DNA from: a virus
UHGV virus genome: UHGV-0268820
DNA: 28,814 nt
Direction: 5' to 3' (one strand)
In this document: positions 1-28,814 of the stretch, in pieces
How the letters are laid out: every line of letters starts with the position of its first letter
How positions within the stretch are numbered: position 1 is the first letter of the stretch
Notes under the pieces: model-generated
Databases searched by the model: none
Told to the model about the DNA's origin: nothing
What the model saw: only the letters and a program-made list of their open reading frames with translations
Made by a program: the position numbers and the translations under genes

Positions 1-198
1 GCAAAGATGATTGGCTGTCATGAATCGAAGATAAGCAGAACGGACTGGAGATTTATTGCTTCGGTCTTGTGTGCTTTCGGAATGGCATCAGACATCAGTC
101 CGATTAGCAGGGCTTTTAAGTATGCGCTTGATGGACTCACAAAGAAAAAATCCCCGGCCGCCACCGAGGATTTTAAGCAAATTGATATGCAATTCTGA
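1..198 (+). CDS. cII: CII-like transcriptional activator, 3' fragment (gene begins upstream of window)
   Basis: Frame-1 ORF open from base 1; C-terminus ...[18 protein letters not shown] closely resembles my recollection of the lambda CII C-terminus (...NKKRPAATERSEQIQMEF); position immediately upstream of the O-like gene matches lambda order. Confidence 0.6.
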
Positions 199-221
199 GG
201 GAATTACTGGATCTATCAACA
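144..221 (-). ncRNA. oop: oop-like antisense RNA (about 77 nt) overlapping the cII 3' end
   Basis: On the - strand a 9-bp GC-rich hairpin (AAUCCUCGG/CCGGGGAUU, one G-U pair) is followed by a U6 run (plus-strand A-run about 145-150); a CATAAT -10 on the - strand (plus 228-233) sits about 77 nt upstream, matching the position and length of lambda oop/pO. Confidence 0.45.
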
Positions 222-230
222 GGAGTCATT

Positions 231-377
231 ATGACAAAACAACTCAGTCCTTACCAGGACAAAATTCACAAACACATACTACGTGATCGCTTCCTGTCCA
301 GCTTCAGGCAGCCTGGTCGATTCCGGGCTGAGTTGGAAAAAGTGAAGCTGATGCAGAAGGATAAAGGTCATGAGTAA
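231..377 (+). CDS. small basic hypothetical protein (48 aa) between cII and the O-like gene
   Basis: ATG at 231 preceded by AGGAG (221-225); [51 protein letters not shown] ends at TAA 375-377 and overlaps the next start (ATG 370) in a tcATGAgtaa coupling arrangement. Below the 60-aa cutoff of the ORF track. Confidence 0.4.
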
Positions 378-1230
378 TCTTGCAACCGTAACACATTTAA
401 GGCCTTCACAACGGCCTGTGGAGCGTCGTGTGGCAGAAGTTGAAGATGGTTATACCCGTCTTGCAAATGCCCTGTATGAAGAGCTTATCGGCGCAGATTT
501 AACGAAAAATCAGAGCAAGGTTGCCCACGCCATATGCCGTAAAACATACGGCTACGGTAAAAAGATGGATCGCATCTCTGATAGTCAGTTAGCTCAAATT
601 ACCAGGCTGCCAAGACAGAAGGTAAACAAGGCCAAGAATGAGCTTATCGCGATGAAGGTTATCCTTCGCGAAGGCCAGCAAATCGGGCCTAACAAGAACA
701 TCGAGGAATGGCAAATCGAAGGGTGTCACTACTCTGGTGATAATGTCACTGCATTGGTGACAAAAAGTGTCACCAAAACGGTGACAGCGCTGTCACCAAA
801 ACAGGGACACACAAAAGAAACTATTACAAAAGAAAAAAGAAATAATAAAAACACTATGTCCGAAAGTGTTCGGACGGAGTGTGAAAAATCACCTGACCGT
901 CACGAAGAAACCGACAAGGCATTCGAGGAAATATTCTGGTGTGCAGGCATGCGGAAGGCCGGGAAGAAAAACGCAGCTTCGGCATTCAGAACACAGTTCA
1001 GGGAATGGCGTAAAACTACCAGGGGTACGGCAAGCGAGTTTGCCACGATGCTGGCAGAAGACATCGCATGCAGGAATGGTAAGCAGTTCGGATTCGACAG
1101 GTTATTACCATCGAGCTACCTGAACGGTCAGCGCTGGAACGACGAAAAGCCAGAAACCATTCAACCACAATCCAAACCATCATCCGCAATCACCGTATCG
1201 AAAACTGGCTACGTGTTTTTCGACAGGTGA
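370..1230 (+). CDS. replication initiator, lambda O-like N-terminal origin-binding domain with divergent C-terminal half
   Basis: N-terminal 110 aa align with lambda O ([57 protein letters not shown]); iterons and an AT-rich tract lie inside the gene as in lambda; C-terminal part is unrelated to the lambda O P-interaction domain. Confidence 0.85.
744..858. other. putative origin of replication: 3 iterons (TGTCACC-N5-GGTGACA type) plus adjacent AT-rich tract, inside the O-like gene
   Basis: Inverted-repeat iterons at about 744-762, 768-786 and 791-810 with roughly 23-24 bp phasing, followed by AT-rich 811-858 (acaaaagaaactattacaaaagaaaaaagaaataataaaaacac), which is near-identical in character to the lambda ori AT-rich region. 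Confidence 0.6.
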
Positions 1231-1337
1231 ACCATGAAATCAAAAATCAAATCGCTACTGGTCGCTGGTTATAACCACGGCTGGTTAAGTATTTCGTTTG
1301 TCGATTTCTGGTTTAAAAATCTCAATCTGAGGGAATC

Positions 1338-3218
1338 ATGAGGCCAAGTGAACTTAGCGACCTGCTTTGGGCGCAGGTTGACAGGGTGGCTCCGCACCTG
1401 TTGCCAAACGGCAAGAAAGAGGGGCATGAGTGGGTTGCCGGTAACGTCAACGGTGACAAGGGAAACAGCCTTAAGGTCAACCTTAGCGGAAAGAAAAAAT
1501 GGGCTGATTTCGCTGAGGGAGACGGCGGTGACATGCTTGATTTGTGGATGGCATGTCGTGGAATTAACCTGCATCAGGCTATGCAGGAAGCGAAAGCATT
1601 TCTCGGTATCAAGGATGACGATCACCATTTCGATGCCAAACGTGAGAAGAAATTCTCCAGACCTGATCGCAAGAAAATCGCCCGCTACGTTACCAGAACA
1701 GAATCCCATCTTGAGTACCTGCAATCGCGTGGCATATCGCCAGAAGTCGTAAAGCGCTACGAGGTTGTCAGCGGCAAGGTGTGGAATGGAGAGCGGGAAC
1801 TGGATGCTCTGGTGATTCCGTACAAACGCGATGGTGAGTTGTTGCAGGTCAAGCGAATCAGCACTGAGCGCCCGGACGGGAAGAAAGTCATTATGGCAGA
1901 AGGTGATTGCGAACCTTGTCTGTTCGGATGGCAGGCTCTGGACGCTGGCGTGAGGGCGGTTGTACTTTGCGAAGGCGAAATTGATTGTATGAGCTATGCG
2001 CAATACGGCATCTCGGCGTTATCCGTGCCGTTTGGTGGCGGGAAAGGCGCTAAGCAGCAGTGGATTGAGTTTGAGTATCACAATCTCGACAGGTTTGAGG
2101 AAATATTCATCTCGATGGACGTTGATGATGTTGGTCGTGAAGCCGCAAGGGAAATCGCAAGCCGACTCGGTGAACATCGTTGCCGTCTTGTTACTCTGCC
2201 GTACAAAGACATCAACGAATGCCTGATGAACGGTGTTACCGAGGATGAAATCTGGCAGTACATCGGCACGGCATCCTACTTCGACCCTGAAGAACTCTAC
2301 AGCGCGCGAGAGTTTTACCAGGACACTATCAACGCTTTCTACGGCAAGCAGCAGTATCTGTTTAATCCACCGTGGGAATCTCTGGCAGATAAATTCCAGT
2401 TCCGTGAGGCAGAGTTGACGCTGGTCAATGGTGTGAACGGTCACGGAAAAACGGAGGTTGTCGGGCATATGGCACTTGAGGCAATGCGTCAGGGTGTGAA
2501 GACGTGCATCGCGTCACTTGAGCTGAAGCCTGGTATTCTCCTTAAGCGCCTTACCCGTCAGGCGACGTGCTGCAAGATGCCGCCAGTGCTGGAAATTGAC
2601 TCTGCATTTAAATTTTATGACGAAAGACTTTGGGTGTTTGGCCTGACCGGAACGGCGAAAGCCGACAGGCTGATCGAAATATTCGACTACGCTCGCCGCC
2701 GATACGGGATCCAGTTATTCATCATCGACAGCCTGATGAAATGCGGCATAGGTGACGATGACTATAACGGGCAGAAAGCATTTGTTGACTCGATTTGTGA
2801 CTTCAAAAACAAAACAAACTCCCACGTCATTCTCGTTACTCACTCCAGAAAAGGAGACAGCGAAGAAAAACCAACCGGGAAAATGGACGTAAAAGGCTCT
2901 GGAGCGATAACAGACCTGACAGACAACCTTTTCATCATCTGGCGTAACAAGGCTCGCGAGAGAGCGTTACAGAGAGTTCAGAGTGGTGAAAAGATGTCAG
3001 AGAAGGACGAACAGGTACTGGCGTCTCCGGCATCTGTTTTGATGCTTGAAAAACAACGTAACGGCGAAGGTTGGGAAGGTGGCGTCCCGTTGTTCCTTGA
3101 TGAGCAATCGCACCAGTTCCTGCAACTTGAATCAGGATCGCCATATAGCTACATCGCCAATATGCCGAAATCGGAATATGACGAGGCGTGGCGACAGGAA
3201 AACGTGACGGAGTATTAA
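1338..3218 (+). CDS. bifunctional DNA primase/helicase (TOPRIM primase domain plus DnaB/T7-gp4-like helicase domain)
   Basis: 626 aa; TOPRIM-like acidic motif VVLCEGEIDCMSY...SVPFGGG; Walker A GVNGHGKTEV and Walker B-like LFIIDSLMK in the C-terminal half; GAGGGA RBS 8 nt upstream of ATG 1338. Confidence 0.85.
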   Translation: MRPSELSDLLWAQVDRVAPHLLPNGKKEGHEWVAGNVNGDKGNSLKVNLSGKKKWADFAEGDGGDMLDLWMACRGINLHQAMQEAKAFLGIKDDDHHFDAKREKKFSRPDRKKIARYVTRTESHLEYLQSRGISPEVVKRYEVVSGKVWNGERELDALVIPYKRDGELLQVKRISTERPDGKKVIMAEGDCEPCLFGWQALDAGVRAVVLCEGEIDCMSYAQYGISALSVPFGGGKGAKQQWIEFEYHNLDRFEEIFISMDVDDVGREAAREIASRLGEHRCRLVTLPYKDINECLMNGVTEDEIWQYIGTASYFDPEELYSAREFYQDTINAFYGKQQYLFNPPWESLADKFQFREAELTLVNGVNGHGKTEVVGHMALEAMRQGVKTCIASLELKPGILLKRLTRQATCCKMPPVLEIDSAFKFYDERLWVFGLTGTAKADRLIEIFDYARRRYGIQLFIIDSLMKCGIGDDDYNGQKAFVDSICDFKNKTNSHVILVTHSRKGDSEEKPTGKMDVKGSGAITDLTDNLFIIWRNKARERALQRVQSGEKMSEKDEQVLASPASVLMLEKQRNGEGWEGGVPLFLDEQSHQFLQLESGSPYSYIANMPKSEYDEAWRQENVTEY

Positions 3219-3246
3219 ATGACCATCTACATCACTGAGCTAATAA

Positions 3247-3279
3247 CAGGCCTGCTGGTAATCGCAGGCCTTTTTATTT
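3247..3279 (+). terminator. Rho-independent terminator after the primase-helicase gene (tR2-like position ahead of the nin region)
   Basis: 8-bp stem AGGCCTGC/GCAGGCCT (3248-3255 / 3264-3271) with an 8-nt loop, followed by TTTTTATTT. Confidence 0.6.
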
Positions 3280-3295
3280 GGGGGAGAGGGAAGTC

Positions 3296-3712
3296 ATGAA
3301 AAAACTAACCTTTGAAATTCGATCTCCAGCACATCAGCAAAACGCTATTCACGCGGTGCAGCAAATTCTTCCAGACCCAACCAAACCAATCGTAGTAACC
3401 ATTCAGGAACGCAACCGCAGCATTCGGCAAAATGCACGCCTTCACGCGATGCTATCTGAAATAAGTAAGAAGGCCACATATCATGGAAAAGAAAGAAATA
3501 TTGAGTTTTGGAAGGGGTTATTCGTTTCTGGTTGGCAAATTGCAACCAACCAGCACCCTGAGATTATATCAGGGTTAGAAGGTGAGCTAATAAACATCAG
3601 AGAGAGTACGGCGACTCTATCTGTAAAAAAAATATCCGAAATAATGGACTACATAGAAGCATATTGTGCCATGAACTCAATTCATCTTAGCGAATGGAGG
3701 AATTATGATTGA
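3296..3712 (+). CDS. ninB: NinB recombination protein, mosaic: lambda-identical N-terminus, divergent AT-rich C-terminal two-thirds
   Basis: From ATG 3296 (RBS GGGAGAGGG) the first 42 aa, MKKLTFEIRSPAHQQNAIHAVQQILPDPTKPIVVTIQERNRS, match lambda NinB as I recall it; the remainder is only distantly NinB-like and markedly AT-rich. The track ORF begins at an upstream TTG (3278). Confidence 0.8.
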   Translation: MKKLTFEIRSPAHQQNAIHAVQQILPDPTKPIVVTIQERNRSIRQNARLHAMLSEISKKATYHGKERNIEFWKGLFVSGWQIATNQHPEIISGLEGELINIRESTATLSVKKISEIMDYIEAYCAMNSIHLSEWRNYD

Positions 3713-4307
3713 GGTTTGGGTAGATATCGAAGGGATTCCATTTTATCAGGTTAGCAATAAAGGAAATTTCAGGTCTATTACGAGGGAAGTTACAGTAACA
3801 TCAACCAGACAGAGGCCATATAAGAAAATAATTAATGGCACTAGCGTAAAACCATTCAAGTGCAAGTCGACAGGATATCTTCAAATAAAGGTATACGGTA
3901 AGAAATACAGCGCCCACAGGATAGTTGCGAAAGCATTCTGTACAGGGTTCTGTGATGGCTTGGTAGTTAATCACAAAAATGGGCAAAGAGATGACAATAG
4001 GGCTGAAAACCTTGAATGGGTATCACATTCTGAAAACTCAAAGCACGGATATAAACAAAATGGAAGAATACCTATATCGCTAGGTAAATTTAGCGGTGAT
4101 CATCCTGCCAGTAAAGCTGTTATTTCTACTGACATGAAAACTGGTGAGGAGGTTTATTATGAAGCAGCTATGGATGCTGTCAGAGAAGGATTTGATAGTT
4201 CGTCAATTAGTCGTTGCTGTAATGGCGAAAGCTCATATCACAAAGGAAGATTCTGGCGATTTGCAAATGAAACAATGAAAGCAAGATGGGGAGACAGGGC
4301 TGCATGA
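3705..4307 (+). CDS. HNH homing endonuclease (NUMOD4-like N-terminus, HNH_3 core, C-terminal DNA-binding region)
   Basis: N-terminus MIEVWVDIEGIPFYQVSNKGNFRSI (NUMOD4-like); HNH motif NHKNGQRDDNRAENLEWVSHSEN; AT-rich composition; last residues KARWGDRAA match the lambda NinB C-terminus; start overlaps the ninB stop (ATGATTGA) with a GGAGG RBS. Confidence 0.8.
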   Translation: MIEVWVDIEGIPFYQVSNKGNFRSITREVTVTSTRQRPYKKIINGTSVKPFKCKSTGYLQIKVYGKKYSAHRIVAKAFCTGFCDGLVVNHKNGQRDDNRAENLEWVSHSENSKHGYKQNGRIPISLGKFSGDHPASKAVISTDMKTGEEVYYEAAMDAVREGFDSSSISRCCNGESSYHKGRFWRFANETMKARWGDRAA

Positions 4308-5176
4308 TAAATGTCGTTAGTTTCTCAGGTGGCAGGACGTCAGCATATTTACTCTGGCTAATGGAGCAAAAGCGACAGGCAGGTGAAGACGTGTATTACG
4401 TTTTCATGGATACAGGTTGTGAACATCCAATGACATATCGGTTTGTCAGGGAAGTTGTGAAGTTCTGGGATATACCGCTCACCGTATTGCAGGTTGATAT
4501 CAACCCGGAGCTTGGACAGCCAAATGGTTATACGGTATGGGAACCAAAGGATATTCAGACGCGAATGCCTGTTCTGAAGCCATTTATCGATATGGTAAAG
4601 AAATATGGCACTCCATACGTCGGCGGCGCGTTCTGCACTGACAGATTAAAACTCGTTCCCTTCACCAAATACTGTGATGACCATTTCGGGCGAGGGAATT
4701 ACACCACGTGGATTGGCATCAGAGCTGATGAACCGAAGCGGCTAAAGCCAAAGCCTGGAATCAGATATCTTGCTGAACTGTCAGACTTTGAGAAGGAAGA
4801 TATCCTCGCATGGTGGAAGCAACAACCATTCGATTTGCAAATACCGGAACATCTCGGTAACTGCATATTCTGCATTAAAAAATCAACGCAAAAAATCGGA
4901 CTTGCCTGCAAAGATGAGGAGGGATTGCAGCGTGTTTTTAATGAGGTCATCACGGGATCCCATGTGCGTGACGGACATCGGGAAACGCCAAAGGAGATTA
5001 TGTACCGAGGAAGAATGTCGCTGGACGGTATCGCGAAAATGTATTCAGAAAATGATTATCAAGCCCTGTATCAGGACATGGTACGAGCTAAAAGATTCGA
5101 TACCGGCTCTTGTTCTGAGTCATGCGAAATATTTGGAGGGCAGCTTGATTTCGACTTCGGGAGGGAAGCTGCATGA
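4304..5176 (+). CDS. ninC: NinC, phosphoadenosine phosphosulfate reductase-family protein
   Basis: 290 aa from ATG 4304, overlapping the previous stop (gcATGAtaa); [17 protein letters not shown]... (PP-loop SGGxxS motif) matches lambda NinC as recalled. The track ORF starts 18 nt upstream at 4286. Confidence 0.8.
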
Positions 5177-5346
5177 TGCGATGTTATCGGTGCGGTGAAT
5201 GCAAAGAAGATAACCGCTTCCGACCAAATCAACCTTACTGGAATCGATGGTGTCTCCGGTGTGAAAGAACACCAACAGGGGTGTTACCACTACCGCAGGA
5301 AAAGGAGGACGTGTGGCGAGACAGCGACGAAGTATCACCGACATAA
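5173..5346 (+). CDS. ninD: NinD-like small Cys-rich protein (57 aa)
   Basis: ATG 5173 overlaps the ninC stop (gcATGAtg); translation [57 protein letters not shown] has CxxC...CxxC spacing; size and position match lambda ninD. Below the ORF-track cutoff. Confidence 0.5.
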
Positions 5347-5489
5347 TCTGCGAAAACTGCAAATACCTTCCAACGAAACGCACCAGAAATAAACCCAAGC
5401 CAATCCCAAAAGAATCTGACGTAAAAACCTTCAACTACACGGCTCACCTGTGGGATATCCGGTGGTTAAGACATCGTGCGAGGAAATGA
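5313..5489 (+). CDS. ninE: NinE-like small basic protein (58 aa, GTG start)
   Basis: GTG at 5313 with AAGGAGGA RBS (5302-5309); translation (M)[57 protein letters not shown] matches recalled lambda NinE; stop overlaps the next ATG (5486). Confidence 0.45.
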
Positions 5490-5851
5490 CAATGGATTAT
5501 TCACAGTTAAGTGATTTTGAAATTAACAAGCGAGTGGCAATTTGCTGTGGATTTGCTCCCGAAGATTGCGAAATCGCAAAGTTGGGAACATCAATCGTTG
5601 GTGTTGAGTGGGATGACGAAACTGGTTATGCAATAAAAACGGTTGATTACTGTAAAAGCCCATCAGACGCAGAGCCGATTATCGTAGAGAACAGAATTGG
5701 CATTATTCCAGCGCCAGAAAATGGATTATGGAAGGCAGCGCATAGAAAAGTTGGCAGTGATAGTACCCCATATCATATGACTCAAGATGAAAACCCACTC
5801 CGCGCCGCCATGATTGTCTTTCTCATGATGCAGGACGCCAATAATGCTTAG
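5486..5851 (+). CDS. hypothetical nin-region protein (121 aa)
   Basis: ATG 5486 overlaps the ninE stop (aATGAc); [34 protein letters not shown]...; no recognisable catalytic motif. The track ORF starts upstream at 5450. Confidence 0.6.
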
Positions 5852-6020
5852 CCCATCCCAATCCCTTCAATACCAGAAAGAAAGCGTCGAGCGGGCTTTA
5901 ACGTGCGCTAACTGCGGTCAAAAGCTGCATGTGCTGGAAGTTCACGTGTGTGAGCACTGCTGCGCAGAACTGATGAGCGATCCGAATAGCTCAATGTACG
6001 AGGAAGAAGACGATGAATGA
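5844..6020 (+). CDS. ninF: NinF-like small protein (58 aa)
   Basis: [58 protein letters not shown] matches recalled lambda NinF; start overlaps the previous gene's end and the stop overlaps the next start (ATGAATGA). Confidence 0.55.
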   Translation: MLSPSQSLQYQKESVERALTCANCGQKLHVLEVHVCEHCCAELMSDPNSSMYEEEDDE

Positions 6021-6735
6021 GTTAATAAATGGCAATGCCATCAAAATGACAAGCATTGAAATCGCTGAGTTGGTGGGTAAGCGTCATGACAATGTGAAAC
6101 GTACCATCGAAACGCTGGCTAAAAATGGTGTTATCCGGCTTCCTCAAATTGAGGTTTCCGAAAGAATCAATAACTTAGGGTTCAATGTTCAGTACGAGCA
6201 TTACGTCTTCGAAGGCGAACAAGGTAAGCGAGACAGTATTGTCGTTGTTGCCCAGTTGTCGCCGGAATTCACCGCTCGCCTTGTTGACCGCTGGCGAGAG
6301 CTTGAAGAAGCTGCGGTTAATATCCCCAAAACGCTACCAGAAGCGTTGCGCCTTGCTGCTGATCTTGCTGAGCAGAAAATGCAACTGGAAAACCAGCTCG
6401 CAATTGCCGCACCTAAAGTTGAGTTTGCCGATCGAGTTGGCGAGGCCAGCGGAATTTTGATTGGAAACTTTGCAAAGGTTGTCGGTATTGGTCCAAACAA
6501 ACTGTTTGCGTGGATGCGCGATCACAAAATCCTTATTGCTTCAGGTTCCCGGCGCAATGTGCCAATGCAGGAATATATGGATCGCGGCTATTTCACAGTG
6601 AAAGAAACAGCGGTCAACACAAATCACGGAATACAGATATCGTTCACCACAAAAATCACCGGGCGTGGTCAACAGTGGCTGACCAGAAAGCTGCTCGATA
6701 ACGGAATGCTGAAAGTAACAGGGGAGGCTGCTTAA
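6013..6735 (+). CDS. phage regulatory protein, Rha-family N-terminal domain with KilAC-like C-terminal domain (antirepressor-like)
   Basis: 240 aa; N-terminus ...[24 protein letters not shown]... is typical of Rha/Bro-N-type DNA-binding domains; C-terminal half resembles AntA/KilAC antirepressor domains; translationally coupled to the flanking nin genes. Confidence 0.7.
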
Positions 6736-7340
6736 TGGCTAAACCAGCGCGAAGGAAATGCAAAATATGCAAGGAATGGTTTCACCCGGCATTCTCAAAT
6801 CAGTGGTGGTGCTGCCCGGAACACGGAACTCAGTTAGCACTCGAACTACAAAGTAAACAGCGAAAAAAAGCGGAAAAAGCAGCAGAGAAGAAACGGCGAC
6901 GAGAGGAGCAGAAACAGAAAGATAAACTTAAGATTCGAAAACTCGCCTTAAAGCCCCGCAGTTACTGGATTAAACAAGCCCAACAAGCCGTAAACGCCTT
7001 CATCAGAGAAAGAGACCGCGACTTACCATGTATCTCGTGCGGAACGCTCACGTCTGCTCAGTGGGATGCCGGACATTACCGGACAACTGCTGCGGCACCT
7101 CAACTCCGATTTGATGAACGCAATATTCACAAGCAATGCGTGGTGTGCAACCAGCACAAAAGCGGAAATCTCGTTCCGTATCGCGTCGAACTGATTAGCC
7201 GCATCGGGCAGGAAGCAGTAGACGAAATCGAATCAAACCATAACCGCCATCGCTGGACTATCGAAGAGTGCAAGGCGATCAAGGCAGAGTACCAACAGAA
7301 ACTCAAAGACCTGCGAAATAGCAGAAGTGAGGCCGCATGA
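6735..7340 (+). CDS. ninG: NinG (Rap) recombination-associated structure-specific endonuclease
   Basis: 201 aa; [31 protein letters not shown]... with the lysine-rich [26 protein letters not shown] tract and CISCG...CVVCNQHK Cys motifs; near-identical to recalled lambda NinG. Confidence 0.85.
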
Positions 7341-7543
7341 CGTTCTCAGTAAAAACCATTCCAGACATGCTCGTTGAAGCATACGGAAACCAGACAGAAG
7401 TGGCACGCAGACTGAAATGTAGTCGCGGCACGGTAAGAAAATACGTTGATGATAAAGACGGGAAAATGCACGCCATCGTCAACGACGTTCTCATGGTTCA
7501 TCGCGGATGGAGTGAAAGAGATGCGCTATTACGAAAAAATTGA
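7337..7543 (+). CDS. ninH: NinH
   Basis: 68 aa [39 protein letters not shown]... (HTH-like) matches recalled lambda NinH; ATGA overlap with the ninG stop. Confidence 0.8.
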
Positions 7544-8192
7544 TGGCAGCAAATACCGAAATATTTGGGTAGTTGGCGATCTGCACGGATGCTACACGAA
7601 CCTGATGAAAAAACTGGAGACGATAGGATTCGACACCCAAAAAGACCTGCTTATCTCGGTTGGCGATTTGGTCGATCGCGGTGCAGAGAACGTCGAATGC
7701 CTGGAATTAATCACATTCCCCTGGTTCAGAGCTGTACGTGGAAACCATGAGCAAATGATGATTGATGGCTTATCAGATCGTGGAAACGTCAATCACTGGC
7801 TGCTTAATGGCGGTGACTGGTTCTTCAATCTCGATTACGACAAAGAAATTCTGGCTAAAGCTCTTGCCCATAAAGCAGATGAACTTCCGTTAATCATTGA
7901 ACTGGTGAGCAAAGGTAAAAAATATGTCATCTGCCACGCCGATTATCCTTGTGACGAATACGAGTTTGGAAAGCCAGTTGATCATCAGCAGGTAATCTGG
8001 AACCGCGAACGAATCAGCAACTCACAAGACGGGATCGTGAAAGAAATCAAAGGAGCGGACACGTTCATCTTTGGTCATACGCCAGCAGTGAAACCACTCA
8101 AGTTTGCCAACCAGATGTATATCGATACCGGCGCAGTGTTCTGCGGAAATCTCACATTGATTCAGGTACAGGGAGAAGGCGCGTGGGCATAA
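7521..8192 (+). CDS. ninI: NinI serine/threonine protein phosphatase (lambda PPase-like, calcineurin-like metallophosphatase)
   Basis: From ATG 7521: [33 protein letters not shown]...[16 protein letters not shown]...RGNHE - metallophosphatase motifs GDxHG, GDxxDRG, GNHE. The track ORF starts upstream at 7446, but the lambda-type start is MRYYEK. Confidence 0.85.
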
Positions 8193-8701
8193 GAGAACTA
8201 AACCTCACCAAAGAACAGCATGAGTGGCTGAATGGCTGGCTTGAACTGTGGGGCGCATGGGTTTATTCAGGTCGTCTGGAAAAGCGCATGAGCAGCGTAA
8301 TAGCGAAGTTCATGGAGAGCGTAGAGCCGGGAAGAGTTATGACAAGGCCAATGTGTAATGATGATGATGGAATGTTGATTTCTCAGGTCGTCGATTCCGT
8401 CATGTACATTGACAAGAAAGCCTTTGGCATCCTCCTCAGCTACTACGCTCATGGTTCATCTAAGCGAGCAATTGCATCCTACTATCACGCGACTGCAAAG
8501 CCACGCAAGATGTGTGGACGTGGTGGCGAGGGATGGAGAAAACCTTCACTGGCAACCTGTAGAAACGAAATTGACGACATCCTGAAAGCGTCGTTATTTG
8601 TTTTGTACCAACCAATGCAAAATGCTTTCAAAATGCGTAAACGTGTTGAGAAAGTTAAGCATGTTGCTGTTAAAAGCCTTGACATGCAATTAGCCATTTA
8701 G
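8183..8701 (+). CDS. late-gene antiterminator Q, QuuD/Q21-like family (not lambda-Q type)
   Basis: 172 aa from GTG 8183 (RBS GGGAGAAGG); motifs [17 protein letters not shown] and LLSYYAHG resemble the E. coli QuuD family; located directly before pR' and the lysis genes. Confidence 0.7.
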
Positions 8702-8708
8702 CCATAAT
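8679..8708 (+). promoter_or_regulatory. candidate late promoter pR' (sigma70 TTGACA-18-CATAAT) overlapping the 3' end of Q
   Basis: TTGACA at 8679-8684 and CATAAT at 8703-8708; position at the end of Q is as expected for a lambdoid pR'/qut region. Confidence 0.45.
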
Positions 8709-8718
8709 TAGAAGGTAA

Positions 8719-8763
8719 GCTGCCGTTAGTGACTCTTAAGTTGCAACGGTGGCTTTTTTATTT
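8719..8763 (+). terminator. candidate tR'-like intrinsic terminator shortly downstream of pR'
   Basis: 9-bp stem GCUGCCGUU/AACGGUGGC (two G-U pairs) with a 17-nt loop, followed by TTTTTTATTT (8754-8763). Confidence 0.45.
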
Positions 8764-8855
8764 GCACAACAGGTAAGAGCATTGAACCCGCAGACCTCGC
8801 GGAATTGGTGAAAGGTGCCGCGCAGTGCTCTTATCGTTGTGGCAGCACAACGATA
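8764..8855 (+). repeat. late-leader element copy 1 (GCACAACAGGTAAGAGCATT ... AGTGCTCTT) ending in a perfect 10-bp palindrome
   Basis: Shares a 21/22-nt head motif and the AGTGCTCTT tail motif with copy 2; a 10-bp inverted repeat TATCGTTGTG-gcag-CACAACGATA lies at 8832-8855; resembles the lambda post-tR' leader as recalled. Confidence 0.5.
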
Positions 8856-9023
8856 GTTTTCGTCAGAGTTGGCGACTTTGCGGTTTTTTAGAAACTGATC
8901 ACAAAGATAAATGCAAACGAAGAAATGTATCTGGCCGTAGCTTAACCGCTAAACACCAGTGAGGTATTCCAGTTCCTCATCAACGAATCTGGCGCACTGG
9001 CCCGGTGTGATTAATAATGGGCA

Positions 9024-9130
9024 CACAACAGGTAAGAGCATTAAAGAACTGGCAAAGAGCTTAACGGTCTGCGAAAGCATTTCTTAGTGGCACAACTGGC
9101 CGGTACAACTGAGTGCTCTTTCCGGTGTGG
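9024..9130 (+). repeat. late-leader element copy 2 (direct repeat of copy 1, about 260 bp downstream)
   Basis: CACAACAGGTAAGAGCATT at 9025-9043 and AGTGCTCTTTCCGGTGTGG at 9112-9130; head and tail are mutually complementary (GTAAGAGCA/TGCTCTT), predicting a long-range stem. Confidence 0.5.
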
Positions 9131-9585
9131 TGAATGCGCAGGCTGATGCGTTAATCAGGTGAACGAGACACCCGCCGGTCCGTGATATGGCACACCGTGC
9201 CGGTCATATCTGCCGCGGTTAGGTTTACGAGGATTTCGTAAAGCTGGTCTAGGGTGAAGCCGTGAAAGCGGAGGAAGTAAAACGAGGCGTCGGTACACGC
9301 CTATCGTCATTAAGTCGGAGTTCAGCACCGACCGCCACAACCCAAACTGAGCCGTAGCCACTGACTATCCTGAATTCATCAGTGATAGTTACGCTGCGGC
9401 CTTCTACACATGATCTTCGTGAAAGCGGGTGGCAGGAGGTTGCGCTAACAACCTCATGCCGTTTTGCCCGTGCATATCGGTCACGAACAAATCTGATTAC
9501 TAAACACAGTAGCCTGGATTTGTTCTATCAGTAATCGACCTTATTCCTAATTAAATAGAGCAAATCCCCTTATTGGGGGTAAGAC

Positions 9586-9909
9586 ATGAAGATGCCAGAA
9601 AAACATGACCTGTTAGCCGCCATTCTCGCGGCAAAGGAACAAGGCATCGGGGCAATCCTTGCGTTTGCAATGGCGTACCTTCGCGGCAGATATAATGGCG
9701 GTGCGTTTACAAAAACAGTAATCGACGCAACGATGTGCGCCATTATCGCCTGGTTCATTCGTGACCTTCTCGACTTCGCCGGACTAAGTAGCAATCTCGC
9801 TTATATAACGAGCGTGTTCATCGGCTACATCGGCACTGACTCGATTGGTTCGCTTATCAAACGCTTCGCTGCTAAAAAAGCCGGAGTAGAAGATGGTGGA
9901 AATCAATAA
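9586..9909 (+). CDS. S: holin S with dual-start motif (S107 antiholin from ATG 9586, S105 holin from ATG 9592)
   Basis: [62 protein letters not shown]... essentially identical to recalled lambda S; Met-Lys-Met dual start present. Confidence 0.9.
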
Positions 9910-10369
9910 TCAACGTAAGGCGTTCCTCGATATGCTGGCGTGGTCAGAGGGAACTGATAACGGACGTCAGAAAACCAGAAATCATGGTTATGACGTCATT
10001 GTTGGCGGAGAGCTATTCGCTGATTACTCCGATCACCCTCGCAAACTTGTCACGCTAAACCCAAAACTCAAATCAACAGCCGCCGGACGTTACCAGCTTC
10101 TTTCCCGTTGGTGGGATGCCTACCGCAAGCAACTTGGCCTGAAAGACTTCTCTCCGAAAAGCCAGGATGCTGTGGCATTGCAACAGATTAAAGAGCGTGG
10201 CGCTTTACCGATGATTGATCGCGGTGATATCCGTCAGGCTATCGACCGTTGCAGCAATATCTGGGCTTCACTGCCGGGCGCTGGTTATGGTCAGTTCGAG
10301 CATAAGGCTGACAACCTGATTGCAAAATTCAAAGAAGCAGGCGGAACGGTCAGAGAGATTGAGGTATGA
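9893..10369 (+). CDS. R: endolysin R (lytic transglycosylase)
   Basis: 158 aa [42 protein letters not shown]... near-identical to recalled lambda R; start overlaps the end of S. Confidence 0.9.
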
Positions 10370-10803
10370 GCAGAGTAGCCGCGATTATCTCCGCTCTGGT
10401 TATCTGCATCATCGTCTGCCTGTCGTGGGCTGTTAATCATTACCGTGATAACGCCATGACCTACAAAGAGCAGCGCGATAAAGCCACATCCACCATCGCT
10501 GATATGCAGAAGCGTCAACGTGATGTAGCAGAACTCGATGCCAGATATACAAAGGAGCTTGCTGATGCTAACGCGACTATCGAAAGTCTCCGTGCTGATG
10601 TTTCTGCTGGTCGTAAGCGCCTGCAAGTCGCCGCCACCTGTGCAAAGTCAACGACCGGAGCCAGCAGCATGGGCGATGGAGAAAGCCCAAGACTTACAGC
10701 AGATGCTGAACTCAATTATTACCGTCTCCGAAGTGGAATCGACAAGATAACCGCGCAGGTTAACTACCTGCAGGAGTACATCAGGACGCAATGCCTTCGA
10801 TGA
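10366..10803 (+). CDS. Rz: i-spanin Rz (lambda-like N-terminus and TM segment, divergent periplasmic region)
   Basis: [30 protein letters not shown]... N-terminal TM helix and coiled-coil region; ATGA overlap with the R stop. Confidence 0.85.
10565..10750 (+). CDS. Rz1: o-spanin Rz1 lipoprotein embedded in the +1 frame of Rz
   Basis: Embedded ORF with signal peptide [20 protein letters not shown], lipobox VSAC and a Pro-rich mature region ([13 protein letters not shown]); start chosen at the internal Met to give a lambda-like Rz1 length of about 61 aa. Confidence 0.6.
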
Positions 10804-11376
10804 TAGCGATAATTTTACTCATCATCCTTCACATCTGGCTCTGTAGACAGGGTGGTGATCACTTCTGGAGTGAATCCAGATTAAACATCTCATTGCTGAT
10901 GCTTGAAGTTGAGCATCTGGCGCGCGGTAAGGGGCTGCGTTGAGATAAGAGCCAGTTCATTACAAAGCCCATCTACGGGTGGGCTTGATAATGAAACCGT
11001 GATTTACATCCCTCACAATCCAGGTATGTAAAAGCTGGATCATGCGAGAACGGATTTAACTAAATCTGTGCACCACCAGTTACGGCAGTACCGCGAAAAA
11101 ACCCAAGCCAGTAAGTGGGGAAATAACACTGGCAGCCACTGAAAGATGAACATCCTGCCTTATGGCAAAAAAGATTCTTTGTGGTGGCGGACTGATGGAA
11201 AGACATCGGTTATTGCAGAGGCCATTCAATGAGTGGTCTCGACAATGGCTTATACCCTACACGGGATAACTTAACTGATATCCCCACAAGCGGATAAAGA
11301 GATTCTCAATGTCAGGAATCTACTTTTAGTCCTAGTAATGATGAACTAGATATCAGTTGAGTCGCTTGGGTGGTGA

Positions 11377-11613
11377 TTACGATTCTGCTTCAAACTCAGA
11401 AATTAGTTGATGAACACGTTCAGTATATGATGGGTTAGAACCTAGAAACTCTTCCACTGTCTGAATGGTTTCATCACCCTCCCATTCAAAATGGCTCACA
11501 GGCGACGAATGACCAGCCCTGACTTGGTAGGAGCCATTGTCCAATTTGTCCAGGAATATATAAGTTTCATTATCATGACCTGTATTTCGGTAAAAAATTT
11601 GCTTTGAGTTCAT
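11377..11613 (-). CDS. hypothetical small acidic protein (78 aa), minus-strand moron between the lysis cassette and terminase
   Basis: Only convincing minus-strand ORF in the window; AGGAG-type RBS (ctagaGGAtttctttaATG on the - strand); AT-rich relative to its flanks; no recognisable domain. Confidence 0.5.
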   Translation of the reverse strand: MNSKQIFYRNTGHDNETYIFLDKLDNGSYQVRAGHSSPVSHFEWEGDETIQTVEEFLGSNPSYTERVHQLISEFEAES

Positions 11614-11637
11614 TAAAGAAATCCTCTAGAGAAAACT

Positions 11638-12189
11638 ATGGCACTCACCGACAAGCAAGAAATGTTCTGTCGCGAGTACCTCATCGATTTAAACGCCACA
11701 CAAGCGGCTATTCGGGCGGGGTACAGCGCAAAGACAGCTAACCGTACCGCATCCGAAAACCTGTCAAAACCTGACATCAAGTTAAGAATCGCCGAACTGA
11801 AAGCGCAACGCAATGATCTTATTGGTATTAATGCAGAATATGTACTTAATCGCCTTATTGAAATCGACCAGATGGATGTGCTCGACATTCTCCTGCAAAA
11901 CGGTGAGCTAAAGCCCATTAAAGACTGGCCTAAGGTATGGCGCACAACGCTATCAGGAATGGATGTCGTGGAGATGGCATCCGCAGATAGCGCCGCACTT
12001 CTGAAGAAAATCAAATGGCCTGATAAGGTTAAAAACCTTGAATTGCTCGGGCGTCATGTTTCTGTTCAGGCGTTTAAAGACAATGTCAAAAATGAAGTGA
12101 CTGGTGCTGACGGAGGACCAGTCAGAACAGAAATTACCAACTTAACGCCGGAGCAGGCTGCAGAGGCGTATAGAAAAATGATGGGCTAA
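11638..12189 (+). CDS. terminase small subunit (Terminase_2 / P27-like family)
   Basis: N-terminus [30 protein letters not shown]... is the hallmark of this TerS family; immediately followed by the large subunit. Confidence 0.8.
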
Positions 12190-12191
12190 GT

Positions 12192-13814
12192 ATGCCGTTA
12201 CCATTCCCCTTCGATTTTAAACATCCTGATTACCAGATGGTTTTTGAATGGCGGATGGAACGCCTACAGCGCATTCGCCAGAATCCTGAAATATTGCCCG
12301 TATTGAAGCAGTTTTACCGAACCAATCCGGCTCAGTTCATCATCGACTGGGGCATGACAACGGACCCGCGTAATATTGATTATGGCCTTCCGGTGACCAT
12401 TCCGTTTTTACTCTTCCCTAAGCAGGAGGAGTGGATCCACTGGATTATGGAACGCTGGAGCAATCGGGAGAATGGTATTACCGAAAAATCCCGTGAAATG
12501 GGGCTCAGTTGGACCGCGATCGGACTGGCCTGCTCGCTTTGTCTCTTCAACAAAGAAATGGTTATCGGTTTCGGCTCCCGTAAAGAGGAATACGTCGACA
12601 GCACTGGTGACCCGAAAGCATTGTTCTGGAAGGCACGCAAGTTCGTGGAAACGCTACCTGTAGAGTTTCGCGGTTCGTGGAGTGAGAAGAAGCACGCGCC
12701 ATATATGCGTGTTGAGTTTCCTGAAACTGGTGCCGTTATCAAAGGCGAGGCTGGCGATAATATTGGTCGTGGTGACCGTACCACGCTTTATCTGGTTGAT
12801 GAGGCTGCATTCCTTCAGCGTCCTCTGCTGATTGATGCGGCGTTGTCACAAACGACGCGTTGCCGTATCGACCTGAGTTCAGTTAACGGCATGGCTAACC
12901 CGTTCGCTCAGAAGCGTCATGGCGGGAAGATACCGGTATTCACATTCCACTGGCGGGATGATCCTCGCAAGGATGAAGAGTGGTATCGCAGGGAATGCGA
13001 GAAAATCGATAATCCGGTGGTGGTGGCACAGGAACTTGATCTGAACTACAGCGCATCAGCGGAAGGCGTTCTGATTCCATCCGAATGGGTACAGGCTGCC
13101 GTTGATGCGCATATCAAACTGGGTATCCAGCCAACAGGCAAACGACTTGGCGCGATGGATGTCGCCGACGAAGGCAGGGACAAAAATGCCTTTTCCACCC
13201 GTCATGGCTTCCTCCTGGAAAATGTGCGGGAATGGTCCGGTGTGGGCAGCGACATTTATCAGTCCGTCGAGAAGGTTTTCGGCTTTTGCGAACAGGACAA
13301 CCTCGAAGAGTTTCGCTTTGACGAGGACGGGCTGGGCGCTGGCGTTCGCGGCGATGCACGCGCTATCAACGAACTGCGTAACGCTGCGCGTCGACCGTCA
13401 ATACTCGCCACACCGTTTCGAGGTAGTGGCGCGGTATTTGATCCGGATGATGAAGCTGTTCGCGGGGACAACGGGCAAGCCGCACGTCTGAACAAGGACT
13501 TCTTCGCTAACGCCAAAGCCCAGAGCTGGTGGCGGTTACGTAAACTTTTTCAGAATACCTGGCGCGCCGTGGTTGAAGGTATGGCTTACAACCCGGACGA
13601 AATCATCTCAATCAGCAGTAGCATGGCACTCAAAGATAAACTCATCATCGAGCTTTCGCAGCCGACCTATTCCATTAATGGTGTGGGAAAAATCGTTATT
13701 GATAAACAGCCTGATGGAACCCGGTCGCCAAACCTTGCCGACTCGGTGATGATCAGCTACGCGCCAATGAATTCAGCCCTGAACATCTGGGAGCTGCTAG
13801 GGAGACAGGCCTGA
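12192..13814 (+). CDS. terminase large subunit
   Basis: 540 aa; Walker-B-like LYLVDEAAF; acidic residues in the C-terminal half consistent with a nuclease domain; position between terS and portal. Confidence 0.75.
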
Positions 13815-15280
13815 TGGCACGAAACAAACAAGCCCTGCGGCGAACTGCGCAGGCCACAGCTGATGGTTATGAGAATTTTATTGCCCGCGTAGGGATGCAG
13901 ACACCTAACCAGCACTCAGCATCCACCTACCGGGCTAATTTCACCAGTCGTAACCGCATGCTGGTGGAATGGTCCTATCGTTCGTCCTGGATCATCGGCG
14001 AAGCGGTCGATGCTATCCCGGATGATATGACCCGCAAAGGCATTCGCATCACTTCGGAAATTGATGCAAAAGATCGCGGCATTCTCGAATCACAACTGGA
14101 TGAGTTGCAAATCTGGGATGCGCTGAACGACGTGCTGAAATGGTCTCGCCTCTACGGCGGCGCGGTCGGTTTCATCATGATTGAGGGGCAGGCACCAATG
14201 ACCCCGCTGCGACCCGAAACCATCGGTAAGGGCAAGTTTAAGGGGATTCTCCCGCTCGACCGCTGGATGATTGACCCGGTACTGACCCGCCGCATTAAAG
14301 ATATGGGGCCGGACCTGGGTAAACCTGAGTTTTACGATGTGGTGACCACAGCAACGGGAATTCCTGCCTGGCGCATTCATCACAGTCGACTGATTCGCTT
14401 TGATGGCGTCACGCTGCCATTTCAGCAGAAGATGACCGAGAACGAATGGGGAATGTCGGTTGTAGAGCGTATCTGGGATCGTCTTACCGCGTTCGACAGC
14501 GCTACTGTCGGCGCGGCGCAGCTGGTCTACAAAGCGCATTTGCGTACCTACAGCGTGGAGAAGCTACGCGAGCTTATCGCACTTGGTGGTCCTGCGTATG
14601 AAGCGTTGCTGAAGAATATCGACCTGATTCGACAGTTCCAGAGTAATGAAGGCATGACGCTCATGGACTCGCGGGATAAGTTTGAAACCCATCAGTACAG
14701 CTTCAGTGGTCTGGATGACATCCTTTCACAGTTTGCAGAACAGATTAGTGGCGCTGTTGGTATCCCACTGGTGCGGTTGTTCGGACAGTCCCCGAAAGGA
14801 TTTTCTACCGGCGATGCAGACCTTGCCAACTATTACGATCGGGTAAGCTCGTTGCAGGAGAGACGTTTACGTCTTCCGGTGCGGCGGATACTGGACATCA
14901 TGCATCGTTCGGAACTTGGCAAGCCGCTGCCGGACGATTTCACGTTTGAGTTTAACCCGCTCTGGCAAATGTCTGATGTCGATCGCTCAACGGTGGCGTT
15001 AAACACCACCAACGCAATCAGTACAGCGCTGGGTGATGGTCTGATGACACTGAAAGCCGCTATGACCGATTTGCGCGAAAATTCTGACGTAACCGGCATC
15101 GGGGCATCCATTACCGACGAGGACATCGAGAATGCCGAAGACGAAGCGCCGCCCGGCATCGGCGAACCTGATGACGAACCGCAGGAACCGTCAGGCGGAA
15201 ATCCGCTATCGAACCAGCCTACGCAGGATAGCGCGGGCGGTCGGAGACATCGTAAATGGTCGCTACGATGGTTCAAATGA
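13814..15280 (+). CDS. portal protein
   Basis: 488 aa; gene order after terL; acidic C-terminal tail (DEDIENAEDEAPPGIGEPDDEPQEP) typical of portals. The 3' end (15132-15280) overlaps the next ORF out of frame, so the true stop is uncertain. Confidence 0.7.
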   Translation: MARNKQALRRTAQATADGYENFIARVGMQTPNQHSASTYRANFTSRNRMLVEWSYRSSWIIGEAVDAIPDDMTRKGIRITSEIDAKDRGILESQLDELQIWDALNDVLKWSRLYGGAVGFIMIEGQAPMTPLRPETIGKGKFKGILPLDRWMIDPVLTRRIKDMGPDLGKPEFYDVVTTATGIPAWRIHHSRLIRFDGVTLPFQQKMTENEWGMSVVERIWDRLTAFDSATVGAAQLVYKAHLRTYSVEKLRELIALGGPAYEALLKNIDLIRQFQSNEGMTLMDSRDKFETHQYSFSGLDDILSQFAEQISGAVGIPLVRLFGQSPKGFSTGDADLANYYDRVSSLQERRLRLPVRRILDIMHRSELGKPLPDDFTFEFNPLWQMSDVDRSTVALNTTNAISTALGDGLMTLKAAMTDLRENSDVTGIGASITDEDIENAEDEAPPGIGEPDDEPQEPSGGNPLSNQPTQDSAGGRRHRKWSLRWFK

Positions 15281-15905
15281 CAGTATCACGGAAATTATTG
15301 AGGCGCTGGAACGCTACAGTGAAATCATAACCCCCTGGGCGACAAAGGTCGCGGAAAACTTTACCGCCGACATTGTGCGCAAGAATGATGAGCAGTGGCG
15401 TAAACACAGCAAAACCATCAGCCGTGAGCTACGCAATCTGGTAAACAGTGCCCCTCCAGGGCAGGTGATGAAATCCATCGTTGCTGAACAGGTTAAGTAC
15501 ATCAAATCGCTCCCCCTCGAGGCAGCTGACAGGGTGTACGACATCCAGAATCGGGCGATAGAAGCTGTTGTTACCGGTGGGAGAGCGGAACATTTTGCTA
15601 AAGAAATAGCCGCATCGGGTGATATAGCAAAGTCCAGAGCTGACCTGATTGCCCGTACTGAACTTGGACGTGCAACCGGCGCGCTGGATCAGGCGCGTGC
15701 GCTGTCAATTGGTTCGAATGGTTATATCTGGCGTACAGCCGAAGATGGTGACGTCAGGCATTCTCATCGGGAAATGGAAGGTAAATTTGTCGAATGGGGC
15801 AAACCTCCAACGCTTGATGGCATGACCGGTCACGCTGGCGAGCTCCCGAATTGTCGCTGTTATAAAGAAATCGTTTTTCCCTCCTCCCATTCTTATCCCG
15901 CCTGA
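15132..15905 (+). CDS. head morphogenesis protein (Mu gpF / SPP1 gp7-like)
   Basis: C-terminal motif ...WRTAEDGDVRHSHREMEG...GHAGELPNCRCY is characteristic of the Mu F-like family; start uncertain because of the 149-nt overlap with the portal ORF. Confidence 0.65.
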   Translation: MPKTKRRPASANLMTNRRNRQAEIRYRTSLRRIARAVGDIVNGRYDGSNDSITEIIEALERYSEIITPWATKVAENFTADIVRKNDEQWRKHSKTISRELRNLVNSAPPGQVMKSIVAEQVKYIKSLPLEAADRVYDIQNRAIEAVVTGGRAEHFAKEIAASGDIAKSRADLIARTELGRATGALDQARALSIGSNGYIWRTAEDGDVRHSHREMEGKFVEWGKPPTLDGMTGHAGELPNCRCYKEIVFPSSHSYPA

Positions 15906-15919
15906 ATCGCAGGTAACAC

Positions 15920-17140
15920 ATGAAATATTTTTTCAATACCCGGCTGGGGGAAACCCGCTATCAGCTGGCTGACGGCTCGTTGCTGTGCAAAGACGTGCCG
16001 ATAGGACGAACAGGTAAGCAGCTCTATGGTGCTGATGACCTGCCAAAACTGAAACCCGATAAGTTCGGTGAAATAGTCGTCACGCGATCTCCTGAGCAGG
16101 TATTCCATCCCGCCACGCTTGCCTCATTCGAAGGAATGAGTATCACGGTGTTGCATCCCGAGGATGAAAACGGGGATGTGCGGCTGGTAAATCCCGAGAA
16201 CTGGAAAGAGCTTGCTGTCGGGCACCTCCAGAATGTCCGGCGCGGGACGGGTGAGCAGTCTGATTTGATGCTGGCTGACCTTATCGTCAAAGACGAAAGC
16301 GCCATTCAGCTTATCGAAGATGGCCTGCGTGAAGTGTCGTGCGGCTATGACGCGGAGTACGAGCAGACCGAGCCAGGTAAAGCCGAGCAGGTCGATATTA
16401 CCGGAAACCATGTGGCTCTTGTCCCCAAAGGCAGAGCCGGAAATCGTTGTGCAATTGGAGACAGAGACACAATGGCAAATCAAAAGAAAAACTGGTGGAA
16501 CCGCATGCGTGCAGCCATCAAGACAGGAGATGCCGACACCATGAACGAACTGGTGGAGTCGGCTCCCGCATCGGTTACAGGAGATGAGGGGGATTTGCCG
16601 CAGGGCGTTAATCTCAACATCAACCTGTCCCCGCAGCAACCACTACCGGACAAAGCACCAGAGATGGGTGGAGGTCCAACCGGCGACAGTGATGATGACC
16701 TCAAAACATTACTGAAAGCCCTGCTGGCTAAGCTGGAAGGAAATGCCACGGGCGATAACGATAATAAGCCTGACGATAATCCGACCGGTGACGGCGAGGA
16801 CGATGAAGAGGAAACCACGATTACTGGTGACTCAGCCTGGCGTGCCGAAGTTATCGTTCCGGGTATCGATCTGAGCCGTAAGATGAAACCGACCGAGTTC
16901 AAACGCGAGGTTCTGGCTTCCGCAGATAAAACGCTGGTTCGCCAGATCGTCGGTGATGCGGATATCCGCAAATTGCCGAAACAATCGGTCGACATGGCGT
17001 TTAATGCCGTGTCTGAGATTGCCAAAGGGCGAAACACCCGCGCCACCACCGGCGATGCACAGCGCCTAAACATGGGCATGACCAGTATCGCTTCCCTGAA
17101 CAAACAAAACGCTGAATTCTGGGCAAACCGTAAAGGGTAA
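15920..17140 (+). CDS. putative prohead protease/scaffolding protein (DUF2213-like N-terminal domain with acidic low-complexity scaffold region)
   Basis: 406 aa; central D/E/G-rich tract (GDSDDDLKTLLKALLAKLEGNATGDNDNKPDDNPTGDGEDDEEE); located between the MuF-like and capsid genes. Confidence 0.5.
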   Translation: MKYFFNTRLGETRYQLADGSLLCKDVPIGRTGKQLYGADDLPKLKPDKFGEIVVTRSPEQVFHPATLASFEGMSITVLHPEDENGDVRLVNPENWKELAVGHLQNVRRGTGEQSDLMLADLIVKDESAIQLIEDGLREVSCGYDAEYEQTEPGKAEQVDITGNHVALVPKGRAGNRCAIGDRDTMANQKKNWWNRMRAAIKTGDADTMNELVESAPASVTGDEGDLPQGVNLNINLSPQQPLPDKAPEMGGGPTGDSDDDLKTLLKALLAKLEGNATGDNDNKPDDNPTGDGEDDEEETTITGDSAWRAEVIVPGIDLSRKMKPTEFKREVLASADKTLVRQIVGDADIRKLPKQSVDMAFNAVSEIAKGRNTRATTGDAQRLNMGMTSIASLNKQNAEFWANRKG

Positions 17141-17143
17141 AAA

Positions 17144-17650
17144 ATGAATAATGTATTTCTGTACCGGATGCCTGTTGGCATTGCCGGGGCTGTCTCTCGC
17201 CCGCAGGACTTAACCGTCGAACCGGTGGTCCTTAAATCCGATAACGCCTTCGCTGCCTATGGGCTGGCTGGTAAATACGATGATGACGGTTTTTTCGTGC
17301 CGCTGGCAGATGGTGATACCGCAGACAAGGTGAAGGGGATCTACGTGCGCCCTTATCCGACCACTTCGCAGCCGGACATGGTTCGCCAGGTGGGGAGTGG
17401 CAAGAACTTCCCGGGCGACGCCATGAAGCGTGGCTACGTGACCGTTAATCTCGGTTCTGATTTTGATGCCAGCACCATCAAAAAAGGCGACCCGGTATAC
17501 GTTGTCGTCTCCACTGATGAATCCATCAAAGTGCCGCTGGGTGGATTCATGTCCACGTCAGTCAGTGGCAAAAATGTGGTGCTGACCAACGCTGAATTCA
17601 CAGGTGCCGGTGATGCTGACGGCAATGCAGAAATTTCCTGGAAGATTTAA
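17144..17650 (+). CDS. putative head decoration/accessory capsid protein
   Basis: 168 aa Gly-rich protein immediately upstream of the major capsid gene; assignment by position and composition only. Confidence 0.4.
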   Translation: MNNVFLYRMPVGIAGAVSRPQDLTVEPVVLKSDNAFAAYGLAGKYDDDGFFVPLADGDTADKVKGIYVRPYPTTSQPDMVRQVGSGKNFPGDAMKRGYVTVNLGSDFDASTIKKGDPVYVVVSTDESIKVPLGGFMSTSVSGKNVVLTNAEFTGAGDADGNAEISWKI

Positions 17651-17661
17651 GGAACAGACGA

Positions 17662-18603
17662 ATGATTACTTTTGATCAGGCAACCGTTGACAGCTCTGGT
17701 GCCTTTCTCATCGGGGAGCTGGAGCGACTCGACCAGACGCTGAACCTGCCACTGGTGGGGTACACCTGGACCCGCGATATTCAGTTGCGTGAAGATGTCT
17801 CTATCGCAGATGACATTTCCAGCTGGACGAATACCAGCTTCGCCGCTGCGGGTACTGGTGCAAATCCGAATGGCAAAAACTGGGTAGGCAAAGACTCAAC
17901 CGCTATTGCTGGCGTGAACGTGGATATCGGCAAATCCGGTAACCCGCTGAACCTGTGGGGGATGGAACTTGGCTGGACGGTCATAGAATTGCAGGCTGCT
18001 CAGCAGGTCGGCCGCCCGATTGATACGCAGAAGTATGACGGTATGCAACTGAAATGGCAGATGGATAACGATGAACAGGTATATGTTGGCGATTCCGCAT
18101 TAAACCTGAAAGGCCTTGTTACCCTGGACGGCGTGCCTGTCAACAACGCTGCCAAAACGTGGGCAACCTCAACACCGGACGAAATCCGCGCAAGCATTAA
18201 CCAGGTGCTGTCTGATGCGTGGGCCGCTTCCGGTTACTCTGTGGTTCCGCGTGATTTGCTAATCCCGCCTGAGCAGTTTGCTCTGTTGTCCAGCATCATC
18301 GTTTCATCTGCAGGTAACCAGTCCCTGTTGACGTACCTTCAGACCAACACCATCAGCTATCACCAGAACGGTGTTCCGCTGAATATACGCGCGGTTAAAT
18401 GGCTGAAAGGCCGTGGTGTGGGGAAAAAGGATCGCATGGTTGCGTACACCAACGATAAAAAATACGTCCGCTACCCGCTGGTTCCGCTTCAGAGCGTGCC
18501 GGTGCAGTATCGCGGTCTGTATCAGATCGTCACTTACTACGGCAAGCTGGGTGCGGTTGAGCCAGTGTACAAAGAAACCCTTTCGTACGTTGATGGCATT
18601 TAA
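17662..18603 (+). CDS. major capsid protein (DUF2184-like)
   Basis: 313 aa; position after the scaffold and decoration-like genes; followed by an intergenic stem-loop, as often seen after highly expressed capsid genes. Confidence 0.65.
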   Translation: MITFDQATVDSSGAFLIGELERLDQTLNLPLVGYTWTRDIQLREDVSIADDISSWTNTSFAAAGTGANPNGKNWVGKDSTAIAGVNVDIGKSGNPLNLWGMELGWTVIELQAAQQVGRPIDTQKYDGMQLKWQMDNDEQVYVGDSALNLKGLVTLDGVPVNNAAKTWATSTPDEIRASINQVLSDAWAASGYSVVPRDLLIPPEQFALLSSIIVSSAGNQSLLTYLQTNTISYHQNGVPLNIRAVKWLKGRGVGKKDRMVAYTNDKKYVRYPLVPLQSVPVQYRGLYQIVTYYGKLGAVEPVYKETLSYVDGI

Positions 18604-18610
18604 CAGCCAC

Positions 18611-18631
18611 ATGGCCCCCTGGCGGGGCCAT
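18611..18631 (+). promoter_or_regulatory. intergenic stem-loop after the major capsid gene (possible attenuator or mRNA-stability element)
   Basis: Perfect 8-bp inverted repeat ATGGCCCC-ctggc-GGGGCCAT; no downstream T-run, so not a canonical terminator. Confidence 0.35.
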
Positions 18632-18644
18632 TAAGGATGACCCG

Positions 18645-18866
18645 ATGGCAAAAAATAATGCAGTAATACACGTACATACCCCGTTTGTGCTCACGCTTCC
18701 CGACGGTTCGCGGCGCGAGTTTGTTAAAGGCCGTCATGCTGTGGAGGAAGACGTTGCCACGCACTGGTTCACTCGTGCGCACGCGGAAGTATCCGTTGGC
18801 AAAGCCACAGACGCGCGTAACGAGGTAAAAAATGCCAAAGAATCAAAGTCTGCCAGCGGTAAGTGA
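18645..18866 (+). CDS. hypothetical small structural-module protein (73 aa)
   Basis: ORF with an RBS-like AAGGATGA upstream; position between capsid and connector genes; no recognisable domain. Confidence 0.45.
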
Positions 18867-19239
18867 TTTTCGCCGCGACTTCCCGCAGTTTGCTGACCCT
18901 GCCAAATATCCCGAAGCGCAAATCCAGTTTCGTCTGAATCTGGCCGATGAACTGCTGAGCGAAAACGTCACCAGCAAAAAGTTGTTTCCGTACTTTGCCG
19001 GATTGTTCGTTGCGCACTACATGACGCTCTGGGCGGCAGACAGCCGGGCGATGCTGGCTGGCGGGCCGGGCGGTTCAACCAATGGTGTTCAGTCCTCAAA
19101 GTCCGTGGATAAGGTAAGCGTCAGTTATGACACCAGCGCGACGCTGAATCCTGATGCAGGTTTCTGGAATAACACCCGATATGGCGCTGAATTTTATCAG
19201 TTGATCACGATGTTCGGTGCAGGTGGTCGCCAGCTATGA
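18832..19239 (+). CDS. putative head-tail connector/adaptor protein (DUF4054-like)
   Basis: 135 aa; position and size; overlaps the upstream ORF by 35 nt. Confidence 0.45.
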
Positions 19240-19790
19240 GTTTCAAAAGCGGTGTAACAACGAGGGTGGATAACGCTAAGGCCATTCTGGATGCGCTCAG
19301 GTCGTTAACCAAAAAAGATGTGCTGGTCGGCATCCCTTCGGAAGACAGCGGGCGGGATGATGTTCCGTTTGGTAATGCGGGCATCGGTTACCTCAACGAA
19401 TACGGCTCACCAGAGCAGAACATCCCGCCACGACCTCACCTGGTCCCCGGCGTTAAATCGGCAGAAGAGCAGACGGTGCCGCAGCTCAAAACCGCGGCGC
19501 AGGCTGCTCTTGATGGTAATGCTGCGGGAGCAGAACGCGCACTCAACCGTGCCGGAACGCTGGCCGCTAATGGCGTCAGGCGTTACATGACTATTACCGG
19601 CTTTACGCCGCTTGCTGACAGCACTGTTGAAGCCCGGGCTCGTCGGGGGCGCAAGGGGGCAACACTGGAACTTGCCCGGCGTGTTGCTGGCGAATCTCCC
19701 GGAACCGATCTGGCGAAACCATTAATTGACACCGGGCAATATCGCAGAGCGATTACCCATGTAGTGAGGGATAAAGATGCCGACTCTTGA
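19236..19790 (+). CDS. hypothetical virion morphogenesis protein
   Basis: 184 aa; ATGA coupling with the upstream gene; position in the head-tail joining cluster. Confidence 0.45.
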
Positions 19791-20166
19791 TGTAACAGAT
19801 GTGCTTTTTGACCCCGATTTTTGCGACTTCAATTTGTGGGTAACACGCCGAGTGCAAACGGTGGATGAGGACGGGATCGGCAGCGACAGCGAAGTTAAAA
19901 AGCAGTTTGCCGGAGTCGTAACTGTTGATCGCTCTCTGGAAAACCGTCGTATGCAGGCCGGGCAGGTAATCAGTGGTGCAATTCTGATTGTGACGACTGA
20001 GCGACTGACGCAGGGACAGACTGGCCGTGATGCCGATATCGTGACGTATCAGGGCCGTGATTATCGTGTGACTTTCGTCGACCCGTATACAGCGTATGGT
20101 GCCGGATTCGTTCAGGCGCATTGTGAGTTGCTGCCGTTTGATGGGGGAATTCCGGTTGAGCAATAA
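19777..20166 (+). CDS. hypothetical head-tail joining protein
   Basis: 129 aa; overlaps the upstream gene end; position only. Confidence 0.45.
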   Translation: MPTLDVTDVLFDPDFCDFNLWVTRRVQTVDEDGIGSDSEVKKQFAGVVTVDRSLENRRMQAGQVISGAILIVTTERLTQGQTGRDADIVTYQGRDYRVTFVDPYTAYGAGFVQAHCELLPFDGGIPVEQ

Positions 20167-20704
20167 CACCAGCACAGAGCGCGGATGGCTGATACCAACC
20201 AGTGGCGATCCGGATTATGACGAAGCGCTCGACAGGCTGTTAAGCCAGTGGATGCGTAACGTTTCCGGTCTGTCTGCCGGGATGGTTCGTCCGCGCTGGC
20301 AGAAAGAGCAACCGCCACTGCTACCGGCTGAAACGAACTGGTGTGCGTTTGGGGTTATCGGATGGTCAGGTGATGACAGTCCGGCATTCACCAGACAGAC
20401 CGATGATGGCTCTCAGCTCTGGCGGCATGAAACGATTGAGTGTATGGCTTCGTTTTATGGTCCGGCGGGGATGGTGTATGCGTCCCGGTTTCGTGACGGT
20501 ATATCTGTACCGCAGAACAATGCAGCACTGAATGCGCTGGGGCTGTCTCTTGGCGATTACACAGGTCTGACTCCCTTCCCTGAACTTATTAATCAGCAAT
20601 GGGTCCGCCGCTACGATATGACGGTGCGTCTGCGCCGGAAGGTTGTGCGCGAGTACGGTATTAAATCGCTGGTGGAAGCACCAGTCATCTTTTTCGGAGA
20701 TTAA
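20141..20704 (+). CDS. hypothetical tail-completion/neck protein
   Basis: ORF open from 20096; start is ambiguous (ATG 20141, or TTG 20156 preceded by GGGGGA); position immediately before the tail sheath gene. Confidence 0.45.
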   Translation: MGEFRLSNNTSTERGWLIPTSGDPDYDEALDRLLSQWMRNVSGLSAGMVRPRWQKEQPPLLPAETNWCAFGVIGWSGDDSPAFTRQTDDGSQLWRHETIECMASFYGPAGMVYASRFRDGISVPQNNAALNALGLSLGDYTGLTPFPELINQQWVRRYDMTVRLRRKVVREYGIKSLVEAPVIFFGD

Positions 20705-20707
20705 GCT

Positions 20708-21853
20708 ATGGCACAGGGCTTGCCTGTATCAAACGTTGTTAATGTTGATGTGATCATGTCGCCGCGTGCAGCATCAGGGCGAAATTTTGGTGCATTACTC
20801 ATTCTCGGCCCGTCCACAATCATTCCGGTAAGTGAGCGCATTCGTCGTTATTCTGCCGCGGAAGATATTGGAAAAGATTTTGGCGTGGAATCACCAGAAT
20901 ATAAAGCTGCGCAGGTGTTTTTCTCACAATCACCGAAACCTCAGGAGGTTTTTGTTGGTCGTTGGGTGAAAACGAAGGGAGACAGCGAACAGGCCACGCC
21001 TGAGACGCTGGAGAAGGCTGTGAATGCCATGCTTGATTATACTTCATGGTATGGGCTGGGGATTGCAGACGATGCAGATATTCCGGATGCAGACTGGCTG
21101 AAAGTGGCTGCGGCGATCGAATCCTCTTCTGTAAGCCGTATTCTGGCGATTACGACAAGCGATGAGAAATGCCTGCAGACTGCATCCAGCGATGATTTGG
21201 CATCAAAACTGAAAACCGCCGGATATTCACGCAGTTTTATTCAGTATTCATCGGGTAATAAATACGCTGCGTTATCTGCATTTGGCCGGGCATTCACGGT
21301 TAATTTCAATGGCAGTAATACCGCGATTACGCTCAAGTTTAAGCAGGAGCCGGGTGTCGGGTATGAAACACTGACAGTCAGCCAGGCATCGGCACTTGAT
21401 GCAAAAAACTGCAATGTGTTCGTGTACTACCAGAATGATACAGCTATCCTCCAGCAGGGAGTGATGGCTAACGGCGATTTCTTTGATGAACGCCACGGCC
21501 TGGACTGGTTACAGAATTATGTGCAGACCAACCTCTATAACCTGCTTTATACCAGCACCACGAAGGTTCCCCAGACTGAAGCCGGTATTACCCGACTGTT
21601 ATCAAATGTTGAAAAATCACTGGATCAGGCCGTTCAGAATGGACTGATTGCTCCGGGCGTATGGAACGGGGGCGACCTTGGCCAGTTGTCATCAGGTGAC
21701 ACGCTGCCCAAAGGTTATTACGTATACGCCCAGCCGCTGGATGAACAGGCACGATCAGAACGTGAAGCCCGTAAGGCTCCGGTGATTCAGGCTGCAATAA
21801 AACTTGCAGGCGCGGTTCATTACGCTGACGTACAGATTAACGTTGTTCGCTAA
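20708..21853 (+). CDS. tail sheath protein (DUF3383-like)
   Basis: 381 aa; followed by a tube-like gene, a chaperone pair with frameshift, and a tape measure gene - the canonical contractile-tail order. Confidence 0.7.
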
Positions 21854-21863
21854 GGGGAAGTGA

Positions 21864-22304
21864 ATGTCTACCTATTCTTTTATGGATGTCACTGCGACGC
21901 TGACCGGGCCGACCGGTTCGATTGACCTCGGGTACGGTTCTGCAAGTTCTGAAGAGGGGATTGTGGTTGCGATGGGCGGCCCTAAAAACACCATGACCAT
22001 CGGTGCTGATGGCGAAGTGATGCACAGTCTCCATGCAGATAAAAGCGGGACGATTACCGTTAACCTTCTGAAGACATCACCGACAAATAAAAAATTGTCG
22101 CTGGCGTATAACGCACAGAGCCAGTCTTCTGCCACATGGGGGAATAACGTTATCGTGATCCGCAACAAGGTCAGCGGCGACATCATCACGGCACGTAGTG
22201 TTGCGTTCCAGAAACAACCGGATAATGCCAACGCTAAAACCGGTAATACGATGCCGTGGGTGTTTGACTGCGGCAAGATTGACCAGGTTCTCGGGGAGTT
22301 TTAA
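21864..22304 (+). CDS. tail tube protein (DUF3277-like)
   Basis: 146 aa; position between sheath and chaperone genes. Confidence 0.65.
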   Translation: MSTYSFMDVTATLTGPTGSIDLGYGSASSEEGIVVAMGGPKNTMTIGADGEVMHSLHADKSGTITVNLLKTSPTNKKLSLAYNAQSQSSATWGNNVIVIRNKVSGDIITARSVAFQKQPDNANAKTGNTMPWVFDCGKIDQVLGEF

Positions 22305-22307
22305 TAC

Positions 22308-22760
22308 ATGGAATTCGAAATTAAAGGCGTGAAATATCGCGTGGCAAAACTCAGCGTTTTTGACCAGCTGAAAGTGACCCGCAAACTTCTGCCGGTACTG
22401 GCGGGAATGATGTCAGATTTCGGGAGCATTCGCTCCCGTTTGCCTGCTGATGGCAAAATCGACACCGTGAAATTCGAGCAGTTAAAACCGGTGTTTGAAA
22501 CCATGCTCCCGCGTATCGCTGAGGAACTGTCTTCCCTGACTGAAGAAGATACCAACGCGATTATTCATCCTTGCCTGGCTGTAGTATCACGTAAGCACAT
22601 GGACGGATGGACGCCGGTATTCAACAGCGGTCAGCTGATGTTCGATGATATCGACCTGCTGGTCATGCTGCAGCTGGTGGCGCGGGTGGTCGCCGATTCA
22701 CTGGGAAATTTTTTGCCTACACCCCTTACCAGCACGACACAGAGCCTGCAACAGGGCTGA
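22308..22760 (+). CDS. tail assembly chaperone (short, in-frame product)
   Basis: 150 aa; located between the tube and tape measure genes; contains a slippery heptamer near its 3' end and an open -1 frame downstream. Confidence 0.7.
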   Translation: MEFEIKGVKYRVAKLSVFDQLKVTRKLLPVLAGMMSDFGSIRSRLPADGKIDTVKFEQLKPVFETMLPRIAEELSSLTEEDTNAIIHPCLAVVSRKHMDGWTPVFNSGQLMFDDIDLLVMLQLVARVVADSLGNFLPTPLTSTTQSLQQG

Positions 22761-22948
22761 CGTTTAACAGCCTGCCGGACGGGCTGTCCTACCTTCTCAA
22801 TCCGGTTGACGCCGGGTTAATTCCTTATACAGCACTTAAAGATGGCTCTGTCGATTTGTATGACATTGCTCTCTTGAATGACCATCTGGCGGTAAAAGCG
22901 GATAACCAGCGACGCATTGAGAAATGGAGAGAGGATAATGAACGCTGA
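22308..22948 (+). CDS. tail assembly chaperone, -1 frameshift-extended product (lambda G-T / Mu gp41-42 analogue)
   Basis: Slippery heptamers A_AAT_TTT / T_TTT_TTG at about 22704-22713; the -1 frame is open from there with no start codon for about 78 codons, to a TGA just inside the tape measure gene start (about 22946-22948). Confidence 0.5.
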
Positions 22949-24944
22949 AACTATTAAAGATTTCCTCGTCTCGCTTGGCTTCAGTGTGGATGATGCAGGA
23001 GCGAAAAAGTTCGGTTCTGTCCTCGCCGGTACAACTGCAAATGTCATCAAAATGGGGCTGGCTGTTGAAGGGGCTGCGCTGTCCGTGGTGGCCTTCACGG
23101 CTAAGATCGCCTCCGGCCTGGATAATCTTTACTGGGCGTCACAGCGCACCGGCGCGACGGTCCAGGGAATTCAGTCTATTGGCTATGCGGTTTCGCAGGT
23201 TGGCGGCAGTGTGGACGCTGCGCGATCTTCTCTGGAAAGCCTCTCCCGGTTTATTCGTAACAATCCCGGAGCAGAAGGCTTTCTGAATCGCCTGGGCGTA
23301 CAGACCCGTGATGCCAGCGGTAACATGCGTGACATGGCTGCTATCTTTACGGGCGTTGGACAGAAACTCAGCAGCATGCCGTATTACCGGGCTAACCAGT
23401 ATGCGCAGATGCTGGGCATTGACGAAAATACCCTGATGGCTATGCGTCGCGGAGTGGGGCAGTTCAGCGCTCAGTATTCAGAAATGGTGAAAGCGATCGG
23501 ATTTAATGCCGATCAGGCTGCCTTATCGTCAAACCGGTTTATGACCTCGCTGAAATCGCTCGGTGAAATGGCCAGGATGGCGCGGGACAAAATCGGATCG
23601 AATCTTGCGGACGGACTGGCGGGGCAGATTGATAACCTGCGCAAAAAGATAATTGAAAATTTTCCCAAAATTGAAGTCACCATCACAAAGGTCATAAAGG
23701 GGATCCTCTGGCTGGGTGAGATAGTCGGGCGGGTAGCATTTCGGATAGTCGATGGTGTCGGAGATATCATCGAGTGGTGGGGGAAACTGGATGCCGAAAC
23801 GAAAACCCTGATAGAGGTTATCGGCGGTCTGGTTGTCGCCATGCGGATACTTAACTCTACTTTCTGGATGTCACCTATAGGGCTGATTACTGGTCTGATC
23901 GTGGCTCTCGGTCTCTTGTGGGAAGACTACAAAACATGGAAAGAAGGCGGTAACAGCCTTATCGACTGGGAAAAATGGCAACCGGCAATAGATAAAGCGA
24001 AGGATGCGATCACCTGGCTTCGTGATCACCTTCTGGAACTAAAAGATGGTGTTGGCGGCTGGCAAAATGCACTGGAAATCCTCGGTACATTCATCGCGGG
24101 TGTCTGGGTATCCAGGGTTCTGGGGGCTTTCGGAAAAATATCAGGTTTACCGATCCCACCCTGGCTTAAATTGTGGGCGCTTTACGCGGGCTATATTGTT
24201 AGTGACAGAGAAAATATTGCCGATAGCGCAAAATCTTCACTGAGGTATACGAAGCGAATTATCGGCGACACGCTGGCTGCTATTGGTATAAAAACAGATA
24301 TCGGACGCAGGGATGTCAGTGAGGTCCGTGAATGGCCTGCGTGGATGGACTGGTTGCACGGGGGACCCGGTAAAGTTATCCGGCAGGGACAGAGTAACGG
24401 TGTAGTGCATGGCTCCAACGTCCAGCCCGACATCCCCGGCGGCGGCACTCTTGCTGATCGCAACAATAACCCCGGGAACATTCGCCCGGTGAGCGGTAAA
24501 GGGTTCCGGTTTTTCGAATCAGCGCTTGAGGGCTGGGAGGCGATGAAAAACCAGCTCATGCGTTACTTTACCGGGAAAACAACCGGACGGGCATTACAGA
24601 CTATTCAGGATATTGTCAGTACCTGGGCCCCGGCAGGTGATAACAACGATCCGAAAAAGTATGCACAGGATGTTGCGAAATGGATGGGAGTATCACCGAA
24701 TGCAATATTGAATCTTACAGATCCCCGGACTATGGGAGCATTGATGCAGTCGATGGCGCGCAAAGAAGGTTATTCAAACTGGAACAGCCCGCTGGCGTAT
24801 CAGGCCGCCGCTGGCAGCCTTAACCAGCAGACTGTTATAAATGTTCATGGAGTTAACAACCCTCAGGAGGCGGCTAATCTGATTGCTGACAAGCAGGGGG
24901 CTGTAAATGCCAGGGCGGTACAGCAATTGAAAGGGCCTGCGTGA
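22938..24944 (+). CDS. tail tape measure protein
   Basis: 668 aa from ATG 22938 (strong RBS GGAGAGAGG; the track start 22917 lacks an RBS); alpha-helical N-terminal half, hydrophobic central segments (LIEVIGGLVVAMRILNSTFWMSPIGLITGLIVALGLLW), globular C-terminal domain. Confidence 0.8.
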   Translation: MNAETIKDFLVSLGFSVDDAGAKKFGSVLAGTTANVIKMGLAVEGAALSVVAFTAKIASGLDNLYWASQRTGATVQGIQSIGYAVSQVGGSVDAARSSLESLSRFIRNNPGAEGFLNRLGVQTRDASGNMRDMAAIFTGVGQKLSSMPYYRANQYAQMLGIDENTLMAMRRGVGQFSAQYSEMVKAIGFNADQAALSSNRFMTSLKSLGEMARMARDKIGSNLADGLAGQIDNLRKKIIENFPKIEVTITKVIKGILWLGEIVGRVAFRIVDGVGDIIEWWGKLDAETKTLIEVIGGLVVAMRILNSTFWMSPIGLITGLIVALGLLWEDYKTWKEGGNSLIDWEKWQPAIDKAKDAITWLRDHLLELKDGVGGWQNALEILGTFIAGVWVSRVLGAFGKISGLPIPPWLKLWALYAGYIVSDRENIADSAKSSLRYTKRIIGDTLAAIGIKTDIGRRDVSEVREWPAWMDWLHGGPGKVIRQGQSNGVVHGSNVQPDIPGGGTLADRNNNPGNIRPVSGKGFRFFESALEGWEAMKNQLMRYFTGKTTGRALQTIQDIVSTWAPAGDNNDPKKYAQDVAKWMGVSPNAILNLTDPRTMGALMQSMARKEGYSNWNSPLAYQAAAGSLNQQTVINVHGVNNPQEAANLIADKQGAVNARAVQQLKGPA

Positions 24945-25594
24945 TGGACTTTTTATCTGTTTTACTGCAGCAGCGAACCCGCTCAATAGGAATCATTATT
25001 CCTGATGTGGTTATTACCGAAAAGCACACTGACGCCCTGGAAATTACGGAACATCCGGTTGAACAGCCCACGAATGCTGGTGCCAGTGGTGAGGGCGCTG
25101 GTTACATATCAGAACACGCATTCAGGCGCCCTTCTGAGGTTGTGATGGAAACCGGTTTTTCCGGAGGCGGATCGCTGCTTGATTTTGCCAGTAACCTGAC
25201 TGCTACCAGTTTACTGGGGCTGAGCCCGAAAGAACTGTATCAGGAACTGCTTAACCTGCAGCGGAATCGTATTCCTTTCGATGTGACAACCGGCAAGCGT
25301 ATTTACAACAATATGTTGATAAAAACGCTGGAGGTCACGACCGATAAGAGTAGTGAAAATGTGCTTCTGGCGACACTTACCCTCAGGGAAGTAATTATTA
25401 CCTCCACGCAGTCAGTCAGGGTAGCCCCGAAAAACAGTATGACCGAGGGAGTCGGAACGTCTGCTGTGCAGAATACAGGCACCAAAACAACGGTGCCGCC
25501 GAATAATTCCATTCTGAAATCGCTGCCACAGATGGCGCAAGAAGGTATCTCCACTGTTGATGGGTATTTGAGCAATTTATTTCTGGGAAGGTGA
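24941..25594 (+). CDS. hypothetical tail/baseplate protein
   Basis: 217 aa; ATGA overlap with the tape measure stop; position only. Confidence 0.5.
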   Translation: MMDFLSVLLQQRTRSIGIIIPDVVITEKHTDALEITEHPVEQPTNAGASGEGAGYISEHAFRRPSEVVMETGFSGGGSLLDFASNLTATSLLGLSPKELYQELLNLQRNRIPFDVTTGKRIYNNMLIKTLEVTTDKSSENVLLATLTLREVIITSTQSVRVAPKNSMTEGVGTSAVQNTGTKTTVPPNNSILKSLPQMAQEGISTVDGYLSNLFLGR

Positions 25595-25597
25595 TTC

Positions 25598-25900
25598 ATG
25601 AAAGCCGTAGAAATCCCACTGGTTGCTGACAATCAGACTTTTGCCACCACAATTAACGGTTCGGTTTATCACCTGTCTGTCATCTGGCGAGGCGAGTACT
25701 GGGTTCTGGATCTTGCTGACAGCAATGGCTCCGCCATTATATCAGGTATACCGATGATTACGGGGGCTGACCTGCTGGCACAGTATCGATATATGGATCT
25801 GGGTTTTTCTCTGGTGGTGCTCTGCGACGTGGCAGGGCAGGAGAATCCGACGCAATTCGATCTTGGAACGCTCTCACACCTCTATGTTTTCACGGAGTAA
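25598..25900 (+). CDS. hypothetical tail/baseplate protein
   Basis: 100 aa; tightly packed in the tail operon; position only. Confidence 0.45.
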   Translation: MKAVEIPLVADNQTFATTINGSVYHLSVIWRGEYWVLDLADSNGSAIISGIPMITGADLLAQYRYMDLGFSLVVLCDVAGQENPTQFDLGTLSHLYVFTE

Positions 25901-25902
25901 CA

Positions 25903-26937
25903 ATGTCGAAAAACTGGATGCGTCACTTTGAATTATTGCTTGTTGATGATAAGGGCGACGGGATAAAAATTTCTGAGCTTAAAGTCACTTTCAATATTCA
26001 GAAAATGCCTGCGACCATATTTAATGGATTCGTTGGAAATTTTAAGGTTTATAACCTGTCTCCTACCACTCAGAACCGGATTATGCAGAAGGAGTTTTCG
26101 CGTATACAGGTTATTGCCGGATACAAGGGGCAACCGGATGCAGCAGGTAATTATCCTGATGAAAACGTTGGTATGATATTCAATGGAGATATCCGTTTTA
26201 CTGTCACTGGTAAAGATAATGCCACAGACAGTTGGATCATGTTGCAGTGTATTGACAGCTGGGAAGGCCACCTGAACGCAAGTGTGAAAACCACAGTGGC
26301 AGCTGGCTGGAAGTACAGAGATCTTTTCAGTCTGGGTATGAAATCATTCGAACCATATGGCATCGAATCCGGCGCAGTTCCTGACATGCCTGAAACGGTA
26401 TTTCCCCGGGGTCGCGTTGTTTATCAAAACACATCAAGGTTGATGAATCATATCGCAGGGCAGTGTAAGGCTAACTGGTGGTATGAAAATAATCTGGTAA
26501 ATATTGTTCCTGAAGATAAATATATTGGTGTTGCTACGGTGTTGAATGCTAACACCGGGCTTATCGGTATGCCACAGCAGACGATGGGAGCTGGCGTAAA
26601 TGTCAGATGTCTGATTAATCCAAATATTAAGCTCGGTGGGCTTATTCGTCTGGATCAGGCATCTGTATACCGTGCCTCTTTGAGTAATGACCAGGTAGCG
26701 AAATCGCCAGCACGACTGGATGAGTCTGAAAGCGACGGTAATCTCTACGTTAACGGTCTGCCAGGCATGTCACAGCCTGCCAGCATTAATACTGACGGTG
26801 ATTACATTGTGGGCAGCATTGATTATACTGGCGACACCCGAGGGCAGGCGTGGTATATGGACCTGCTTTGCCTGGCTAAAGGTGGCAAAGAACTATTGGC
26901 AAAAGGCACTTTGGACAAAGGCGGAGATGTAGAGTGA
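25903..26937 (+). CDS. putative baseplate hub/tail protein
   Basis: 344 aa; located between the tape measure-distal genes and the spike gene; no motif-level assignment possible. Confidence 0.5.
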   Translation: MSKNWMRHFELLLVDDKGDGIKISELKVTFNIQKMPATIFNGFVGNFKVYNLSPTTQNRIMQKEFSRIQVIAGYKGQPDAAGNYPDENVGMIFNGDIRFTVTGKDNATDSWIMLQCIDSWEGHLNASVKTTVAAGWKYRDLFSLGMKSFEPYGIESGAVPDMPETVFPRGRVVYQNTSRLMNHIAGQCKANWWYENNLVNIVPEDKYIGVATVLNANTGLIGMPQQTMGAGVNVRCLINPNIKLGGLIRLDQASVYRASLSNDQVAKSPARLDESESDGNLYVNGLPGMSQPASINTDGDYIVGSIDYTGDTRGQAWYMDLLCLAKGGKELLAKGTLDKGGDVE

Positions 26938-27269
26938 AAAAAGTATTTTTTTGTTTATTCTTGGCCCTGCCGTTAACAGTTTCGGCGGCAACGCAGTGCG
27001 GACCATTCCGCTTTGATGCTGGTAATGATGGCCTCATGCACATCAATGGTCAAAAGCCAGAAACACAAAAAATGACCTTTTTGAAACAAAAAGACGATTT
27101 CGATAATGTCATGATGCAATGGATGTTACCTGATCCTAATACTGGACGTTGGTTAGGTATGGACTACATCAAACGAAACAAAAAAGCGATCCTCAACGTT
27201 GAAGTTATCCGCAAAAATATGGACGAGCCTCGGGAGTTCTGGACGTATGATTGCCGGAAGGTGAAGTGA
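26934..27269 (+). CDS. small secreted protein with Sec signal peptide (moron cargo, unknown function)
   Basis: GTG start overlapping the previous stop (GTGA); N-terminus MKKVFFCLFLALPLTVSAATQ has an n-h-c signal peptide with an AxA-like cleavage site; two Cys in the mature part; coding sequence AT-rich relative to the flanking tail genes. Confidence 0.55.
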   Translation: MKKVFFCLFLALPLTVSAATQCGPFRFDAGNDGLMHINGQKPETQKMTFLKQKDDFDNVMMQWMLPDPNTGRWLGMDYIKRNKKAILNVEVIRKNMDEPREFWTYDCRKVK

Positions 27270-27344
27270 ATTACATTGGCGTCCAGCTTCTGCAGAACAG
27301 CATGGATGCACCGAAAATCATCGGTTCCTTTCCATGCAAAAAGA

Positions 27345-27372
27345 TTGTTGATTAATCACTCGTAATTATAAT
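27345..27372 (+). promoter_or_regulatory. sigma70-like promoter (TTGTTG-16-TATAAT) internal to the tail gene cluster, driving the small membrane-protein gene
   Basis: TTGTTG at 27345-27350 and TATAAT at 27367-27372 in a 139-bp AT-rich intergenic region; AAGGA RBS before ATG 27409. Confidence 0.45.
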
Positions 27373-27408
27373 GTGATACTTCTACTTTCACGATAAGGAA
27401 TTTGTCAC

Positions 27409-27648
27409 ATGTTCGGATTTGATAAATTAATAACTCCAAAAATCATCAACGTTCTGTATGGCATCACAATGTTACTTCTGGTTGTTGCCGCCATTATAAC
27501 GTTTGTTAATGGGAAGGCTGCTGGCGCTTTAGTGCTTTTGTTATGTGCTGTATTTTGCCGAATATTCTTTGAGTGCATCATGGTTTCATTTAAAAACAAT
27601 GAGTATCTTCGCCGAATAGCTGAAGCGTTAGAAGCAAACAAGCAGTAA
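27409..27648 (+). CDS. small inner-membrane protein with two predicted TM helices (moron cargo, unknown function)
   Basis: 79 aa; two hydrophobic stretches (VLYGITMLLLVVAAIITFV and ALVLLLCAVFCRIFFECIMV); own promoter and terminator; AT-rich. Confidence 0.6.
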   Translation: MFGFDKLITPKIINVLYGITMLLLVVAAIITFVNGKAAGALVLLLCAVFCRIFFECIMVSFKNNEYLRRIAEALEANKQ

Positions 27649-27664
27649 TGAAACTTCAATAATG

Positions 27665-27689
27665 AACCCGCCACCCGGCGGGTTTTTTA
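27665..27689 (+). terminator. Rho-independent terminator closing the moron
   Basis: Stem AACCCGCC/GGCGGGTT with loop ACCC, followed by TTTTTT (27683-27688). Confidence 0.7.
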
Positions 27690-27707
27690 CTTTCTGGAGA
27701 CATATGA

Positions 27708-28460
27708 ATGCCCGTTTCTTTAAGCGCTCAACTTGGTAGCAAAGAACAGGCCGATGTAAGACTTGCTGGCTCTGTCATGTCGGCGCTGCGTGTTTCTATG
27801 CCCGGCATCGTCCAGTCATTTGATCCGGACACGGTAACAGTGGTTGTTCAACCTGCGATTAAAGGCTATGAGCCGGACTCAAATGGAATCAACCAGTCGA
27901 CGACATTACCCCTGCTGGTGGATGTACCAGTGGTATTCCCGCGCGGCGGAGGCTGTACGTTGACTTTTCCGGTAAAAGCCGGGGATGAGTGTCTTGTCGT
28001 TTTTGCCGATCGTTGTATTGATTTCTGGTGGCAGAGTGGCGGGATACAGGAGCCGGTCGATGACAGAATGCATGATTTATCGGATGCGTTTTGTATTGTC
28101 GGTCCCCAGTCGCAGGCGAGGAAGATTAGCGGTATTAATACCAGTGCCACACAGTTGCGTAGTGACGACGGCAGCACCTATTTTGAGCTTAATCCTGATA
28201 CCAGGAAAATTAAAATTGTCGCTCCGGGTGGTCTTGATGTGGTTGCCCCTCTGGCTGATTTTTCTGAGAAAGTAACCATTCATGGCCTGTTAACCTGGAT
28301 GGGGGGCATGGTGGGGTCTGTGGTTTCTGGTGTGGCTTCAAAAATCACTGGTGCTGTTGAGTTTTTGGGTAGCGTGAAGGCTAACGGCAAGCCAATCGAT
28401 GATACGCACACTCATGGTGGTGTTCAGCGCGGTGGAAGCAGTACCGACGGGGTAAACTGA
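27708..28460 (+). CDS. baseplate central spike/assembly protein (gpV / Gp138 N-terminal-domain-like)
   Basis: 250 aa; N-terminal region ...GIVQSFDPDTVTVVVQPAIKGY...LPLLVDVPVVFPRGGGCTLTFPVKAGDECLVVFADRCIDFWW resembles OB-fold spike N-domains; Gly-rich C-terminus; GGAGA RBS. Confidence 0.55.
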   Translation: MPVSLSAQLGSKEQADVRLAGSVMSALRVSMPGIVQSFDPDTVTVVVQPAIKGYEPDSNGINQSTTLPLLVDVPVVFPRGGGCTLTFPVKAGDECLVVFADRCIDFWWQSGGIQEPVDDRMHDLSDAFCIVGPQSQARKISGINTSATQLRSDDGSTYFELNPDTRKIKIVAPGGLDVVAPLADFSEKVTIHGLLTWMGGMVGSVVSGVASKITGAVEFLGSVKANGKPIDDTHTHGGVQRGGSSTDGVN

Positions 28461-28813
28461 TGCGATACAGACGTGAAGACGCCGATGGCGATTACACCTT
28501 TGGCAGCGGTGATGACACCTGGCTGATTAACTCGCCTGAGGCCGTAGCGCAGGCTGTGAAAACGCGATTCGAATTGTGGTATGGGCAATGGTTTCTTGAT
28601 ACCACAGAGGGAACACCGTGGATCCAGTCCGTGCTGGGCAGGCAAAAACCAGAAACTTACAACCTGGCGATCCGTAAGCGCATCCTCGAAACGCAGGGCG
28701 TTAAATCAATCCTCTCTTTCAATACGACAGTAGATACCACGACCCGACGTGTCATGTTTTCCGCTGAAATCGACACTCTTTATGGAATAACGACTGTTAC
28801 ATCGGAGGCGTAA
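28460..28813 (+). CDS. putative baseplate protein (117 aa)
   Basis: ATGA overlap with the spike gene stop; position in the baseplate cluster; ends at TAA 28811-28813, one base before the window end. Confidence 0.5.
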   Translation: MRYRREDADGDYTFGSGDDTWLINSPEAVAQAVKTRFELWYGQWFLDTTEGTPWIQSVLGRQKPETYNLAIRKRILETQGVKSILSFNTTVDTTTRRVMFSAEIDTLYGITTVTSEA

Positions 28814-28814
28814 T

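Follow-up and report, generated by a model that had tools for sequence, protein, structure and literature searches.

The stretch of DNA analysed here (the window, 28,814 nucleotides of the virus genome UHGV-0268820) carries near its left end a compact set of genes, in which a replication initiator containing a predicted origin within its own coding sequence is followed by a small conserved ORF and a large primase-helicase. The features recognised between positions 231 and 3218 are the following.

231..377, plus strand: DUF2740 ORF, 48 aa (Pfam DUF2740, E 1e-27)
370..1230, plus strand: replication initiator, 286 aa, two domains and a disordered linker (ORF, Pfam, BLASTP, AF2)
427..711, plus strand: lambda-O-type winged-helix origin-binding domain, initiator aa 20-114 (PF04492, TIGR01610)
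724..809, no strand: four 19-bp palindromic iterons TGTCAC-N7-GTGACA, predicted initiator binding sites (pattern search)
about 810..860, no strand: AT-rich, A-strand-biased tract, predicted unwinding element (GC 17.5-30%)
851-864/869-882, no strand: inverted repeat bordering the AT-rich tract on its right (14-nt arms, 4-nt spacer, 86% complementary)
895..1155, plus strand: C-terminal helical domain of the initiator, aa 176-262 (profile comparisons, AF2)
1156..1230, plus strand: C-terminal tail of the initiator, aa 263-286 (tails of matches compared)
1234..1341, plus strand: conserved 35-aa ORF of the ES18 gp60/epsilon34 gp51 family (phrog_21848, E 4e-26)
1338..3218, plus strand: bifunctional primase-helicase, 626 aa, of T7 gp4/Twinkle (SF4) type (Pfam, PHROG, structures, alignment)
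1395..1622, plus strand: N-terminal region with homology to the zinc-binding domain of DnaG but no zinc ligands (TIGR01391, hhalign)
1956..2231, plus strand: TOPRIM catalytic core (E212-GEID, D261-x-D263, K290-D291)
2400..3119, plus strand: SF4 (DnaB/gp4-like) helicase domain (AAA_25/DnaB_C at aa 355-594)

In the AF2 model of the initiator, a winged helix (aa 25-116) is connected through a disordered stretch (aa 118-166) to a helical bundle (aa 177-252, pLDDT >94). The first-pass annotation of this DNA had proposed that the DNA-binding domain of lambda O is kept at the N-terminus, and this is borne out by the profile searches: Phage_rep_O (PF04492) matches aa 20-114 with an E of 1.2e-37 and 128.8 bits, above its curated cut-off of 28.7, and the NCBIfam model phage_O_Nterm (TIGR01610) reaches 105.3 bits against a cut-off of 45.5. 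The first 157 residues are 49% identical to lambda O, with no BLASTP match beyond them. Queried with the full-length model, Foldseek matched the N-domain alone, and all its matches were winged helices (MarR-type regulators and the N-domain of DnaD).

The intragenic origin announced in the same annotation is likewise found, the four iterons, the AT-rich tract and the inverted repeat all lying inside the initiator gene, with iterons and tract placed where the disordered linker is encoded. The iterons (724-742, 744-762, 768-786 and 791-809) are spaced by 20-24 bp, and their pattern has 7 matches in the whole window vs 0.95 expected, a number reached in 0 of 100 shuffles. They occupy the same place as the iterons of lambda, although the lambda sequence differs (ATCCCTC..GAGGGA). 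The adjoining tract, in which GC falls as low as 17.5%, is nearly identical to the AT-rich stretch of the lambda ori when aligned with lambda, epsilon34 and P22.

The C-terminal half of the initiator is a different matter. It carries the motif AFxxFWxAGMRKxxKxKA...QFGFDKLxPxxYLNGxRWxDE, and no Pfam model matched this helical domain. Its comparison with the C-domain of lambda O gave nothing by BLASTP and an hhalign probability of 1.4%, and the sets of PHROG families matched by the two do not overlap, which rules out even a remote homology; of the 318 positions of phrog_277, lambda O spans 1-317 and this protein only 1-182. Thus, the earlier claim that this half is unrelated to the P-binding domain stands, and the clear homology to that domain which would have contradicted it did not appear when sought. 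Lacking a homologue of the P-interaction domain (lambda O aa about 160-299), the protein is not a full-length lambda O orthologue. Homology with the C-half of P22 gp18 was also ruled out (hmmsearch E 0.76). The last residues (aa 263-286), modelled by AF2 as short strands with a pLDDT of 65-79, show conservation in the primase-helicase-linked subfamily only, and this tail is a candidate partner-specific peptide.

The primase-helicase had been described as the next gene, a description that holds for the downstream 626-aa TOPRIM/helicase fusion but overlooks the conserved 35-aa ORF at 1234-1341, the stop codon of which overlaps the start of the primase-helicase (ATGA). Both length and sequence of this small ORF are conserved, with a dN/dS of 0.14-0.28. 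It is missing in loci of Providencia, Xenorhabdus, Serratia and Symbiopectobacterium that keep initiator and primase-helicase; with four or five distant loci retaining the pair without it, a role for its product as an obligatory adaptor is weakened.

The 626-aa protein matches phrog_239 ("DNA primase/helicase") with an E of 3e-171, structures of T7 gp4 (5ikn/6n7i) with an E of about 3e-23 over aa 192-539, and a Twinkle structure (8e2l) with an E of 6e-14. The domain searches that had been suggested gave Toprim_2 at aa 209-296 (E 3e-12, 47 bits vs a cut-off of 22), whereas DnaB_C scored 23.9 bits, under its cut-off of 27. When aligned to T7 gp4, all the TOPRIM and SF4 motifs are intact, so that the predicted fusion of a TOPRIM primase with a helicase is upheld and the objection that helicase motifs might be absent from the downstream protein falls. 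Helicase motifs H1, H1a, H2, H3 and H4 all align (Walker A G368-x-G370-K371-T, E395, D464, H502, K505 and D517/G520), and K518 occupies the position of the T7 arginine finger R522.

The N-terminal part of this protein raises the question of whether it can prime. The NCBIfam dnaG model TIGR01391 matches aa 26-143 (E 8e-10), and hhalign gives a weak match to the zinc-binding domain of E. coli DnaG (E 9e-4, probability 23%), in which N38, D57 and E60 replace the ligands H43, C61 and C64; there are no CxxC pairs and a single Cys in aa 1-110, so a Cys4 zinc site is not present. It is therefore conceivable, if unlikely, that the protein acts as a helicase only, with a zinc-less primase part that is inactive or structural, and that primers come from host DnaG or from transcripts. 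The replacement of all four ligands of the DnaG/gp4-type zinc ribbon and the lack of any PDB match for aa 1-196 speak for this reading, for which metazoan Twinkle, where loss of the zinc ligands accompanies loss of priming, is a precedent. However, E212, D261, D263 and D291 of the TOPRIM core stay unchanged even in the alignment with T7 gp4, at about 25% identity; the zinc-less N-region is strongly conserved across homologues from Escherichia, Vibrio and Pseudomonas, which argues for a retained function; and no route is known by which a gp4-type helicase could recruit DnaG.

This arrangement of an O-type initiator and a primase-helicase is already known and in print as the ES18 type, and it is ordinary rather than new. 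The initiator, the 35-aa ORF and the primase-helicase are all present with ES18-type sequences, corresponding to gp59, gp60 and gp61 of ES18, and the same three genes stand in the same order in ES18, epsilon34, mEp043, Sf101, g341c and SEN22, of whose module the window holds another copy (annotated equivalents are mEp043_054/055 and epsilon34 gp50-52). Over 206-3421, DNA identity by megablast is 98.7% to mEp043 and 98.6% to Sf101, and the primase-helicase is 99.5% identical to its mEp043 counterpart. Sequenced model phages carrying the module include ES18, epsilon34, mEp043, Sf101 and the Stx phages 24B and Min27, and the cassette is found in 298 of 5,426 complete E. coli genomes. Genes 49-53 of epsilon34 have been identified as the counterpart of the ES18 replication region (PMC2629481), while the Eru scheme for the replication regions of Stx phages covers other modules and not the ES18-type cassette (PMC8044961). 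In the searchable literature, no experimental work on the ES18-type replication module was found.

Immediately 5' of the initiator, and overlapping its start by 8 nt, the DUF2740 ORF is included in the stretches that match mEp043, Sf101 and SEN22; in epsilon34 and Oslo its place is taken by another short ORF (gp49). The DUF2740 ORF accompanies the module, of which it is an uncertain member.

Comparison with other lambdoid replication modules, proposed in the first-pass annotation as a check, besides recovering the same cassette in phages of the ES18/epsilon34/mEp043 type, bears out the claim of a modular swap at the domain boundary. In epsilon34 gp50 the front is 91% identical to lambda O and the rear about 97% identical to this initiator, the crossover falling in the conserved AT-rich ori stretch. 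Megablast matches start at 797 (epsilon34, Oslo and g341c) or at 846 (APC_JM3.2 and phiKp_30). These junctions mark the AT-rich tract as the site of recombinational domain exchange. The same C-domain is joined to an unrelated HTH_36 N-domain in Stx phages and in one further locus (L092). In such natural chimeras C-domain and primase-helicase stay together, whatever the N-domain (lambda-type in epsilon34, mEp043-type here, or HTH_36), and among ES18-type members only the N-domain and the iteron type vary.

Co-inheritance of the pair is also seen in larger sets. In the IMG/VR loci with a similar initiator, the small ORF is present in 80/80 and the primase-helicase lies downstream in 79/80, the remaining locus ending about 600 bases past the small ORF (L087); in species-representative genomes, the primase-helicase is found in 20 of the 21 loci in which C-domain identity is at least 46%. 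In relatives, the primase-helicase gene is hit by inteins and homing endonucleases, as essential replication genes usually are, and this speaks for the mechanism proposed below.

The C-domain itself is 95-100% identical across ES18, epsilon34, mEp043, Sf101, g341c and SEN22 (95.3% in ES18 gp59). Its family is a broad one without a name, numbering 367 representative clusters at 50% identity, and the core conserved in it is not partner-specific. Distant members have a DnaB-like helicase or a DnaC- or P-like loader as neighbour, so that at the family level the domain does not specifically mark primase-helicase modules and does so only within the subfamily of 46% identity or more; distant homologues of the primase-helicase, in turn, follow initiators without this C-domain. 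There is some chance, though a minor one, that the core provides a generic origin function (oligomerisation, handling of ssDNA or of the DUE, or binding of a host factor) without contacting the primase-helicase, and that the helicase loads itself onto the melted origin or is guided by the tail or the 35-aa protein. Against it, C-domains of at least 46% identity are almost perfectly associated with the primase-helicase, as would be expected for a co-evolving interface, and the small ORF is absent from loci that keep the pair, so its product is unlikely to be an obligatory adaptor. A broader suggestion, which we consider doubtful, is that the C-domain is a widespread "helicase-delivery" module, which phages pair freely with origin-binding domains of five or more kinds and with any of four non-homologous supplies of a replicative helicase (a gp4-type primase-helicase, a DnaB-type helicase, or a loader of DnaC type or of P type), and that the tail and/or the 35-aa protein would set the enterobacterial specificity for a zinc-less yet active primase-helicase.

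The mechanism that we propose would begin with the binding of the lambda-O-type winged helix to the four iterons inside its own gene, after which the adjoining AT-rich tract would melt. The C-part of the initiator, helical domain and subfamily-specific tail together, would then help to recruit the T7-gp4-like hexameric primase-helicase that the phage itself encodes, a step that the conserved 35-aa protein may also join. This enzyme would stand in for host DnaB, for its loader (P or DnaC) and probably for DnaG, and synthesis would be left to host DNA polymerase III, given that the module contains no DNA polymerase gene. Precedents exist in P22 gp12, which replaces DnaB, and in T7 gp4, which loads itself. 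As read from sequence, replication is likely to be independent of host DnaB. Physical recruitment of the primase-helicase by the initiator is something that we infer, since members of the C-domain family have other partners too, namely DnaB-like helicases and loaders resembling DnaC or P, and the enzyme may well prime actively and dispense with DnaC and DnaG. The non-specific core of the C-domain, the distant primase-helicases that follow initiators without this domain, the loss of all the primase zinc ligands and the lysine at the arginine finger were counted against the mechanism.

Origin firing could still depend on host DnaB recruited by the initiator, leaving the primase-helicase for a later or another task, for instance rolling-circle replication, restart or anti-defence, but this seems very improbable. 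C-domain relatives do occur beside loaders of host DnaB, and of 314 lambdoid phages, 34 have an O homologue but neither helicase nor loader (PMC12315714), so their initiator must recruit host DnaB. Here, however, the primase-helicase is a complete replicative-type SF4 helicase that sits in the exact P/gp12 slot, co-transcribed and co-inherited with the initiator, and homology searches of the whole window found no homologue of lambda P, of DnaC or of DnaB. The lack of a P-like loader for host DnaB, beside the initiator or elsewhere in the window, also excludes a lambda-type O/P module. Overall, the 231-3218 region probably serves a lambdoid prophage of the ES18/epsilon34/mEp043 type as its early-right replication cassette, working by the mechanism proposed above.

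In relation to known systems, the initiator resembles lambda O in its winged-helix N-domain, four iterons, AT-rich tract, palindrome within the gene and position after cII, and departs from lambda O/P in its non-homologous C-domain and in having, in place of P, a primase-helicase instead of a loader for host DnaB. As in the gene 18/gene 12 pair of P22, an O-like initiator whose gene contains the ori is followed by a phage-encoded replicative helicase and not by a loader (PMC8022706). Nevertheless, the DnaB-type helicase of P22, gp12, has no primase part, and the C-half of gp18 does not contain this C-domain; since gp12 has no match in the window at E 0.01 and DnaB_C stays below its cut-off, the module is not of the P22 type. 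With T7 gp4 and mitochondrial Twinkle, the 626-aa protein shares a single chain of TOPRIM, linker and RecA-type helicase, catalytic motifs that align, and an acidic C-terminus ending in an aromatic residue; it differs from them in its low identity (about 25%), its absent zinc ligands and its Lys at the arginine finger, and from T7 gp4 in its proposed use at an initiator-bound iteron origin with the host's rather than the phage's polymerase.

A working analogue is provided by the IncQ plasmid RSF1010, whose RepC/RepA/RepB' set combines an iteron-binding initiator with its own hexameric helicase and primase, uses host Pol III, and replicates independently of host DnaA, DnaB, DnaC and DnaG. In RSF1010, unlike here, helicase and primase are separate, the primase is not of TOPRIM type and the initiators show no sequence kinship. 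P4 alpha and N15 RepA are further cases of temperate elements with their own primase-helicase, although they fuse origin binding, primase and an SF3 helicase, whereas here a separate O-type protein accompanies an SF4 helicase.

As a discovery, the cassette carries little weight, being common and covered in comparative papers. Its value is that of a clean example of lambdoid initiators built from exchangeable halves joined at the origin. Moreover, Stx2a phages carry the module, and independence from DnaB, if real, could bear on the replication of toxin phages.

The region around 370-3218 is the early-right operon of a lambdoid phage, in which the 3′ end of a cII-like gene precedes both replication ORFs. 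These two ORFs have exactly the coordinates assigned to them in the first-pass annotation, which took the primase-helicase for the gene next to the initiator; this last point does not hold, since a small conserved ORF between them had been overlooked. The genes of the region are:

231-377, + strand: DUF2740 ORF, 48 aa, overlapping the initiator start by 8 nt
370-1230, + strand: initiator ORF, 286 aa
1234-1341, + strand: conserved 35-aa ORF, protein MKSKIKSLLVAGYNHGWLSISFVDFWFKNLNLRES, match to phrog_21848 (E 4e-26)
1338-3218, + strand: primase-helicase ORF, 626 aa
3278-3712: ninB, downstream of the primase-helicase
3705-4307, + strand: HNH/NUMOD4 homing endonuclease, 200 aa, with NUMOD4 and HNH_3 (and an I-HmuI NUMOD-like match)
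4286-5176: PAPS-reductase/NinC-like gene, downstream of the HNH/NUMOD4 gene

The DUF2740 family is labelled 'tail protein' in PHROGs and RefSeq, an implausible name for an ORF sited between cII and the replication genes. Phage mEp043 has a Dam methylase in place of the homing-endonuclease gene found here between ninB and the PAPS-reductase/NinC-like gene. Over the late region (5000-28814), identity is 98% to E. coli phages vB_EcoM-606R2, 689R2 and 611R5; to Salmonella phage SEN34, where a tail sheath is annotated, it is about 82%. Hence the early region is lambdoid and the structural module joined to it is of the myovirus type.

The lambda-O-type N-terminal domain attributed to the initiator is borne out by an end-to-end match of aa 20-114 to Pfam Phage_rep_O (E 1.2e-37; 128.8 bits, cut-off 28.7), by a match of the N-part to NCBIfam phage_O_Nterm, and by BLASTP, which gives 49% identity to lambda O over aa 1-157 and nothing beyond. 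The C-half (aa 157-286) has no BLASTP match to lambda O. The family phrog_277 covers lambda O end to end (1-317 of 318) and the window's initiator only over 1-182, and the two C-halves match different sets of PHROG families (33384, 270, 678, 9327 and 9474 for the initiator; 2357, 391, 2514, 9773 and 4880 for lambda O). An hhalign comparison of two profiles, one of 118 homologues of this C-domain and one of homologues of the lambda-O C-domain, gave a probability of 1.4%. All three tests agree that the C-half is unrelated to that of lambda O, so the clear homology to the P-interaction domain that would have contradicted the first-pass annotation is not seen; the domain is also absent from P22 gp18. 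In an AlphaFold2 model built from 81 homologues, a confident winged helix (aa 25-116) is followed by a disordered segment (aa 118-166) and a very confident helical bundle (aa 177-252, pLDDT 94-98). Foldseek searches with the full model retrieved MarR-type winged helices and the DnaD N-domain.

The predicted intragenic origin is also present inside the initiator gene, with these elements:

724-742, 744-762, 768-786 and 791-809: four palindromic 19-bp iterons, TGTCAC-N7-GTGACA
about 810-860: A-rich tract, GC down to 17.5%
851-882: 14-nt inverted repeat

Allowing up to two mismatches, the iteron pattern has seven matches in the window against 0.95 expected, a number reached in none of 100 shuffles, and the four good copies all fall within one 86-bp stretch. 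A site with two mismatches in the primase-helicase gene (1440-1458, +, GGTAACGTCAACGGTGACA) probably arose by chance, given an expectation of about one per window. The iterons and the AT-rich tract code for the disordered linker of the initiator. The annotated ori inside lambda gene O has the same layout. Its iterons differ in sequence, as is consistent with DNA-binding domains that are 49% identical.

The proposal of a modular swap at the domain boundary is supported by phage epsilon34, whose gp50 shares 91% identity with lambda O in aa 17-155 and about 97% with the window's initiator from about aa 160 on. At the DNA level, epsilon34 is lambda-like through the iterons and window-like thereafter, switching inside ACACAAAAGAxACTATTACAAAAGAAAAAAG, a stretch near-identical in lambda and the window and recognisable in P22. 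Megablast matches begin at window position 797 for epsilon34, g341c and Oslo, and at 846 for APC_JM3.2 and phiKp_30. Initiators of the Stx-phage type carry the same C-domain (88-97% identity) on an unrelated HTH_36 N-domain, with a linker that also holds repeats (3 x 24 bp). The conserved AT-rich origin segment thus serves as a recombination joint between the half giving origin specificity and the partner half.

The downstream protein is, as had been claimed, a fusion of a TOPRIM primase and a helicase, with Pfam Toprim_2 at aa 209-296, AAA_25/DnaB_C at aa 355-594 and a match to 'DNA primase/helicase' in PHROGs (E 3e-171). A sequence search of the PDB retrieved human Twinkle as well as T7 gp4 (5ikn, 6n7i, 1q57; E about 1e-23, aa 192-539). 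When the protein is aligned to T7 gp4 and three distant homologues (from Escherichia phage Fraca and from one phage each of Vibrio and Pseudomonas), the invariant columns comprise E212, D261, D263 and D291 in TOPRIM, and G368/G370/K371 (Walker A), E395, D464, H502, K505 and D517/G520 in the helicase; the lack of helicase motifs that would have contradicted the first-pass annotation is thus not seen either. Lys518 (codon 2889-2891) aligns with the arginine finger of T7 gp4, R522; this residue is Lys in the Escherichia and Vibrio homologues and Arg in that of Pseudomonas. The N-region shows homology to the zinc-binding domain of DnaG (TIGR01391, aa 26-143, E 8e-10), with the zinc ligands lost: N38, D57 and E60 align to DnaG H43, C61 and C64, and aa 1-110 contain a single cysteine. 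No ORF for a lambda P, P-like, DnaC-like or DnaB-type protein was found in any frame of the window.

The C-terminus of the primase-helicase (3170-3215, ...EYDEAWRQENVTEY) is an acidic tail with an aromatic last residue, recalling the ...DWSNDTDF tail with which T7 gp4 binds T7 DNA polymerase. As a phage polymerase is absent here, any partner of this tail would be a host protein.

Among relatives, the 'P' of Min27 (locus L004, 2250-4832) and its equivalent in locus L049 (5469-8375) contain an intein (Hint and LAGLIDADG) just past Walker A, at about aa 372-379; such intein-bearing products, from Min27-type Stx2 phages and some prophages, reach 860-968 aa. In four loci (L019, at 5469-5963, L030, L042 and L058) a free-standing 164-aa HNH-type homing-endonuclease gene separates the 35-aa ORF from the primase-helicase. 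Both kinds of insertion are typical of essential replication genes. The Min27 gene is also annotated as split, into 'P' and 'ORF31 putative DNA primase'. The C-half of the Min27 'O' CDS (L004 1364-2032) is read in the wrong frame, its tail being the window's +1-frame ORF 866-1123, and the true C-domain is coded at L004 1858-2139; the discrepancy reflects a sequencing error or else a frameshift in the record.

The stop of the 35-aa ORF overlaps the primase-helicase start (ATGA), and the ORF is the counterpart of epsilon34 gp51 and ES18 gp60. It is present in all 80 IMG/VR loci selected because their whole initiator resembles this one (50-100% identity), its product keeping its length and a core LLIAGYNHGxLS..FV..WF.K..LR; compared with diverged copies, its dN/dS is 0.14-0.28. 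The ORF is absent from loci of Providencia, Xenorhabdus, Serratia and Symbiopectobacterium in which the initiator is followed directly by the primase-helicase, so the 35-aa protein is accessory and not obligatory.

The primase-helicase is co-inherited with the initiator, being visible in 79 of these 80 loci; in L087 it is not seen because the sequence stops about 600 bases past the small ORF. The C-domain itself belongs to a broad family, with 367 representative clusters at E 0.001 or better in an exhaustive HMMER search. Its conserved core (aa ~176-262; AFxxFWxAGMRKxxKxKA...QFGFDKLHPTTYLNGxRWxDE) is covered by no model in Pfam or NCBIfam. The N-terminal partners in 81 members include HTH_36 (14), Phage_rep_O (11), DUF1376 (7), DnaD_N (6), Lin1244_N (4) and others. 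Its neighbours were surveyed in 63 loci from species-representative genomes, split by C-domain identity:

Neighbours of the C-domain gene
At least 46% identical: primase-helicase, 20 of 21 loci
More distant: DnaB-type helicase, 8 loci and 5 repeats in one genome
More distant: DnaC-type loader, 6 loci
More distant: Vibrio P-like protein, 5 loci
More distant: lambda-P-like loader, 3 loci
More distant: gp4-like protein, 3 loci
More distant: no recognisable neighbour, the remaining loci, about a dozen

This variety is also seen among annotated phages, the C-domain accompanying a primase-helicase in Fraca and CharmingMan, P-like proteins in PVA1 and D65, and a DnaC-like loader in Skulduggery. Conversely, the distant primase-helicase homologues of the Vibrio and Pseudomonas phages are preceded by initiators without the C-domain. 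Taken as a whole, the family is thus partner-agnostic, and only the enterobacterial subfamily, which has its own tail (...ITVSK(T/N)G(Y/L)VF(F/Y)), tracks the primase-helicase.

An uncultured Roseovarius MAG carries five near-identical copies of a locus (L142-L146) on one chromosome, each with a DnaB-like helicase gene upstream, not downstream, of an initiator that has this C-domain; the copies may represent a multicopy element or be GTA-like. The insect endosymbiont Arsenophonus has two prophage remnants (L114 4998-6789; L115 5000-6851) with a primase-helicase gene split into five or six pieces and an initiator C-domain that is still recognisable.

By analogy with lambda O/P, P22 18/12 and T7 gp4, the initiator would most likely bind its own iterons, the AT-rich tract would open, the phage's own ring helicase-primase would be brought to the bubble or self-load there, and host Pol III would replicate the DNA. 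The analysis establishes the parts list, the lack of a loader and the co-inheritance. That the C-half recruits the helicase, that replication does without DnaB, DnaC and DnaG, and that the primase is active are points that we infer with caution, mainly because the C-domain core is generic and the zinc ligands are missing.

Window positions 206-3421 are 98.7% identical to phage mEp043, 98.6% to Sf101 and about 88% to Salmonella phages SEN22, epsilon34 and g341c, and the 370-3218 region occurs in 298 of 5,426 complete E. coli genomes, where RefSeq annotates a 'replication protein' and a 'toprim domain-containing protein'. In the epsilon34 genome paper, genes 49-53 were identified as the ES18 replication region, gp50 as the likely origin-binding protein from its lambda O homology, and gp51 as a putative helicase (PMC2629481). 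The searchable literature yielded no biochemical or genetic study of this module. In sum, the hybrid organisation is confirmed as an observation, and the sequence evidence supports its interpretation. The module is already known and common; what novelty is left concerns side issues, namely a C-domain family that has no name, the 35-aa gene and a primase devoid of zinc ligands.

Follow-up and report, generated by a model that had tools for sequence, protein, structure and literature searches.

Distinct iterons in the O-like genes of lambdoid phages have been known since 1979-81, that is, since the first lambdoid origin sequences. In phage lambda, the O protein binds its iterons as a dimer, and its binding to duplex DNA has been demonstrated (PMC5043065). 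The sequence of events that comprises dimer binding, opening of the AT-rich tract and the start of replication is known for lambda and for the Stx phages P27 and 933W (PMC5043065, PMC7466680), and the O-like proteins of lambda, P22 and L recognise different iterons within their own genes (PMC8022706). Plasmid iteron origins (P1, F, R6K, RK2, pSC101) also have phased, replicon-specific initiator sites beside an AT-rich region that opens (PMC5043065). The locus described here shares this layout, but differs from the plasmid origins in that its repeats, like those of lambda, are palindromic and sit within the initiator gene itself.

The locus lies in a stretch of 28,814 nucleotides of viral DNA (UHGV virus genome UHGV-0268820), which was analysed as a whole and is called the window below. 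We propose, with a probability of about 0.85, that positions 724-882 of the window are the replication origin of a lambdoid phage or prophage of the mEp043/Sf101/SEN22 replication type, built like ori-lambda. Such an origin is an ordinary member of a textbook class and leaves the concepts unchanged; the practical gain is one of annotation, in that the origin can now be placed to the base. Repeat finding recovered four copies of a 19-bp dyad with the consensus TGTCAC-N7-GTGACA, and these copies and the features around them are as follows.

7-198: end of a CII-like gene, upstream of the initiator gene.
231-377: DUF2740 open reading frame of 48 codons, upstream of the initiator gene.
370..1230, plus strand: O-family replication initiator gene, 286 aa, which contains the origin (open reading frame; Pfam; PHROG 'replication initiation O-like').
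427..711, plus strand: N-terminal origin-binding domain, a predicted winged helix (Pfam PF04492 Phage_rep_O).
724..742, strand not applicable: iteron 1, TGTCACTACTCTGGTGATA, with one mismatch to the pattern and in register with lambda ITN1.
744..762, strand not applicable: iteron 2, TGTCACTGCATTGGTGACA, with zero mismatches.
768..786, strand not applicable: iteron 3, TGTCACCAAAACGGTGACA, a perfect dyad with a CAAAAC centre like lambda.
791..809, strand not applicable: iteron 4, TGTCACCAAAACAGGGACA, with a degenerate right arm, like lambda ITN4.
810..850, strand not applicable: AT-rich tract, presumed DNA-unwinding element (low GC, low duplex stability, match to lambda).
851..882, strand not applicable: inverted repeat, ACACTATGTCCGAA / TTCGGACGGAGTGT, at the position of the lambda ori palindrome.
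880..1227, plus strand: C-terminal domain of the initiator, of the ES18 gp59 type, presumed helicase-recruitment module (phrog_33384).
1234..1341, plus strand: small open reading frame, 35 aa, ES18 gp60-like (phrog_21848, E = 4.4e-26; ES18 annotation).
1338..3218, plus strand: phage primase/helicase, 626 aa, Toprim and DnaB-like ATPase, presumed replicative helicase for this origin (Pfam, PHROG).

The match of the initiator to Phage_rep_O covers residues 20-114 (E = 1.2e-37) and that to phrog_33384 covers residues 157-286 (E = 1.7e-88), and the repeats begin at nt 724, between the end of Phage_rep_O at nt 711 and the C-domain match from about residue 157. The first-pass annotation had placed the iterons in the linker-coding part of the gene, and they do indeed occupy the interdomain part of ORF 370-1230, directly after Phage_rep_O. 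It had also counted three inverted-repeat iterons; the three sites (744-762, 768-786 and 791-809) stand, but the number is four, with an extra copy at 724-742. The primase/helicase matches Toprim_2 (3.1e-12), AAA_25 and DnaB_C in Pfam and the 'DNA primase/helicase' family phrog_239 (2.8e-171), and the ES18 record describes its counterpart, gp61, as 'similar to phage T7 gene 4'. Farther downstream are ninB, an HNH endonuclease, an antirepressor, ninG, a phosphatase, a portal gene and tail genes. This gene content marks the window as the right arm of a temperate phage or prophage of the lambdoid group. Positions 370-1340 are 99.0-99.7% identical to vB_EcoP-720R6, mEp043, Sf101 and SEN22. The mEp043 record annotates the gene as replication protein O and leaves the origin unmarked, the other matching phage and E. 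coli records list the replication-protein gene alone under the match, and a literature search for the iteron string in a phage context found none.

A scan of the 28.8-kb window for TGTCAC-N7-GTGACA, with up to two mismatches allowed, gives 7 occurrences where 0.95 are expected; 0 of 100 shuffled windows reached this count, and the best four copies fall inside 86 bp. The iterons are spaced 20, 24 and 23 bp from start to start, which is about two helical turns. An A-tract centre is absent from iterons 1 and 2, and the right arm of iteron 4 is AGGGACA (compare ATCCCTCAAAACAGGGGGA in lambda ITN4). The codon phases of iterons 1 to 4 are 0, 2, 2 and 1; with three different phases among the four copies, the repeat is thus a feature of the DNA and not of the peptide.

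To the right of the array, ACAAAAGAAA is present at 811 and again at 826, within the AT-rich tract. The GC fraction is 0.30 at 800-839 and 0.175 at 820-859, and in terms of nearest-neighbour free energy, positions 817-857 are the least stable 41-bp stretch in the whole window. The earlier description of a tract next to the iterons that is lambda-like "in character" is borne out by this drop in GC, and the likeness is closer than those words suggest, with 31 of 32 bases at 811-842 identical to lambda. The inverted repeat that follows has arms of 14 nt each (851-864 and 869-882), 86% complementary and 4 nt apart. This repeat is common to the window and ES18, the repeats found there in lambda and P22 differ in sequence, and in the alignment of lambdoid origins described below its sequence varies with the type of helicase or loader.

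The resemblance to ori-lambda covers the whole layout: an origin within the initiator gene, between its two domains, with four 19-bp dyads, a CAAAAC centre, the 20/24/23-bp spacing, a last iteron that merges into ...ACACAAAAGA, an AT tract and an inverted repeat to the right. In our lambda sequence (L085), ITN1-4 start at 1250, 1270, 1294 and 1317, and their spacing is the same as that of the window's starts at 724, 744, 768 and 791. The N-domain of lambda O belongs to the same Pfam family as the window's and is 53% identical to it. Against this common layout, the window has the half-site TGTCAC(C) where lambda has ATCCCTC, and the helix segment, the sequence of the right-hand inverted repeat and the C-domain are also different, with a phage primase/helicase instead of P and host DnaB. 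The rep-lambda type, to which lambda, 434, ES18 and many Stx phages belong, is defined by the half-site ATCCCTC / GAGGGAT together with an O N-domain that fits it, and the window falls outside this type.

To place the window among other origins, we aligned it with 13 other lambdoid O-gene origins by anchoring on ACAAAAGA, the start of the AT tract. All 14 origins stack gap-free over the 95 nt before ACAAAAGA, with four iterons in the same register. The usual iteron centre is CAAA(A/G), the last iteron runs into the same AT-tract sequence named above, and the main difference among the 14 is the half-site. The half-site is TGTCACC in this window and in Proteus phage vB_BPM-V3; TGTTACC/TGTTCCC in phiEt88 and Midgardsormr38; TGTATCC/TGTTCCC in Omnitron; TGTCTCC in Pocitis76 and CurroJimenez; ATCCCTC in lambda and ES18; TTTACC in P22; TTAGCC in mEp213 and Yersinia phage 21.09; TTACCC in PhiR26_1; TTCCCG in mEp237, which has a phi80-like O; and ATCCCCG in Gifsy-1. 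The origins in P22 gene 18 (annotated 'similar to phage lambda') and in the HK97-type O gene of mEp213 share the intragenic four-iteron layout and the register of the window, but differ from it in their half-sites, which for the mEp213 type include that of Yersinia phage 21.09, and in a DnaB-like helicase partner. The comparison yields a gap-free catalogue of iteron types, to which the matching helix segments given below can be added.

To assess selection on the DNA itself, we compared eight homologues, from Salmonella, Pseudescherichia, Leclercia, Citrobacter, Klebsiella, Pantoea and two metagenomic contigs, with an N-domain identity of 76-91%. As a synonymous measure we took, among codon pairs for the same amino acid, the fraction with different codons. 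This fraction is 0.38 in the N-domain (amino-acid difference 0.16), 0.05 in the iterons (0.18), 0.05 in the AT tract (0.27) and 0.49 in the C-domain (0.37). By this measure, conservation of synonymous sites is about 8-10 times stronger in the iterons and the AT tract than in the domains on either side, and because amino-acid divergence is similar across the regions, the drop is specific to the DNA. When vB_BPM-V3 and the window are added to the eight homologues, 41 of 48 positions are invariant in the arms, 13 of 28 in the iteron centres and 2 of 10 in the spacers. Judged by sequence comparison, this pattern marks out a DNA element that binds a protein and is selected as such.

One may still ask whether the element serves as an origin at present, or is a conserved relic in a phage that begins to replicate elsewhere, say at a position which the primase/helicase selects. 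The origin role of the TGTCAC iteron type is drawn from comparison, and the Stx2a phage Stx2_16002 fuses the same C-domain to an unrelated N-domain, with lambda-type iterons absent from the inspected stretch, which indicates that the helicase module can work with other origins. We nevertheless consider a relic very unlikely. Purifying selection at synonymous sites is strong across several enterobacterial genera; the segment 640-860 is found in 175 of 5426 complete E. coli genomes, in 164 of them at an identity of at least 99%; and the element is kept, beside a different helicase system, in PhiR12_1, a deposited complete phage genome whose record gives a laboratory strain of E. coli K-12 as the host. 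The reading of 724-882 as a working origin of the ori-lambda kind fits these observations.

The part of the gene with which the iterons travel can be read from chimeras. Gene 59 of ES18 is a reciprocal chimera of the window's initiator gene. It is 93.9% identical at the nucleotide level to window 797-1340, with the similarity beginning inside iteron 4. Common to both phages are the right part of iteron 4, the AT tract, the inverted repeat GTCCGAA/TTCGGAC, the C-domain, the small gp60 frame and the gp61 primase/helicase, whose start is the last feature within the 797-1340 match. ES18 carries a lambda-type N-domain together with iterons of the lambda type (such as ATCCCTCAAAATGAGGGA), and its record labels the origin 'similar to lambda ori'. 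PhiR12_1, either a natural isolate or a laboratory recombinant (a literature search on the PhiR12 phages gave nothing relevant), matches window 370-842 at 100%, a stretch that takes in the N-domain, all four iterons of the TGTCAC type and the AT tract; beyond 842 it has a C-domain of the lambda type and then P and ren, without the primase/helicase. Proteus phage vB_BPM-V3 has an N-domain that is 68.6% identical to that of the window and four TGTCACC...GTGACA iterons in the same register, but differs in its DnaB-type C-module with a helicase and in a CCCC/GGGG inverted repeat. The iterons are also present in 80 of 80 fetched IMG/VR loci with a 99-100% identical N-domain, loci that are essentially identical to each other and inform on prevalence, not on covariation, the diverged homologues having been fetched separately. 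In 76 of these 80 loci the C-domain adjoins the primase/helicase gene, and the other four gave no primase/helicase match. Hence, in ES18, PhiR12_1, vB_BPM-V3 and the 80 loci, the iterons follow the N-domain rather than the C-domain or the helicase. Absence of the repeats from homologues with the same DNA-binding domain had been named as evidence that would count against a matched initiator and iteron pair; instead, the repeats accompany this domain in the 80 loci, in the eight homologues at 76-91% and in vB_BPM-V3.

These combinations also bear on the protein that binds the repeats. The origin of satellite phage P4 carries TGTTCACC repeats, to which the alpha protein of that phage binds. TGTCACC is superficially like the P4 octamer, and with a primase/helicase gene 500 bp downstream, one could suppose that this enzyme, instead of the O-like protein, binds the repeats in the style of P4 alpha. 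However, ES18 pairs the same primase/helicase with lambda iterons, PhiR12_1 pairs TGTCAC iterons with lambda P and has no primase/helicase, and vB_BPM-V3 has TGTCAC iterons beside a DnaB-type helicase. The 626-aa protein itself shows Toprim and DnaB-like ATPase alone, and an extra DNA-binding domain was not detected with Pfam or PHROG. Binding by the primase/helicase is therefore extremely unlikely in our estimation. An origin of the P4 alpha type, in which a multidomain primase-helicase with a C-terminal origin-binding domain binds TGTTCACC-like repeats, was considered as well, and was rejected because the repeats segregate from the primase/helicase in ES18 and PhiR12_1.

A different reading takes the inverted repeats as RNA or single-stranded DNA hairpins, such as antisense terminators, and not as duplex sites for a protein. 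A consensus scan flagged terminator-like sequences on the minus strand at 798-779, 786-768 and 875-858, and conserved arms with variable centres would suit a stem-loop too. Yet each phage has one arm sequence across all four copies, and this sequence changes with the N-domain, neither of which a hairpin needs. The T-runs behind the flags are the complement of the CAAAAC centres, which are conserved in lambda, where O dimers bind the duplex (PMC5043065). An Rfam scan of the whole window returned zero family matches, and we regard hairpins as an exceedingly improbable account of the repeats. The chance that the DNA repeat is a coding by-product of a repetitive linker peptide (VT.LVTK.VTKTVT) without a role in cis is close to nil, for although the region is translated and the linker peptide is conserved in homologues, the copies are read in different codon phases, each copy is palindromic, which a peptide repeat would not demand, the synonymous sites are 8-10 times more conserved than those of the folded domains at similar amino-acid divergence, and the variation sits in the spacers rather than in the arms.

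For the N-domain, an AlphaFold2 model of residues 1-120 of the initiator has a mean pLDDT of 73.5, with block means of 81-95 over residues 61-110, and predicts a winged helix made up of three helices (46-60, 71-78, 82-94) and a hairpin that spans 98-107 (strands 98-101 and 104-107); for the full 286-aa initiator, the mean pLDDT is only 49. An N-domain-only protein search returned mostly truncated entries, which were used solely to deepen the alignment for structure prediction. The top Foldseek matches of the model are the winged-helix domains of CRP, MarR-family proteins and CodY, dimeric regulators that bind palindromes, and they are generic matches, with a probability of 0.9-1.0, E values of only 0.03-0.1 and TM scores of 0.4-0.5. 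Sequence search of the PDB gave no relevant relative, and profile search of the PDB gave weak winged-helix matches with E values of at least 0.3. The third helix of the model, residues 82-94 (nt 613-651), is the putative recognition helix.

The segment of residues 80-94 is identical in the window and vB_BPM-V3, and differs from lambda at 8 of 15 positions. Among the other phage groups, the helix segment ISRSKANIAKN occurs with the half-sites TGTTACC/TGTTCCC, LSRQNVNKAKK with TGTCTCC, LPVKRCNEAKL (lambda) with ATCCCTC and IHHTHVC with ATTAGCC. The segment thus appears to change in step with the half-site across the groups, a pattern that is suggestive only and is confounded with ancestry. In a Mantel test against half-site identity, the helix segment gave r = 0.45 (p = 0.003) and the rest of the domain gave r = 0.48, and because the rest of the domain correlates equally, the test fails to tell specificity apart from common descent; in some phages, moreover, a register offset of one base made the automatically derived half-site consensus less sharp. 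We therefore used the chimeras instead as the basis for the pairing of N-domain and iterons. Since the half-site and the recognition-helix segment both differ from those of lambda, the comparison supports the view that the initiator/origin pair is a separate specificity class within the lambda family. The first-pass annotation had read the iterons as unlike the lambda type and as matched to an initiator with its own specificity, and this claim finds comparative support in the alignment, the chimeras and the homologues; "replication (ori-recognition) specificity type" is the label that these data support, whereas the first-pass term "replicon incompatibility type" would be an extrapolation.

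The sequence comparisons establish the anatomy of the element, its homology to ori-lambda, the selection on the DNA and the joint inheritance of iterons and N-domain. By analogy with the biochemistry of lambda (PMC5043065, PMC7466680), from which dimer binding, unwinding and helicase loading are carried over to this locus, replication may start as follows. Dimers of the initiator would bind the four 19-bp dyad iterons through the N-terminal winged helix, with the recognition helix (about residues 82-94) reading the half-site TGTCAC(C). The dimers bound to the phased sites, 20, 24 and 23 bp apart, would then form one nucleoprotein complex that strains the DNA, if occupancy of all four sites is assumed, and the strain would open the adjoining, unstable AT-rich tract at 810-850. 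The C-domain of the initiator would bring in the phage T7-gp4-like primase/helicase, which would stand in for lambda P and host DnaB; this recruitment is presumed solely from the linkage of the two genes. The initiator-iteron complex may even pass the opened origin straight to the primase/helicase, without a P-like loader, host DnaB or DnaG, a tentative idea to which we give somewhat less than even odds.

If such a direct hand-over takes place, the N-domain with the iterons, on the one hand, and the C-domain with the right-hand inverted repeat and the helicase gene, on the other, would be freely exchangeable cassettes, joined in a common block between the middle of iteron 4 and the AT tract. 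The natural series of neighbouring half-sites TGTCACC, TGTTACC, TGTTCCC/TGTATCC, TGTCTCC and ATCCCTC, with the matched helices, might then be readable as a recognition code, and such a code would be usable for mutually orthogonal lambda-type replicons. The comparison could be of use to experiments on DNA recognition by the winged helix of O and on co-resident prophages and their cross-talk, and to the design of compatible lambda-type vectors. It also shows where recombination joins the module for origin recognition to that for helicase recruitment, namely at 797 in ES18, at 842 in PhiR12 and at 846 in the Stx2 phages, phiKp_30 and APC_JM3.2. The block held in common, reaching from the middle of iteron 4 across the AT tract, therefore looks like the place where the two halves of the gene are joined by recombination.

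The recombination joints that link the origin-recognition and helicase-recruitment modules of the O-like initiator gene are clustered in 791-846 of the window. In ES18, which shares the C-terminal domain and the primase/helicase, similarity to the window begins at 797, within iteron 4 (791-809); in the Stx2 phages, phiKp_30 and APC_JM3.2 it begins at 846, and in PhiR12, which shares the N-terminal domain, the iterons and the AT tract, identity to the window stops at 842. The right arm of iteron 4, AGGGACA, deviates from the consensus of the window's iterons and is similar to lambda ITN4. The features that surround this region and are discussed below are as follows.

143-238, minus strand, oop-like unit for an antisense RNA, with the cII-like gene on one side and the DUF2740 ORF on the other
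231-377, DUF2740 ORF of 48 codons, of the P22 'orf48' type
851-882, inverted repeat directly right of the AT tract
1452-1458 and 1527-1533, minus strand, a pair of solitary TGTCACC half-sites within the 5' portion of the primase/helicase gene
3705-4307, HNH endonuclease ORF that contains a NUMOD4 motif (Pfam E values 1.5e-13 and 8.2e-12)

We compared the inverted repeat with the same position in the fetched loci L001, L084-L089 and L093-L098, and its sequence varies with the type of helicase or helicase loader. It is GTCCGAA..TTCGGAC in the phages with a primase/helicase (the window and ES18), CCCC(C)..GGGG(G) in those with a DnaB-like helicase (P22, mEp213, phiEt88, vB_BPM-V3, Omnitron and Midgardsormr38) as well as in MS2 LVA, a record without annotation, and TCAGAGAATTCTGGCGAATCCTCTGA in those with P (lambda, PhiR26_1 and PhiR12_1). 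The repeat may be a loading signal, or it may merely mark the start of the C-terminal module.

A window-type C-terminal domain is joined to an unrelated N-terminal domain, helix-turn-helix-like as judged by eye, in the Stx2a-converting phage Stx2_16002 (L099 727-1485). The inverted repeat of this fusion gene is a variant form of GTCCGAA/TTCGGAC, and inspection of 350 nt showed neither lambda-type iterons nor an AT tract. The helicase-recruitment module thus pairs with a quite different origin-recognition domain as well.

The number of iterons differs between relatives. In two lambda-type homologues of our protein alignment (P0039 and P0046), the peptide that the iterons encode, TSLKTGDK or IPQNEGGSPKMRD, occurs in additional copies, and Gifsy-1 has at least six repeats of the type ATCCCCGAAAA(C/G)GGGGA in the stretch inspected, reminiscent of Stx phages, which have six iterons (PMC7466680). 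As for TGTCACC half-sites, the window holds 8 versus 3.6 expected, a count reached in 4 of 100 shuffles, and the two stray copies in the primase/helicase gene are probably there by chance.

Upstream of the O-like gene, the oop-like unit comprises a promoter-like site (219-192) and a terminator-like hairpin with a T-run (174-147), both on the minus strand and both from a consensus scan. Alignment to the cII/O junction of lambda shows identity over some 37 nt up to the ATGACAAA start codon, ATTACTGGATCTATCAACAGGAGTCATTATGACAAA; this block is the pO/oop motif that PMC3349717 lists as conserved. The DUF2740 ORF shares its last 8 nt with the beginning of the O-like gene, and the start of lambda O is itself homologous to the start-codon region of this ORF. 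The same small ORF lies upstream of the O-like genes of P22, mEp043 and Midgardsormr38 and of diverged prophage homologues. Farther downstream, the HNH endonuclease ORF is inserted with ninB on one side and a PAPS-reductase-like gene on the other, and is probably a mobile, homing-type endonuclease.

Follow-up and report, generated by a model that had tools for sequence, protein, structure and literature searches.

Organization of the ninB–HNH–ninC Region

The window analyzed here (UHGV virus genome UHGV-0268820, 28,814 nt) contains, on the plus strand, ninB (positions 3296–3712, 138 aa), an ORF encoding an HNH protein (3705–4307, 200 aa), and ninC (4304–5176). The ninB and HNH ORFs overlap by 8 nt, ATGATTGA, and the HNH stop codon overlaps the ninC start codon in an ATGA. 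Pfam searches of the region returned NinB (E-value 8.5e-41), NUMOD4 (PF07463, residues 3–63 of the HNH protein, E-value 1.5e-13, 51.2 bits against a cut-off of 23.4 bits), the HNH_3 motif (PF13392, E-value 8.2e-12), and, for the ninC product, PAPS_reduct. A tR2-like intrinsic terminator was located upstream of ninB by a terminator scan (3248–3271, plus strand). Because no Rfam family was matched anywhere in the whole window, the idea that the HNH gene is surrounded by a group I intron or some other RNA was rejected.

When the window was compared with phage lambda (NC_001416) by blastn, positions 3219–3421 aligned at 98.0% identity and positions 4277–5486 at 99.3% identity, while no segment between 3421 and 4277 could be aligned to lambda. 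This places the breakpoints at 3421/3422 and 4276/4277, close to the positions (about 3425 and 4280) predicted in an earlier note made from the letters of this DNA. Between them lies a cassette of 855 bases (3422–4276), which stands in place of 284 bases of lambda ninB and consists of the 3′ two-thirds of a ninB of another subfamily (hereafter NinB′) and a NUMOD4/HNH_3 gene for the 200-aa protein. The low GC content that the note had anticipated was observed in both parts: 0.39 in the ninB 3′ part and 0.40 in the HNH gene, with 0.50 upstream and 0.46 downstream. The note had described an endonuclease gene standing between ninB and ninC; the gene was not simply inserted there, for the cassette has taken the place of the inner part of a lambda-type ninB, whose last 31 nt survive downstream of the HNH body. 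The tR2-like terminator belongs to the 98% lambda-identical block (3219–3421) and is context, outside the cassette. Promoters within the cassette were also sought and rejected, as scan sites were no more numerous than in shuffled controls. Being 98–99% identical on both sides and having no cassette, lambda is the empty-site counterpart of the window. No phage in the collection combines an empty site with this primase/helicase upstream, and lambda itself matches only from tR2 onward. The right flank, ninC (4304–5176, plus strand), codes for a PAPS-reductase-like protein and is 99% identical to lambda.

A Chimeric ninB

The first 42 residues of NinB, encoded by a lambda-type 5′ arm (3296–3421, plus strand) in which 123 of 126 nt are as in lambda and three differ, are identical to those of lambda NinB. 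Beyond residue 42, identity to lambda-type NinB drops to ~38%, so that, as the earlier note had held, identity across ninB is not uniform. The arm ends at VVTIQERNRS, a motif common to both NinB subfamilies, and marks the zone of crossover, probably having served as left homology arm; judged by the alignments, the left crossover is in the conserved ninB 5′ segment, at or before position 3421. Codons 43–138 and the stop codon (3422–3712, plus strand) are of the NinB′ subfamily, for which 110 homologs were found.

The NinB domain of the chimeric gene is nevertheless full-length (PF05772, residues 3–130 against profile positions 2–129 of 131), and the protein also matches phrog_72 (E-value 3e-43). 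Like other short NinB types, it is without the lambda-type C-terminal extension (residues ~135–146): the native C-terminus of NinB′ is short, ...SEWRNYD, and the HNH gene has its ribosome-binding site, GGAGG at 3696–3700, within the 3′ end of ninB. Insertion of the HNH gene into NinB′, with truncation of the latter, was considered first and was rejected because ...Y-D/E ends and the GGAGG..ATGAnTGA boundary are native in HNH-less NinB of the HK620 type and of Pasteurellaceae types; short Y-D/E C-termini are native in NinB genes without HNH as well. In one related locus (L143), the same NinB segment is present in the upstream NinB and in a downstream remnant, so two alleles are present. A survey of genome contigs yielded mostly distant NinB relatives (≤51% identity), the Mixta locus excepted, and brought to light no other close NinB′ lineage.

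The HNH Protein Resembles I-HmuI

The native body of the HNH gene (3705–4277, plus strand, M1–M191) encodes a NUMOD4 β-sheet domain, an HNH_3 catalytic motif, and a C-terminal helix-turn-helix-like domain. The catalytic motif residues are N89, H90 (codon at 3972–3974), N102, and N111. Across 28 homologs H90, N102, and N111 are invariant, and position 89 is N or D. The three invariant residues align with H75, N87, and N96 of I-HmuI, whose metal ligand D74 is replaced by N89; Asp and Asn alternate at this position across the family. The NUMOD4/HNH architecture with catalytic His and Asn residues that the earlier note had read from the translation thus found support from both Pfam and this alignment. 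I-HmuI (1U3E) was the sole significant PDB match both by sequence (E-value 4.3e-14) and by fold (E-value 9.7e-13, 190 columns, probability 1.00), while the Pfam match to an I-HmuI NUMOD-like family (E-value 8.4e-4) fell under the Pfam cut-off. An AF2 model of the protein (pLDDT 84.9) supports the C-terminal HTH domain and, through its alignment to 1U3E, the extended fold. Sequence and model together identify the protein as an I-HmuI-like HNH endonuclease of putative activity.

The Endonuclease Ends in a Captured NinB Tail

The last nine residues of the HNH protein, KARWGDRAA (residues 192–200; 4278–4307 with the stop codon, plus strand), are residues K138–A146 of lambda NinB, a protein of 146 aa. 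At the nucleotide level, 30 of the 31 positions in 4277–4307 are as in lambda, and the match sits within the 1210-nt alignment of 99.3% identity, so it is not due to chance. The right junction, 4276/4277, preserves the reading frame and lies nine codons short of the stop of the resident ninB, which gives the endonuclease an end made of lambda NinB 138–146, together with the ninB stop codon and its ATGA overlap with ninC. Two statements of the earlier note, that lambda NinB ends in ARWGDRAA and that the right-hand junction falls inside the endonuclease frame, were borne out by the lambda sequence and by the native C-terminus, ...ERMAA, of Salmonella and Enterobacter relatives (SEN22 and Enterobacter phage vB_Ecl_MII_001). 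The captured tail is missing from the SEN22, Yersinia, and Enterobacter copies, and was modeled as a low-confidence helix (pLDDT ~53).

Related HNH genes elsewhere carry captured NinB tails at other junction points. In P0125/L142 the tail corresponds to lambda 128–142 (E-value 5e-4); matches to NinB are weaker in P0182/L143, P0201, and the type-b L009, and the tails of L014, L016/P0146, P0152, and P0186 had no significant NinB match. All NinB tail captures seen are in frame. A “CGA” variant of the tail was at one point read as cassette-specific and as proof of crossovers within the tail. This reading was rejected because 53 viral contigs with an HNH-less ninB carry the variant; in some of these contigs, the tail and downstream sequence are identical to those of P27 or L070.

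Distribution of the Cassette in Phages and E. coli

The same cassette with the same junction was found in ~63 phage records and in 77 of 5426 complete E. coli genomes; a lambda-type ninB interior is present in 1307 of the latter, making the cassette ~17 times rarer. The junction that the earlier note described does exist, but since it is identical in all these records it was not formed in this phage. Carriers at 98.5–99.8% nucleotide identity, KARWGDRAA included, are P27, phage 86, Stx2a phages, and Escherichia phage APC_JM3.2; in Stx phages and APC_JM3.2 the gene is annotated under generic names only (“HNH endonuclease” or “NUMOD4 domain-containing protein”). Neither ninB′ alone nor the HNH gene alone was found among the phage records and E. 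coli genomes surveyed.

At least three ninB 5′ alleles are found ahead of the cassette, and the gene downstream is ninC, dam, or ninE. Across at least five upstream and at least four downstream contexts, its copies are 98.5–100% identical. The 5′ arms of other carriers are of the HK022/Sf6 type (P27) or of a third type (L077), with crossovers at ~3360 and ~3408. In P27, the tail and downstream sequence are identical to those of HNH-less ninB alleles followed by the same gene, dam, and the same holds for L070 and ninE. Presence or absence of the cassette is thus polymorphic at one locus among otherwise homologous genomes. Since it is widespread and annotated in E. coli prophages, this single-locus element looks like a mobile, homing-type element and not a one-off.

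NinB′ and the HNH Gene Are an Old Pair

NinB′–HNH pairs also occur in Salmonella, Yersinia, and Pantoea prophages and in related metagenome contigs. In a survey of IMG/VR, an HNH_3 gene was next downstream of NinB′ in every case examined at ≥71% identity, and four further contexts, down to ~60% identity, all had one behind NinB′ as well; no NinB′ without an HNH gene was met in either set. The gene behind NinB′ is usually of the HNH lineage described here, and in two lineages (L009 and L010) an unrelated HNH_3 gene of the AP2 type occupies the same slot. NinB′ and the HNH lineage co-diverge, from 99/98% down to 60/55% amino acid identity, with synonymous sites saturated, and dN/dS is ~0.08 for both, indicating strong purifying selection. 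By these measures, the two genes are an old pair, long co-inherited under purifying selection. The endonuclease gene is accordingly co-inherited with a linked, divergent flanking allele, which is putatively resistant to cleavage. The earlier note had taken the divergent half of ninB for donor sequence dragged along; it is divergent and does travel with the HNH gene, but is not an incidental flank, since the NinB′ subfamily is paired with HNH_3.

The GC content of the HNH gene was below that of its flanks in 12 of 12 lineages checked. Decayed copies were also seen: the Mixta copy carries an IS1, one copy (L064) is truncated, and frameshift variants occur (P0114, P0116). Related HNH genes follow other Orf-type genes too, such as DUF1367/phrog_319 and a divergent Klebsiella NinB, and HNH homologs stand directly after Orf-family genes in Klebsiella, Cronobacter, an Enterobacter phage, and L143. 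Most NinB genes, lambda's included, have no adjacent HNH.

Discussion

The reading that best fits these data, to which we assign a probability of about 0.55, is that of a free-standing endonuclease of the homing type, moving in company with a ninB allele of its own; the homing step is one that we infer. A mobile two-gene cassette, made of the NinB′ 3′ part and a translationally coupled I-HmuI-like HNH gene, has recombined into a lambda-type ninB. The HNH protein would nick or cleave ninB alleles that have no HNH gene, the likely target being the ninB 3′ part that the cassette deletes or disrupts, and repair from a cassette-bearing co-resident phage would carry over the endonuclease gene and the resistant NinB′ allele together. 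In this process, intron-less homing with co-conversion, the homology arms would be the conserved ninB 5′ segment and the 31-nt tail, and in-frame read-through into the tail may have been kept because coupling of translation to the downstream gene is preserved. Counted in favor of homing are the structure of the insertion, I-HmuI as the sole significant PDB match, the absence of intron RNA, the sporadic distribution with neither gene found alone, the spread across backgrounds at 98.5–100% identity, the invariant H90, N102, and N111, the independent tail captures, the low GC content of the HNH gene, occasional decay, and the occupation of the slot behind NinB′ by an unrelated HNH_3+AP2 gene. The spread into several contexts is compatible with, though not proof of, above-Mendelian inheritance, and we infer that endonuclease-driven homing may be accompanied by exclusion of co-infecting phages.

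Ordinary lambdoid mosaic recombination or a functional Orf–HNH partnership could give the same footprint. The partnership, in which NinB′ and the HNH protein are a cooperating recombination module kept for the benefit of the phage, is the chief alternative, possible but doubtful. A site- or structure-specific nickase would make ssDNA or breaks at which an Orf-type mediator would load RecA or Red-beta, in a two-gene version of the fused NinB–HNH proteins of Gram-positive phages. Such fusions are documented, and one of them, PhiNM1 Gp16, is a RecA-dependent nuclease (PMC2034487, PMC4118853, PMC12817073). The pair, which overlaps by 8 nt, is conserved, its co-divergence reaches 60/55% with synonymous sites saturated, and the absence of any NinB′ allele without an HNH gene among the contexts surveyed (HNH_3 behind every NinB′ at ≥71% identity in IMG/VR and in the four contexts to ~60%) counts for a module and against homing. 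The dN/dS of ~0.08 on both genes suits a pair that is of use to the phage no less well than a selfish element, and a functional link is hinted at by the HNH genes that follow other Orf-type genes, as in L143, Klebsiella, Cronobacter, and the Enterobacter phage. The C-terminal helix captured from NinB, in frame in all cases seen, could even guide the nuclease to the same DNA or the same partner; it is, however, missing from the SEN22, Yersinia, and Enterobacter copies and of low confidence in the model. The nuclease, moreover, has the NUMOD4/HNH_3/HTH homing architecture of I-HmuI and not the zinc-finger HNH of the DUF968 and Gp16 fusions, most NinB genes, lambda's too, function without an adjacent HNH, the slot can hold the unrelated HNH_3+AP2 gene, and decayed cassette copies exist. 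We consider improbable the stronger proposal that NinB′ and HNH form an obligate two-part system for initiating recombination, a sequence-reading nickase that makes the substrate on which a partner Orf mediator loads a recombinase, with the NinB helix, captured more than once, as a functional tether. The helix would then be no scar and would bring the nuclease to an Orf/SSB/ssDNA complex, and the system would be a split, Gram-negative counterpart of the NinB–HNH fusion nucleases.

That the ninB′–HNH module is a mere passenger of lambdoid mosaicism appears unlikely. On this view, a single event of illegitimate or short-homology recombination would have brought it into a lambda-type ninB, after which it would have been shuffled, as other nin-region modules are, by way of gene-boundary sequences and conserved patches. 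The endonuclease would have no role in this spread and may be inactive or serve some unrelated function. A single junction is common to all E. coli copies, so one origin is enough, and the left crossover falls within VVTIQERNRS, the motif conserved between subfamilies. The nin genes often end in ...AA-stop with ATGA overlaps, which are recombination boundaries, and HNH-less lambda-type ninB reassorts its 5′ arms, tails, and downstream genes likewise. As HNH-less alleles are equally mosaic (next to ninC, dam, and ninE), lambdoid recombination could spread the cassette without the nuclease. The count of 77 against 1307 E. coli genomes argues against a very efficient drive, and the Asn at the position of the I-HmuI metal ligand D74, despite the Asp/Asn alternation in the family, is also counted against homing. 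Against a passenger speak the strong purifying selection on the HNH ORF with invariant catalytic residues and the independent capture of different NinB-type tails at several junction points by two HNH types. Switching of the downstream context would also need a crossover within ≤31 nt of homology, and in Red recombination crossovers in homology this short would be expected only seldom unless a break lies nearby.

Much work has been done on free-standing homing endonucleases in lytic phages of the T4 and SPO1 types and, to our knowledge, hardly any in temperate lambdoid phages, whose mosaicism is usually ascribed to passive recombination. The cassette is widespread, including in Stx-converting prophages of O157-type E. 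coli, and its nuclease gene travels with its own recombination-gene allele and has repeatedly been fused to the tail of the gene that it displaced. An active nuclease would give a tangible cause both for mosaicism and for competition among co-resident prophages. With wild-type lambda as a natural empty-site target, the system is unusually convenient to test. If the pair cooperates, it would extend to lambdoid phages the Orf–HNH partnership known from Gram-positive phage fusions. For annotation, the cassette accounts for chimeric “NinB” proteins and for a NinB peptide on an endonuclease. The HNH gene has been annotated before, and HNH boxes stand without comment in the ninR maps of Curtis et al. 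2014 (Figure 1A); the NinB′–HNH pairing and the tail capture appear undescribed. Our literature search found no paper on a chimeric ninB, the captured tail, or the pairing, and none that connects homing in lambdoid or Stx phages with ninB and an HNH gene.

Comparison with Known Systems

The closest characterized protein is I-HmuI of Bacillus phage SPO1 (PDB 1U3E), which nicks one strand. The HNH protein has the same NUMOD4 β-sheet domain, HNH motif, and C-terminal HTH-like domain and conserves the equivalents of His75, Asn87, and Asn96. The I-HmuI gene lies within a group I intron, whereas the HNH gene here is free-standing; the two proteins share 28% identity, and the HNH protein differs in the Asn at the D74 position and in its nine-residue foreign tail.

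An Orf-type mediator is also linked to an HNH nuclease in NinB/Orf–HNH fusions (DUF968; S. aureus PhiNM1 Gp16) (PMC2034487, PMC4118853, PMC12817073). In those fusions, an Orf domain and a zinc-finger HNH form a single polypeptide (PMC4118853, PMC12817073), an arrangement not found in the cassette, which has two overlapping ORFs and a homing-type HNH_3 with sequence-reading domains.

In its location, sporadic distribution, linkage to a divergent allele, and exchangeable endonucleases, the cassette resembles the free-standing endonuclease genes of T4-type phages (SegF and SegG of “intron-less homing”, and the Mob genes). Those genes lie sporadically between or inside conserved genes, are linked to a divergent allele of the neighboring gene that is co-converted, and can replace one another at a single site. 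They come from lytic phages and are of the GIY-YIG type or of other HNH types; for them, cleavage and marker exclusion have been demonstrated, while the cassette is known from its sequence. The linked flank also differs in kind: in the cassette, it is not a few polymorphisms but a whole alternative gene subfamily (~38% identity), stably co-inherited with the endonuclease gene.

Structure of the ninB–HNH Cassette

Downstream of a tR2-like terminator (3248–3271), ninB (3296–3712, 138 aa; Pfam NinB, 8.5e-41), an HNH ORF (3705–4307, 200 aa; Pfam NUMOD4, 1.5e-13, HNH_3, 8.2e-12, and a weak I-HmuI NUMOD-like match, 8.4e-4), and ninC (4304–5176; Pfam PAPS_reduct) each overlap the next on the plus strand. 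Identity to phage lambda is 98.0% at 3219–3421 and 99.3% at 4277–5486. No stretch of 3422–4276 aligned with lambda between these two blocks; thus, 855 bases stand in for 284 bases of lambda ninB. The replaced stretch has a GC content of 0.39–0.40, versus 0.50 upstream and 0.46 downstream. From 4277 to the HNH stop codon, 30 of 31 nt are those of lambda, and both lambda NinB and the HNH protein terminate in KARWGDRAA. The earlier note had described a lambda-like ninB start running into a divergent, AT-rich cassette, with a lambda NinB C-terminus on the endonuclease; the lambda comparison, the C-terminal ends and the GC content bore out all its sequence-level claims, and the actual breakpoints, 3421/3422 and 4276/4277, lie within 4 nt of those it predicted. 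On structure, the conclusion that a cassette has replaced the interior of ninB and captured its tail is secure. The foreign 3' part of ninB (ninB') and the HNH gene are coupled through GGAGG at 3696–3700 and an 8-nt overlap, ATGATTGA.

The sole significant solved relative of the HNH protein is I-HmuI (PDB 1U3E), matched in sequence over residues 55–186 (E = 4.3e-14) and by Foldseek with an AlphaFold2 model (mean pLDDT 84.9) over 190 columns (E = 9.7e-13). H90, N102, and N111, the counterparts of I-HmuI H75, N87, and N96, are invariant among 28 homologs. The I-HmuI metal ligand D74 is replaced by N89 in the window protein; some homologs have D there. Tail residues 192–200 are modeled as a low-confidence helix. 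No intron RNA was found around the HNH gene, which is therefore free-standing.

The homolog in Salmonella phage SEN22 (73% nucleotide identity) ends in ...RFWRFADERMAA, as does that in Enterobacter phage vB_Ecl_MII_001, matched only over the 3' 57% of the gene (77%). Met191 is the last codon that the E. coli version shares with this type; codons 138–146 of lambda ninB come next, which places the right-hand junction inside the endonuclease frame, as had been proposed. The lambda-type tail is the derived state. Three consecutive nin-region genes end in ...AA-stop (DRAA, 4296–4307; REAA, 5165–5176; GEAA, 6724–6735), in each case with an ATGA overlap between the stop codon and the start of the following gene, and native HNH ends (ERMAA, KGKVAA) have the same pattern. 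Such ends resemble the conserved sequences at gene boundaries where lambdoid modules are swapped. We infer that the tail stays in frame because it preserves the stop codon of ninB and, with it, the ATGA overlap that couples the following gene.

Distribution and Recurrent Tail Capture

The cassette is not peculiar to the window phage. The ninB' part was found in 65 phage records and the HNH body in 69 (63 near full length), 65 of which, SEN22 included, are the same records. Carriers comprise Escherichia phage APC_JM3.2, in the same context as here, and some 60 Stx-converting phages, P27 and phage 86 among them, and their records name the gene merely "HNH endonuclease". Among 5426 complete E. 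coli genomes, 77 have the cassette, complete every time, and 1307 the lambda-type ninB interior. The junction ...ATG|AAAGC... is common to all E. coli copies despite differing surroundings: the downstream neighbor is ninC, dam, ninE, or another gene, the ninB 5' arm is of lambda, HK022/Sf6, or a third type, and left crossovers fall at ~3360, ~3408, or up to 3421. In P27 (dam) and locus L070 (ninE), the 31-nt tail and downstream sequence equal HNH-less lambda-type ninB alleles with the same downstream gene, and the right-hand homology between contexts is the tail alone. Compared with 933W, the cassette of P27 takes the place of a Lar 3' end and a third NinB type.

Tails were captured repeatedly. 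Homolog P0125 (locus L142) ends in ...SDASRLEIEWATRWGKS, whose best matches among 4254 ORFs are residues 128–142 of lambda, HK022, and Sf6 NinB (E = 5e-4); the ends of P0182 (locus L143; ...AAEHGVRWSEYRRADA) and P0201 (...QGVEWSDP...) match the NinB C-terminal region weakly. At locus L009, a different endonuclease (HNH_3+AP2), also present at L010, occupies the same slot behind NinB'. Its end, ...QDAKNQAIEWASRFGDKQRAAA, gave six tblastn matches in 2.3 Gb of phage DNA, five of them Yersinia phage NinB C-termini, at E values (0.6–2) that reflect the short query. Junction points vary; each one is in frame and falls within the last 10–25 codons of the gene that was displaced. At L143, the same NinB segment occurs in the upstream NinB and in a downstream remnant; two alleles are present, and simple insertion of the HNH gene into ninB is ruled out there.

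The window is a mosaic overall (1–28814). Its early/nin region (846–11284) is 97% identical to the P22-like APC_JM3.2, and its structural region (9911–24170; terminase, head, and following genes) is 98% identical to vB_EcoM-606R2 and vB_EcoM-689R2, which bear the myovirus tag vB_EcoM and among whose matches tail genes are not named. ORFs of 133 aa (5450–5851; DUF2591-like in APC_JM3.2) and 240 aa (6013–6735), between ninD/ninE-like sequence and ninF, are both missing from lambda and are probably further nin-region module insertions.

Pairing of NinB' with the HNH Gene

The 96 C-terminal residues of NinB', which is ~38% identical to lambda-type NinB after residue 42, have 110 homologs at E<=1e-10, with a common core QNA[RK]LHAML...FWKGLFVSGWQIAT...GLEGEFINIREST. 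Native members have non-lambda N-termini, yet share VVTIQER[NT]RS, the exact place of the lambda/NinB' switch. An HNH_3 gene overlapping the ninB' stop comes next in seven of eight looked-up contexts (to ~60% identity) and in each of the 24 loci from IMG/VR with >=71% identity. Among the lineages concerned are Yersinia kristensenii, Mixta, Pantoea, an Acinetobacter-labelled MAG, and metagenome contigs. Amino-acid identities of the NinB' 3' part and the HNH protein, each measured against the window copy, drop together: 0.99 and 0.98 in P27, 0.85 and 0.78 in SEN22, 0.71 and 0.65 in Yersinia, 0.67 and 0.64 in locus L014, and 0.60 and 0.55 in Pantoea. Between the window and P27, dN/dS is ~0.08 in both genes; distant pairs show saturation at synonymous sites. 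Most NinB relatives at <=60% identity have no adjacent HNH gene. NinB' is a subfamily in its own right and moves together with the HNH gene.

In SEN22 itself (locus L004), the first 126 nt of ninB (2080–2205) are near-identical to the window (dS ~0.2) and the remainder (2206–2496) is saturated (pS 0.75). The break is as sharp as in the window. The lambda-type 5' arm has therefore been renewed through recombination, or was attached independently, at the conserved motif where the window switches too.

HNH homologs at 50–69% identity also come after other genes of the Orf type: a divergent NinB in Klebsiella, DUF1367/phrog_319 in Cronobacter and the Enterobacter phage, and another NinB subfamily at L143. 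A Pseudomonas aeruginosa homolog is preceded by a 112-aa gene of no assigned family. IMG/VR contig L106 (2372–3531) has a further independent Orf–HNH adjacency: a NinB only distantly related to NinB' (49% identity), ending in ...SGIEIKDLT, is followed by a 250-aa HNH_3+AP2 protein related to that of L009. A second, different HNH_3 gene lies a few genes farther downstream in some nin regions, past a 76-aa ORF in the Acinetobacter-labelled MAG (L015, 2306–3043) and past rusA in Cronobacter (L141, 3806–4357); the nin region seems to accumulate such genes.

The endonuclease gene decays occasionally. In Mixta sp. Marseille-Q2659 (L013/L018, ~2910–4300), it is broken by an IS1-family element, leaving a C-terminal 96-aa ORF that ends in ...VWVGYTEEKNRSAA; in an IMG/VR E. 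coli prophage (L064, 2784–2951), another insertion cuts it off after 46 residues. The C-terminal 44–46 residues (...RFIMKQLWMLSEKDL...) of E. coli frameshift variants P0114 and P0116 correspond to the +1-frame ORF at 4144–4278 (+), and ninB' is frameshifted at L081.

Mechanism of Spread

We favor, at a probability of roughly 55%, a free-standing homing-type endonuclease that would carry the linked ninB allele with it. This reading draws on an I-HmuI-type architecture, a sporadic distribution, spread to several backgrounds via right-hand homology that is very short, capture of resident tails more than once, a slot shared with another HNH gene, low GC, and occasional decay (Mixta, L064, P0114, P0116, L081). 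Passive lambdoid mosaicism may instead account for the spread, since nuclease-free lambda-type ninB reassorts in like manner. For the homing-type endonuclease, wild-type lambda would be a natural, ready-made empty-site target.

Many records already annotate the HNH gene, and homing endonucleases as such are not new; the literature search turned up no account of the chimeric ninB, the obligate pairing of NinB' with the HNH gene, or recurrent tail capture. The data also fit a module in which NinB' and the HNH protein cooperate, as the pairing is stable and under selection and HNH homologs are linked to other Orf genes as well. Such a module would echo the NinB–HNH fusions that Balaji and Aravind (PMC2034487) and Curtis et al. 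(PMC4118853) pointed out, and Gp16, a RecA-dependent nuclease (PMC12817073).

Follow-up and report, generated by a model that had tools for sequence, protein, structure and literature searches.

A tmRNA-like structured RNA with predicted complementarity to host tmRNA in the Q-S spacer of a lambdoid phage genome

The spacer between the antiterminator gene Q and the holin gene S of the virus genome UHGV-0268820 raises the question of what a long stretch of late leader without any evident gene may carry. The window, that is, the whole stretch of 28,814 nucleotides analysed, places the Q stop at 8701 and the S start at 9586, and the 884 bp given for this spacer in the preliminary description were confirmed. 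Its length had also been estimated as more than twice that of lambda, but the lambda spacer measures 676 bp (Q end at 44509, S start at 45186) and the ratio is 1.3. Among other relatives, the spacer comprises 1021 bp in HK620, 596 bp in CUS-3, 509 bp in HK75 and 460 bp in Sf6. The proposal that this locus is a classic cargo slot was borne out by Sf6, whose tRNA-Asn and tRNA-Thr genes occupy the position equivalent to 8765-9344 of the window; we take tRNA to be the usual cargo of the slot, as in Sf6 and phage 21. The spacer had further been described as carrying no credible ORF, no tRNA and no coding cargo. As regards ORFs and tRNAs this was right: ARAGORN identified neither a tRNA nor a tmRNA in the window, no tRNA cloverleaf with an anticodon arm was found with ARAGORN or Rfam (RF00005), and protein-coding cargo was discarded because the spacer ORFs, the longest of which lies on the minus strand, do not exceed 68 aa and are not conserved. 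However, a conserved putative RNA gene with a 10-codon frame lies between the two repeated elements of the spacer. In our best explanation, which we hold tentatively and as a whole with the properties and function proposed below for this RNA, the spacer would be a mosaic late leader carrying an RNA cargo, with the predicted order pR', tR', a hairpin shared with lambda, a structured RNA of about 170 nt (8852-9023), a second hairpin, a further structured module and the S leader. The features of this leader are the following:

8183-8701, plus strand: Q antiterminator gene of phage-21 type, 172 aa (ORF; about 98% nucleotide identity to the annotated Q of CUS-3, HK75 and Sf6).
8679-8708, plus strand: late promoter pR' (TTGACA, 18-nt spacer, CATAAT; 11 of 12 matches in the promoter scan; identical sequence annotated as pR' in Sf6 and HK75).
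8717-8763, plus strand: tR' terminator of the short leader transcript, with the qut region upstream (hairpin of -20.3 kcal/mol, z = -3.3, then a U run; tR' annotated at the homologous position of Sf6 and HK75).
8765-8841, plus strand: hairpin copy 1, of the CUS-3/HK75/lambda type, with outer stem CACAAC/GTTGTG, inner stem GGTAAGAGCATTG/CAGTGCTCTTATC and a variable apex of 38 nt (repeats, fold, covariation).
8832-8855 (arms 8832-8841 and 8846-8855), no strand: perfect 10-bp palindrome TATCGTTGTG-GCAG-CACAACGATA (inverted-repeat search).
9024-9129, plus strand: hairpin copy 2, of the HK620 type, with a variable apex of 67 nt (97% identity to HK620; repeats, covariation, fold).
9127-9341, plus strand: module B, another recurrent structured element, conserved at its ends and variable inside, here of the CUS-3 type (recurrence and compensatory variants).
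9345-9585, plus strand: conserved S-gene leader ('bsq3' boundary sequence), common to lambda, Sf6, CUS-3 and HK75.
9586-9909, plus strand: holin gene S of lambda type (ORF, comparison with annotated relatives).

A promoter overlapping the end of Q, followed by the qut region and a terminator hairpin, is the arrangement of a phage-21-type late leader, and in comparison with the lambda leader (pR'-qut-6S RNA-tR') the pR', qut and tR' elements are here those of the phage-21/Sf6 type. In the CUS-3 annotation the leader stretch preceding the hairpin and the S leader are the boundary sequences bsq4 and bsq3, respectively. Module B recurs 3' of the hairpin in HK620, CUS-3, ZCKP8 and many IMG/VR contigs, and its 5-bp hairpin presents the compensatory variants GCCGG/CCGGC, GCAGG/CCTGC and GTCGG/CCGAC. 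The window matches CUS-3 at 98% over 8601-8842 and 9112-9700, and HK620 at 97% over 8851-9150. It amounts to CUS-3 plus 288 bp, an HK620-type module inserted between the hairpins and bounded by a 19-bp tail repeat that is present at each mosaic junction. No record covering at least 80% of the spacer was found among the phage and E. coli records searched.

The two copies of a structured element noticed in the preliminary description are real and extend over 8765-8841 and 9024-9129. Their heads form the direct repeat CACAACAGGTAAGAGCATT(G/A)AA at 8765-8786 and 9024-9045 (22 nt, 95% identical), their tails, AGTGCTCTT.. at 8824-8842 and 9112-9130, are 84% identical, and an inverted-repeat search found the expected head-tail complementarity inside each copy. 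The long hairpin predicted from it holds for copy 1, which folds in this way beyond shuffles (-36.9 kcal/mol, z = -3.2, 0 of 200 shuffles), whereas copy 2 gives the same fold but taken alone is not separable from shuffles (z = -1.25). The suggested check of covariation across homologues revealed compensatory pairing and thus real RNA-type stems: among 23 distinct hairpin elements from many phages, 94% of the stem cells are paired versus 86.5% in shuffles, and double compensatory changes occur in 7 of 19 stem pairs, with AAGAGCA/TGCTCTT replaced by AAGCTGC/GCAGCTT, AATGACA/TGTCATT, AAGGCAA/TTGCCTT or AAGGGTA/TACCCTT. The perfect 10-bp palindrome also exists, but it is not a property of copy 1, to which it had been attributed. 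It is made by a module junction, because the tail of copy 1 (..ATCGTTGTG) is directly followed by the CACAACGAT.. in front of the next module, and the same junction is found in four IMG/VR contigs (L031, L033, L084 and L102). A simple pattern scan flagged the stretch 8831-8856, followed by TTTTCG, as terminator-like; the minimum-energy fold instead pairs the tail with the head of copy 1. Both hairpin copies are devoid of a U tract, and the T run is part of the invariant GTTTTCG of the RNA described below.

The duplication had been interpreted as a possible scar of cargo gain or loss. Gain of cargo agrees with the 288 bp added to a CUS-3-type leader, but the interval between the copies is not empty and itself appears to be the cargo. 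In addition, the interiors of the two copies are unrelated (38 and 67 nt), and the apparent duplication is, on sequence comparison, the product of two different element lineages joined by recombination. Lambda contains one copy of the hairpin (44787-44862), directly 3' of tR' as in the window; lambda, CUS-3 and HK75 have this single hairpin and no tmRNA-like RNA, while in the window two hairpins flank that RNA. As the hairpin follows tR' in three phages all of which are without the RNA, the hairpins would have a function in the late leader that is independent of it. It could be argued from this, and from the fact that the hairpins are real and covary, that the spacer holds no cargo at all, the hairpins being either a duplication scar or leader elements acting solely on the processing or stability of the late transcript. 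We consider this very improbable: the interval between the copies is widely conserved, with a covarying structure and a reading frame of its own, which contradicts the absence of cargo, and the recombination of two element lineages does not fit with a duplication.

The interval between the hairpins (8852-9023) corresponds to an unannotated and widely conserved putative small RNA of predicted structure that resembles the message part of tmRNA. Its core matches 716 phage records with 70-88% identity and with almost no annotation under the match. The phages concerned belong to Felixounavirus, Kuttervirus, the N4-like phages, Chaseviridae, P1, SSU5, the lambdoid/P22-like phages and siphoviruses of Klebsiella. 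It is also present in 850 of 5426 E. coli genomes, that is, in about 16% of the complete genomes of this species, and 766 of the places are on plasmids. Judged from these matches, few non-coding stretches of enterobacterial phages are as widely conserved as this interval. The RNA is usually located in or beside tRNA genes or tRNA-like modules. In wV8 it is directly preceded by a consensus-like promoter (TTGACA-17-TATAGT), in P1 it sits in the C1-controlled ban operon with a 'dicF-like region' just upstream, and in wV8, SSU5 and the divergent locus L096 it occurs without the hairpins. In the literature searched, neither a description of a tmRNA-like or anti-tmRNA RNA in these phages nor any of six tag peptides of the family was found. 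The elements of the RNA in the window are:

8852-8903, plus strand: 5' arm complementary to host tmRNA, with the invariant GTTTTCG (8856-8862), GCGAC (8872-8876) and TTTGCGG plus a T run (8877-8889).
8908-8912, plus strand: resume-codon context TAAAT, with T at -5 and A at -4 invariant (alignment columns T57, A58, A59).
8913-8945, plus strand: tag-like frame GCA AAC GAA GAA ATG TAT CTG GCC GTA GCT TAA, encoding ANEEMYLAVA and a stop (conservation, codon periodicity, weak Rfam tmRNA hits centred here).
8931-8979, plus strand: helix A (CTGG at 8931-8934 paired to CCAG at 8956-8959), which encloses the stop codon, and hairpin P5 (TGAGG at 8960-8964 paired to CCTCA at 8975-8979), both from RNAalifold.
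8969-8992, plus strand: pseudoknot a, in which the P5 loop CCAG (8969-8972) pairs with CTGG (8989-8992) (covariation).
8993-9022, plus strand: pseudoknot b, with stem 1 CGCACT (8993-8998)/GGTGTG (9004-9009) and stem 2 GCCC (9000-9003)/GGGC (9019-9022) (covariation).

The tag-like frame is conserved in the manner of a coding sequence. Ten codons and a stop are kept in all 28 distinct homologues, which encode 15 different peptides with the pattern A-N-[DE]-x-x-x-[LMR]-x-[VA]-A, such as ANDDVVLMAA and ANDNVFLAVA. Entropy in these homologues is 1.08 at the third codon position versus 0.57 and 0.44 at the other two; the last alanine uses all four of its codons and the stop, always at the same position of the tag, may be TAA, TGA or TAG. 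An in-frame canonical start codon is absent in 27 of the 28. A start at the ATG that lies one base inside this frame was also considered and rejected, as the resulting peptides vary in length and this ATG is missing in SFP10. A short frame without a start, opening with an alanine resume codon and ending in a hydrophobic/alanine C-terminus and a stop, is what would be expected of a tmRNA message domain. In addition, the T and A of alignment columns 57 and 58 stand five and four nucleotides before the GCA, and U85 and A86 of E. coli tmRNA are the counterpart of this invariant U-A.

Downstream of the frame, compensatory changes were found in 3 of the 4 pairs of helix A and 3 of the 5 pairs of P5. 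All four pairs of pseudoknot a have undergone double changes (CCGA/TCGG, CCAA/TTGG, CTAG/CTAG, GTCG/CGAC); stem 1 of pseudoknot b varies as CGCAG/CTGTG, CGCAT/ATGTG and CGTAC/GTATG, and stem 2 has a wholly different sequence in SFP10. Over the whole core, 93.8% of the cells pair, compared with 81.4% in shuffles (0 of 500 reached the observed value) and 30-47% in slid controls, and 16 of the 23 pairs show double changes. The fold of the core as a single sequence is not separable from shuffles (z = -0.85) and the structure therefore rests on covariation. With respect to the pseudoknots of tmRNA, two with strong covariation are thus present downstream of the frame, and no conserved structure is present upstream of it; in particular, RNAalifold gave no conserved internal helix in the arm.

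At every locus tested, tmRNA_permuted, beta_tmRNA or tmRNA of Rfam was hit below threshold, the hits being centred on the tag and the next hairpin, with best scores of 33.7 bits (threshold 47), 22.3 bits (84) and 15.4 bits (47), respectively. At the gathering level there was no match in these loci save ordinary tRNA genes in other phages, so the RNA falls below the Rfam gathering threshold for tmRNA. A tRNA-like domain (7-bp acceptor stem, G3:U70, T arm and CCA) is absent: ARAGORN detected no tmRNA in either the window or 14 homologous loci, and neither a tRNA nor a tmRNA gene at the locus of HK620, CUS-3 and HK75, and the tRNA-like part is deleted in the alignment to the permuted model. Compared with one-piece tmRNA (RF00023), the phage RNA shares the start-less frame opening GCA AAC GA.., the tag A-N-D/E-x-x-x-..-A-A/V-A with its stop, the U-A at -5/-4, the stop codon within a hairpin and the pseudoknots downstream, and its post-tag part aligns weakly. 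It differs in being phage-encoded, in its length (about 170 versus about 360 nt), in its scores of 11-34 bits against the gathering threshold of 47, and in having no acceptor stem, G3:U70, T arm or CCA. It also has no pseudoknot 1 of its own, and carries instead an arm antisense to pseudoknot 1 and the tag start of the host.

Message and tRNA-like parts are separable and base-paired in the two-piece tmRNAs of alpha- and beta-proteobacteria and cyanobacteria (RF01849-51, RF04321), and the models of these are the best weak Rfam hits, beta_tmRNA positions 206-304 covering the tag and the following hairpin/pseudoknot. The RNA might then be the coding piece of a phage two-piece tmRNA whose acceptor would be a separate tRNA-like RNA of the phage, provided by the flanking hairpins, by module B or by odd tRNA-like genes nearby. 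Its usual location among tRNA genes or tRNA-like modules is in line with this, as are the ACCA following the hairpin tail in N4-like phages and the tRNA-like gene with G3:U70 that adjoins the RNA in wV8. However, in known two-piece tmRNAs a single gene of one organism gives rise to both pieces, which are joined by pairing in the acceptor stem and P2, whereas no acceptor piece adjoins the phage RNA, and no partner is kept across lineages: in L096 the core and a simple hairpin are followed by a protein gene. The tRNA-like genes downstream of the RNA in wV8, SFP10 and EC1-UPM were rejected as a conserved partner, since they are not kept between lineages and their counterpart in L126 is an ordinary tRNA-Arg. 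The outer stem of the hairpins (C1-G72/A2-U71/C3-G70) offers no G3:U70, no T arm follows from it, and CCA is missing in most, so that neither the hairpins as acceptor and T arm nor the palindrome as the closed acceptor stem of a permuted tmRNA could be accepted. Nor could the hairpins be a tRNA-like domain, as their covariation lies inside each hairpin and does not link the tail of the upstream one to the head of the downstream one (e.g., in L133), and as the RNA exists without them. A two-piece origin would also leave the complementarity of the arm to host tmRNA unexplained, and altogether we regard it as improbable, although neighbouring tRNA-like modules could act as a phage-encoded acceptor partner.

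As the sequence partly resembles tmRNA, it might also be a non-functional relic of a bacterial ssrA fragment, acquired for example through integration at ssrA. Many phages and islands reportedly integrate into this gene and carry a piece of it. However, fragments derived from attP correspond to the 3' end of ssrA and not to the tag region, the element is found in virulent phages that do not integrate (Felixounavirus, Kuttervirus and N4-like), and a relic would show neither compensatory changes nor codon-type conservation. This origin is hardly credible.

The arm is complementary to nt ~55-108 of host tmRNA, which span pseudoknot 1, the resume codon and the first codons. In every variant the invariant GUUUUCG is part of a block of 7-11 nt that is perfectly complementary to ACGAAAAC(UA) of ssrA, at codons 3-6. 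RNAduplex, which leaves out the cost of opening host pseudoknot 1 and the structure of the arm, gave -46.8 kcal/mol for nt 1-52 of the window arm with nt 54-108 of E. coli ssrA (z = -4.9, 0 of 200 shuffles, which keep mononucleotide content only), and -41 to -49 kcal/mol (z = -3.3 to -6.6, 0 of 200 shuffles) for the window, HK620, Akira, the N4-like phages, P1 and SFP10. The analysis was confined to the arm, with shuffles, because unrestricted RNAduplex of the whole RNA against ssrA yielded meaningless genome-length 'duplexes'. Divergent lineages form shorter duplexes at the same ssrA site; in the divergent L096 and L058 the best duplex lies elsewhere on ssrA, yet the GUUUUCG block is kept. 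In the N4-like phages the complementarity is in a different register (GCGAUUAU with AUAGUCGC). Pairing of the arm averages -30.1 kcal/mol with host tmRNA and -16.7 kcal/mol with its own message region, the host being the better partner in 28 of 28 homologues. Pairing of the arm with its own tag region was consequently rejected as an explanation, being far weaker, and GCGAC is without a partner in the RNA itself. The predicted complementarity to tmRNA is thus extended, conserved and beyond both chance and self-pairing, as in an antisense RNA. Host-pairing and non-pairing positions of the arm do not differ in conservation (p = 0.57), because the unpaired set includes the invariant resume context.

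The target stretch of ssrA is nearly invariant in Enterobacterales and Vibrionaceae. The arm of Chaseviridae reads AAGUUUUCGU in phages of Erwinia/Pantoea and GUAGUUUUC in those of E. coli, Yersinia and Aeromonas, a change in the direction expected from ..AAAACUUU in the ssrA of Pantoea sp. B65 versus ..AAAACUAC in E. coli, although it concerns a single position and a Pantoea species other than the actual host; the other Erwiniaceae scanned have the E. coli-type tag. For Salmonella, whose tmRNA tag we take to be ANDETYALAA with an ACC codon, one mismatch in the seed would be expected, and Salmonella phages retain GUUUUCG despite it.

These same data on complementarity would also be accounted for by a pure antisense inhibitor, that is, an RNA pairing with host tmRNA, possibly leading to cleavage by RNase III, that would switch off trans-translation during lytic growth, the frame being a leftover of a tmRNA fragment. 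That no tRNA-like domain was found agrees with this possibility. Mycobacteriophage DS6A also carries a partial tmRNA, consisting only of the tRNA-like domain (TLD), which is reported to inhibit host tmRNA (PMC4131195), and phage interference with trans-translation therefore has a precedent, even though DS6A keeps the tRNA-like domain only and the RNA described here only the message domain together with an antisense arm. Phage antisense RNAs such as DicF of Qin are likewise short, act by base-pairing to host RNA and are processed from longer transcripts; the target proposed here is however the stable non-coding tmRNA and not an mRNA, the pairing would involve about 35-45 bp instead of a short seed, and a translatable frame is present. 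It is this frame that makes mere inhibition unlikely, if still the strongest of the alternatives: a leftover would not hold ten codons and a stop in all the diverged homologues, nor give third-position variability, four codons for the last alanine and three different stops, nor keep the invariant U-A context, and the downstream pseudoknots are also under structural selection.

The explanation that we favour, with reserve, is that the RNA would be a tmRNA derivative without the tRNA-like domain, composed of the resume context, a 10-codon tag frame with its stop, pseudoknots and an antisense arm of about 50 nt, and that, expressed late, it may anneal to host tmRNA, mask the tag template and offer its own. 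During lytic growth, Q-modified RNA polymerase would pass tR' and transcribe it, while in P1 expression would depend on the C1-controlled ban operon and in wV8 on its own consensus-like promoter. The flanking hairpins would excise or stabilise the RNA. Its 5' arm would then anneal to nt ~55-108 of host tmRNA, unfolding pseudoknot 1 and covering the resume codon of the host together with its first six tag codons. The intermolecular duplex would substitute for pseudoknot 1, and the resume codon and tag frame of the phage RNA would be presented some 10-20 nt beyond it, so that ribosomes rescued by host tmRNA-SmpB would add the phage tag (here ANEEMYLAVA) and not ANDENYALAA. The minimum effect would be the blocking of host tagging. 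Unlike in two-piece tmRNA, the partner proposed is the complete host tmRNA, engaged through its pseudoknot 1 and tag region. We know of no precedent for a template tethered solely by an intermolecular duplex and with a free 3' end. That the phage RNA turns the host rescue machine into a bimolecular tmRNA, and that rescued proteins receive a tag chosen by the phage in many unrelated phages of Enterobacterales, is a more doubtful proposition, which we put forward as possible.

On the most cautious reading, a widespread unannotated family of structured RNAs is added to phage genomes, and it accounts for several doubtful short 'hypothetical protein' annotations that overlie it. Its carriers are hundreds of sequenced phages, including therapeutic and model ones (Felix O1-like, Kuttervirus, N4-like, P1 and HK620). 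The lambdoid Q-S slot, which receives tRNAs, stx or porins, evidently can hold this tmRNA-like RNA too, and the hairpin that follows tR' in lambda is a marker of module boundaries. Should the RNA be expressed and act as proposed, it would represent a new layer of phage-host conflict at ribosome rescue and the first case of a virus reprogramming trans-translation through a template supplied in trans. It would also mean that tmRNA can receive its message part in trans, a point relevant to the selection of the resume codon, and it would provide a natural tool to change the tag.

The window is a lambdoid prophage in which Q (172 aa, of the phage-21 type) ends at 8701 and a lambda-type holin gene S begins at 9586. 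Nucleotide comparison revealed ~98% identity to Sf6, CUS-3 and HK75 across the end of Q and the initial 64 bp of the spacer; in the records of these phages the same stretch is annotated as pR', qut region and tR'. Two of these signals were located in the window:

8679-8708: late promoter pR', TTGACA-18-CATAAT (promoter scan)
8717-8763: tR' terminator hairpin, -20.3 kcal/mol, z = -3.3 (fold against shuffles)

In the S leader, just 5' of the S start, a 13-nt inverted repeat with 92% complementarity (GGATTTGTTCTAT / ATAGAGCAAATCC, window 9516-9567) is also present in lambda and presumably belongs to the S translational control region already known.

The preliminary description took the spacer to be more than twice as long as that of lambda, which was wrong, as the Q-S spacer has 676 bp in lambda, 884 bp in the window and 1021 bp in HK620. 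ARAGORN called neither tRNA nor tmRNA in the spacer and no ORF there exceeds 68 aa, but the reading of a spacer devoid of coding cargo is misleading, as a conserved RNA with a ten-codon frame occupies the interval between the two hairpins (see below). The two copies of a leader element that it noticed were recovered with a repeat finder as a head repeat of 22 nt (8765-8786 and 9024-9045, 95% identical) and a tail repeat of 19 nt (8824-8842 and 9112-9130, 84% identical), head and tail being complementary inside each copy, together with the perfect 10-bp palindrome (8832-8841 / 8846-8855). The long hairpin predicted from them was borne out for copy 1 (-36.9 kcal/mol, z = -3.2); copy 2 adopts the same fold but is by itself no better than shuffled sequences (z = -1.25). 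Both elements are local hairpins, as first proposed, because in the homologous locus L133, where upstream and downstream elements differ, pairing is between the head and the tail of one and the same element in both cases.

The window matches CUS-3 at 98% over 8601-8842 and 9112-9700, with both matches overlapping by 19 bp in CUS-3, and HK620 at 97% over 8851-9150. Consequently, it has 288 extra bp with respect to CUS-3, bounded by the tail repeat. As judged from these alignments, the spacer is mosaic in origin and the apparent duplication of the hairpin element brackets an insertion. The left junction (..ATCGTTGTG GCAG CACAACGATAGTTTTCG..), which created the palindrome, was found again in four IMG/VR contigs. 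Homology with Sf6 ends at window 8764 and restarts at 9345, and the Sf6 slot between them holds tRNA-Asn and tRNA-Thr. Neither among phage records nor among complete E. coli genomes did database searches find one covering at least 80% of the spacer.

Between the two hairpins lies a structured RNA of ~170 nt (8852-9023), hereafter the core RNA. In a sensitive BLAST search, 716 phage records matched window 8843-9150 at 70-88% identity, among them Felixounavirus, Kuttervirus, N4-like Gamaleyavirus, Klebsiella siphoviruses, Akiravirus, P1, SSU5 and Chaseviridae, and nearly all lacked annotation beneath the match. The core RNA was also present in 850 of 5426 complete E. coli genomes, with 150 copies on chromosomes and the majority on plasmids resembling P1 or SSU5. 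It is often enclosed or adjoined by tRNA genes (wV8, ZCKP8, Akira, P1, SSU5, SSEM1). In P1 (NC_005856, about 68791-69066; locus L135, 645-920) it lies in the leader of the C1-controlled ban operon, between the 'dicF-like region' and trnA/trnT, and in wV8 it is preceded, at a distance of about 7 nt, by a consensus-like promoter (TTGACA-17-TATAGT). In the window prophage, the core RNA would be made only once Q lets RNA polymerase past tR'. Short hypothetical CDSs overlie it on either strand, such as wV8 gene 49 (L005 586-726, minus strand) and ZCKP8 gp60/gp61 (L008), and others are annotated as Y2 gp37 (L258 82-189) or, in vB_EcoP-611R6, 'polyubiquitin-A'; these annotations are inconsistent with one another and probably spurious. 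In the Kuttervirus SFP10 (L006, about 585-600) the invariant 5' motif occurs as a tandem duplicate, GTTTTCGTTTTCG.

Rfam 15 contains no family for the core RNA. The only Rfam matches were weak, every one of them to a tmRNA model and all centred on the same spot. In the alignment, GCA AAC GA. opens at this point a frame of exactly ten codons plus stop in every homologue:

8913-8945, + strand: tag frame, ANEEMYLAVA

Fifteen different peptides are encoded, e.g. ANEEMYLAVA (window and HK620), ANDDVVLMAA, ANDNVFLAVA, ANDNTFLAVA, ANDDLMMVAA and ANDNEMRAAA, to be compared with ANDENYALAA, the E. coli tmRNA tag. Codon position 3 is twice as variable as positions 1 and 2 (entropy 1.08 versus 0.57 and 0.44), all four codons are used for the last alanine, the stop stands at one fixed position as TAA, TGA or TAG, and the remaining two frames are not conserved. 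In 27 of 28 sequences, no in-frame ATG, GTG or TTG was found upstream of GCA as far back as the nearest stop or the 5' end. These features point to translation of the frame, and show coding-type selection where a conventional start is not possible. Moreover, T at -5 and A at -4 of the resume GCA are invariant; their counterparts in E. coli tmRNA, U85/A86, fix the frame in which translation resumes. The context of the tag frame is shown to be that of tmRNA-type resumption. In the literature searched, no paper contained any of six tag peptides looked for and none described such an RNA.

RNAalifold and inspection gave the following elements:

8931-8934 with 8956-8959: helix around the stop codon
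8960-8964 with 8975-8979: hairpin P5
P5 loop with 8989-8992: pseudoknot
8993-8998 with 9004-9009, and 9000-9003 with 9019-9022: second pseudoknot

Among 28 distinct sequences, 93.8% of cells in the core helices pair versus 81.4% in shuffles (0/500 as high), compensatory changes affect 16 of 23 pairs (80 cells) and slid controls are 30-47% paired. The matches and these changes show a widespread RNA under structural selection. Positions 206-304 of the Rfam beta_tmRNA model align to the tag and the hairpin region after it, which suggests that the core RNA descends from a tmRNA. ARAGORN called no tmRNA at any locus and the tRNA-like part is deleted in the Rfam permuted-model alignment. As no tRNA-like domain was found, the core RNA is not a tmRNA by membership, although it has features of a tmRNA coding piece. 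A phage-encoded acceptor partner is possible but unsupported: the hairpins, the palindrome, module B and neighbouring odd tRNA-like genes were considered as acceptor domains, but defining features are absent and none is conserved across lineages. In contig L096, a simple hairpin separates the core from the protein gene downstream.

The odd tRNA-like genes lie just 3' of the core RNA in wV8 (L005 765-843), SFP10 (L006, about 800-900) and EC1-UPM (L007, about 1080-1150), are uncalled by ARAGORN and are not conserved between lineages. That of wV8 (Rfam tRNA, 31.7 bits) combines G3:U70 with a UCU anticodon loop and a variable arm that is long; that of SFP10 has a GAAA-capped stem and a C-CCA end, without D arm. 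Module B (window 9127-9341) is a second recurring structured element with conserved ends (GTGGTGAATGCGCAGGCTGATGCG ... GTCGGAGTTCAGCACCGAC CGCCACAAC) and a variable interior. Its layout is tRNA-like: the outer stem GTGGTG/CACCAC is accompanied by two hairpins, one of 4 bp (8-nt loop) and one of 5 bp (9-nt loop), the latter in compensatory variants (GCCGG/CCGGC, GCAGG/CCTGC, GTCGG/CCGAC); in HK620, GCCA follows the module.

The hairpin elements have conserved ends and interiors unrelated between occurrences. Lambda carries a single copy (44787-44862; L137 988-1063) directly 3' of the 6S RNA terminator tR', overlapping the end of annotated orf-64, and we know of no function assigned to it. CUS-3 and HK75 have one copy each and HK620 two, and others occur in P1 and many other phages. 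Twenty-three distinct elements were compared, selected on seven inner stem pairs but independently of the remaining pairs. Pairing is seen in 94.1% of their stem cells versus 86.5% in shuffles (0/500 as high), both sides have changed in 7 of 19 pairs, and slid controls pair at 35-63%; outside the selection block, columns 20/25 present a GC/AU/CG/UA series. Such an element may act as a processing site, a stabiliser or a recombination boundary, and the flanking hairpins may define or protect the ends of the core RNA. HK620 has a third, diverged variant 5' of its core RNA (L003 1403-1490) with outer stem CTATC/GATGG instead of CACAAC/GTTGTG, so that the GAT(A/G)G opening the core-RNA arm doubles as the 3' strand of that hairpin. 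In P1 a further element follows trnT (L135 1357-1443), on the strand opposite plp. Canonical-looking T arms (GGTTCGAnTCC) in the variable apex of some elements (L013, about 840-880; L065, L043, L033) may be tRNA debris, or the apex may be an insertion hot spot.

The first ~50 nt of the core RNA form a well conserved arm, including an invariant GTTTTCG, in which alignment-based folding found no conserved internal helix. GUUUUCG(U) exactly complements ACGAAAAC, codons 3-5 of the E. coli tag; this contiguous complementarity reaches 7-11 nt in every variant, and the site is the only complement to ssrA of at least 8 nt within the window's RNA. With E. coli ssrA from a RefSeq genome, arm nt 1-46/52 are predicted to pair with ssrA nt 54-108 at -41 to -49 kcal/mol (z = -3.3 to -6.6, 0/200 shuffles as good), energies that leave out the penalty for opening host pseudoknot 1. 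For the window, the predicted blocks are:

8854-8864: UAGUUUUCGUC, with ssrA GACGAAAACUA, nt 96-106
8872-8877: GCGACU, with ssrA AGUCGC, nt 86-91
8878-8890: UUGCGGUUUUUUA, with ssrA UAAAAAGCCGCAA, nt 68-80

The AGUCGC block includes the -1 triplet together with resume-codon positions 1 and 2, and the partner of the third block corresponds to the 3' half of pseudoknot 1. The 54-108 site is common to the window, HK620, Akira, several IMG/VR lineages, N4-like phages, P1 and SFP10, the N4-like phages using another register (GCGAUUAU with AUAGUCGC). Duplexes are shorter in wV8, SSEM1, SSU5 and L051 (-24 to -27 kcal/mol, ssrA 75-108), and for the divergent members L096 and L058 the best predicted site is elsewhere. 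In 28/28 sequences, host tmRNA is a far better pairing partner for the arm than the corresponding segment of the core RNA itself (mean -30.1 versus -16.7 kcal/mol), and the conserved GCGAC has no partner within the core RNA. The target stretch is near-invariant in 104 tmRNAs of Enterobacterales and Vibrionaceae and diverged in Pasteurellaceae and Idiomarinaceae, whose tmRNAs are predicted to form weaker duplexes with the arm. Among Chaseviridae, the phages of Erwinia/Pantoea have AAGUUUUCGU in the arm and those of E. coli/Yersinia/Aeromonas GUAGUUUUC, which fits ..AAAACUUU in ssrA of Pantoea sp. B65 versus ..AAAACUAC in E. coli, at one position and with a strain that is not the true host. The arm of Salmonella phages bears no visible adaptation to the Salmonella tag, which we take to be ANDETYALAA, with one codon different. 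These predicted pairings show that the conserved arm is complementary to a segment of host tmRNA comprising pseudoknot 1, the resume codon and the opening codons of the tag.

About 10 nt separate pseudoknot 1 from the resume codon in native tmRNA. This pseudoknot is replaceable by a simple hairpin, and two-piece tmRNAs occur naturally. We propose that the arm would anneal to host tmRNA, that the duplex would replace pseudoknot 1 and conceal the host tag template, and that the phage resume codon, about 10-20 nt past the duplex, would be used in place of the host's. The main rival, a pure inhibitor of trans-translation, accounts for the arm but leaves the conservation of the tag frame unaccounted for.

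In the literature searched, phage tmRNAs are recorded only for mycobacteriophages and Bacillus phage G, with a TLD-only form in DS6A (PMC4131195), and a 2025 database lists 79 phage tmRNAs, detected by tools needing a tRNA-like domain (PMC11915505). We class the core RNA as a tmRNA derivative; template replacement, if real, would be a categorically new mechanism.

What the first reader, a model, noticed from the sequence alone, without database searches (positions are those of the whole stretch)
22700..22948. Programmed -1 ribosomal frameshift site in the tail assembly chaperone gene
The chaperone ORF contains overlapping slippery heptamers (A AAT TTT / T TTT TTG) about 50 nt before its stop. 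The -1 frame is open from this point for about 78 codons with no start codon of its own and terminates just inside the tape measure gene start. This reproduces the conserved G/GT-type frameshift of tailed phages, here in a sheath-and-tube (contractile) tail module. Automated annotation would miss the fused product.
Basis: partly seen in the sequence, partly recalled or inferred. Interest (0 to 1): 0.5.

Follow-up and report, generated by a model that had tools for sequence, protein, structure and literature searches.

The report
Tail chaperone −1 ribosomal frameshift site
A prophage tail-assembly chaperone gene contains a conserved slippery run where some ribosomes probably slip back one base to make a longer second protein, a well-known phage strategy that automatic annotation misses here.

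Summary
The 150-codon chaperone ORF (22308-22760) lies between the tube gene and the tape measure gene.

The -1 frame runs on for 77 codons to TGA 22946-48, inside the tape measure start (ATG 22938). It has no usable start codon. The 213-aa fusion matches Pfam Phage_TAC_15 plus DUF6889.

- **Slippery site conserved.** T_TTT_TTK is in register in 69 of 69 unique relatives (47-99% protein identity).
- **Extension conserved.** It is intact in 66 of 69.
- **Coding frame switches.** Third-position variability moves from the 0 frame to the -1 frame at the site.
- **Codon choice is biased.** Rare GGA and TTG codons are almost fixed there.
- **Distant relatives agree.** Phages at 30-40% identity keep the two-frame layout with other heptamers at the same LGxF motif.
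- **No RNA structure.** None is conserved; an upstream Shine-Dalgarno-like GGGTGGTC is only suggestive.

This is the lambda G/GT and P2 E/E+E' mechanism (P2 uses TTTTTTG). GenBank records of phages Mulock and Magia already annotate it. PGAP and PHROGs split off the extension as an orphan ORF. It is a new member of a known kind, of low to moderate interest. No experiment supports it yet.

The parts
22308..22760 (+). Tail assembly chaperone ORF, the short 0-frame product (150 aa), analogous to lambda gpG and P2 gpE
   Evidence: Pfam Phage_TAC_15 E=6e-32. PHROG 1688 'tail assembly chaperone' E=6e-66. It lies between the tube gene and the tape measure gene.
22703..22715 (+). Slippery run G_GGA_AAT_TTT_TTG: three overlapping in-frame heptamers (G_GGA_AAT 22703-09, A_AAT_TTT 22706-12, T_TTT_TTG 22709-15)
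   Evidence: Read directly from the sequence. T_TTT_TTK is in register in 69/69 unique relatives, and the other two heptamers in 64/69. Codon choice at the site: GGA 64/69 against 10% of Gly codons elsewhere, TTG 63/63 Leu against 11%, TTT 69/69 against 51%, AAT 65/65 against 38%.
22715..22948 (+). -1 frame extension of 77 codons plus stop TGA 22946-48, read only after the shift (analogous to lambda T and P2 E'); the fusion product is 213 aa
   Evidence: Translation. The extension is conserved as protein in 66/69 relatives. Third-position variability follows the -1 frame: entropy 0.66/0.57/1.34 by codon position. There is no ATG/GTG/TTG before 22856.
22823..22939 (+). DUF6889 domain within the extension (fusion residues 173-211)
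   Evidence: Pfam PF21829 E=9e-20. PHROG 4364, function unknown, E=2e-23.
22684..22691 (+). Putative upstream Shine-Dalgarno-like stimulator GGGTGGTC, 11, 14 and 17 nt before the three heptamers (inferred, weak)
   Evidence: Predicted duplex with the 16S 3' tail is -12.2 kcal/mol. The family mean at this offset is -9.6 against a background of -2.0. The window's value is more stable than 98% of synonymous recodings, but divergent relatives show no such enrichment.
22938..24944 (+). Tape measure protein gene; its start overlaps the end of the extension (ATGAACGCTGA)
   Evidence: PHROG 2276 'tail length tape measure protein' E=2e-248. ATG and upstream GGAGAGAGG are read from the sequence, and this stretch is invariant in the five aligned phages.
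21864..22304 (+). Tail tube gene (context)
   Evidence: Pfam PF11681 (KPP10_Orf10, also named Phage_Tube_PhiTE) E=9e-61.
20708..21853 (+). Tail sheath gene (context)
   Evidence: Pfam DUF3383 E=1e-100. PHROG 205 'tail sheath' E=5e-135.

Best explanation

Most ribosomes read 22308-22760 and release a 150-aa chaperone. A minority slip back one nucleotide on GGGAAATTTTTTG (22703-22715). The most likely slip has tRNA-Phe in the A site on UUU 22710-12 (heptamer A_AAU_UUU). A slip one codon later on U_UUU_UUG, the P2 motif, may also occur. After the slip the ribosome reads 77 further codons in the -1 frame to TGA 22946-48.

The result is a 213-aa protein. Its N-terminal part is the chaperone and its C-terminal part is the DUF6889 domain. 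The junction reads ...SLGNFFAYTPY..., or ...GNFLAY... if the shift is on UUG.

By analogy with lambda gpG/gpGT, both forms would coat the tape measure protein. The rare long form would use its extra domain to recruit tube subunits. The frameshift efficiency would set a fixed ratio of short to long form.

What is shown: the sequence anatomy, the conservation, the selection on the -1 frame and on the slippery nucleotides, and the absence of a conserved RNA structure. What is inferred: that the shift is ribosomal, which codon it occurs on, its efficiency, and the function of DUF6889.
For: - **Anatomy and gene order:**
- **Slip site and extension conserved:** in 69 unique relatives (47-99% chaperone identity) T_TTT_TTK is in register in all. 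The extension is 76-82 codons in 66 and always ends at the tape measure start. All 80 viral contigs examined carry T6.
- **Codon periodicity switches at the site:** entropy by codon position is 0.64/0.39/1.28 in the 0 frame upstream and 0.66/0.57/1.34 in the -1 frame downstream. The -1 pattern already holds in the 42-nt overlap.
- **Slippery codons nearly fixed:** rare GGA and TTG codons dominate at the site.
- **No own start codon:** 39/69 loci have no ATG in the -1 frame before the domain, and the window has no standard start before 22856.
- **Each heptamer is enough somewhere:** the Bordetella phage has only G_GGA_AAT as a heptamer, the Acinetobacter phage has G_GGA_AAT and A_AAT_TTT, and the Erwinia/Kalamiella prophages have only T_TTT_TTG. 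Burkholderia phages use C_CCT_TTT at the homologous LGxF motif.
- **Two frames in every phage record:** tblastn of the fusion against 50,697 phage records gives 40 hits, each made of two pieces.
- **A one-base insertion joins the frames:** a contig with T7 instead of T6 encodes the predicted 213-aa fusion in one frame, with junction GNFFAY.
- **Precedent:** P2 E/E+E' shifts at TTTTTTG without a hairpin (PMC3091744). In E. coli the best motifs allow cognate A-site re-pairing, which includes H_HH.U_UU.Y (PMC4066793). The lambda G:GT ratio is 30:1 (PMC5009743).
Against: No protein, ribosome-profiling or reporter data exist for this element or for any member of this family. All the evidence is comparative.

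U_UUU_UUG is not among the most efficient motifs measured in E. coli. No conserved stimulatory RNA structure was found, so the efficiency may be low.

The exact shift codon cannot be fixed from sequence. A homopolymer of six T also allows some transcriptional slippage.

The structure prediction of the fusion was unusable (pLDDT 45). The proposed role of DUF6889 therefore rests on analogy only.
Confidence: 0.85

Rival explanations
1. The -1 ORF is an independent small gene (a 50-60-aa DUF6889 protein) with its own non-canonical start, as RefSeq/PGAP and several phage records annotate it.
For: PGAP calls a 54-aa CDS from a CTG codon, equivalent to window 22784. Protein databases hold stand-alone ORFs of 43-78 aa, and PHROG 4364 is built on them. 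Some relatives have an ATG about 29 codons after the slip site.
Against: The annotated N-termini are inconsistent: 43, 46, 50, 54, 58, 62, 63, 73 and 78 aa.

39/69 loci have no ATG before the domain. The window has no ATG/GTG/TTG until 22856, which would truncate the domain.

The residue at the PGAP CTG start is Glu in most relatives.

-1 frame constraint and openness begin at the slippery run, about 70 nt upstream of any proposed start. This rival does not explain why the slippery codons are fixed.
Confidence: 0.05
2. The long product arises by transcriptional slippage. RNA polymerase adds one U in the T6 run, which gives an mRNA with the two frames joined, rather than the ribosome slipping.
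For: The site is a homopolymer (A3T6; T7 in a few relatives). A DNA variant with T7 does encode the in-frame fusion. Runs of seven A or seven U are avoided in E. coli genes, partly because of transcriptional slippage (PMC4066793).
Against: Six T is shorter than the runs that, from my own knowledge, usually give efficient polymerase slippage (about 8-9 or more).

Distant relatives keep the two-frame layout with only T4 (C_CCT_TTT-A in Burkholderia phages) or A3 (G_GGA_AAT-A in the Bordetella phage). In each case the motif is in the X_XXY_YYZ register of the 0 frame. Register dependence is expected for tRNA re-pairing and not for polymerase slippage.
Confidence: 0.07
3. The two frames are one gene broken by a one-base deletion or a homopolymer sequencing error. 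On this reading the gene is either a pseudogene or really a single 213-codon ORF.
For: One assembly (L154, from run SRR23924998) has T7 and a single 213-codon ORF.
Against: All other loci examined carry six T in register: 69 unique genomic and phage loci and 80 viral contigs. This includes finished genomes and isolated phages from many genera. The 0-frame stop is conserved about 40-60 nt downstream.
Confidence: 0.02

Closest known systems
Bacteriophage P2 gpE / gpE+E' frameshift (Christie et al. 2002; Xu, Hendrix & Duda 2004)
   Same: Both are in contractile-tail phages, with the site lying between the tube gene and the tape measure gene. [quoted passage not shown] Neither has a downstream hairpin (PMC3091744; for this window).
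   Different: There is no detectable sequence relationship: only Phage_TAC_15 and DUF6889 match at E<=0.01. Here the short product is 150 aa, against 91 aa in P2. The T run is preceded by two further overlapping heptamers. The sheath, tube and baseplate are of the E217/KPP10/Pam3 type, not the P2 type. The P2 shift was shown experimentally (about 10%, from my own memory of the abstract); this one has not been tested.
Bacteriophage lambda gpG / gpGT frameshift (Levin, Hendrix & Casjens 1993)
   Same: Both have overlapping chaperone ORFs just upstream of the tape measure gene. Both use a -1 shift on a G_GGA_AAN heptamer. The long form is rare, with a 30:1 ratio in lambda (PMC5009743).
   Different: Lambda uses G_GGA_AAG in a non-contractile tail. 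Here the matching heptamer ends in U, so the A-site re-pairing is only near-cognate, and it is probably not the main site. There is no sequence similarity.
Joined 'tape measure chaperone frameshift product' CDS in Klebsiella phage Mulock (MN098327) and Burkholderia phage Magia (MT701587)
   Same: These are true homologues: 59% and 30% identity to the fusion, each matched in two frames. Mulock has the identical GGGAAATTTTTTG. Both records annotate the joined CDS.
   Different: This is annotation only. The Mulock genome announcement does not mention the frameshift (PMC6856289). Magia uses C_CCT_TTT. The E. coli prophage copies, Salmonella phage SEN34, Yersinia phage YP3 and the vB_EcoM phages are not annotated this way.
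E. coli dnaX and IS911/IS3 -1 frameshift signals with an upstream Shine-Dalgarno-like stimulator
   Same: A sequence able to pair with the 16S 3' tail (GGGUGGUC) lies 11-17 nt upstream of the heptamers. That falls within the 6-17 nt range searched for such stimulators (PMC4066793).
   Different: The evidence here is weak. Much of the pairing potential follows from the conserved Arg-Val-Val codons, and it is not enriched in divergent relatives. There is no downstream hairpin or pseudoknot, unlike dnaX and IS3.

Membership tests
Tail assembly chaperone G/GT-type programmed -1 frameshift (Xu, Hendrix & Duda 2004) | Two overlapping ORFs lie between the major tail/tube gene and the tape measure gene | tested here: met
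   Tube 21864-22304, chaperone 22308-22760, -1 ORF to 22948, tape measure from 22938.
Tail assembly chaperone G/GT-type programmed -1 frameshift (Xu, Hendrix & Duda 2004) | [quoted passage not shown] | tested here: met
   Three overlapping heptamers at 22703-22715, 49-55 nt before the stop.
Tail assembly chaperone G/GT-type programmed -1 frameshift (Xu, Hendrix & Duda 2004) | The downstream ORF is in the -1 frame, is open from the slip site, and lacks its own start signal | tested here: met
   Open 22649-22948. The first ATG/GTG/TTG is TTG 22856. 39/69 relatives have no ATG before the domain.
Tail assembly chaperone G/GT-type programmed -1 frameshift (Xu, Hendrix & Duda 2004) | The slip site and the two-frame layout are conserved among diverged relatives, with coding constraint on the extension | tested here: met
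   Heptamer in 69/69 and extension in 66/69. Codon-position entropy switches frame at the site. Distant phages at 30-40% identity keep the layout.
Tail assembly chaperone G/GT-type programmed -1 frameshift (Xu, Hendrix & Duda 2004) | The fusion protein is made at a low fixed ratio, and both products are needed for tail assembly but absent from virions | not testable with these tools
   Needs proteomics, a reporter assay and genetics. No paper held reports this for the family.
Pfam Phage_TAC_15 (PF21822) + DUF6889 (PF21829) | The score exceeds the curated gathering threshold | tested here: met
   111.3 bits against a cut-off of 22 for residues 6-136; 70.6 bits against a cut-off of 23.9 for residues 173-211 of the fusion.
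Sequence families of lambda gpG/gpT or P2 gpE/E' | Detectable sequence similarity to those chaperone families | tested here: not met
   At E<=0.01 the Pfam scan of the fusion returned only PF21822 and PF21829. The PDB sequence search returned nothing at E<=1. The relationship is therefore one of mechanism and gene position, not demonstrable homology.
-1 frameshift signals with a downstream RNA stimulator (IS3, dnaX, viral pseudoknots) | A conserved hairpin or pseudoknot lies 5-9 nt after the heptamer | tested here: not met
   RNAalifold on 45 unique sequences gives -1.4 kcal/mol with no helix near the site. Window folds have z between -0.64 and +0.42.
-1 frameshift signals with an upstream Shine-Dalgarno-like stimulator (dnaX, IS911) | A sequence pairing with the 16S 3' end lies about 6-17 nt upstream and is conserved beyond what the protein sequence requires | tested here: inconclusive
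   GGGTGGTC at 22684-91 gives -12.2 kcal/mol. 95% of loci reach -6 or lower at this offset, against 5.9% of background positions. Against synonymous recoding the median percentile is 0.08, but divergent loci sit at 0.5-0.8.

The most novel reading that the evidence does not exclude
The site may be a composite signal rather than a single heptamer. It would consist of three stacked slippery heptamers, each sufficient on its own in some relative, plus an upstream Shine-Dalgarno-like GGGUGGUC acting as in dnaX. Together these would set a higher or more robust chaperone ratio without any downstream RNA structure. An rRNA-pairing stimulator has not been described for phage tail chaperone frameshifts as far as I know.
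Probability: 0.2. Interest if true: 0.4.

Novelty: new member of a known kind. Interest (0 to 1): 0.22.

Why it matters
The mechanism is textbook, so the value is mainly in annotation and as a resource.

A widespread family of temperate contractile-tail phages carries this site. Matches were found in 364 of 5,426 complete E. coli genomes, in many other Enterobacterales, and more distantly in Acinetobacter, Burkholderia, Bordetella and Ralstonia phages. In nearly all records the second chaperone isoform is split off as an orphan 'DUF6889' or mislabelled 'NTP pyrophosphohydrolase' ORF with arbitrary starts.

Recognising the frameshift gives DUF6889 a likely role as the C-terminal domain of the long chaperone isoform. 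It corrects the gene models. It also supplies a natural series of alternative heptamers at one homologous codon, which could be used to study how slippery-site choice sets frameshift efficiency in bacteria.

Tried and rejected
1. **Downstream or upstream RNA structure as stimulator.** RNAalifold on 45 unique sequences and single-sequence folds with shuffles found nothing conserved or significant. Rfam had no hit in the window.
2. **A 50-nt block before the site.** It was invariant in the first five-phage alignment and looked like an RNA element. In the 69-locus set it varies at synonymous sites, so it is specific to one clade.
3. **Structure prediction of the fusion.** P0001 with a 53-sequence alignment gave mean pLDDT 45, so no fold search was run. 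The PDB sequence search found nothing.
4. **-1 frame stop codons as a way to pin the shift codon.** In L064 and L057 a -1 frame stop sits directly before the T run. On working it through, such a stop only excludes shifts whose A-site codon lies before the Asn/Asp codon. It does not separate the three heptamers. Only the loss of the upstream heptamers in those loci is informative.
5. **Literature on this family.** Searches for DUF6889, the SEN34 paper and the Mulock announcement turned up no mention of the frameshift. Vladimirov et al. 2022, on an alternative mechanism in T4-like phages, is not held.
6. **Length of the open -1 frame compared with other genes in the window.** This was not informative, because abutting genes often occupy the neighbouring frame.

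Full report
**1. What is in the sequence**

The + strand ORF 22308-22760 encodes 150 aa and ends at TGA 22758-60. In its frame the codons at 22701-22715 are CTG GGA AAT TTT TTG.

A third, G_GGA_AAT (22703-09), overlaps them. They lie 49-55 nt before the stop.

The -1 frame is open from 22649 to TGA 22946-48. After the run it encodes 77 residues, AYTPYQHDTEP...EKWREDNER. Its first standard start codon is TTG 22856, 30 codons from the end. The stop falls 8 nt inside the next gene, whose ATG is at 22938 behind GGAGAGAGG.

**2. Context**

The window is a lambdoid temperate phage or prophage. Its genes run in this order:

| Module | Genes and coordinates |
|---|---|
| Replication | O-like replication protein 370-1230; primase/helicase 1338-3218 |
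| nin region and regulation | NinB, NinG, NinI, anti-repressor Ant, antiterminator Q (8183-8701) |
| Lysis | Holin, endolysin, spanin 9586-10803 |
| Head | Terminase, portal and head genes 11638-18603 |
| Neck | 18832-20704 |
| Tail | Sheath 20708-21853; tube 21864-22304; chaperone ORF; tape measure 22938-24944 |
| Baseplate | Dit-like, Pam3-gp18-like and E217-gp41-like proteins |

The sheath matches Pfam DUF3383 and PHROG 'tail sheath'. The tube matches Pfam KPP10_Orf10, also named Phage_Tube_PhiTE. The tape measure matches PHROG 2276.

The 0-frame product matches Pfam Phage_TAC_15 (E=6e-32) and PHROG 1688 'tail assembly chaperone' (E=6e-66). The extension matches Pfam DUF6889 (E=9e-20) and PHROG 4364, a 54-position profile of unknown function.

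Late genes in this window abut or overlap one another. The apparent 177-nt gap between the chaperone stop and the tape measure start is filled exactly by the -1 ORF.

**3. Relatives**

The 641-nt segment occurs at 80-98% identity in 364 of 5,426 complete E. coli genomes, always on the chromosome. It is also found in these phages:

- Escherichia phages vB_EcoM-606R2 and related isolates (94%);
- Yersinia phage YP3 (88%);
- Salmonella phage SEN34, genus Brunovirus (79%), which electron microscopy shows to be a myovirus (PMC5261728);
- more distantly, Klebsiella phage Mulock.

A scan of one genome per species returned 68 loci from Enterobacter, Citrobacter, Pantoea, Photorhabdus, Serratia, Erwinia, Buttiauxella and others, with 47-91% chaperone identity. 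A viral-contig scan returned 80 close relatives.

**4. Conservation of the signal**

I compared 69 unique loci (the window, four phages and the genome loci).

- **Slippery site.** The heptamer T_TTT_TTK is in the same register in all 69: TTG in 63, TTT in 5, TTC in 1. G_GGA_AAT and A_AAT_TTT are present in 64.
- **Open frames.** The -1 frame stays open 182-197 nt beyond the 0-frame stop in 66 of 69. The +1 frame usually closes within about 7-25 nt.
- **Exceptions.** The three exceptions look like decaying prophages: L013 has a truncated chaperone, L041 a premature stop in the extension, and L056 a deletion.
- **Viral contigs.** All 80 carry exactly six T.
- **Extension as protein.** It aligns across the family as ...LPDG..YL..PV.AG.I.Y..L.DG.VDL.DIA.MND.L..K.DN..RI..WR..NER.

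Entropy by codon position shows where the coding frame changes:

| Region | Frame showing third-position wobble | Entropy at positions 1 / 2 / 3 |
|---|---|---|
| 144 nt before the site | 0 frame | 0.64 / 0.39 / 1.28 |
| 42-nt overlap after the site | -1 frame | 0.93 / 0.73 / 1.32 |
| After the 0-frame stop | -1 frame | 0.66 / 0.57 / 1.34 |

The -1 reading is therefore under purifying selection from the slip site onward.

Codon choice at the site is far from the usage elsewhere in the same genes:

| Codon at the site | Frequency at the site | Share of that amino acid's codons elsewhere |
|---|---|---|
| GGA (Gly) | 64/69 | 10% |
| TTG (Leu) | 63/63 | 11% |
| TTT (Phe) | 69/69 | 51% |
| AAT (Asn) | 65/65 | 38% |

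The loci are not phylogenetically independent. Even so, the contrast shows selection on the nucleotides rather than on the amino acids.

**5. No start codon of its own**

39 of 69 loci have no ATG in the -1 frame between the preceding stop and the DUF6889 domain. The window has no ATG, GTG or TTG there at all.

Databases hold the extension only as stand-alone ORFs of 43-78 aa with inconsistent N-termini. They are named 'DUF6889 family protein' or, without basis, 'NTP pyrophosphohydrolase'. RefSeq/PGAP starts its 54-aa CDS at a CTG codon, and that position is Glu in most relatives.

**6. The wider family**

tblastn of the predicted 213-aa fusion against 50,697 phage records found 40 records. 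In every one the match consists of two pieces in two frames, covering 84-100% of the query. Identity goes down to 30% in Acinetobacter, Burkholderia, Bordetella, Ralstonia, Providencia and Edwardsiella phages.

In eight of these the shift point falls at the homologous (N/S)LGxF motif, but the heptamer differs:

| Phage | Slippery motif at the LGxF position |
|---|---|
| Burkholderia Magia, Burkholderia BgManors32, WC36-2 | C_CCT_TTT |
| Acinetobacter AbTJ | G_GGA_AAT + A_AAT_TTT |
| Bordetella IFTN9 | G_GGA_AAT (plus a T_TTC tetramer) |
| Providencia PSTCR3 | T_TTT_TTT |
| Ralstonia PY059YO380 | G_GGT_TTT + T_TTT_TTC |
| Edwardsiella ZHS | only the tetramer T_TTT |

Within Enterobacterales, five loci have lost the two upstream heptamers and keep only T_TTT_TTK. 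So each of the window's three heptamers serves somewhere without at least one of the others.

The common denominator is a Phe codon UUY preceded by U. This fits the rule measured in E. coli: the best -1 motifs allow cognate A-site re-pairing, and H_HH.U_UU.Y, which includes A_AAU_UUU, is among the most efficient (PMC4066793). U_UUU_UUG is the motif shown to work in P2 (PMC3091744).

I therefore place the shift within 22703-22715, most likely on UUU 22710-12 and/or UUG 22713-15. The first two heptamers give the junction GNFFAY and the third gives GNFLAY.

**7. A natural control**

One assembly from a public sequencing run (L154, protein P0001) has seven T instead of six. It encodes the predicted fusion as a single 213-codon ORF with junction GNFFAY and both Pfam domains. 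This confirms the frame relationship. It may be a homopolymer error or a real mutant.

**8. Stimulators**

No conserved RNA structure exists on either side of the site. RNAalifold on 45 unique sequences gives -1.4 kcal/mol downstream and 0 upstream. Window folds have z-scores between -0.64 and +0.42. This matches P2 and its relatives, for which no hairpin is found (PMC3091744).

A possible upstream element is GGGTGGTC (22684-91), which lies 11, 14 and 17 nt before the three heptamers.

- **For it.** Its predicted duplex with the 16S 3' tail is -12.2 kcal/mol. Across 66 unique loci the mean at this offset is -9.6, against a background of -2.0. 95% of loci reach -6 or lower, against 5.9% of background positions.
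- **Against it.** Compared with synonymous recodings, the window lies at the 2nd percentile and the family median is 0.08. Divergent loci lie at 0.5-0.8, and much of the pairing potential follows from the conserved Arg-Val-Val codons.

I treat this element as suggestive only.

**9. Rivals**

- **Independent initiation of the -1 ORF.** Sections 4 and 5 contradict it.
- **Transcriptional slippage.** It cannot be excluded by computation. It is disfavoured because relatives with only T4 or A3 keep the layout, with heptamers in the 0-frame register.
- **A broken single gene or sequencing error.** This is excluded by 149 independent loci that carry six T.

**10. Comparison with known systems and novelty**

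This is the conserved tail assembly chaperone frameshift first shown for lambda G/GT and generalised by Xu, Hendrix and Duda 2004 (cited in PMC5009743). Its closest mechanistic match is P2 E/E+E'.

It meets every sequence-level criterion of that class. It shows no detectable sequence similarity to the lambda or P2 chaperone families.

Curators at the Center for Phage Technology already annotated the joined product in two homologues, Mulock and Magia. The Mulock announcement does not discuss it, and no paper held mentions DUF6889. A recent paper makes the same kind of argument for a different myovirus family (PMC12846349).

The finding is correct, and it is a new member of a known kind. Its practical value is in correcting gene models and assigning a role to DUF6889. 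The stacked heptamers and the possible Shine-Dalgarno-like stimulator are the only mildly unusual features.

**11. Limits**

No experimental data exist for this family. The efficiency, the exact shift codon and the function of the extension are inferred. The structure prediction failed (pLDDT 45).

Noticed in passing
L154:1895-1915 (Logan contig SRR23924998_45326), protein P0001: A close relative (95% identity) has seven T instead of six in the slippery run, so chaperone and DUF6889 are fused in one 213-codon ORF. This is either a homopolymer assembly error or a natural mutant that makes only the long form.
   Followed up: partly
window 22784-22948 and equivalents (proteins P0122-P0148): The -1 extension is deposited as stand-alone ORFs of 43-78 aa with differing starts, including a CTG start in RefSeq. 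Many are named 'NTP pyrophosphohydrolase', a label that nothing seen here supports and that seems to have spread by annotation transfer.
   Followed up: partly
window 22684-22691: GGGTGGTC can pair with the 16S rRNA 3' tail (-12.2 kcal/mol) 11-17 nt upstream of the slippery heptamers. Strong pairing at this offset occurs in 95% of relatives, but it is only partly separable from the conserved Arg-Val-Val codons.
   Followed up: partly
L013 (Apirhabdus apintestini), L041 (Enterobacter sp. R1), L056 (Izhakiella australiensis): In these three loci the module is damaged: the chaperone is truncated at 47 aa, the extension stops after 37 aa, or a deletion runs the extension into 256 aa of other sequence. 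They are probably decaying prophages.
   Followed up: no
L017 (record titled Chryseobacterium sp. 18061), L072 (Bacillus sp. AFS073361, 395-nt contig), Elizabethkingia phage EKP1 (H57): Enterobacterial-type copies of this chaperone (56-78% identity, same slippery run in L017) sit in records assigned to Bacteroidota or Bacillota hosts. This suggests contamination or mislabelling rather than real host range.
   Followed up: no
window 13814-15280 and 15132-15905: The portal ORF and the next head-morphogenesis ORF overlap by about 149 nt as listed. The true start of the second gene is probably further downstream.
   Followed up: no
window 22917 vs 22938: The mechanical ORF list starts the tape measure gene at TTG 22917. 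The ATG at 22938, with GGAGAGAGG upstream, is invariant in the five aligned phages and is the likelier start. The C-terminal third of the tape measure protein (about residues 488-667) matches lytic transglycosylase/endolysin families.
   Followed up: partly
window 8701-9586, 10803-11638 and 27269-27708: These stretches have no ORF of 90 aa or more. No tRNA and no Rfam family was found anywhere in the window. The first stretch lies between the Q antiterminator gene and the holin gene, where lambdoid phages carry the late promoter.
   Followed up: no
window 3705-5176: An HNH endonuclease-like ORF and a phosphoadenosine-phosphosulfate-reductase-like ORF lie in the nin region between NinB and the anti-repressor gene.
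   Followed up: no

Follow-up and report, generated by a model that had tools for sequence, protein, structure and literature searches.

The window, a 28,814-nucleotide stretch of viral DNA (UHGV virus genome UHGV-0268820), carries two small genes between the baseplate hub gene and the central spike gene of an E. coli prophage, a lambdoid myovirus of the SEN34-like kind, and the two genes lie within its late tail operon. In the backbone around this 757 bp interval the order is hub, small exported protein (predicted), cargo slot, intrinsic terminator, and spike, and the prophages related to it are likewise SEN34-like (Brunovirus-type). The features, all on the plus strand, are as follows.

8183–8701, plus strand: Q-family antiterminator of the same prophage (PF06530 Phage_antitermQ, 1.1e-25)
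25903–26937, plus strand: baseplate hub gene, 344 aa, left backbone flank (Pfam E217_GP41, 1.4e-7; phrog_196 baseplate hub, 8.4e-80)
26801–26829, plus strand: promoter-like element in the 3' coding region of the hub gene (ATTACA, 17 nt, TATACT), about 105 nt upstream of ORF1 (scanner match and synonymous-site constraint; putative promoter)
26934–27269, plus strand: ORF1, predicted exported protein, 111 aa, a conserved accessory gene of the tail module and not variable cargo (phrog_3443, "STY1065/STY2022 family")
26934–26987, plus strand: predicted signal peptide of ORF1 (inspection and hydropathy)
27270–27355, plus strand: relic 3' end of a second ORF1 allele, a recombination scar encoding a C-terminus that ends in LQNSMDAPKIIGSFPCKKIVD and a stop codon (matches the C-terminus of the L004, L005, L007, and SEN34 ORF1 alleles)
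27345–27372, plus strand: putative sigma-70 promoter of ORF2, TTGTTG (27345–27350), 16 nt, TATAAT (27367–27372), read from the sequence
27395–27399, plus strand: Shine–Dalgarno sequence of ORF2, AAGGA, read from the sequence
27409–27648, plus strand: ORF2, DUF4282 two-helix inner-membrane protein (predicted), 79 aa, mobile moron gene (PF14110, 1.2e-10; phrog_12129, 8e-48)
27664–27695, plus strand: intrinsic terminator (GAACCCGCC-ACCC-GGCGGGTTT and a T-run), a backbone element that closes the cargo slot on the right, shortly before the spike ribosome-binding site (hairpin prediction; conservation)
27708–28460, plus strand: central spike gene, 250 aa, right backbone flank (Pfam spike N-terminal domain, 1.3e-44; GpV Apex motif)

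The GC content is 0.451 in the hub gene and 0.513 in the spike gene, and it falls to 0.36 across 27300–27599 and is 0.352 in the cargo segment 27343–27663. Both small genes had been described in an earlier note as much more AT-rich than their flanks. The atypical base composition that marks a moron is clear in the cargo segment and in ORF2 (0.375), and just marginal in ORF1 (0.426 against 0.451 in the hub).

ORF1 has a GTG start that overlaps the stop codon of the hub gene (GTGA), with a GGAG 9 nt upstream. The n-, h-, and AXA regions of a Sec signal peptide can be recognised at its N-terminus, MKKVFFCLFLALPLTVSA/ATQC. By inspection and hydropathy these regions are MKK, VFFCLFLALPLT, and VSA/A, and the pattern is kept in the family consensus. 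The charged n-region, the hydrophobic core, and the small residues at −3 and −1 predict export, and together with the GTGA overlap they bear out the earlier description of a 111-aa ORF with a Sec signal peptide, translationally coupled to the tail operon. After cleavage, the mature protein would be a roughly 93-aa periplasmic β-barrel. In the AF2 model, the barrel begins at residue 19, residues 1–20 have a pLDDT of 56–64, and the predicted fold is an 8-strand avidin-like barrel with two invariant cysteines. These residues, C22 and C107, are invariant in the family and probably form a disulfide that staples the first and last strands. The sequence identity of ORF1 to avidin and streptavidin, which are 8-strand up-and-down β-barrels, is 2–9%, and Foldseek with the ORF1 model returned nothing at an E-value of 1e-3 or better in PDB and BFVD. 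Judged from the model, the likeness to avidin is probably a generic small-barrel resemblance rather than family membership.

The earlier note could name no family for either protein. ORF1 is now placed in phrog_3443, known in RefSeq as the "STY1065/STY2022 family phage-derived protein", and ORF2 in PF14110 (DUF4282) and phrog_12129. A profile search with ORF1 against 5.8 billion proteins gave 329 matches, and the 120 listed are all from Enterobacterales and all unnamed or called "hypothetical" or "secreted protein". An exhaustive HMMER search of 1.84 billion representatives gave 57 matches only, and the few long proteins among them are repetitive with meaningless Pfam noise. The ORF1 profile found only noise among PDB sequences, Pfam gave nothing consistent on all 47 family members, and a literature search for "STY1065" or "STY2022" returned astronomy papers only.

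Of 89 related loci, about 90% have an ORF1 homologue behind the hub gene, cargo-free loci among them. The synteny directly after the hub persists down to 47–58% hub identity, and homologues are also found in the isolated phages SEN34, Mulock, and GZ7. ORF1 had been taken for cargo, with conserved synteny in related tail modules named as the pattern that would speak against that view, and a conserved, syntenic gene right after the hub is what these loci contain. Such near-universal retention would also fit an assembly or lysis-related role. ORF1 might then serve the tail module in morphogenesis or in the lytic cycle, for example as a periplasmic lysis or release factor or as a protector of progeny or infected cells, and would be expressed only late and not be a lysogenic-conversion gene; its position immediately after the hub, its start overlapping the hub stop, and its occurrence in isolated phages are in line with this. 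However, an exported protein would be unable to join a cytoplasmic tail assembly, and unrelated small exported proteins fill the same position in 8–9 loci (cluster C4 in 8 loci, and a lipoprotein in locus L073). ORF1 has the conserved synteny of a structural baseplate gene, but its signal peptide and these replacements do not suit a cytoplasmic and irreplaceable component, and a structural role is unlikely because the protein is predicted to be exported and is replaced by unrelated exported proteins. Moreover, ORF1 alleles diverge at about five times the rate of the hub (mean distance 0.16 versus 0.03), the unit is closed by a conserved terminator even when the slot is empty, and a promoter-like constraint at the nucleotide level lies upstream. 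A role restricted to the lytic cycle is considered unlikely on balance, and a lysogen-benefiting accessory gene is the preferred reading of ORF1.

Among loci with hub identity of at least 93%, ORF1 identity is 94–99% or 60–67%, or ORF1 is absent, a pattern which indicates that ORF1 alleles are exchanged independently of the hub. Pairwise distances at 21 loci, an underpowered set, correlate between ORF1 and the adjacent hub (rho 0.67). In the same underpowered set, ORF1 distances are unlinked to those of the tape-measure C-terminus, Dit-like protein, plug, spike, and sheath initiator (rho 0.17 or less). With no such link to the spike or the tape-measure C-terminus, these distances point to no target of ORF1.

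The promoter-like element ATTACA-17-TATACT inside the hub gene is the only plus-strand match of its kind upstream of ORF1 and agrees with the consensus at 9 of 12 positions overall. The region holds about as many promoter-like matches as chance would give (6 found versus 5.6 expected). The element occupies the same position in nearly all hub alleles. When synonymous third positions are ranked by conservation across 195 conserved hub codons, 5 of the top 12 lie in its 9 codons. Position 26829 is T in 74 of 74 cases, even where the encoded amino acid changes between T, H, and N. Such constraint at synonymous sites suggests that the 3' end of the hub gene contains a promoter, and hence ORF1 and the cargo may form a unit expressed from the prophage. 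The constraint could also reflect some other DNA or RNA element.

ORF2 scores 42.2 bits against the Pfam model PF14110 (cutoff 27), with residues 2–71 aligned to positions 2–85 of the 86-position model. The PF14110 hit is precomputed in all but one of its 87 homologues, which share 45–99% identity. The AF2 model (pLDDT 88) is a helical hairpin with helices at 10–33 and 37–78, and these two hydrophobic helices agree with the two-TM protein of 79 aa reported before; the topology is probably N-in/C-in. An antisense ORF of 89 aa on the minus strand (27405–27674) would make the DUF4282 frame fortuitous if it were the real gene. It is the longer frame (89–102 aa) and is preferred by a greedy longest-ORF picker, whereas the plus-strand product exceeds the gathering score of DUF4282, matches phrog_12129 end to end, has its 87 homologues with coherent conservation and a confident hairpin model, and is annotated in RefSeq. 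The antisense frame is thus extremely improbable as a gene and was rejected as spurious.

A Pfam scan of ORF2 (E up to 0.1) gave just DUF4282 and a sub-threshold YbhQ match; the T4 Imm family and HK97 gp15/YebO-like proteins were not matched. The NCBIfam matches are noise, no similarity to holins, PADLOC models, or known toxins was found, and no paper in the searched literature mentions DUF4282.

The segment between ORF1 and the spike gene is the variable part of the locus. Across the 89 related loci it is empty or holds one of more than 20 different gene sets, and in the 80 IMG/VR loci the hub–spike gap ranges from 316 to 3313 bp and contains 55 ORF clusters. Empty slots are found in L034, L071, L080, L082, and L083. 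DUF4282 is present in 15 of the 89 loci, and in most of the 89 the slot is empty or carries other genes, such as Phd/Doc, YafO, HicAB, Arc plus Ant, and about 20 further cargoes. Related E. coli prophages have Phd/Doc, YafO, DUF2335, or other genes in place of DUF4282. The cargo is mostly composed of toxin–antitoxin pairs, Arc/Ant regulators, and small envelope proteins, with Pfam matches to Arc, Bro-N/Ant, KilA-N, and others. Presence or absence at the same position in close relatives, a defining property of morons, is therefore found for ORF2 and not for ORF1. ORF2 is a genuine moron, and the variable cargo hotspot is the slot between ORF1 and the spike gene. The searched literature gave no description of this slot of SEN34-like phages, with the baseplate hub and ORF1 on one side and the spike on the other, and the papers on SEN34 and on Salmonella prophage cargo do not discuss it.

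The junction of the cargo can be traced in the sequence. Positions 27281–27699 are 98.6% identical to locus L007, where the same bases form the end of an intact ORF1. Loci L010 and L014 share the sequence of the window up to 27342/27343 and then continue into other cargo, so that cargo-specific sequence begins near 27343. A cassette of about 320 bp with the ORF2 promoter and gene (about 27343–27660) was probably inserted by recombination at the 3' end of ORF1.

At the right boundary of the slot, the terminator hairpin (27664–27685) has 9 bp with 6 G-C pairs and is followed by a T-run. Such a hairpin with its T-run stands before the spike gene in 81 of 87 loci, with any kind of cargo and with empty slots alike, and variant stems keep their pairing by double changes (CCCGCC/GGCGGG, CCCAGC/GCTGGG, GCCCAC/GTGGGC, CCTCGC/GCGAGG, and GCCACC/GGTGGC). 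The GC-rich hairpin, the T-run, and the maintained structure are those of an intrinsic terminator. A factor-independent terminator downstream of the gene, as expected for a moron, does exist, but, contrary to the earlier proposal, it is an element of the shared backbone and neither a part of the cassette nor ORF2's own.

The promoter assigned to ORF2 in the earlier note, TTGTTG-16-TATAAT, is present as described, but its −35 hexamer shares just 3 of 6 bases with the consensus, and it is not among the scanner calls. Some support is given by comparable motifs, with the −35 starting 59–64 nt before the ATG, that precede the DUF4282 homologues of three other contexts. DUF4282 thereby behaves as a roving unit, with homologues as cargo at other sites in unrelated prophages. 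In Klebsiella siphovirus prophages and in Edwardsiella phage GF-2 the homologue lies behind the tape-measure gene, and in Pantoea behind the lysis cassette; in GF-2 its start abuts the tape-measure stop. In each copy the spacing of the promoter-like motif is similar, and a terminator follows immediately. The abutment in GF-2 is compatible with a late, lytic-cycle role of DUF4282.

ORF1 and ORF2 had been presented as one two-gene unit. As an acquired accessory system, a secreted protein and its membrane partner would act jointly in exclusion or defence. The genes are adjacent on the same strand with no terminator between them, the envelope is the predicted destination of both products, and a transcript from the promoter inside the hub would span both. 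However, ORF1 is found with every cargo type and with no cargo, ORF1 is lacking from the Klebsiella, Pantoea, and GF-2 phages that carry DUF4282 homologues, and an identical DUF4282 protein (100% aa) lies beside three ORF1 allele classes (99%, 60–65%, and 25–26% identity). In addition, the relic ORF1 end between the genes shows that they were joined by recombination. A joint system is thus very unlikely. PADLOC-DB 2.0 has no family for ORF1 or ORF2 (E up to 1), and membership in a defence system was rejected with zero PADLOC matches among 12 proteins tested (ORF1, ORF2, and 10 other slot-cargo proteins). The two are ordinary prophage add-on genes and not a novel two-gene system.

With a probability of roughly 60%, the interval holds two independent accessory genes, both of which most likely have an envelope effect that benefits the lysogen. 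In lytic growth, a Q-antiterminated late transcript would cover ORF1 and ORF2, and by analogy with lambdoid biology the Q antiterminator is expected to let late transcripts pass the terminator at 27664. In the lysogen, ORF1 is probably transcribed from the promoter embedded in the hub 3' end and ORF2 from its own promoter, and the conserved terminator would halt these transcripts ahead of the spike gene. The leading candidate function is superinfection exclusion at the DNA-entry step in the periplasm or at the inner membrane; such envelope-level exclusion by ORF1 and ORF2 is a best guess.

For ORF2, several effects other than exclusion come next in likelihood. It may modulate host physiology as a small membrane protein, act as a membrane effector of the abortive-infection or toxin-like kind, or time lysis like a holin or antiholin. 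The surfaces conserved in DUF4282 lie in the cytoplasmic parts at the N- and C-termini and at R51/E55 in TM2 rather than in the periplasmic turn, a pattern that does not particularly favor a periplasmic block of incoming phage. The invariant Arg/Glu pair in TM2 and the highly conserved, cytoplasmic amphipathic C-terminus suggest an intramembrane or cytoplasmic partner. Moreover, the Pantoea homologue directly follows a lysis cassette, the GF-2 copy is coupled to a late tape-measure gene, and toxin–antitoxin and regulatory genes predominate among the other cargoes. On the other hand, the similarity to holins, PADLOC models, and known toxins is absent, and 3 of the 4 contexts adjoin tape-measure, hub, or spike genes, as does the HK97 gp15 exclusion moron. 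A non-exclusion role is a real but lesser possibility, and exclusion is kept as the leading candidate.

HK97 gp15, a YebO-like single-pass protein, is reportedly expressed in the prophage state and acts against superinfecting phage by exclusion at DNA entry. ORF2 resembles gp15 as a small inner-membrane protein inserted in the tail operon of a lambdoid prophage near tape-measure or tail-tip genes. In contrast, ORF2 has no sequence relationship to gp15, is a two-helix DUF4282 protein, and lies in the hub–spike interval of a myovirus tail. Classical lambdoid morons have their own promoter and terminator, an atypical base composition, a patchy distribution, and late read-through by Q antitermination. 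Among them, lambda lom and bor and the cor genes of phi80, N15, and HK022 are exported, outer-membrane or lipoprotein genes that lie among tail genes. Unlike these, ORF1 is predicted to be soluble and periplasmic and is almost universally retained, not patchy, and neither ORF1 nor ORF2 is homologous to Lom, Bor, or Cor. T4 Imm is a two-TM inner-membrane protein of approximately 83 aa, and T4 Sp, a small protein of the envelope, is said to inhibit the tail lysozyme. ORF2 and ORF1 similarly pair a membrane hairpin with a periplasm-facing protein, whereas ORF2 has no Imm_superinfect Pfam match, ORF1 and ORF2 are mutually independent, and their phages are temperate and T4 is virulent. By sequence comparison, both proteins appear to be outside the known exclusion and defence families.

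An undescribed prophage-expressed island in the hub–spike interval of SEN34-like myoviruses is a bolder and doubtful extension of this reading. It would consist of the promoter in the hub coding sequence, an always-present exported protein, a free cargo slot, and the conserved terminator; ORF1 (phrog_3443) would be a new periplasmic family for superinfection exclusion or lysogenic conversion, and DUF4282 a new inner-membrane exclusion family that disturbs tape-measure- or spike-dependent genome entry. The widespread DUF4282 would then gain its first function. On present evidence, the locus is a well-behaved example of the moron paradigm and not a new kind of system.

If the expression and function proposed here hold, the locus provides a clean natural-variation map of a prophage cargo hotspot in a baseplate operon, and the promoter apparently located within a structural-gene coding sequence would be an example of accessory-gene expression from silent late operons. 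DUF4282 and the orphan ORF1 family are two small, easily cloned envelope proteins and candidates for a first functional assignment.

The immI region of P22 contains arc, mnt, and ant. Pairs of an Arc-like repressor and a Bro-N/Ant antirepressor are slot cargo in other loci and lie beside DUF4282 in GF-2; they are absent from the window and are relevant only as a sign of lysogeny-related modules in the slot. In E217, gp42 lies between hub gp41 and spike gp43. This 178-aa protein is unrelated and not exported and goes unmentioned in the paper on the E217 structure, and an analogy with it was rejected. A "thioredoxin domain" was also dismissed as cargo, since RefSeq gives this name to the gene that follows the spike and that is labelled sheath initiator in other records. 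The hotspots of P2 and P4 (Rousset et al. 2022) and the Tai systems at moron loci (PMC11364771) have a similar arrangement, with a fixed intergenic site, conserved flanks, and unrelated cargoes that interchange among related prophages. The present slot differs in its location between hub/ORF1 and the spike of SEN34-like phages, and its boundaries are sharp, with the 3' end of ORF1 on the left and the covarying terminator on the right.

The window belongs to an E. coli prophage that has lambdoid regulation and a contractile tail. The region between its baseplate hub gene and its central spike gene is best read as a prophage-expressed island within the late operon. The island would start with a putative promoter inside the hub gene and a resident exported protein (ORF1), continue into a cargo slot that at present holds a DUF4282 moron (ORF2) with its own putative promoter, and end at a backbone terminator that would insulate the spike and the distal baseplate genes. 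The features are as follows.

Upstream part of the window: NinG, Ser/Thr phosphatase, holin and Rz
8183-8701: Q-family antiterminator
22917-24944: tape measure, first of the tail module
Between tape measure and hub: Dit-like protein, then Pam3-gp18-like plug
25903-26937: E217-gp41-like hub
26801-26829 (+): promoter-like ATTACA, 17 nt, TATACT, inside the hub codons for DYIVGSIDYT
26934-27269 (+): ORF1, 111-aa exported protein
27409-27648 (+): ORF2, 79-aa DUF4282 membrane protein
27664-27695: terminator hairpin just upstream of the spike ribosome-binding site, right boundary of the slot
27708-28460: spike, followed by the sheath initiator

Among complete E. coli genomes, 14 carry the ORF1-ORF2 region at 100% identity and 21 cover at least 80% of it; in strain E9 the prophage adjoins pphA/yebW. 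The nearest isolated relatives are Salmonella phage SEN34 (Brunovirus), Klebsiella phages Mulock and GZ7, and induced Klebsiella prophages. SEN34 has been described as combining lambda-like regulation with myovirus morphology (PMC5261728).

An earlier note on this sequence had described two ORFs, a hairpin and a GC dip, and all of these are present as stated there. The AT-richness it ascribed to both genes is clear for ORF2 and its surroundings (GC 0.35-0.38), whereas ORF1 (0.426) barely departs from the hub (0.451). The note could name no family for either protein from sequence alone, but both have one: ORF2 belongs to Pfam DUF4282, scoring 42.2 bits where the cutoff is 27, and to phrog_12129, and ORF1 belongs to phrog_3443, with the RefSeq name 'STY1065/STY2022 family phage-derived protein'. 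The two proteins are independent of each other and form no joint system, contrary to the two-gene unit it had proposed. The variable cargo hotspot that it asked about holds for ORF2, since the inserts of relatives differ, but not for ORF1.

The hub-to-spike DNA was searched against 5,426 complete E. coli genomes, and related modules were present in 304, but in only 28 of them does one place span 80% or more of the query. Eight representative loci share a constant backbone with different inserts: Phd/Doc, a hypothetical gene with YafO, DUF2335, DUF4282, two-gene hypothetical pairs, a 170-aa protein, and a reverse-strand 151-aa protein. Across 80 IMG/VR loci retrieved by hub protein, the hub and spike matches lie between 316 and 3313 bp apart, with 55 ORF clusters in the interval. 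Identified cargoes include Arc-like repressors with Bro-N/Ant antirepressors, KilA-N, HicAB, a zinc-ribbon/tRNA_anti-like membrane protein, a Mu-F-like C-terminal membrane protein, and several signal-peptide or membrane proteins; none of ten tested slot cargo proteins matched PADLOC. Five loci (L034, L071, L080, L082, L083) have an empty slot, with hub, ORF1, terminator and spike. ORF2 occupies a cargo hotspot, and the ORF1-ORF2 locus falls among known morons and prophage accessory hotspots. A recurrent cargo pair of about 250 and 135 aa (clusters C3 and C6; L005 3225-4384, also L014, L028, L048 and L073) matches nothing in PADLOC and nothing in Pfam above the gathering cutoff, with one HAT-repeat hit falling below it; by layout it resembles a toxin-antitoxin or defence pair. 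The 188-aa protein of cluster C9 (L052, L055, L057, L059, L062, L063) carries a metallopeptidase-like N-terminal HEAGH motif, with neither a Pfam nor a PADLOC match.

The left edge of the slot is marked by a relic directly following intact ORF1. Positions 27270-27355 (75 nt from 27281) correspond to the 3' end of a second, divergent ORF1 allele, encoding LQNSMDAPKIIGSFPCKKIVD*. The relic bases terminate an intact ORF1 in L006 and L007, 54 bp before DUF4282, and L010 and L014 agree with the window as far as 27342/27343, after which they have different cargo. The relic and this shared limit identify the ORF1 3' end as the recombination junction; the relic is a recombination scar, and the cargo-specific DNA spans about 27343-27660. 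On the right, the hairpin is conserved before the spike in 81 of 87 related loci among L002-L089, whatever lies upstream, empty slots included, with compensatory stem changes and a freely variable loop. The exceptions are L029 (one mismatch), L046, L047, L049 and L065 (minus-strand cargo), and L072. This pattern marks it as a backbone terminator, rather than ORF2's own as formerly claimed. As the phage encodes a Q antiterminator, late transcription should pass it, by analogy with lambdoid biology.

That empty slots retain the terminator implies transcription of something upstream in the absence of Q. The scanner's only plus-strand promoter-like match upstream of ORF1 is ATTACA-17-TATACT, and essentially all hub alleles have a motif at this position. 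Because the amino-acid motif DYIVGSIDYT is itself conserved, synonymous sites were examined through third-position entropy at 195 conserved, degenerate hub codon columns in 82 alleles. Five of the 12 lowest entropies fall in the nine motif codons (hypergeometric estimate about 1e-4). The -10 ends in an invariant T at 26829, kept in 74 of 74 whether the codon specifies Thr, His or Asn; 26802 is T in 76 of 77, and 26805 (C) and 26826 (T) are each kept in 76 of 82. Invariant Asp, Thr and Gly codons close by show free variation at their third positions. These data indicate nucleotide-level constraint at 26801-26829, consistent with a sigma-70 promoter though short of proof, and suggest a putative promoter for ORF1 embedded in the hub coding sequence. 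This signal and the hotspot architecture are the most interesting by-products of the analysis.

ORF1 is not variable cargo. All E. coli relatives inspected, and 72 of the 80 IMG/VR loci, have a homologue whose start coincides with the hub stop or lies within a few bases of it, and this synteny holds down to 47-58% hub identity; homologues also occur in SEN34, Mulock, GZ7 and YP3. In SEN34 the annotation (SEN34_20, 78 aa) truncates the gene: the exported protein has 113 aa in full (L096:3471-3812) and begins at a TTG 108 nt upstream. The family counts just 57 representatives in 1.84 billion, and members with a source name among the matches listed are from Enterobacterales. All members have a signal peptide and two invariant cysteines (C22, C107), which an AF2 model (pLDDT 87) places on the first and last strands of an eight-strand up-and-down barrel. 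In eight loci (L032, L033, L039, L041, L042, L064, L069, L075; about 5020-5280 in most) an unrelated exported protein of 80-84 aa takes the position; it is Thr-, Gly- and Cys-rich, has repeats of TNTGTTY and gives no Pfam match. L073 has a 233-aa lipoprotein there together with an ORF1 3' relic. ORF1 alleles are swapped independently of the hub, which stays almost identical, and their divergence is about five times as fast as the hub's. Predicted export, unrelated exported replacements and independent allele swapping argue that ORF1 is probably an accessory gene and not a structural one.

The DUF4282 protein is 100% identical in 15 loci with differing backbones: the hub type is 99% or 47%, the ORF1 allele 99%, 60-65% or 25-26%, and the spike allele 100%, 89%, 70% or 57%, a pattern that indicates recent spread through recombination. 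Homologues of 45-75% identity are cargo at other positions, as a roving unit. They lie directly 3' of the tape-measure gene in Klebsiella siphovirus-type prophages and in Edwardsiella phage GF-2, where the start is at the tape-measure stop; in a Pantoea prophage one follows the holin-lysozyme-Rz cassette, and in another strain one lies between IS elements. The GF-2 insert (L098 4001-6316) continues with a divergent Arc/Arc-Ant (immI-like) module, all between the tape-measure and Dit-like genes, giving this type of tail module a second site for cargo. The promoter previously assigned to ORF2 has a perfect -10, but its -35 has only three of six matches and the scanner made no call; scanner matches around ORF1-ORF2 are at chance level. 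Each roving copy is preceded by a promoter-like motif, its -35 beginning 59-64 nt ahead of the ATG, and has a GC hairpin with T-run immediately 3' of the stop, so that the promoter-gene-terminator reading is better backed by these homologues than by the window sequence alone. An 89-aa antisense ORF (27405-27674, minus strand) overlapping all of ORF2 was judged spurious; being longer than ORF2, it misleads longest-ORF gene picking.

Envelope-level superinfection exclusion is the leading hypothesis for ORF1 and ORF2, by analogy with lom/bor/cor, HK97 gp15 and T4 Imm/Sp, although neither belongs to any of these families, and from the recurrence of DUF4282 beside tape-measure, hub and spike genes. 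The AF2 model of ORF2 is a helical hairpin (residues 10-33 and 37-78, pLDDT 88), and charge distribution fits a predicted N-in/C-in topology. In the family alignment the N-terminal F-x-x-x-ITP is invariant, the first helix and turn are variable, and the second helix has an invariant R51/E55 pair and continues into a conserved FKNNEYLRRIAE cytoplasmic helix. Since this conservation points to cytoplasmic or intramembrane partners, a role of DUF4282 in host physiology, abortive infection or lysis timing is nearly as likely as exclusion.

Elsewhere in the window, the gene 3' of the spike (28460-28813) has no Pfam match at E up to 0.1, and RefSeq names it and its homologues differently between genomes ('contractile injection system sheath initiator', 'thioredoxin domain-containing protein' or 'hypothetical protein'). 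Q antiterminator and holin are separated by about 880 bp (8701-9586) that contain no ORF of at least 90 aa and no tRNA; this is the classical late-promoter and cargo position in lambdoid phages. A Rha/KilAC-domain antirepressor gene lies at 6013-6735 in the nin-like region, upstream of NinG.
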